Source: an uncultured virus (IMG/VR IMGVR_UViG_2630968701_000003)
Lineage: Duplodnaviria > Heunggongvirae > Uroviricota > Caudoviricetes
Reading direction: 5' to 3' (one strand)
DNA: 20,000 bases
Virus record (IMG/VR): IMGVR_UViG_2630968701_000003
Both the position numbers and the translations under genes were made by a program. Below are positions 1-20,000 of the stretch, one piece after another. The first letter of the stretch is position 1, and the number at the start of each line of letters is the position of its first letter. A model generated the notes under the pieces. That model worked only from the letters and a program-made list of their open reading frames with translations. It was not told where the DNA came from and ran no database searches.

Positions 1-645
1 ATTAACAATTATAAGGTCTTGATTCATGGGAAAAACGATATAGGCAAAACTATGTTATGGGAAGGATCATTAGAAAAAATCCAAAAGAATGGATTGCTTG
101 CAATTGTAGAATGGGTTATGGGATATACATATCATCATGCAGAATTAAGATATTACATAAAAGAATTATATCAGCGTCCAGGGATCTTTTTCTTAACTTA
201 CAAAGATGGCGTACGTTATCTGCAAAAATACGCGGATAAGTATGATAAGGATGTAAAGCTAATTGAAACGTCTCCAATGGATTTATTTACAGATTGCAGT
301 CCAGAAATAAAAAAACTGTTTGATATTTTACATACGGTTGATTTTAGCAAGAAGAACCGGAAAGTCTATATTTCTGGAAAGATTACAAAAACAGAAGATT
401 ATCAGGAACGATTTGATGTAGCAGCGAGAGAACTTTTGGCACAAGGATATGAAGTTGTAAATCCTGCATATGAAGGGACAAAATTAGAAAACGCTTCTTA
501 CGAAGATTACATGAGATTATCTTTTCAGTTGTTAAATGATTGTGACATCATTTACATGTTAAAAGGATGGGAAACAAGTCCAGGTGCAAATCAGGAGTTT
601 GGCTATGCATTAGCAAAAGCTATGGAAATCAGATTTGAAAAATAA
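1..645 (+). CDS. Protein with C-terminal DUF4406 (nucleoside 2-deoxyribosyltransferase-like) domain; probably 5'-truncated by the window edge
   Basis: Frame is open from base 1. C-terminal KVYISGKIT...GYEVVNPA...YEDYMRLSFQLLNDCDIIYMLKGWETSPGANQEFGYA fits the DUF4406/NDT-fold pattern. Confidence 0.8.
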   Translation: MNNYKVLIHGKNDIGKTMLWEGSLEKIQKNGLLAIVEWVMGYTYHHAELRYYIKELYQRPGIFFLTYKDGVRYLQKYADKYDKDVKLIETSPMDLFTDCSPEIKKLFDILHTVDFSKKNRKVYISGKITKTEDYQERFDVAARELLAQGYEVVNPAYEGTKLENASYEDYMRLSFQLLNDCDIIYMLKGWETSPGANQEFGYALAKAMEIRFEK

Positions 646-658
646 AAGGAGAAAATTT

Positions 659-2122
659 ATGTTAGATTTATCAAATATTTTCAATAAAGATATGAAAAAA
701 GCAATTATGTCTAAAGAAAAACTCGCAGAAATGTTAAGGGTTACGCCAGAAGCCTTAAAGGCATTTGAAAAATCCTATCAGCTATATTCCATGAATGAGC
801 CGATCAGCGACAACCTTTTCAAAGTCAATGCAAAGCAGGCTGCAAGTTTAAATCCAAAACAGGATGTACCTGAAAAAGGAAAAGTTCAAGATTTGATTGA
901 CCGGATCGTGAATGAGCTTTTAGATCAAGCCCTCATTTATGAATATGACGGAAAACCAGGATTTACATATGGAAATATCTATTCTTGCAATCAAACGAGA
1001 ACAGTTAAAGTTCCAGAAAACTCAGAAGTAACACTTGAAGAAATCAATGAGCTGCCAAAAGAGTTAAGACCTGATCTGACTGGACGATATGTTAAAAAAA
1101 GTCTTTCTGATGGTACGGGAGATGCATTGTTAGAGCAATATCAGCAGTATCTGAATACAAAAGATCCACGAAAAAAAAGGTTTCTTTATGACCATTTTCG
1201 TCAGGGATTAGATATGTTAGATCTGGATGGAATCAGCTATGCAATTTTAGATCGTTGTCAGAATTCCATAGGAAACTGGTTTCCACGATTAGTAAATGCG
1301 ATTTTTTATTCTGATTTCTTTCAGCTGCCAAAGACAAAGATCATGAAAGTTCCATTGCCGGTATTACAAATGAGTCGAATGGAATATACAGAATTGTCGT
1401 CTACGACTTTTCAGATCATTGATCAATTTTGCCAGAAAGCTTTTGAATTAGACGAAACGAAAGAATACTTTATCAAAACTGGTGTTTTTTCTTCTAAATT
1501 TGATTTTCGGAATGCTTATATTCATGACGCAAAAGAAGTCAAAGAGATCGGAGAATATTTACTATTCATCAGTTTTCAGGCAAGTTGTTTTGCACACTAT
1601 GATCTTTCTGGAAGAAACCAGCCAAGTATATATGGTGCAGCAACAACAAATGAGTGGGTCGTTAGAGAATTCATTAAGGATAAAGAAAACAATCCATGTA
1701 TCTACAAAGGATTACCACTACATACAGAATATCGTGTATTTATTGATGCAGATACAAAAGAAGTGTTAGGGATCAATCCATACTGGGATCCGGATGTCAT
1801 GAAAAAGCGATTTGGAAAAGAAGCGGATGCAAATAATCCAGATATGGTGCATGACTATGTGATCTATGCAGCACATGAGAAAACATTAATGGAACGATAC
1901 GAGAAGAACAAAGAGAAAGTTCAAAAAGAGATCATGAAACTGTTACCATTTTTAGATTTAAGAGGGCAGTGGTCCATTGATGTGATGCAGAATGGAGAAG
2001 ATTTTTGGATCATTGACATGGCATTAGCGAAAGATTCAGCTTTACTGTCTTGTGTCCCAAAGGACAAGATTAAAGCGGTAGAAGAAGACTGGATTCCAAG
2101 AATCTCAATCAAAGAACTGTAA
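659..2122 (+). CDS. Putative ATP-grasp-like protein (possibly R2K/Cdc123-like) with N-terminal HTH-like segment
   Basis: AAGGAG RBS before ATG 659. Motifs YFIKTG, WVVREFI, EYRVFID and WSIDVM...FWIIDMA fall in ATP-grasp order. N-terminal KEKLAEMLRVTPEAL resembles an HTH. The ORF is solid, the family is tentative. Confidence 0.55.
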   Translation: MLDLSNIFNKDMKKAIMSKEKLAEMLRVTPEALKAFEKSYQLYSMNEPISDNLFKVNAKQAASLNPKQDVPEKGKVQDLIDRIVNELLDQALIYEYDGKPGFTYGNIYSCNQTRTVKVPENSEVTLEEINELPKELRPDLTGRYVKKSLSDGTGDALLEQYQQYLNTKDPRKKRFLYDHFRQGLDMLDLDGISYAILDRCQNSIGNWFPRLVNAIFYSDFFQLPKTKIMKVPLPVLQMSRMEYTELSSTTFQIIDQFCQKAFELDETKEYFIKTGVFSSKFDFRNAYIHDAKEVKEIGEYLLFISFQASCFAHYDLSGRNQPSIYGAATTNEWVVREFIKDKENNPCIYKGLPLHTEYRVFIDADTKEVLGINPYWDPDVMKKRFGKEADANNPDMVHDYVIYAAHEKTLMERYEKNKEKVQKEIMKLLPFLDLRGQWSIDVMQNGEDFWIIDMALAKDSALLSCVPKDKIKAVEEDWIPRISIKEL

Positions 2123-2130
2123 CAAATTTT

Positions 2131-2165
2131 ATGAACTACCCACCACCTAAAGGTATGTGGATACG
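2131..2165. mobile_element. Possible degenerate IS200/IS605-family end (hairpin remnant)
   Basis: ATGAACTACCCACCACCTAAAGGTATGTGG resembles the GAACTACCC-hairpin ends of IS200/IS605-type elements. It is GC-rich relative to its flanks. No transposase is adjacent. Confidence 0.35.
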
Positions 2166-2198
2166 CAGCTGAGAATTTTATAAAAAAGGAGAAAAATT

Positions 2199-3086
2199 GT
2201 GAGAAAAGAATTAGGAAACATTAAAGAGCCTACAGACTTTGAAGGAACGGTAAAGGAATTAGCAGAACAGGTTTTGGATTTATCGACAAAACAGCCAGAT
2301 GGGATGATTCATGATGCAGATACGATTTTAGCAGATATTATGGAAGCAGCAGACTTTCAAGTTAGTGGAATTTCTGATGATATATTAAAATTGTATCTTG
2401 AAGTAGAAAATAAGGACGATTTTGAATCATTATTTTATTTAATTACAGATGAAAAATTTGAAGATTATCTAGTAGAAAGCAAAAAAGTGATGGAAGAAAA
2501 TATTTTGAAAGCAGAACCAAGAGCTATTCAAGTATATCTTTCAGATTCTGGCAATGATGAAAAAGAATCTATCATTTTTAAAACAGATGCTCCCAAAGCA
2601 GTGATCGAGAACTGGATAAAAAGTCAGCATAATTCAATTTCTTCAAATTATCCATTCCACCATATAGTAATGGAATTGTTAAATGAGGGATATATGGTTA
2701 AATTATTATATGATCAATACTCAAAATGTAATGATGTCGAATTGATCGATCAGTATTCTTGCGAAGAAATATATCATGTAGGCTGTAGTATTGGAGATAT
2801 ATTTCATCATATGAAAATTTTTAATAGTTTATATTATGATGCTTCTGGTGTTCCATATATTAAATTAACTGATTCCATGGATGGCAGTGATTTAAGAAAG
2901 ATTGCAAATGTATTAGGAATTTACTCAATAAAAGCAAATGAATTTTGTATTTCTAAAAGGAAAGCATTAATATGCAATCTTGATTTTGTTGATATAATGA
3001 GAATAGCAGAACATGAAAAATACAATGTTGAAACTGGAATAATAAAAAATTCAAATGATGAATGTTATATTCTAACTCGAAAGTAA
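2199..3086 (+). CDS. Hypothetical protein (295 aa, acidic N-half)
   Basis: AAGGAG RBS before GTG start; long ORF. Confidence 0.8.
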   Translation: MRKELGNIKEPTDFEGTVKELAEQVLDLSTKQPDGMIHDADTILADIMEAADFQVSGISDDILKLYLEVENKDDFESLFYLITDEKFEDYLVESKKVMEENILKAEPRAIQVYLSDSGNDEKESIIFKTDAPKAVIENWIKSQHNSISSNYPFHHIVMELLNEGYMVKLLYDQYSKCNDVELIDQYSCEEIYHVGCSIGDIFHHMKIFNSLYYDASGVPYIKLTDSMDGSDLRKIANVLGIYSIKANEFCISKRKALICNLDFVDIMRIAEHEKYNVETGIIKNSNDECYILTRK

Positions 3087-3145
3087 TGCCACCATTATAT
3101 GGAGAAGATTTTGTCTTGAATGAGAATAGCTAGAAATTAATTTTT

Positions 3146-3184
3146 GGAGCAGATACATATTTTATGTGTCTGCTTCTTTTTTTT
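3146..3184 (+). terminator. Intrinsic terminator
   Basis: GGAGCAGATACATA/TATGTGTCTGCTTC stem followed by T8. Confidence 0.8.
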
Positions 3185-3215
3185 GCGACAAAATCTTTAT
3201 AATTTTTTCTGAATA

Positions 3216-3379
3216 TGATATAATACTAATGTATTTTTATTAGACTTTGGAGTTTTAACGGAAAAACTCTGAACTTTTTTTAGGATAAAAAATCAATAGA
3301 AATTTCATAACCAATCATTTGGGCATAAATTTAAGTAGATATTTTGTATCTGCTTCTTTTTATGTCCATTTTTATTTTT
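3216..3379 (+). promoter_or_regulatory. Repeated leader copy 1: extended -10 promoter + structured RNA + terminator-like hairpin
   Basis: TGATATAAT at 3216-3224; 11-bp stem 3246-3273 with AACGGA loop; long hairpin 3320-3368 with T-rich tail; similar to the copies at 8460 and 17208. Confidence 0.75.
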
Positions 3380-3403
3380 ACAAAAGAAAGGAGGAAATAC
3401 AAA

Positions 3404-3637
3404 ATGTGTAAATCAAAATTCACTGATAAAATGTTAATTAGTCTGAAATGCACTCTGATTCAGGAGTGCATGAACAGTGACTATGTTTATTTTGATTTTT
3501 TTGGTGAGAATCGCCCAGATGATGATCAAGAGGATTTATATGCAAAAGTTGAAGAAACTCTTGAACAGATGCCAGAAGAAGAATTGATGAAATTTTATAA
3601 AGAATATGTAAACTCATCAGGAAAGGAGATGAATTAA
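3404..3637 (+). CDS. Small acidic hypothetical protein
   Basis: AAGGAGG RBS, ATG at 3404 (in frame with track ORF 3344). Confidence 0.75.
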   Translation: MCKSKFTDKMLISLKCTLIQECMNSDYVYFDFFGENRPDDDQEDLYAKVEETLEQMPEEELMKFYKEYVNSSGKEMN

Positions 3638-3876
3638 TGAAAGTTTTATTAATTCATACAGACGGATATTCTATTGATGTTGTTGGAAAATACAACACCA
3701 AAGAAGAAGCCTGTAAGCAACTTAATTTTGAATATGAACGAAAGATTGAGTATCAAGAAATGTTTTCAAACGGTATTGATTCGGAATGGATGAAATCATC
3801 ACACTGCGATAATGAAGAAGCTATTCTCTATATTAATGGAGAAGAGGTTCATGTTTGGCAGATTGTAACTGCTTAA
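3637..3876 (+). CDS. Hypothetical protein (79 aa)
   Basis: AAGGAG RBS; TAATG overlap with the upstream stop. Confidence 0.75.
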   Translation: MKVLLIHTDGYSIDVVGKYNTKEEACKQLNFEYERKIEYQEMFSNGIDSEWMKSSHCDNEEAILYINGEEVHVWQIVTA

Positions 3877-3877
3877 T

Positions 3878-3956
3878 TTTGATATATATTATATTAAATA
3901 TGGTACAAAAACAGATGAAAAATTATTATTTGTTTTTGTACTTTTTATATATCAAA
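3878..3956 (+). terminator. Long nested hairpin/terminator resembling the 3' half of the repeated leader
   Basis: GTACAAAAACAGAT/ATTTGTTTTTGTAC stem + T5, enclosed by TTTGATATATA/TATATATCAAA. Confidence 0.55.
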
Positions 3957-4007
3957 GAATTTTATCGTACTGAAATTAAAAAATCATAGGAAAGGCAGGC
4001 AATAAAT

Positions 4008-4484
4008 ATGAGTTTGAATAGTATTAAAAGAGATTTGAAAGATTATATCGAGGAAAATAAAGCATTACTAGAAGCATGGGAAAGAGTTACTTATCTTACG
4101 AAAAAAGATGGAACTCCTTTTAAAAGCATGTCGAAAAATTTTAATAATGCAATATATAAAAGGAAAGAATCTTTTCGAGGATACATTCTTGAAGTTGATA
4201 CAAAGTTTACCCCAAATCATAGAAGATCATATTTTAGAAATTATATCGATTGTGGTAATAAGGATAATCCAAATACTTTGGAAGAAATTAAGCAAAAAGT
4301 ATCAAAAGAAATCGAAAGCAAAAAAAGGTTTATTAAATCATTAGAAAAGCGATTAGAAATAATTGACTATGCTTACGAAGAATTTTCAAAATCTTATGAT
4401 GATATAAGAGAAAATTTGAAAGAGTTATGTGAAAATGACGTTTCTCTGGCAAACATGATTTGTGAAGATATTGCCAAACGATAA
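4008..4484 (+). CDS. Hypothetical protein (158 aa)
   Basis: Purine-rich RBS, long ORF, coiled-coil-like C-terminus. Confidence 0.75.
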   Translation: MSLNSIKRDLKDYIEENKALLEAWERVTYLTKKDGTPFKSMSKNFNNAIYKRKESFRGYILEVDTKFTPNHRRSYFRNYIDCGNKDNPNTLEEIKQKVSKEIESKKRFIKSLEKRLEIIDYAYEEFSKSYDDIRENLKELCENDVSLANMICEDIAKR

Positions 4485-4510
4485 AATTATTGATAAGGAA
4501 GGAATACATT

Positions 4511-4837
4511 ATGAAAAACGAAAAGCAAATTAAAATTGATGGGTATAAGTGCATCAAGCTTGATGAATGGAAGACGGAATGGAAAGCGGAAAAAGTAAAG
4601 TATGTAATTGGAAAAGCAGAAGATGAAGAATTTCCTTCATTCTACGCAAAAGTTCAAAGAGTCAACGATAATGATGATCTTATTGATGATGATTATATCT
4701 TCGAGTATGATCACAAACCAGAGAGATCAGCGGTTGAGGATGATTTCATCGATGAATGGGGTCAAAGAGATTTAGATCGTCGTGAACGAAAAATGCCCGT
4801 ACCGGAAAATGATATTATTCATATGATTTGTATTTAA
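4511..4837 (+). CDS. Hypothetical acidic protein
   Basis: AGGAAGGA RBS before ATG 4511. Confidence 0.75.
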   Translation: MKNEKQIKIDGYKCIKLDEWKTEWKAEKVKYVIGKAEDEEFPSFYAKVQRVNDNDDLIDDDYIFEYDHKPERSAVEDDFIDEWGQRDLDRRERKMPVPENDIIHMICI

Positions 4838-4850
4838 GGAGAAAGAAAGT

Positions 4851-5624
4851 ATGATTAAGAATTGGGAACTAAAAATTAAAGAAAATAAATCAACGCTGAT
4901 CATTAATGATTGGGGTGTAAAATCCGATGATATTATAGATCTAGCAAGACACCTTGTGATTAAATTTCATTTTGATAAATTATATATCAATTATGAAAAT
5001 ACTGGCAAAATCATACATTGTGCGTTAAAAGACAATGATCCAATAAATAAGTGTTTAACGATGAATTGTGGTATGAAAGCTTCAATCATAAAATATCGAT
5101 CACATAATGACATTGATATTCAATTTGAAGATGGTACAATCATTAAGCATCGGGATTTTAGAGATTTTTGTAAAGGAAAAATAGCGAATCCTAATCTGAG
5201 CAAAAGAAAATCATGGGAAGATGTTAGGATTACAAATATTCAATGGGATGCATCCGATGATGTTATGGCAGGATTGCCTGATAAGGTTAATGCTTTAGAT
5301 CTTAATATTAATTTATCTCAGTATGATACAAACGAAGATTTGGATTACAACGAAGATTTCTTATATGGGGTTTCAGAGGCTCTATCAGAAAAATATGGTT
5401 TCTGTCATGATGGTTTCGAGCTTGAAATCAGCATGGGAAAAATGGAGTCAAAAATTGTTGGAATCATCAATCAATTCGGAGAAAATGACTTCTCTTATTG
5501 GACAGGATTCTGTTTGAATGATGAAGAACAGAAACAGATTGAAGAAATTCTTCATCGACACGATACAGAGGGATGCTCTATAAGAGGTACCAGAAGTGAT
5601 ATTTCCAATGAAATAAAAGAATGA
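4851..5624 (+). CDS. Modular hypothetical protein; N-terminal domain similar to that of 12373..13221
   Basis: AAGGAG RBS; several distinct short modules visible (see findings). Confidence 0.75.
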   Translation: MIKNWELKIKENKSTLIINDWGVKSDDIIDLARHLVIKFHFDKLYINYENTGKIIHCALKDNDPINKCLTMNCGMKASIIKYRSHNDIDIQFEDGTIIKHRDFRDFCKGKIANPNLSKRKSWEDVRITNIQWDASDDVMAGLPDKVNALDLNINLSQYDTNEDLDYNEDFLYGVSEALSEKYGFCHDGFELEISMGKMESKIVGIINQFGENDFSYWTGFCLNDEEQKQIEEILHRHDTEGCSIRGTRSDISNEIKE

Positions 5625-5651
5625 TAGTTTTTTAAAATTAGGAGGGAAACA

Positions 5652-5972
5652 ATGATTGAACAAAAAAATGAGTGGTTAGTTGTAGTGTGGAATGATGGCA
5701 TCAGTCAGTTCTTTATTGAACGGCTCACTGCAACAGAAGAAGAGATTAAGAGGTATCTTTTATCGTTAATTGAAGATGATAAAAAATTATCACAAGAAAC
5801 GTGCAATGATTGCACAGACAGTATTGATGGAATTGGAAGCTATGAAGAACCCGTTACAGAAGGTTTTATGGCGTTTCATGCGTATGCTTCTTTTGATACA
5901 TATCATATCGAGTATGAAGCACGTCCATTAAATAAGATTAAAGATGCAACAGAAATGATAGAAGAATTATAA
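5652..5972 (+). CDS. Hypothetical protein (106 aa)
   Basis: AGGAGG RBS; ORF. Confidence 0.75.
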   Translation: MIEQKNEWLVVVWNDGISQFFIERLTATEEEIKRYLLSLIEDDKKLSQETCNDCTDSIDGIGSYEEPVTEGFMAFHAYASFDTYHIEYEARPLNKIKDATEMIEEL

Positions 5973-5993
5973 GAAATTAAAAGGAGAGTAACC

Positions 5994-6251
5994 ATGGTTA
6001 AAATTTTTCAAAAAGAATTACCAGCTGATTGTGAGAAGGCAATAAGAGAACTAATAAAACTAAAAGTATATATTGTTATGGATGATGACAGAATTGAAAA
6101 TTTCTCTGATGTTTGGTGGAAAGTGCAACATGAGTGCGATATGTATGAAGAAAAGCAAGATAGTAACGAGTTGACTTATCAAAGTTACGTTGGTGCCAAA
6201 AACTGGTTAAGTAAATGGGAAAAACTTTATATTAAATACAATGACAAATAA
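5994..6251 (+). CDS. Hypothetical protein (85 aa)
   Basis: AAGGAG RBS; ORF. Confidence 0.75.
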   Translation: MVKIFQKELPADCEKAIRELIKLKVYIVMDDDRIENFSDVWWKVQHECDMYEEKQDSNELTYQSYVGAKNWLSKWEKLYIKYNDK

Positions 6252-6279
6252 AAAATTTGGAGTTGGGAGGTCGATTAAA

Positions 6280-6771
6280 GTGGAAACAAAAGATTTAATC
6301 AAAGAATTAAGAATTTTAGAAAAATCTTCCAAGTTAGGTGAACAGGCGTGTATTTGTGGAGAAGCTGCAAATCGCTTAGAAGAATTACTGCAGGAAATTG
6401 AAATTTCGCGAAGATTAGAAAAAAGTGAGAATCACAAAGAAAATGATGATCGTAAGCAATTACTTTCTAAGAATAAAAAGAAAATGGAAGTAAAGAAAAA
6501 TGTGCTGAAGCCTCTTCAATCATTTTTGAAGTCAGGAAGAAAAATTTATATTACGGGTTTCGACTATGATGAAATGTCTTATGTGTTGGATATTGATGAT
6601 AAATATTTGAATGATTTTGTCGGAGATTACACTGTTTTTGATTTAATGATTTTAGATGCCAATACATATATCGCACAACTCAATTTTTCCTATTTTATTT
6701 TAAGAACATGGAAGAGTAAATATCACTGTAAAGAAGTAAAGTATTCGTTAGAAGAAAAAGGATTGTTATAA
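6280..6771 (+). CDS. Hypothetical protein
   Basis: GGGAGG RBS before in-frame GTG 6280 (track start 6241). Confidence 0.7.
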   Translation: METKDLIKELRILEKSSKLGEQACICGEAANRLEELLQEIEISRRLEKSENHKENDDRKQLLSKNKKKMEVKKNVLKPLQSFLKSGRKIYITGFDYDEMSYVLDIDDKYLNDFVGDYTVFDLMILDANTYIAQLNFSYFILRTWKSKYHCKEVKYSLEEKGLL

Positions 6772-6806
6772 AGATTCAAAGCAAAAAATAACAGGAGGAA
6801 AAAATC

Positions 6807-7244
6807 ATGAAGATTAATAAAAAAGAGCTTATCGTTGGAAATACGGCTTATGTTGTAACAAAGAAATACGATCCAAATCAAACAAAGCAGGTATATCACA
6901 TTGATCCGGTTGAAATTAAAAAAATTGGTCGTAAATATATTACGGTTACCGTACAATACTGGGATCAGGAATTTTGCTTAAAAGATGACGGAGTCATTTA
7001 CGAATTTGCTTTAAAAAATAAAACAAGCGGAGCAAATGATGTATTGTGTTTGTCTGAAGAAGATGCGAAAAAGCATATCTTAAAACAAAATCTTTTGATG
7101 GAATTTCGAAATAAGAGATTCTATGAAAATGACTGCAATCTGGATCAATTGCTACTTATGAAAGCAGGATATCATTACGATCCAACAGGTCCAATGGCAG
7201 AACATTGGCAGAAGATTTTGGAATATGAGAAAGGTAATTATTAA
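6807..7244 (+). CDS. Hypothetical protein with phage-type beta-rich N-terminal segment (IKKIGRKYITV)
   Basis: AGGAGG RBS; ORF. Confidence 0.75.
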   Translation: MKINKKELIVGNTAYVVTKKYDPNQTKQVYHIDPVEIKKIGRKYITVTVQYWDQEFCLKDDGVIYEFALKNKTSGANDVLCLSEEDAKKHILKQNLLMEFRNKRFYENDCNLDQLLLMKAGYHYDPTGPMAEHWQKILEYEKGNY

Positions 7245-7249
7245 TTGTT

Positions 7250-7285
7250 ATGCAGGACAGGGAAACTTCCTTGTCCTGTATTGTT
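7250..7285 (+). terminator. Stable hairpin with weak U-tract (terminator or processing site)
   Basis: ATGCAGGACAGGGA/TCCTTGTCCTGTAT 14-bp stem. Confidence 0.5.
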
Positions 7286-7304
7286 AAAAAGAAAGGAAAA
7301 TCAA

Positions 7305-7652
7305 ATGAAAAGAAACGACAAGATATACAATTTAAGAGGATTTTGTAACGTGCAAGATGACTGTTCGAAATGCAGATTAGATGCATTAACAGACAATTGT
7401 GACTTCGATGAACTGCCAGATAAAAAGATCGATCAATTATACAAGATCGTTGAAAAGATAATCCATAAAGGCACAGAAGAGCTCACAGGTGTCGTAAAAG
7501 ATGTCAACAAAGGGGCCAAAACAGTAACAAGTATTCTGGAAGAAATCAAAAAAGAAATGTGCGATGAATATTGCGTGCATGCAAAATTAACACCAAATTT
7601 TCAAAAGGAAGCAGAAGAAGCATGTAACAGATGTCCACTAAATAAATTGTAA
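7305..7652 (+). CDS. Cys-rich hypothetical protein
   Basis: GAAAGGA RBS before ATG 7305; CxxC-type motifs near both ends (CSKC, CNRCPL). Confidence 0.7.
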   Translation: MKRNDKIYNLRGFCNVQDDCSKCRLDALTDNCDFDELPDKKIDQLYKIVEKIIHKGTEELTGVVKDVNKGAKTVTSILEEIKKEMCDEYCVHAKLTPNFQKEAEEACNRCPLNKL

Positions 7653-7664
7653 AAGGAGAAAATC

Positions 7665-7927
7665 ATGAATATCAAACTGATCACAGAAAAATTAAAATCA
7701 CCCGAATATGACTTTTTGAAAACGACATTCTTAAATGTGGAAGTTGTACAGTTGTTCATTGGAACGAGAAGTATGCATCTTGGACACTTACAAGAAAAGG
7801 TTGGGTATATGATCACTTTTTTGGAGAAGCAGAAGATCCAGAAGATTGTATAGTTGTAGGAAATATTTTTGACAATCCACAGTTGAAAAAGAAGTATGGT
7901 AAAGATTGGGAGGAAGAACACAAATGA
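7665..7927 (+). pseudogene. Out-of-frame chimera: nucleotidyltransferase-like N-terminus joined to a YopX-family C-terminal half
   Basis: First frame reads MNIKLITEKLKSPEYDFLKT. The -1 frame from 7715 reads FENDILKCG...DCIVVGNIFDNPQL...* (YopX motifs) and ends at 7927 in an ATGA overlap with the next gene. Confidence 0.7.
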
Positions 7928-8457
7928 TCAAGACAAGATATAAAATACAGGAATATTTTTCAAAAGAAACAAAAATCCATTGCAACAGAGTAGAACAATA
8001 CACGAAAGCAATGGCAGAAGAATTAGGGCTGTCTGCATACGACACAAAGATGTTAACGGTTGCAGCAAGATATCATGATATTGGGAAATATTACATTCCA
8101 GAAAAGATTCTGAATGCACCAAGACCATTAACAGGATTGGAACGTAAAGTCATTGATATGCACGCATACTATGGATATGAAGCTTGCATGGAATATGGGT
8201 TTGAAAAAGATATTTGTGAATTAATATTACTGCATCATGGTACACACAAATATCGTACGCTGACAGATGAACAGATCAGCGATTTTGCAAAAGAATATTT
8301 TCAAATCTTAATGGCAGCTGATATTTATGATGCATTGATAAGTGACAGGGTGTATCGTAGAGCAGTTGATCATGATCGAGCATTGGATATCGTTGCAGAA
8401 AATCCAGAGATTAAGCGATGGGTGTTTCTTGCATTAGAAAAAATTTCACTATGTTAG
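7924..8457 (+). CDS. Stand-alone HD-GYP-like phosphohydrolase
   Basis: GGAGG RBS; HCNRV, YHDIGK, LLHH and ADIYDALISDRVYR motifs; the GYP motif itself is absent. Confidence 0.85.
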   Translation: MIKTRYKIQEYFSKETKIHCNRVEQYTKAMAEELGLSAYDTKMLTVAARYHDIGKYYIPEKILNAPRPLTGLERKVIDMHAYYGYEACMEYGFEKDICELILLHHGTHKYRTLTDEQISDFAKEYFQILMAADIYDALISDRVYRRAVDHDRALDIVAENPEIKRWVFLALEKISLC

Positions 8458-8459
8458 GG

Positions 8460-8629
8460 TTGAGATACTGCTCACAACATGATATAATAAAATTGTATTT
8501 TTATCAGACTTTAGAATATAGGAAAATTCTGAACATTTTTAAGAATCAAGTCAATAGAAAATTATCAATCATGGGTATAAATTAAGCAGATATATGGTAT
8601 CTGTTTATTTTTATACCCTTTTTTATTTT
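8460..8629 (+). promoter_or_regulatory. Repeated leader copy 2: sigma-A promoter + structured RNA + terminator-like hairpin
   Basis: TTGAGA(8460)-17 bp-TATAAT(8483) with TG extension; stem 8510-8533 with ATAGGAAA loop; hairpin 8573-8618 + T6. Confidence 0.8.
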
Positions 8630-8675
8630 AAGGAAAGGAGATTTAAAAAATATATTAAATTGAAAAAAATCATTG

Positions 8676-8701
8676 AAACAGACAAAAAGTCTGTTTTTTT
8701 T
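8676..8701 (+). terminator. Second terminator-like hairpin upstream of yhaM
   Basis: AAACAGAC/GTCTGTTT with T run. Confidence 0.55.
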
Positions 8702-8721
8702 ATTTACGAAAGGAGATTTTT

Positions 8722-9669
8722 ATGTTTAAAGAAGCAACAATTCAAGGAAAGATTTCAGGTCCAGTGATGATCGTATCTGTTACACAGAAACAGACCAGAA
8801 CTTCAAAACCCTATTTGATCTTAAAATTAAGAGATGATCAGAAGAAAGAGGTAGATGCCAAGTTATGGAATATGTCAGTTGAAGAATTTCCATTTGATAA
8901 GAATACTGTGATCATCGGTGAATTTTCTGTTGGAGAATACAACGGGCAGAAAGATTTTACACTGGATATGTACAGAGAAGCTTTGGAATCTGAGTACAGA
9001 ATGGAAGATTTCATCAATGCAGCACCTTACAGTCCGCAAAAAATGTATGAGTATATCTTACAGATTGCAGATCAAACAGTACTTGATGATGTTTATCTTG
9101 CTATCATTCATAATATTTATGAGAAGTACAAAGAACAGATTTTTATCTGGTCTGCTGCCAAAGCAGTACATCATAACATTCGATCTGGATTTTTGTATCA
9201 TACATTCCGTATGGTTCAGAGTGGAATTGCACTTGGAAAGGTGTATGGGCAAGCCTTAAATCACAGTTTATTGTTAACCGGCATTATCTTACATGATGTT
9301 GGAAAGTTAAAAGAATTATATACAGATCCTACAGGAAATGCCGATTATACTCCGGAAGGAAGTTTGCTTGGACATTTACTGATTGGATGTGAAATGATCG
9401 ATGAAGCTTGCAATAAATTAGATCTTCAAAATGATGAGAATAAAGATAAGATTTTACTTTTAAAACACTTATTAGCATCTCATCACGGCAAGCAGGAGTA
9501 CGGAGCAATTACAGTTCCACAGCTGCCGGAGGCTATCATGTTAAATCGAATTGATATGATCGATGCGGAAATGTATCAATGTGAACATGCATTAGAAGAT
9601 CAGAGCAACGGAACATTCACGGACCGTATTTTCGGGTTAAACAACACCCGCTTATACAAACCACTCTAA
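8722..9669 (+). CDS. yhaM: YhaM/Cbf1-family 3'-5' exonuclease (OB fold + HD domain)
   Basis: N-terminal KPYLILKLRD...AKLW (OB fold); AAKAVHH...GFLYHT, LHDVGK, GSLLGH, ASHHG..EYG and PEA..L..ID.IDA motifs. Confidence 0.88.
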   Translation: MFKEATIQGKISGPVMIVSVTQKQTRTSKPYLILKLRDDQKKEVDAKLWNMSVEEFPFDKNTVIIGEFSVGEYNGQKDFTLDMYREALESEYRMEDFINAAPYSPQKMYEYILQIADQTVLDDVYLAIIHNIYEKYKEQIFIWSAAKAVHHNIRSGFLYHTFRMVQSGIALGKVYGQALNHSLLLTGIILHDVGKLKELYTDPTGNADYTPEGSLLGHLLIGCEMIDEACNKLDLQNDENKDKILLLKHLLASHHGKQEYGAITVPQLPEAIMLNRIDMIDAEMYQCEHALEDQSNGTFTDRIFGLNNTRLYKPL

Positions 9670-9690
9670 TTTTGGAAAGGAGTCGTATTT

Positions 9691-10203
9691 ATGCAGTATA
9701 TTTTACACAACAAAGGATGCGGAAATGTTTATTATGTGCAAATCACTGCTGGTGGCAGTCTGAAAAAAGTCAGAGAACGTTCATTGGCAACGATTTTTCA
9801 ATCACAAAGTGAAGCAGATAATATCAAGCATAAATACAAGAAAAAACTGAAAACTTACAAATTGGAACCGATTACTGTACAAAATATAGAACCAGTAAAA
9901 ACGGCAGAACAGGAATGTAAAAGAAAATCTGTTTCTAAAACATTGCGGACACAAGTGTACAACTTAGCAGAAGGACATTGTGCTATTTGCGGTGATTTTG
10001 TTCCATATGAAGATTTTACAGTTGATCATATTTTTCCAGTCTCAAAAGGCGGAAAAAATGAACTGTCTAATCTGCAGTGTACATGTAAATCATGTAATAC
10101 AATGAAACAGAATATGAGCGAAAAAGAATTCCAGTATAAAATCGGAAAGATATTTTTGAGACAAACAATCAAAAGAATCAAGGATAGAAAGAAGGAAAAG
10201 TAA
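9691..10203 (+). CDS. HNH endonuclease
   Basis: CAICG...VDHIFPVSKGGKNELSNLQCTCKSCNTMK. Confidence 0.9.
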   Translation: MQYILHNKGCGNVYYVQITAGGSLKKVRERSLATIFQSQSEADNIKHKYKKKLKTYKLEPITVQNIEPVKTAEQECKRKSVSKTLRTQVYNLAEGHCAICGDFVPYEDFTVDHIFPVSKGGKNELSNLQCTCKSCNTMKQNMSEKEFQYKIGKIFLRQTIKRIKDRKKEK

Positions 10204-10204
10204 A

Positions 10205-10420
10205 TTGAAGAAGAAAATAAATCATAAAGACATGATCGAAGCATGGAATTACGATTCTGGCGTCTTCAAAGGACAATCTATCGGCATTCATAATTCAGCT
10301 ACTGGAGAAATCGACAAGCTGTTATCAGTGGAATGTTTTCATGGAGGAGAAGAAGTAAAACGAATTGTAATTAATAAAGAAGCTACAAAGAAACATGGCT
10401 TTACAATTATCATTGATTAA
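10205..10420 (+). CDS. Small hypothetical protein
   Basis: TTG start right after the HNH stop, AAGGA RBS; fills the gap between genes. Confidence 0.55.
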   Translation: MKKKINHKDMIEAWNYDSGVFKGQSIGIHNSATGEIDKLLSVECFHGGEEVKRIVINKEATKKHGFTIIID

Positions 10421-10437
10421 ATTTAATGGAGGAAGCT

Positions 10438-10674
10438 ATGAGAAAAGCAGAATTCGAACAGAAATATTTAGGGGAAAAAGTTCAAATCGAGTTATTTGAT
10501 GGAGATATCTTAACAGGATTCCTACAAAAAACTGGAGCTGAAAGATTTAGAAATAATCCGGATCTTTATTTGCGTAGAGGTTTTTATTGTTTGACAGAAA
10601 CTTTAGAATCACAGGATTGTGTGAATTTCTTAATCTTTCGATTTTCACATGTTCAAAAGATAAAATTTGTATAA
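10438..10674 (+). CDS. Small protein, possible Sm/LSm-like fold
   Basis: GGAGG RBS; YLGEKVQIELFDGDILTGFL resembles the Sm1 motif and LIFRFSHVQKI resembles Sm2. Fold call is tentative. Confidence 0.55.
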   Translation: MRKAEFEQKYLGEKVQIELFDGDILTGFLQKTGAERFRNNPDLYLRRGFYCLTETLESQDCVNFLIFRFSHVQKIKFV

Positions 10675-10693
10675 AGAAAGGAGTAATATAACT

Positions 10694-11128
10694 ATGGCAC
10701 AGGTAGCAGAATCTAATACAATCATCATTCAAACAAATTTTAGATTGTTATATTTTGCGATGGAAAACATTAAGGATTCAGAGCAGCATGATATCAATTA
10801 CTGGAATCGCTTACAGACAATCATGTATGCTGAAATTGATAAGAATGCGATGTATAATAAAGAATTCTTAAAACGCAATATGACACAGATGATGATGTTT
10901 TATTGTAAAGAGGTTAAGGATATAAATAGAGATTTCTATGATGAAGTTTGCAGACCAATTTACAATATTGTAAAAGAAAATGCAGATGATAATGATCCTA
11001 TGGCTTATTATGAAGAAAGCTTTGGAAAATTAAATGAACTTTATCGTAAAGTAGATGGATACAGTTATTATACGAAGTCTATTTTAGCAGTGACAGATCT
11101 TTTAGAGCAGTTAAAATGGGTGGAGTAG
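10694..11128 (+). CDS. Hypothetical helical protein
   Basis: AAGGAG RBS before ATG 10694. Confidence 0.75.
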   Translation: MAQVAESNTIIIQTNFRLLYFAMENIKDSEQHDINYWNRLQTIMYAEIDKNAMYNKEFLKRNMTQMMMFYCKEVKDINRDFYDEVCRPIYNIVKENADDNDPMAYYEESFGKLNELYRKVDGYSYYTKSILAVTDLLEQLKWVE

Positions 11129-11149
11129 TTAACAAATATTATAAATATT

Positions 11150-11233
11150 AGAAAGGAGGCTCGCCAAATGGCGAGGGCGGAATTATTTTCAACAATTAAT
11201 GTAGGAATAAAAATTTCGCTTATTTATGAATGA
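11150..11233 (+). promoter_or_regulatory. Structured leader (SD + two hairpins) containing a 21-codon uORF 11168-11233 coupled to the adenylyltransferase gene
   Basis: AGAAAGGAGG; CTCGCC/GGCGAG hairpin; GCGGAATT/AATTTCGC hairpin; uORF TGA overlaps ATG 11230. Confidence 0.5.
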
Positions 11234-11793
11234 AACCTTATGACGTAGGATTAGTGTGTGGACGATTCCAGACCTTCCATAAAGGTCATGAAAAATTAGT
11301 TGATACTGGTCTGTTACTGTGTGATCGATTACTGATTCTAATCGGCTCTGCACAGGAATCTGGAACTGAACGTAATCCGTTCAATATCAATACACGGACC
11401 AAAATCCTAAGAGAGATTTATGGAGATCGTCCAGAGATTATGATCTATGCACTTTCGGACATGACGGACGAAAATGATATTTGTCCTGAATGGGGACGTT
11501 ATCTGTTAAACAATGTAGACAGATACATCTACAAGAATCCCGAGCTGATGATTTATGGCAACGATGAAAGCCGAAGCGGTTGGTTTGACAAAAAAGATCT
11601 TGCAAACACAGCTGAATTAATCGTTAACAGACAGGATTTACCAATCAGTGCAACTATGGTGAGAGAAGCAATGGCAAAAGATGATCGAAAAAAATGGATG
11701 AGTCTAGTAAACCCACGTTTACATAAAATGTATGATGTATTACGTGCGGAACTTATGAGCGTACCGTTTTATCAGGAGCTAAGTAAAAATTAG
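11230..11793 (+). CDS. NadM-type nicotinamide-nucleotide adenylyltransferase (HxGH cytidyltransferase family)
   Basis: GRFQTFHKGH, IGSAQES..ERNPF and ISATMVR motifs. Confidence 0.85.
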   Translation: MKPYDVGLVCGRFQTFHKGHEKLVDTGLLLCDRLLILIGSAQESGTERNPFNINTRTKILREIYGDRPEIMIYALSDMTDENDICPEWGRYLLNNVDRYIYKNPELMIYGNDESRSGWFDKKDLANTAELIVNRQDLPISATMVREAMAKDDRKKWMSLVNPRLHKMYDVLRAELMSVPFYQELSKN

Positions 11794-11841
11794 CTAAAAA
11801 GAAGTCAAAAAATTAGTTATAAAGAAAAGGAGAAAGAAACA

Positions 11842-12285
11842 ATGAATAAAGCAATTTTAATGGGAAGATTAACAAGAGATCCAGATGTAAGATACTCACA
11901 GGGAGAAAATCCTATGGCAATCGCACGATACACATTAGCGGTAGACAGACGATTCAAAAGAGATGGTGAGCAGAGTGCAGATTTTATTAACTGTTTAGCG
12001 TTTGGAAGATCAGCAGAATTTGCAGAGAAGTATTTCAAACAGGGTACAAAGATTGCTGTTTCCGGAAGAATCCAGACAGGAAGTTATACAAACCGTGAGG
12101 GTGTGAAAGTTTACACAACAGAAGTTGTGATCGAAGAACAGGAATTTGCAGAGAGCAAAGCAGCTGCATCCCAGAACAATAATAGGGGAGCTTCACAGCC
12201 AAGCACACCTCAGCCAAGTACGGCAGCAAGCGATGGTTTTATGAACATCCCTGATGGACTGGAGGATGAACTCCCATTTAATTAA
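11842..12285 (+). CDS. ssb: Single-stranded DNA-binding protein
   Basis: MNKAILMGRLTRDP...ADFINC...GRIQTGSY, acidic DELPF tail. Confidence 0.97.
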   Translation: MNKAILMGRLTRDPDVRYSQGENPMAIARYTLAVDRRFKRDGEQSADFINCLAFGRSAEFAEKYFKQGTKIAVSGRIQTGSYTNREGVKVYTTEVVIEEQEFAESKAAASQNNNRGASQPSTPQPSTAASDGFMNIPDGLEDELPFN

Positions 12286-12308
12286 GAAAGAACGTAGAAT
12301 CATTATTG

Positions 12309-12353
12309 ATCCAGTATATTCAGACAGATTGTCGGATATACTGGATTTTTTTT
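12309..12353 (+). terminator. Intrinsic terminator after ssb
   Basis: ATCCAGTATATTC/GGATATACTGGAT stem + T run. Confidence 0.85.
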
Positions 12354-12372
12354 AAGAAAGGAAGAGGTTAAA

Positions 12373-13221
12373 ATGCAAAATAAAAATAATATAAAAAATT
12401 GGAAGATTGAAATAACAAACGAAGGAGCTAAATTATTCATTACAGAAGGAGCCGTAATGGCTAGAGACGTTTTAAATCTTGCAAGAGAACAGGCTATAAA
12501 ATATAACTTATCAAACTTGAAGATTTATACGGTTTATATGCGTGATGGATATTATTATGATTATACTTTTGAAGATGATATGCTATATTTCATACATATG
12601 ACTGAAAAGATTGAAAATGAAGATATTTCTTATTTGATGAAACGGGCTGCAGAAAAGTTATCAACTCTAAAATTAGACGATCGTATATGGAGCGTTAATT
12701 TTTCTATTGATAATCTTCCAAGAGAGAAAAATGGAGATCTATATGCTGCCTGTGCTATGGTCATTCATTTTTATGATAGAAATGATGATTATGAAATTGA
12801 TTCACAACGGTTTTATTTTAATTTATCGTCAGGACAATGGGAATCTATTAAAAATGTAAAGAATAAGTCTATATCATGCAAAAATTCATTGGCCTGCAAA
12901 ATTGGAGATAACTATTTTATGATTCAGAAATCAGAAGATGGTTACGATTATACACTTTATACTTCTGATTATTCAGAAATTGATGGAGGACAGCTTGATA
13001 ATCCGGATATTTCTATTTATGATGCAATGAATGAAATCTTAGAAGATCTGGATATTGAGATTCCAGGTCATAAAGATGAAATTGATTATGAAGAATTAGA
13101 AGAAAAAGTTGAAAATGCAGAAAATGAACGTATCAACAAAATATTATCAAATCATGGTTGTACAGTGATTGCTCAATCAGATTGTCATACTGATTTTCTT
13201 ATAAAATCAGGAGAAAATTAG
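12373..13221 (+). CDS. Modular protein with C-terminal LPD16-like (large polyvalent protein-associated) domain
   Basis: IQKSEDGYDYTLY..DYSEIDGGQLDNPDISIYDAMNEIL matches the LPD16 pattern as recalled. Confidence 0.7.
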   Translation: MQNKNNIKNWKIEITNEGAKLFITEGAVMARDVLNLAREQAIKYNLSNLKIYTVYMRDGYYYDYTFEDDMLYFIHMTEKIENEDISYLMKRAAEKLSTLKLDDRIWSVNFSIDNLPREKNGDLYAACAMVIHFYDRNDDYEIDSQRFYFNLSSGQWESIKNVKNKSISCKNSLACKIGDNYFMIQKSEDGYDYTLYTSDYSEIDGGQLDNPDISIYDAMNEILEDLDIEIPGHKDEIDYEELEEKVENAENERINKILSNHGCTVIAQSDCHTDFLIKSGEN

Positions 13222-13249
13222 AATTTTGAAAGAATATTAAGAAATAACT

Positions 13250-13286
13250 AAAAGCGGTGTGAGTATAAATCTCATACCGCTTTTTT
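13250..13286 (+). terminator. Intrinsic (possibly bidirectional) terminator
   Basis: AAAAGCGGTGTGAG/CTCATACCGCTTTTTT. Confidence 0.85.
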
Positions 13287-13304
13287 ACTAAAGGAGAAAA
13301 ACAC

Positions 13305-14123
13305 ATGGAAGAAAAGGAAATAAAAATTGCAGAAAGATTCAACATACTTGATAAATGTCAAAAGTTAGAGAAAGATTTTTTACAGCTTAGTAGAATAACA
13401 AAAGTAGAATTTGATCTAAACGGACTATATGACAATATTTATCAGGTTATTATATTAGTAAAATATGAGATTCCAATGGAATTAGGTCCAAAGAAATATT
13501 TTAGAATCAGAACAAATATTTTGAAAAAAGTTTTGGAAATTGCACAAAACAACCAATTAATTCGAACAGACGATTCGATAGAAGATTATGGAGAGTATTT
13601 TTACATTGTATTTGATTGTTCTAGTTGGAAATATCAGATACAAAGATATACAGAACTTTTCAAAAATGTTTATGGTCCTGAAATTGAAAATCCTAAAGAC
13701 GGGATGGAAAAGGAACGTGAAGTAATTAAGACTTTGATCAAAGAGGGACTTGGAATGCTTAATAAAGCGAGATCACAAGCTCTTTTTCTTGACGATATAG
13801 AGATGCAAGAGGATATTACAAATGCTTTGAATATTTTTCTGGCAGCAGAAGAAAAACAACAGAAGATTTCTCCGGAAAAAAATCTTTTTGAAGATTATAC
13901 AGATGAGGAATTATTGATTTTTTATGATTGCCTTAAAAAAGCTGATTTTTATGTGATTCCTGAATTAAGCAAGATTGCTTCAAAATATGTTTCTAGCAAA
14001 CGCTGCTATTTAGATTTGATTTTCGAGTTGTCTAAACGATGGTATCAAGAGAAACAGAAGAAATACAAAGAAGAAAATGGAAAATTTCATCAGTGGTTAG
14101 AGGGAGAAGATCCATTAATTTAA
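13305..14123 (+). CDS. Hypothetical protein (272 aa)
   Basis: AAGGAG RBS; long ORF. Confidence 0.8.
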   Translation: MEEKEIKIAERFNILDKCQKLEKDFLQLSRITKVEFDLNGLYDNIYQVIILVKYEIPMELGPKKYFRIRTNILKKVLEIAQNNQLIRTDDSIEDYGEYFYIVFDCSSWKYQIQRYTELFKNVYGPEIENPKDGMEKEREVIKTLIKEGLGMLNKARSQALFLDDIEMQEDITNALNIFLAAEEKQQKISPEKNLFEDYTDEELLIFYDCLKKADFYVIPELSKIASKYVSSKRCYLDLIFELSKRWYQEKQKKYKEENGKFHQWLEGEDPLI

Positions 14124-14186
14124 AAGATTAGTGATTGATTAAAGCCTCTAAGCTAAATTGAAGATATTATTAAGGAGAAAGAAATC

Positions 14187-14999
14187 ATGTTAGTAGAAGT
14201 TACATATGCTTGTAAAATGGGATGTACGCATTGTTTATCAGACTGCAAACCGGATGGAGAACATATGACACTGGAAGTATTTGAAGATGTATTAAAATTT
14301 ATGATCAAAAATCAGATTCCAACGTGGAGTTTTTCAGGTGGAGAAATGTTTGAACATCCAGATATTTTGAAGATGCTGTCACTTATCGAATCATATTGGA
14401 AGACATTACCGATTAAGTATCCAATCACATTTGCAACAAATGGTCGTGAACTTGTTCGTAACAAAAAAATTTATCATGCAGTTTCAAAGTTCTTGAAACA
14501 CTGTGGAAAACGATATGTTATGATCCAGGTGACAGATGATCCGAGATTTTATCCCGATCCATTAACAGATAATGAAAAATATTGGTTATCTAAGTTAGGA
14601 GTTATTATTGATACGGTGCCTTCGGATCAAAACAATAAATCTCACTGTTTGTATCCACAAGGACGTGCTTTGAAGAATTATTCCGATGAATATTGGAATA
14701 CGATTGCACCTAAATGTATCAATTGCATTTTGATTACAAAGCAGAAACCAGAAGCAACATTGAAGGATTTGGTCAATATACTTTTATCTAATGGCAAGGT
14801 TTGTACACCAGTTATTGCACCAGATGGAAGTATTAAGATTGGTGAGTCGGCACTTTGTCCTAAAATTGCATCTATTTACGATTCTGTTCCGGAAATTATG
14901 GAAAAGATTCGTAATGCAAGATGTCGTGCGTGTAAAATTCCATGGGAAAAATTAAAAGAAACAAATCCAATCGCATATTTATTATGTGAAAATTTTTGA
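14187..14999 (+). CDS. Radical SAM protein with additional C-terminal cysteines
   Basis: CKMGCTHC (CxxxCxxC), FSGGEMF and FATNG motifs; later CINC, C, C, CRAC. Confidence 0.88.
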   Translation: MLVEVTYACKMGCTHCLSDCKPDGEHMTLEVFEDVLKFMIKNQIPTWSFSGGEMFEHPDILKMLSLIESYWKTLPIKYPITFATNGRELVRNKKIYHAVSKFLKHCGKRYVMIQVTDDPRFYPDPLTDNEKYWLSKLGVIIDTVPSDQNNKSHCLYPQGRALKNYSDEYWNTIAPKCINCILITKQKPEATLKDLVNILLSNGKVCTPVIAPDGSIKIGESALCPKIASIYDSVPEIMEKIRNARCRACKIPWEKLKETNPIAYLLCENF

Positions 15000-15001
15000 T
15001 A

Positions 15002-15075
15002 AGAAAGGAGGCTTACTCTACAGTGGGGCAAAAGAGGCTTAGACGATAAGTCTCTTTTGTTTATTTACACATGAA
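15002..15075 (+). promoter_or_regulatory. SD + two hairpins (second is terminator-like); same layout as 11150-11233
   Basis: AGAAAGGAGGCT...GGGC, then CAAAAGAGGCTTA/TAAGTCTCTTTTG, then TTATTTA..ATGAA. Confidence 0.5.
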
Positions 15076-15278
15076 TCAAAATGGAGTAAAAAAATAAGAA
15101 AACAAATCGAATAGATAGAGCAATAATGTTATGTTCTATCTACGATGTTATAAAAGATGGTAATAAATGTATTGCAGTAGATCTTGAAGGGAATGAATTT
15201 GCTGAGTTAAATAATTGTCATGCAAATGATAAAACTAAGGAATATTAACTGCAATATAGATAAATTGAGGAGAAAGTT

Positions 15279-16232
15279 ATGAACAGAAAAATTAAAAAAA
15301 TAGAAGATGTAGTAACAATGCCAATAACAAAATATGTTACAACGGATGGAAAAAAATTTACGGATGATTATGATGCAAATATGCATCAAGCACATTTAGA
15401 TTCAATGGACAAAGCAAAGTTATGTTTTAAAAAATATGGAATTTATACCAGTGATCCAATGATTAAGAATCATAAAAATAATGATCAAATTATTAGCAAT
15501 GATTATCTTCTTACTCGCATCTTACATACAGATATATCAAGTAATGATGATCTGTATATCTTACAGGCAAAAGATGAGAAATCTGAAAAAGAAATTCTGA
15601 AAACATTTCGTGATTACTTGAATACTGATGTTATGGATCGTCGTTTTTTTAATGTGGCAAATAATTATATATTTCCCCATACAATCATCTTTTGTAGAGA
15701 TTCCATTTATGGAAATTATAATGCTTTGTGTGCAGAAAGGGAATTTGAGCTTATTGAAAATGCTTTAAAATTTGGAAGACAAGTCTTAAATATGGCAGAC
15801 AAAAAAGAAGATAATATCGTATCTGATGAAGCGAAAGAAAAAAATATGATTAATAAAAGAGAGTTGGCAGCAAGATTAAAACAGGGAGAATGTCTTGAAG
15901 AAATTTTTGATTTTACTGATGGTCAGGAATGTTTGATTTATAAAGGAGATTTTGAAGTATCCGATAATATTATTTATATTCCTGATATTTATCTTAATAA
16001 ATTGAACCTTGGAGTCGTAGCGACAGGGGAAAATTTGAATGATATTTTGAAAAATTGCTATACAGGAAATGATTTCTTGAAGGCATGCAATGGATACAAA
16101 AACATTGCCAAAGCCTTATTTGATTTTGTTGATTGGCAGCATCCAAACATCCAAGATCTCACTGATTGTTATGATGAAGAAGAATTTTACAATGAATTTG
16201 GAATTCATTTTGATGATTTAGGTAATGATTAG
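15279..16232 (+). CDS. Two-module hypothetical protein
   Basis: GAGGAG RBS; C-terminal module with YIPD...YTGNDFL...LFDFVDWQHP. Confidence 0.8.
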   Translation: MNRKIKKIEDVVTMPITKYVTTDGKKFTDDYDANMHQAHLDSMDKAKLCFKKYGIYTSDPMIKNHKNNDQIISNDYLLTRILHTDISSNDDLYILQAKDEKSEKEILKTFRDYLNTDVMDRRFFNVANNYIFPHTIIFCRDSIYGNYNALCAEREFELIENALKFGRQVLNMADKKEDNIVSDEAKEKNMINKRELAARLKQGECLEEIFDFTDGQECLIYKGDFEVSDNIIYIPDIYLNKLNLGVVATGENLNDILKNCYTGNDFLKACNGYKNIAKALFDFVDWQHPNIQDLTDCYDEEEFYNEFGIHFDDLGND

Positions 16233-16306
16233 CCATTGAGATGTATAACAAAGTATTGAAGTTGAAATCAGAGAAATTTATATTATATAAGAAAGGAAGA
16301 ATACTA

Positions 16307-17107
16307 ATGAATCATAATCGTAATGCCCATTATTGGGAAAATAGAGACGAAAGAAAAGAAAGAGCTTATCTCCATACAAAAAATATGGCTTATGTTTTTT
16401 CAGATCATATTGAACAATGTGTTCGAAATACAAAATTATATGATGATACAAATACATTTGATGAATTAAATCCAGTATTGACAAGAGAAGTTTCCGTTGT
16501 TGATCTGGATACGGTGTCTGCAATATTTCGTTACAAAAGGAAAGAAAAAAGGACGGCAATTCTTAACTTTGCCAGCTATAAAAATGCCGGCGGAATGTTT
16601 TTACAAGGTAGCAGTGCTCAGGAAGAAAGTTTATGCCATGCATCGTTTTTATACAATGTATTATCTGAATTCAAAGACTATTACGCTTGGAATGATAAGC
16701 ACAAGAATCGTGCATTATATGAAAATCGAGCATTGTATTCTCCTGATGTTGTATTTACAAATGATAGTGTAGGGACACTTTGTGATGTAATTACATGTGC
16801 TGCACCAAACAAATCGGCAGCACAGAAATATTGTCATGTATCAGATGAAGAAAACTATAATGCATTAGAGTCAAGAATTCGTTTTGTCTTACATATTGCA
16901 GAAAAAGAAAAAGTAGACACGCTTATTTTGGGTGCTTACGGAGCGGGAGTTTTTGGTCAGGATGCAACAGAAGTTGCACAGATTTTCAAAAGACTTTTGA
17001 TTGAAGAATTTTGGACTTTTGAAAAAATCATCTTTGCGATCCCAGATTGCTCAAGGAATAAAAATTATAAGAAATTTTTGGATGTAATGTCCGATACGAT
17101 TATGTAA
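16307..17107 (+). CDS. Bacterial PARG-type macrodomain protein (TIGR02452/DUF2263; ADP-ribose glycohydrolase)
   Basis: LNFAS.KNAGG.FLQGSSAQEESLC catalytic loop, LYSPDV, ITCAAP, LILGAYGAGVFG; GAAAGGA RBS before ATG 16307. Confidence 0.9.
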   Translation: MNHNRNAHYWENRDERKERAYLHTKNMAYVFSDHIEQCVRNTKLYDDTNTFDELNPVLTREVSVVDLDTVSAIFRYKRKEKRTAILNFASYKNAGGMFLQGSSAQEESLCHASFLYNVLSEFKDYYAWNDKHKNRALYENRALYSPDVVFTNDSVGTLCDVITCAAPNKSAAQKYCHVSDEENYNALESRIRFVLHIAEKEKVDTLILGAYGAGVFGQDATEVAQIFKRLLIEEFWTFEKIIFAIPDCSRNKNYKKFLDVMSDTIM

Positions 17108-17152
17108 GAATGGAAAACGCCTTATAAAAGGCCAAAATTATTTAAATAATGG

Positions 17153-17193
17153 AAAGGGAGTTGCACATTTTTGTGCAGCTCTTTTTTTGTTTT
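17153..17193 (+). terminator. Intrinsic terminator
   Basis: GGGAGTTGCACA/TGTGCAGCTCTT stem + T run. Confidence 0.85.
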
Positions 17194-17207
17194 CTGAAAG
17201 CTTAAAA

Positions 17208-17370
17208 TGTGTTATAATGTAATTAATTTATTAGATTCCAAAACAACAGGGATAGTTTGGACTTTTTTAAGGAATAAAGTTTTAGAGAAATTATGTATTA
17301 CAATTCAATATTTTTGATATAGAAGCATAGATTAAGCAGACGAATGGTCTGTTTTTTTTATGCTTTTATT
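17208..17370 (+). promoter_or_regulatory. Repeated leader copy 3 (most diverged)
   Basis: TGTGTTATAAT at 17208-17218; TTAGATT, stem 17237-17261 with AACAGGGATA loop, ACTTTTTTAAGGAAT; hairpin about 17319-17369 with the AAGCAGA/TCTGTT core. Confidence 0.65.
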
Positions 17371-17421
17371 TATATATATACCTGTTAATAATCAGTCGAT
17401 CAGAGAGGAGGTGACAATGAT

Positions 17422-17928
17422 ATGAGTAAAAAAAGAATACGAGTTATTGGTCTTTTTATTGCGGTATTAAGTCTTGCGGTGTTAAGTGGATGTGGATCTG
17501 CAAAGAAAAAACAAAAAGCAACTACTAAAACTACAGAAGTTGCATCAACCACGGAAAAGGAAAATATTTCAAAAAATAAAGATCAGCAGACAATAACATC
17601 GTCAGCTACGACAGAAGCTACAACCAAAGTGACGACAAGCACAACAACAAGCACAGCGAAAAAAACAACCAAAGCAACAACAGAAACACCAATTGCTACT
17701 AAAAAAGACGAACAAAAAGCTGCAGTTAAGGCGACGGTTACTTATAACGGATTTTCTGACACAAATAGTGTGGAAATGAAAATGTCTGATGGAAGTTATG
17801 AAGTGATGATCGTTGAAAAAGAGGATTTAATTAAGAAGTTAGAAGATTTAAATCCTGGAACAAAAGTAACAATTCGGTACAAAGCCAAAGCAGGACAAGC
17901 CAATAAGCAAATTATTACGGTATTTTAA
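17422..17928 (+). CDS. Lipoprotein with Thr/Lys-rich linker and small C-terminal beta domain
   Basis: AGGAGG RBS; basic N-terminus, hydrophobic stretch, lipobox LSGC. Confidence 0.85.
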   Translation: MSKKRIRVIGLFIAVLSLAVLSGCGSAKKKQKATTKTTEVASTTEKENISKNKDQQTITSSATTEATTKVTTSTTTSTAKKTTKATTETPIATKKDEQKAAVKATVTYNGFSDTNSVEMKMSDGSYEVMIVEKEDLIKKLEDLNPGTKVTIRYKAKAGQANKQIITVF

Positions 17929-17948
17929 ATAAGGAGGAAGTATAGGTT

Positions 17949-20000
17949 ATGAAAAAAGGAACATGTAAACGATTCATGGCAATGGCAATGAGTCTGGTAA
18001 CTGCATTAGGAACAGGATTTGGAGGAGGGGTCAACATGGTTTATGCTGCAAATTCCTTCAAAGCTGGAGATACAGTACAAGTCAAGTATCTGCATAACAA
18101 TAAGACTTATAAAAAGAGTGCAGTGGATGCAAGATGGAATGATAAGATTCTAGGTACAAAAATGCCTGGATACATTGATGAGGATTCCAATGCAATGTAT
18201 TCTGCTTACTGGATTTTTGGACAGGCGGAGGGTCCCAAAGTATTATATAAAAACAGTGGAGATACTTTTACATTAAGCAGATATAATACAACCATTAAAA
18301 TGACAGTCGATAGTAAGACTGCTTATATCAATGGCAAAAAAACAACAATGTCTACAGCTCCACGAAAAGTATATAACTACGGCAACAAAACTAATTACAT
18401 TATGGTGCCGGGATCATGGACAGCCAAAAATTTAGGCATTAGCTATAAATGGAATGCTACGAAACGTGCAGGCTGCATGAGTGCGGCCAGTCAGTCAGGT
18501 GGTTCTAATAATGCAACTACAGCTACAACGAAGCCTACAACAACGGCAGTGAAACCCACAACAACAACGGCAAAACCAACTACAACAACAGCTAAACCAA
18601 CAGAAACTAAGCCGGAAGTTGTAAACAAAAAAGTAACAACATCCTATGATATGACAGCATCTGCGTATGCGAAAGAACAGAGCAAAGCTGTTCCTAAGTA
18701 TAACAATCAAACGTTTGATGAAAATGCATATCAGAAAAAAATTACATCAACAGTAAATGATGAACAGTATATGAAAATTGATGTTTATCATAATGTAAAT
18801 GAATCTGCATTTGCGAAAAAACTGGATGAGTTATTACAAAATAAAAATAACAGCGTGTTAAAAGGAAAAGCAAGTGCAATCATTGCAGCTGCTAAAAAAG
18901 AAAAGATTGATCCAGTGTACTTAGTATCCCAGACGATTAATGAATCTGCATACGGAACAAGTGCATTAAGTAAGAAAGCTATTACGAAGGTCATTACAGG
19001 CGATAGTGTAAAAAAAGATGCCAATGGAAATGTAACAGGATTCCAGAAAGTTAATGGAAAATATATTACAAAAACAATTCCGGAAACAACAGTATATAAT
19101 CTGTATGGAATCAAGGCATATGACAGTGATCCGCAGCTTTGTGGTTCTTCCTATGCGTATTATATGGGATGGACAAGTGTTGACAAAGCATTAAATGGAG
19201 CTGCACAGTATGTTGCTGATAATTATATTCATAATACCGTTTATCAGCAGAATACACTATTCAAAATGAGATATAATCCGAAAAAGGATAATATCTGGCA
19301 TCAATATTCAACAAATCCTTCTTATGCAGAAGAAATTGCAGAACATATGAAAAATATGAAATCTGTATATGATGGATGTTCTAATACATTTACCTATGAC
19401 AGACCAGCTTTTGTGAAAGAACCTGAAACAACGACTACAACAGCCAAACCCACAACGACAACTGCCAAACCAACGACTACAACTACCGCGACAAAGCCAA
19501 CAACGACAAAATATACAGTTACGGGAACATTACCAAACGCTCGTGTAAAAGCTTCTAAGAGTAATTATGATTTAAGAATCAAGTTACCTAGCGGAGTGAC
19601 AAGCTATTATCTTGAAGATAAGTATACTAGCCGTCAATTATTCATGTCTTGTGCAGGCAATTATGTAAGCCATTTTAATAATGCTTCAAACCGCTACGCA
19701 AAAAGCAGTATGTCAGGATTTACAGTCAAATATAATTCTACGAAAAAAAGAACATATGTCTATGTAAAAGCCTCTAGTTCTTATCGTGGATATGCTGTTT
19801 CTTTTGACAATGGATATGCTTACATCAAATGGGGAACACCAAAAACAATGTATAAAAATATCTTAGTTTTAGATGCCGGACATGGTGGTTCTGATTCTGG
19901 AGCAACAGGAAATGGATTAAGAGAAAAGGACCTTACATTAAACATTGTTTTAGCAGCAAAGAACAATTTGATAAGGATAAGAATTATGCAGTGTATTACA
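17949..20000 (+). CDS. Secreted multidomain peptidoglycan hydrolase: signal peptide, copper-amine-oxidase-N-like domain, GH73-type glucosaminidase, Amidase_3 start. Runs off the window; apparent frameshift near 19962
   Basis: Missing from the ORF track because there is no stop in the window. AGGAGG RBS, ATG 17949. Motifs DPVYLVSQTINESAYG, YNLYGIKAYD, NTLFKMRYNP, HQYSTN, then LVLDAGHGGSDSGATGNGLREKDLTL. Confidence 0.88.
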   Translation, partial: MKKGTCKRFMAMAMSLVTALGTGFGGGVNMVYAANSFKAGDTVQVKYLHNNKTYKKSAVDARWNDKILGTKMPGYIDEDSNAMYSAYWIFGQAEGPKVLYKNSGDTFTLSRYNTTIKMTVDSKTAYINGKKTTMSTAPRKVYNYGNKTNYIMVPGSWTAKNLGISYKWNATKRAGCMSAASQSGGSNNATTATTKPTTTAVKPTTTTAKPTTTTAKPTETKPEVVNKKVTTSYDMTASAYAKEQSKAVPKYNNQTFDENAYQKKITSTVNDEQYMKIDVYHNVNESAFAKKLDELLQNKNNSVLKGKASAIIAAAKKEKIDPVYLVSQTINESAYGTSALSKKAITKVITGDSVKKDANGNVTGFQKVNGKYITKTIPETTVYNLYGIKAYDSDPQLCGSSYAYYMGWTSVDKALNGAAQYVADNYIHNTVYQQNTLFKMRYNPKKDNIWHQYSTNPSYAEEIAEHMKNMKSVYDGCSNTFTYDRPAFVKEPETTTTTAKPTTTTAKPTTTTTATKPTTTKYTVTGTLPNARVKASKSNYDLRIKLPSGVTSYYLEDKYTSRQLFMSCAGNYVSHFNNASNRYAKSSMSGFTVKYNSTKKRTYVYVKASSSYRGYAVSFDNGYAYIKWGTPKTMYKNILVLDAGHGGSDSGATGNGLREKDLTLNIVLAAKNNLIRIRIMQCIT
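18513..18613 (+). repeat. Coding low-complexity (KPTTTTA)n linker
   Basis: Imperfect tandem ACA-rich units encoding KPTTTAV/KPTTTTA. Confidence 0.8.
19425..19508 (+). repeat. Second (KPTTTTA)n linker
   Basis: Encodes TTTTTAKPTTTTAKPTTTTTATKPTTT. Confidence 0.8.

Follow-up and report, generated by a model that had tools for sequence, protein, structure and literature searches.

A repeated unit of promoter, folded RNA, and terminator heads up to 17 gene clusters of a conjugative element and may gate their transcription by antitermination

One control unit in front of different gene clusters

Why do gene clusters with different contents start with the same unit of promoter, folded RNA, and terminator, and what would carry RNA polymerase past that terminator into the genes? 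How conjugative elements of Firmicutes briefly switch on replication and anti-defense genes after transfer is largely open, and the mechanism of EGeRS1, a repeated unit of pLS20-family plasmids, is stated to be unknown (PMC8708921). The window, i.e., the whole 20,000-nucleotide stretch analyzed, contains three such cassettes. All three were found where the original prediction of a three-copy family with a common order of parts had placed them. Their pairwise identities are 79%, 57%, and 66%, and a profile built from two copies recovers the remaining one (E of 3.5e-5, 1e-12, or 1.1e-13). Each cassette is ~170 bp long with a GC content of 0.20 to 0.28 (about 24%), and the parts are as follows.

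3146..3185, + strand: upstream terminator T0, closing the preceding operon (14-pair stem and T tail, with the U-tract just 5' of the copy 1 promoter)
3216..3224, + strand: extended -10 promoter of copy 1, TGnTATAAT (TG at 3216)
3231..3290, + strand: 5' RNA module of copy 1 (UUUUUAUYAGAY, P2 at 3246-3273, C(U/A)UUUUU, WAGA)
3320..3379, + strand: long nested terminator T2 of copy 1 (hairpin about 3320-3368, z -7.9 versus shuffles)
8460..8488, + strand: promoter of copy 2, TTGAGA, 17 nt, TG-N-TATAAT (11 of 12 consensus matches, TG at 8480)
8495..8548, + strand: 5' RNA module of copy 2 (P2 at 8510-8533)
8573..8629, + strand: long nested terminator T2 of copy 2 (hairpin about 8573-8618, z -6.1)
17156..17189, + strand: upstream terminator T0 before copy 3
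17210..17218, + strand: extended -10 promoter of copy 3 (TG at 17210)
17225..17275, + strand: 5' RNA module of copy 3 (P2 at 17237-17261, without the 5' TGTA of most copies)
17323..17372, + strand: long nested terminator T2 of copy 3 (hairpin about 17323-17365, z -8.4)

Further copies had been anticipated and were found: six lie in the 74.5-kb contig of the window, and a 222-kb sister record (G001) holds 17 full copies spanning 69 to 178 kb, each on the same strand as the genes that it heads. G001 represents an integrative conjugative element (ICE) of ~205 kb, and its most likely source is Anaerostipes hadrus, a common bacterium of the human gut. Its genes bear out the conjugative setting suggested beforehand; no relaxase was recognized on the element by Pfam or NCBIfam. 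Up to 17 gene clusters of this ICE start with the common control unit, and the operons behind the leaders carry replication, recombination, and anti-defense-type genes; a lipoprotein-like gene and a glucosaminidase/amidase gene follow copy 3. The promoter motif TG-N-TAWHHT, of the sigma-A-type extended -10 class, is present in 17 of 17 paralogues, alignment of 16 leader promoters revealed no shared -35 element or operator upstream, and the start site of copy 1 is predicted from spacing to lie near G3231. A T0-type terminator is found within about 100 nt 5' of the leader in 10 of 16 G001 paralogues.

Structure of the 5' RNA module

The module is an irregular hairpin of ~55 to 60 nt whose base is conserved and whose tip varies freely; a U-run and then an A-rich linker come after it, and TTTATYAGAYT recurs at 3236-3246, 8500-8510, and 17227-17237. 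Across 15 aligned paralogues, 97.0% of 268 cells are paired and 9 of 18 pairs are altered on both sides, in agreement with the claim that stems vary while pairing is kept. None of 500 shuffles reached this value, and slid controls were 38 to 60% paired. The 5' halves of the three window copies alone fold no better than shuffles (z of -1.0, -0.8, and +0.6), so their structural support comes from comparison. Pairs below P2 are invariant in all copies, and the lower part of the fold is therefore not proven by covariation. At most positions, 13 to 16 of 16 copies hold the segment right after the U-run in one pairing register. TAGA(G)AAA had been proposed to pair with the 5' T-rich segment and close a multibranch fold, but AAYAGAA is not the consistent partner of that segment, and the register after the U-run gives a single irregular hairpin instead. 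In 12 of 16 copies (10 of one set of 12 and 2 of the other 4), TTNTTT comes after P2, with spacing as in hairpin-stimulated NusG pauses (PMC11602163).

Among 255 cells read on the sense strand, 28 are G-U and none is A-C, which favors folding of the sense RNA. By the same asymmetry, the template strand would fold badly and would not provide the folded template that defines Frpo/ssi elements. A single-stranded DNA promoter of that type, acting on the transferred strand, would fit the placement of repeated structured units before establishment-type genes, as on F and ColIb-P9 (PMC8708921), but pairing of the -10 box is inconsistent among six copies and the cassettes have a near-consensus double-stranded promoter; this reading is extremely improbable.

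Conservation at the start of the transcript could also reflect DNA. In an EGeRS2-like control of initiation, TTTTTATYAGAYT would be the operator of an element repressor, transcription would burst in a new host, and the terminators would merely trim leak. Relative to strong promoters, TTTTTATYAGAYT spans roughly +4 to +16, comparable to Reg576 operator 2 (PMC6294495), and HTH-like proteins are present on the element. For a 356-amino-acid gene divergent from one leader, with 17 relatives, there are HTH-like leads alone (below 0.9). However, TTTTTATYAGAYT is neither a palindrome nor a closely spaced repeat, and a look-alike of it lies beyond a variable-length stem that covaries as RNA. No conserved site lies upstream of the promoters, and derepression alone would still leave transcription ending at T2; we regard this explanation as very unlikely.

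A strong terminator before the first gene

T2 of copy 1 is double-layered: an inner hairpin and the U-rich run after it are enclosed in an outer stem, which has a separate U tail. An RBS (3388-3394) and an ATG (3404) follow. The prediction that the long hairpins fold was upheld by the z values listed above. Predicted energies of T2 are at or below -18 kcal/mol in 14 of the 16 copies and go down to -27 kcal/mol; 16 to 23 pairs are predicted in 15 of 16, and 6 to 8 U within 9 nt follow the inner hairpin in all 16. It sits 23 to 35 nt ahead of most start codons. The order of promoter, leader, T2, and RBS is consistent, at the level of sequence, with the original proposal that transcription would terminate unless read-through is allowed. 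No antiterminator helix was detected: duplexes between upstream segments and the 5' arm of T2 gave z of -1.2 to +1.8 with no competitor in 16 of 16 copies, and predicted folds of truncated transcripts from 12 copies had no shared alternative pairing. None of the 16 copies thus shows the terminator-excluding helix of a classical attenuator or riboswitch platform, and opening would need something besides an alternative fold.

It is improbable that the terminated RNAs are themselves the product, in the form of paralogous sRNAs that serve as antitoxins or as decoys of a protein (CsrA-like or other). The promoter of each unit, closed off by a strong terminator, would be expected to yield RNAs of ~140 nt, and an AG-containing loop is common. 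GGA, however, claimed to occupy every hairpin loop as a CsrA/RsmA recognition feature, is absent from the P2 interior in 5 of 16 paralogues, and among 12 copies folded only 3 have it within or next to the predicted apical loop. No RNA offers more than one candidate loop, as opposed to the several conserved GGA hairpin loops that characterize CsrA/RsmA binding, and csrA is found in none of three element records. Most copies have an RBS within ~10 to 20 nt after T2 and lack a second promoter, and the location of nearly all copies directly 5' of an RBS makes sRNAs less likely.

Terminator-like hairpins also occur inside the operons of the window.

3902..3950, + strand: internal terminator-like hairpin of the copy 1 operon, 65 nt 5' of the next ATG
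8675..8704, + strand: second terminator-like hairpin of copy 2 (hairpin 8675-8697), with the ACAGAC/GTCTGT core in common
12308..12353, + strand: internal terminator-like hairpin after ssb, ~25 nt 5' of the LPD16 gene ATG (G001 orthologue, -21.0 kcal/mol)
13252..13288, + strand: internal terminator-like hairpin 22 nt 5' of ATG 13305, with no promoter-like site (G001 orthologue, -18.8 kcal/mol; best extended -10 score, -11.4)

The second copy 2 hairpin separates the cassette from the first gene and is located directly 5' of the RBS of an OB-HD (YhaM-like) gene at 8722, and the ~25-nt gap before the LPD16 gene leaves no room for a promoter. Terminator-like hairpins with energies of -10 kcal/mol or stronger and an ATG no more than 45 nt downstream were counted at 8 of the leader zone's 92 leader-free gene junctions versus 6 of 562 junctions elsewhere in Lachnospiraceae (Fisher P = 1.7e-4), the control being stretches lying mostly to one side of VirB4 in six related genomes, with a GC content of 40 to 49% versus 33% for the element. 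The leader-free conjugation region has them at an equal rate (4 of 44), so the enrichment extends beyond the leader zone; the 178- to 209-kb region has 0 of 25 (P = 0.2). No extended -10 site fits between the junction hairpins and the following gene, and one of the eight leader-zone hairpins (G001 170086) has its own promoter ~70 nt upstream. Two of the junction hairpins, at G001 89398 and 74067, are T2-like and have neither promoter nor 5' module.

A candidate antitermination gate

We propose that the cassette is a gate, off by default, and that processive antitermination loaded via the 5' RNA opens it; we consider this an even call. By default, each promoter would yield an RNA of ~130 to 170 nt that stops at T2, and replication, recombination, and anti-defense-type operons would be kept off. 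The conserved base of the 5' hairpin, displayed during a pause at the U-run, would serve as a loading site that renders polymerase terminator resistant, much like nut, put, conAn2, or canT; this is the weakest step. Loading would probably depend on a factor and follow excision or transfer, and the modified polymerase would then pass T2 and the promoterless terminators within operons.

Several observations count against such a gate. Known RNA antiterminators occur, to our knowledge, once or twice per element, versus 17 times here. Promoter-plus-terminator units without a 5' module also exist on the element (e.g., 170158, 102106, and 46496). No candidate antiterminator factor was identified on the element: a NusG paralogue was found in none of three element records, and no convincing small basic N-like peptide follows a leader in G001. 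Long stems (14 to 15 bp or more), even imperfect ones, resist conAn antitermination (PMC10325885), and the 16 to 23 pairs of T2 therefore argue against the gate.

Stem length would be no obstacle if an RNA-binding protein of the element or a trans RNA, acting on the T2 arm (RCAGAY/RUCUGY) or on YAGA repeats, blocked each hairpin and left polymerase unmodified. T2 sequence is conserved beyond the need of a plain terminator, its CAGAY/RTCTG core is common to many other terminators of the element, and S1-domain and ProQ-C-like proteins are encoded on it; the module-free units noted above would also fit. The core is nevertheless missing from internal terminators at G001 162061, 139327, and 128845 and may have been spread by duplication, the S1 gene is also present in related elements without the leader family, and the conserved 5' module would be left unexplained. 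We judge this terminator-level route unlikely.

There may also be no switch. The 5' hairpin, which begins at the predicted +1, would then guard the RNA end, and the long hairpins 5' of the RBS would be leaky terminators or RNase III processing or stabilizing sites that set steady transcript levels, with the cassette spread by duplication as a prefabricated expression module. Long stems with internal loops adjoining an RBS recall phage RNase III sites, and terminator-before-gene junctions also occur without a leader (4 of 44). The two U-tracts of T2 and its energies of up to -27 kcal/mol suggest little leak, though, and invariant bases around a freely varying stem would be superfluous for a stabilizer, so this explanation, too, has a low probability.

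For the antitermination gate, a fuller version can be drawn: a compact promoter-proximal RNA antiterminator, present 17 times, would run a regulon, overcome long stems of the kind that resist conAn, and be switched by an element or host factor, and relatives would use unrelated RNAs in the same position. We put this forward tentatively and hold it to be doubtful. In distant relatives, a leader of different sequence and a long terminator precede the orthologous yqaJ-recD operon.

Comparison with known systems

The original prediction had likened the repeated leaders to the establishment-gene control and processive antitermination of Bacillus pLS20-family plasmids, but on the defining features tested the cassette belongs to none of EGeRS1, EGeRS2, and conAn. 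EGeRS1 and EGeRS2 are likewise repeated units directly 5' of an RBS on Gram-positive conjugative elements (PMC8708921, PMC6294495), and EGeRS units also head several variable operons, including antirestriction genes (PMC8708921). EGeRS1 is described as blocking read-through and EGeRS2 as having a strong promoter (PMC8708921, PMC6294495). EGeRS1, however, is 420 to 750 bp and GC-rich, with no constitutive sigma-A promoter in its description, whereas the AT-rich cassette always has a promoter. On p576, Reg576 binds dual TTATCCC sites upstream of the EGeRS2 -35 element (PMC6294495), for which the 16 aligned cassette promoters have no conserved counterpart. Plasmids carry 4 or 5 EGeRS units; the ICE carries 17 cassettes, each joining promoter, structured leader, and terminator.

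In lambda nut/N and qut/Q, as here, a short structured RNA comes right behind the promoter, with a pause and terminators beyond it. HK022 putL and putR likewise form such RNA just after the promoter (PMC9378689), and putL and the cassette both have an early weak -10-like word, NANNAT at +23 to +28 in putL and YAGAYT at +8 to +19 here. The put RNAs have two stems and are factor-free (PMC9378689), whereas the module has one irregular stem with a variable tip and would need a conditional factor, and no sequence similarity was shown. Processive RNA antiterminators such as put, canT, and conAn2 are defined by read-through of heterologous terminators in cis and in one orientation. Gram-positive conjugative elements are known to carry antiterminator RNAs of the cis-acting kind, conAn2 (PMC8191782) and canT (PMC11658703), and the passage of operon-internal terminators under a nascent cis RNA in conAn1/conAn2 of pLS20 and canT of Tn916 is the logic proposed here (PMC8191782, PMC10325885, PMC11658703). 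As described, conAn2 and canT are single RNAs of 260 to 600 nt serving a conjugation operon; the module, by contrast, is ~60 nt, promoter-proximal, and repeated before nonconjugation operons. The conAn1 gene precedes conAn2, which fails on long stems (PMC8191782, PMC10325885), whereas no protein gene adjoins the module and the terminator that follows it has a long stem.

Novelty and distribution

Rfam returned no match to the family, which the original prediction had not recognized as a known riboswitch: with Rfam 15, the window gave five matches (E up to 5) that scored well under the gathering threshold, leader copies in seven G001 stretches gave none, and the distant-relative leader gave none at E of 0.1. 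Copy 1 had no blastn match among plasmids and phages, a sequence model (R1) matched none of five records, and a structure model (R2) found the leader in none of 22 genomes with related VirB4 and, in a weak search scoring 18 candidates per genome, none of 151 sampled genomes of one Lachnospiraceae-labeled family. A GTDB pattern scan returned at least 120 stretches, with no full copy among the matches listed (best E, 0.0014). A search of sequencing runs listed no RNA run that carries the element. The literature search found no description of the motif; a viral structured-RNA catalogue (PMC10690425) was compared through its table, and part of the motif may be an unnamed candidate among its 31 Anaerostipes-linked rows, of which 22 were considered. 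Mini-CRISPR guides were rejected as regulators: exact matching of 16 cassettes to 6 array regions extended to 12 nt at most, in AT-rich sequence.

The 17 natural variants already sort invariant from free positions, which makes the gene switch-on question directly testable, and a portable 60-nt antiterminator, if real, would be a useful genetic tool for Lachnospiraceae. A loose pattern search of viral contigs gave 122 loci, of which 5 were real and most were chance. The element is common among human gut assemblies, where its cluster members are found on up to 1000 or more contigs.

Leader copies and distribution

The leader cassette (an extended −10 promoter, a 5′ RNA module with hairpin P2, and a long nested terminator, T2) represents a real, uncatalogued RNA leader family, for which we infer a switching mechanism. 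The three units of the original prediction were all found where it had placed them in the window; their mutual identity is 57 to 79%, and a profile from any two recovers the third with an E value of 3.5e−5 or better. The further copies that it anticipated also exist, as the three-copy profile detected six full copies in the 74.5-kb contig, of which the window occupies bases 54507 to 74506, all on the + strand, as are the genes. Novelty with respect to Rfam held, the window yielding only five matches, all at chance level. In the sister record G001, the region from 69 to 178 kb has 17 full copies, of which 16 lie on the main gene strand and one is divergent, and there is an additional partial match without promoter and 5′ module.

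In one pattern scan of viral contigs, records of ~200 kb, G001 among them, had many copies each. A stricter pattern matched 118 stretches in viral contigs and at least 138 in metagenomes, and the 254 matches of usable length formed 17 clusters, 15 resembling the G001 paralogues and two being singletons explained by chance. The family was not detected in 151 sampled Lachnospiraceae genomes, in a weak search, or in 22 selected ones. Within the genomes and contigs tested, it appears limited to the lineage of this element.

Repeated regulatory units ahead of establishment operons (EGeRS1 and EGeRS2 [PMC8708921, PMC6294495]) and cis-acting antiterminator RNAs on conjugative elements (conAn2 [PMC8191782] and canT [PMC11658703]) are already known. 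The cassette resembles EGeRS1 and EGeRS2 as a repeated unit heading several operons of a conjugative element but is unlike them in defining features. Membership of EGeRS1, EGeRS2, or conAn was rejected because the cassette fails their defining features, as were identities as a CsrA-binding RNA or a single-stranded DNA promoter. The cassette is not described in the papers found, a large viral candidate catalogue lying outside the sequence comparison.

Promoter and 5′ RNA module

An extended −10 type promoter is present in all 17 G001 copies, and the sole conserved feature upstream of the promoters is the U-tract of the preceding terminator, seen in many copies. The main strand of G001 has 36 extended −10 promoter-like sites outside long ORFs, 16 of them with the module. 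Promoter-plus-terminator units without the 5′ module occur in G001 at 170158-170027 (before a topoisomerase gene), at 102106-101657 (two terminators, before an S1-domain gene), and at 46496 in the conjugation region.

The predicted RNA proceeds from a GUA start through UUUUUAUYAGAY, P2, and C(U/A)UUUUU to WAGA. The first base of P2 is always U and the last always A, while the rest varies freely. The predicted retention of pairing despite changing stem sequence was borne out: in 15 aligned paralogues, P2 and T2 are 97.0% paired, with 9 of 18 pairs changed on both sides. No shuffle scored as high, a count that gives no probability because the paralogues are related, and slid controls were 38 to 60% paired. 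Outward from P2, the numbers of copies paired per position are 0, 13, 16, 16, 0, 0, 13, 6, 15, 15, 15, and 14 (n = 16). The 5′ module may thus form a single irregular hairpin, interrupted by a pyrimidine mismatch and a 2×2 internal loop, the fold below P2 being plausible, short of proof, because positions there are invariant. Wobble pairs on the sense strand (28 G-U versus 0 A-C) favor folding as RNA rather than as template-strand DNA. P2 is followed in 12 of 16 copies by TTNTTT at the spacing that characterizes hairpin-stimulated NusG pauses (PMC11602163); a weak terminator would be just as good a reading of a hairpin with a U-run.

Terminators and proposed mechanism

T2 is nested. Its inner hairpin is followed, in each of 16 copies, by a run with 6 to 8 U among 9 nt; this U-run also contributes to the 3′ arm of an outer stem, which has a U tail of its own, and the RBS lies directly 3′. 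No segment upstream of T2 pairs with its 5′ arm better than shuffled sequence does. A classical attenuator was therefore rejected, and termination is the expected default.

Operon interiors contain additional strong hairpins with U-tails, 15 to 38 nt ahead of the start codon, with no extended −10 sites between them and the next gene. The clear cases in the window are as follows:

12308, internal terminator-like hairpin
13252, internal terminator-like hairpin

In the leader zone, 8 of 92 leader-free junctions have such a hairpin, versus 6 of 562 in control DNA of higher GC content (p = 1.7e−4); the counts elsewhere on the element are 0 of 25 for the 178- to 209-kb cargo zone and 4 of 44 for the conjugation zone. 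As evidence for read-through gating, this enrichment is moderate, given the GC-richer control, the presence of a promoter of its own at one of the eight leader-zone hairpins, and the equal rate in the leaderless conjugation zone. The latter could have its own antiterminator, by analogy with pLS20 and Tn916. At 5625-5640 of the window, only the 3′ arm is left of a hairpin of −24 kcal/mol at the matching G001 junction (146828), so sister elements can differ by loss of internal terminators.

The core replication and recombination genes behind the leaders must be expressed at some time. In the proposed mechanism, transcription would stop at T2 by default, and the 5′ module would be a loading site for processive antitermination. 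Default termination, the needed genes, the promoterless internal terminators, and the P2/pause spacing together favor this loading role, to which we give an even chance. The main objection is that conAn antitermination fails on stems of 14 to 15 bp (PMC10325885), a length that the T2 stem exceeds. This keeps alive antitermination acting at the level of the terminator, which is unlikely, and a non-switching role in processing or tuning, which is similarly improbable.

Host element

G001 comprises 221,898 bases and matches the window's contig at 89 to 99.8% across most of the contig. It encodes conjugation-type proteins (VirB4, VirD4, VirB6-like, sortases, and pilins), replication and recombination proteins (DnaX, DnaN, HolA, UvrD, RecD, topoisomerase, YqaJ and ERF recombinases, and two SSBs), and an Alp7A-like actin, ArdA, RadC, LPD1, LPD16, LPD24, a SLOG protein, a macro/PARG protein, and PRTRC-type genes. 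A scan covering most but not all of the 248 ORFs called in G001 detected neither capsid nor terminase families, and no relaxase was recognized among element proteins. Two further records (G002 and G003) have a tyrosine integrase at one end, that of G003 adjoining chromosomal-looking genes. Proteins named Anaerostipes hadrus share clusters with both the DnaN of the element and the threonyl-tRNA synthetase that flanks G001. The element is read as an integrative and conjugative element (ICE) of ~205 kb from A. hadrus that was filed as a virus.

The element also carries secA and secY (L276:1345-4946), alongside DnaX, DnaN, and HolA, an unusual cargo for an ICE. Genes for a nucleotidyltransferase, a microbial PARG/macro protein, and an HD-domain protein lie behind leaders (window 11230-11793, 16241-17107, and 7906-8457, respectively) and possibly serve counter-defense against NAD- or nucleotide-based immunity. 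Mini-CRISPR-like repeats occur at ~1200-17100 of G000:C1 and in L275 and L276 (G001 190 to 207 kb), together with nine RAGATH-30 (RF03055) matches above the gathering score in G001; the repeats share no long sequence match with the leader cassettes. A DUF3800-I RNA (RF02969, 84.6 bits) at L269:8929-9045 (+) is directly 5′ of the one leader copy that is divergent and on the opposite strand, back to back with where the conjugation region begins. A 356-aa gene at L270:11317-12387 (+), oriented against the gene grain and divergent from one leader, has HTH-like features and few relatives; its product is a candidate regulator or replication protein. Genes for S1-domain and ProQ-C-like proteins are also present on the element.

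Related elements and a second leader family

Subdoligranulum plasmid OY725878 and Vescimonas plasmid NZ_AP023417 have VirB4, VirD4, YqaJ, RecD, a primase-like gene, and Alp7A in common with the element, at ~30 to 40% identity. In both, the yqaJ operon is preceded by a promoter, a structured leader that is conserved but differs in sequence from the cassette described above, and one or two long terminators. Elements with YqaJ of 50 to 87% identity also exist. Among 15 genome loci inspected, the yqaJ operon has this second type of leader at five (G140, G353, G205, G235, and G284), and yqaJ is inside an operon at the other 10. Since leaders of different sequence head the same operon, the layout at this operon predates the leader sequence.

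The second family (L746:520-860, L764, and L792-L796) consists of a promoter, a multibranch RNA, and long terminators and is likewise uncatalogued, with no match in Rfam. Two copies each are present in both plasmids (W01 and W02), G205, G140, and G284, with weaker matches in G305. In profile comparison, neither leader family detects the other; they are compared here by position and layout, a likeness that would not imply homology. A short basic ORF comes after the second-family copy that precedes yqaJ.
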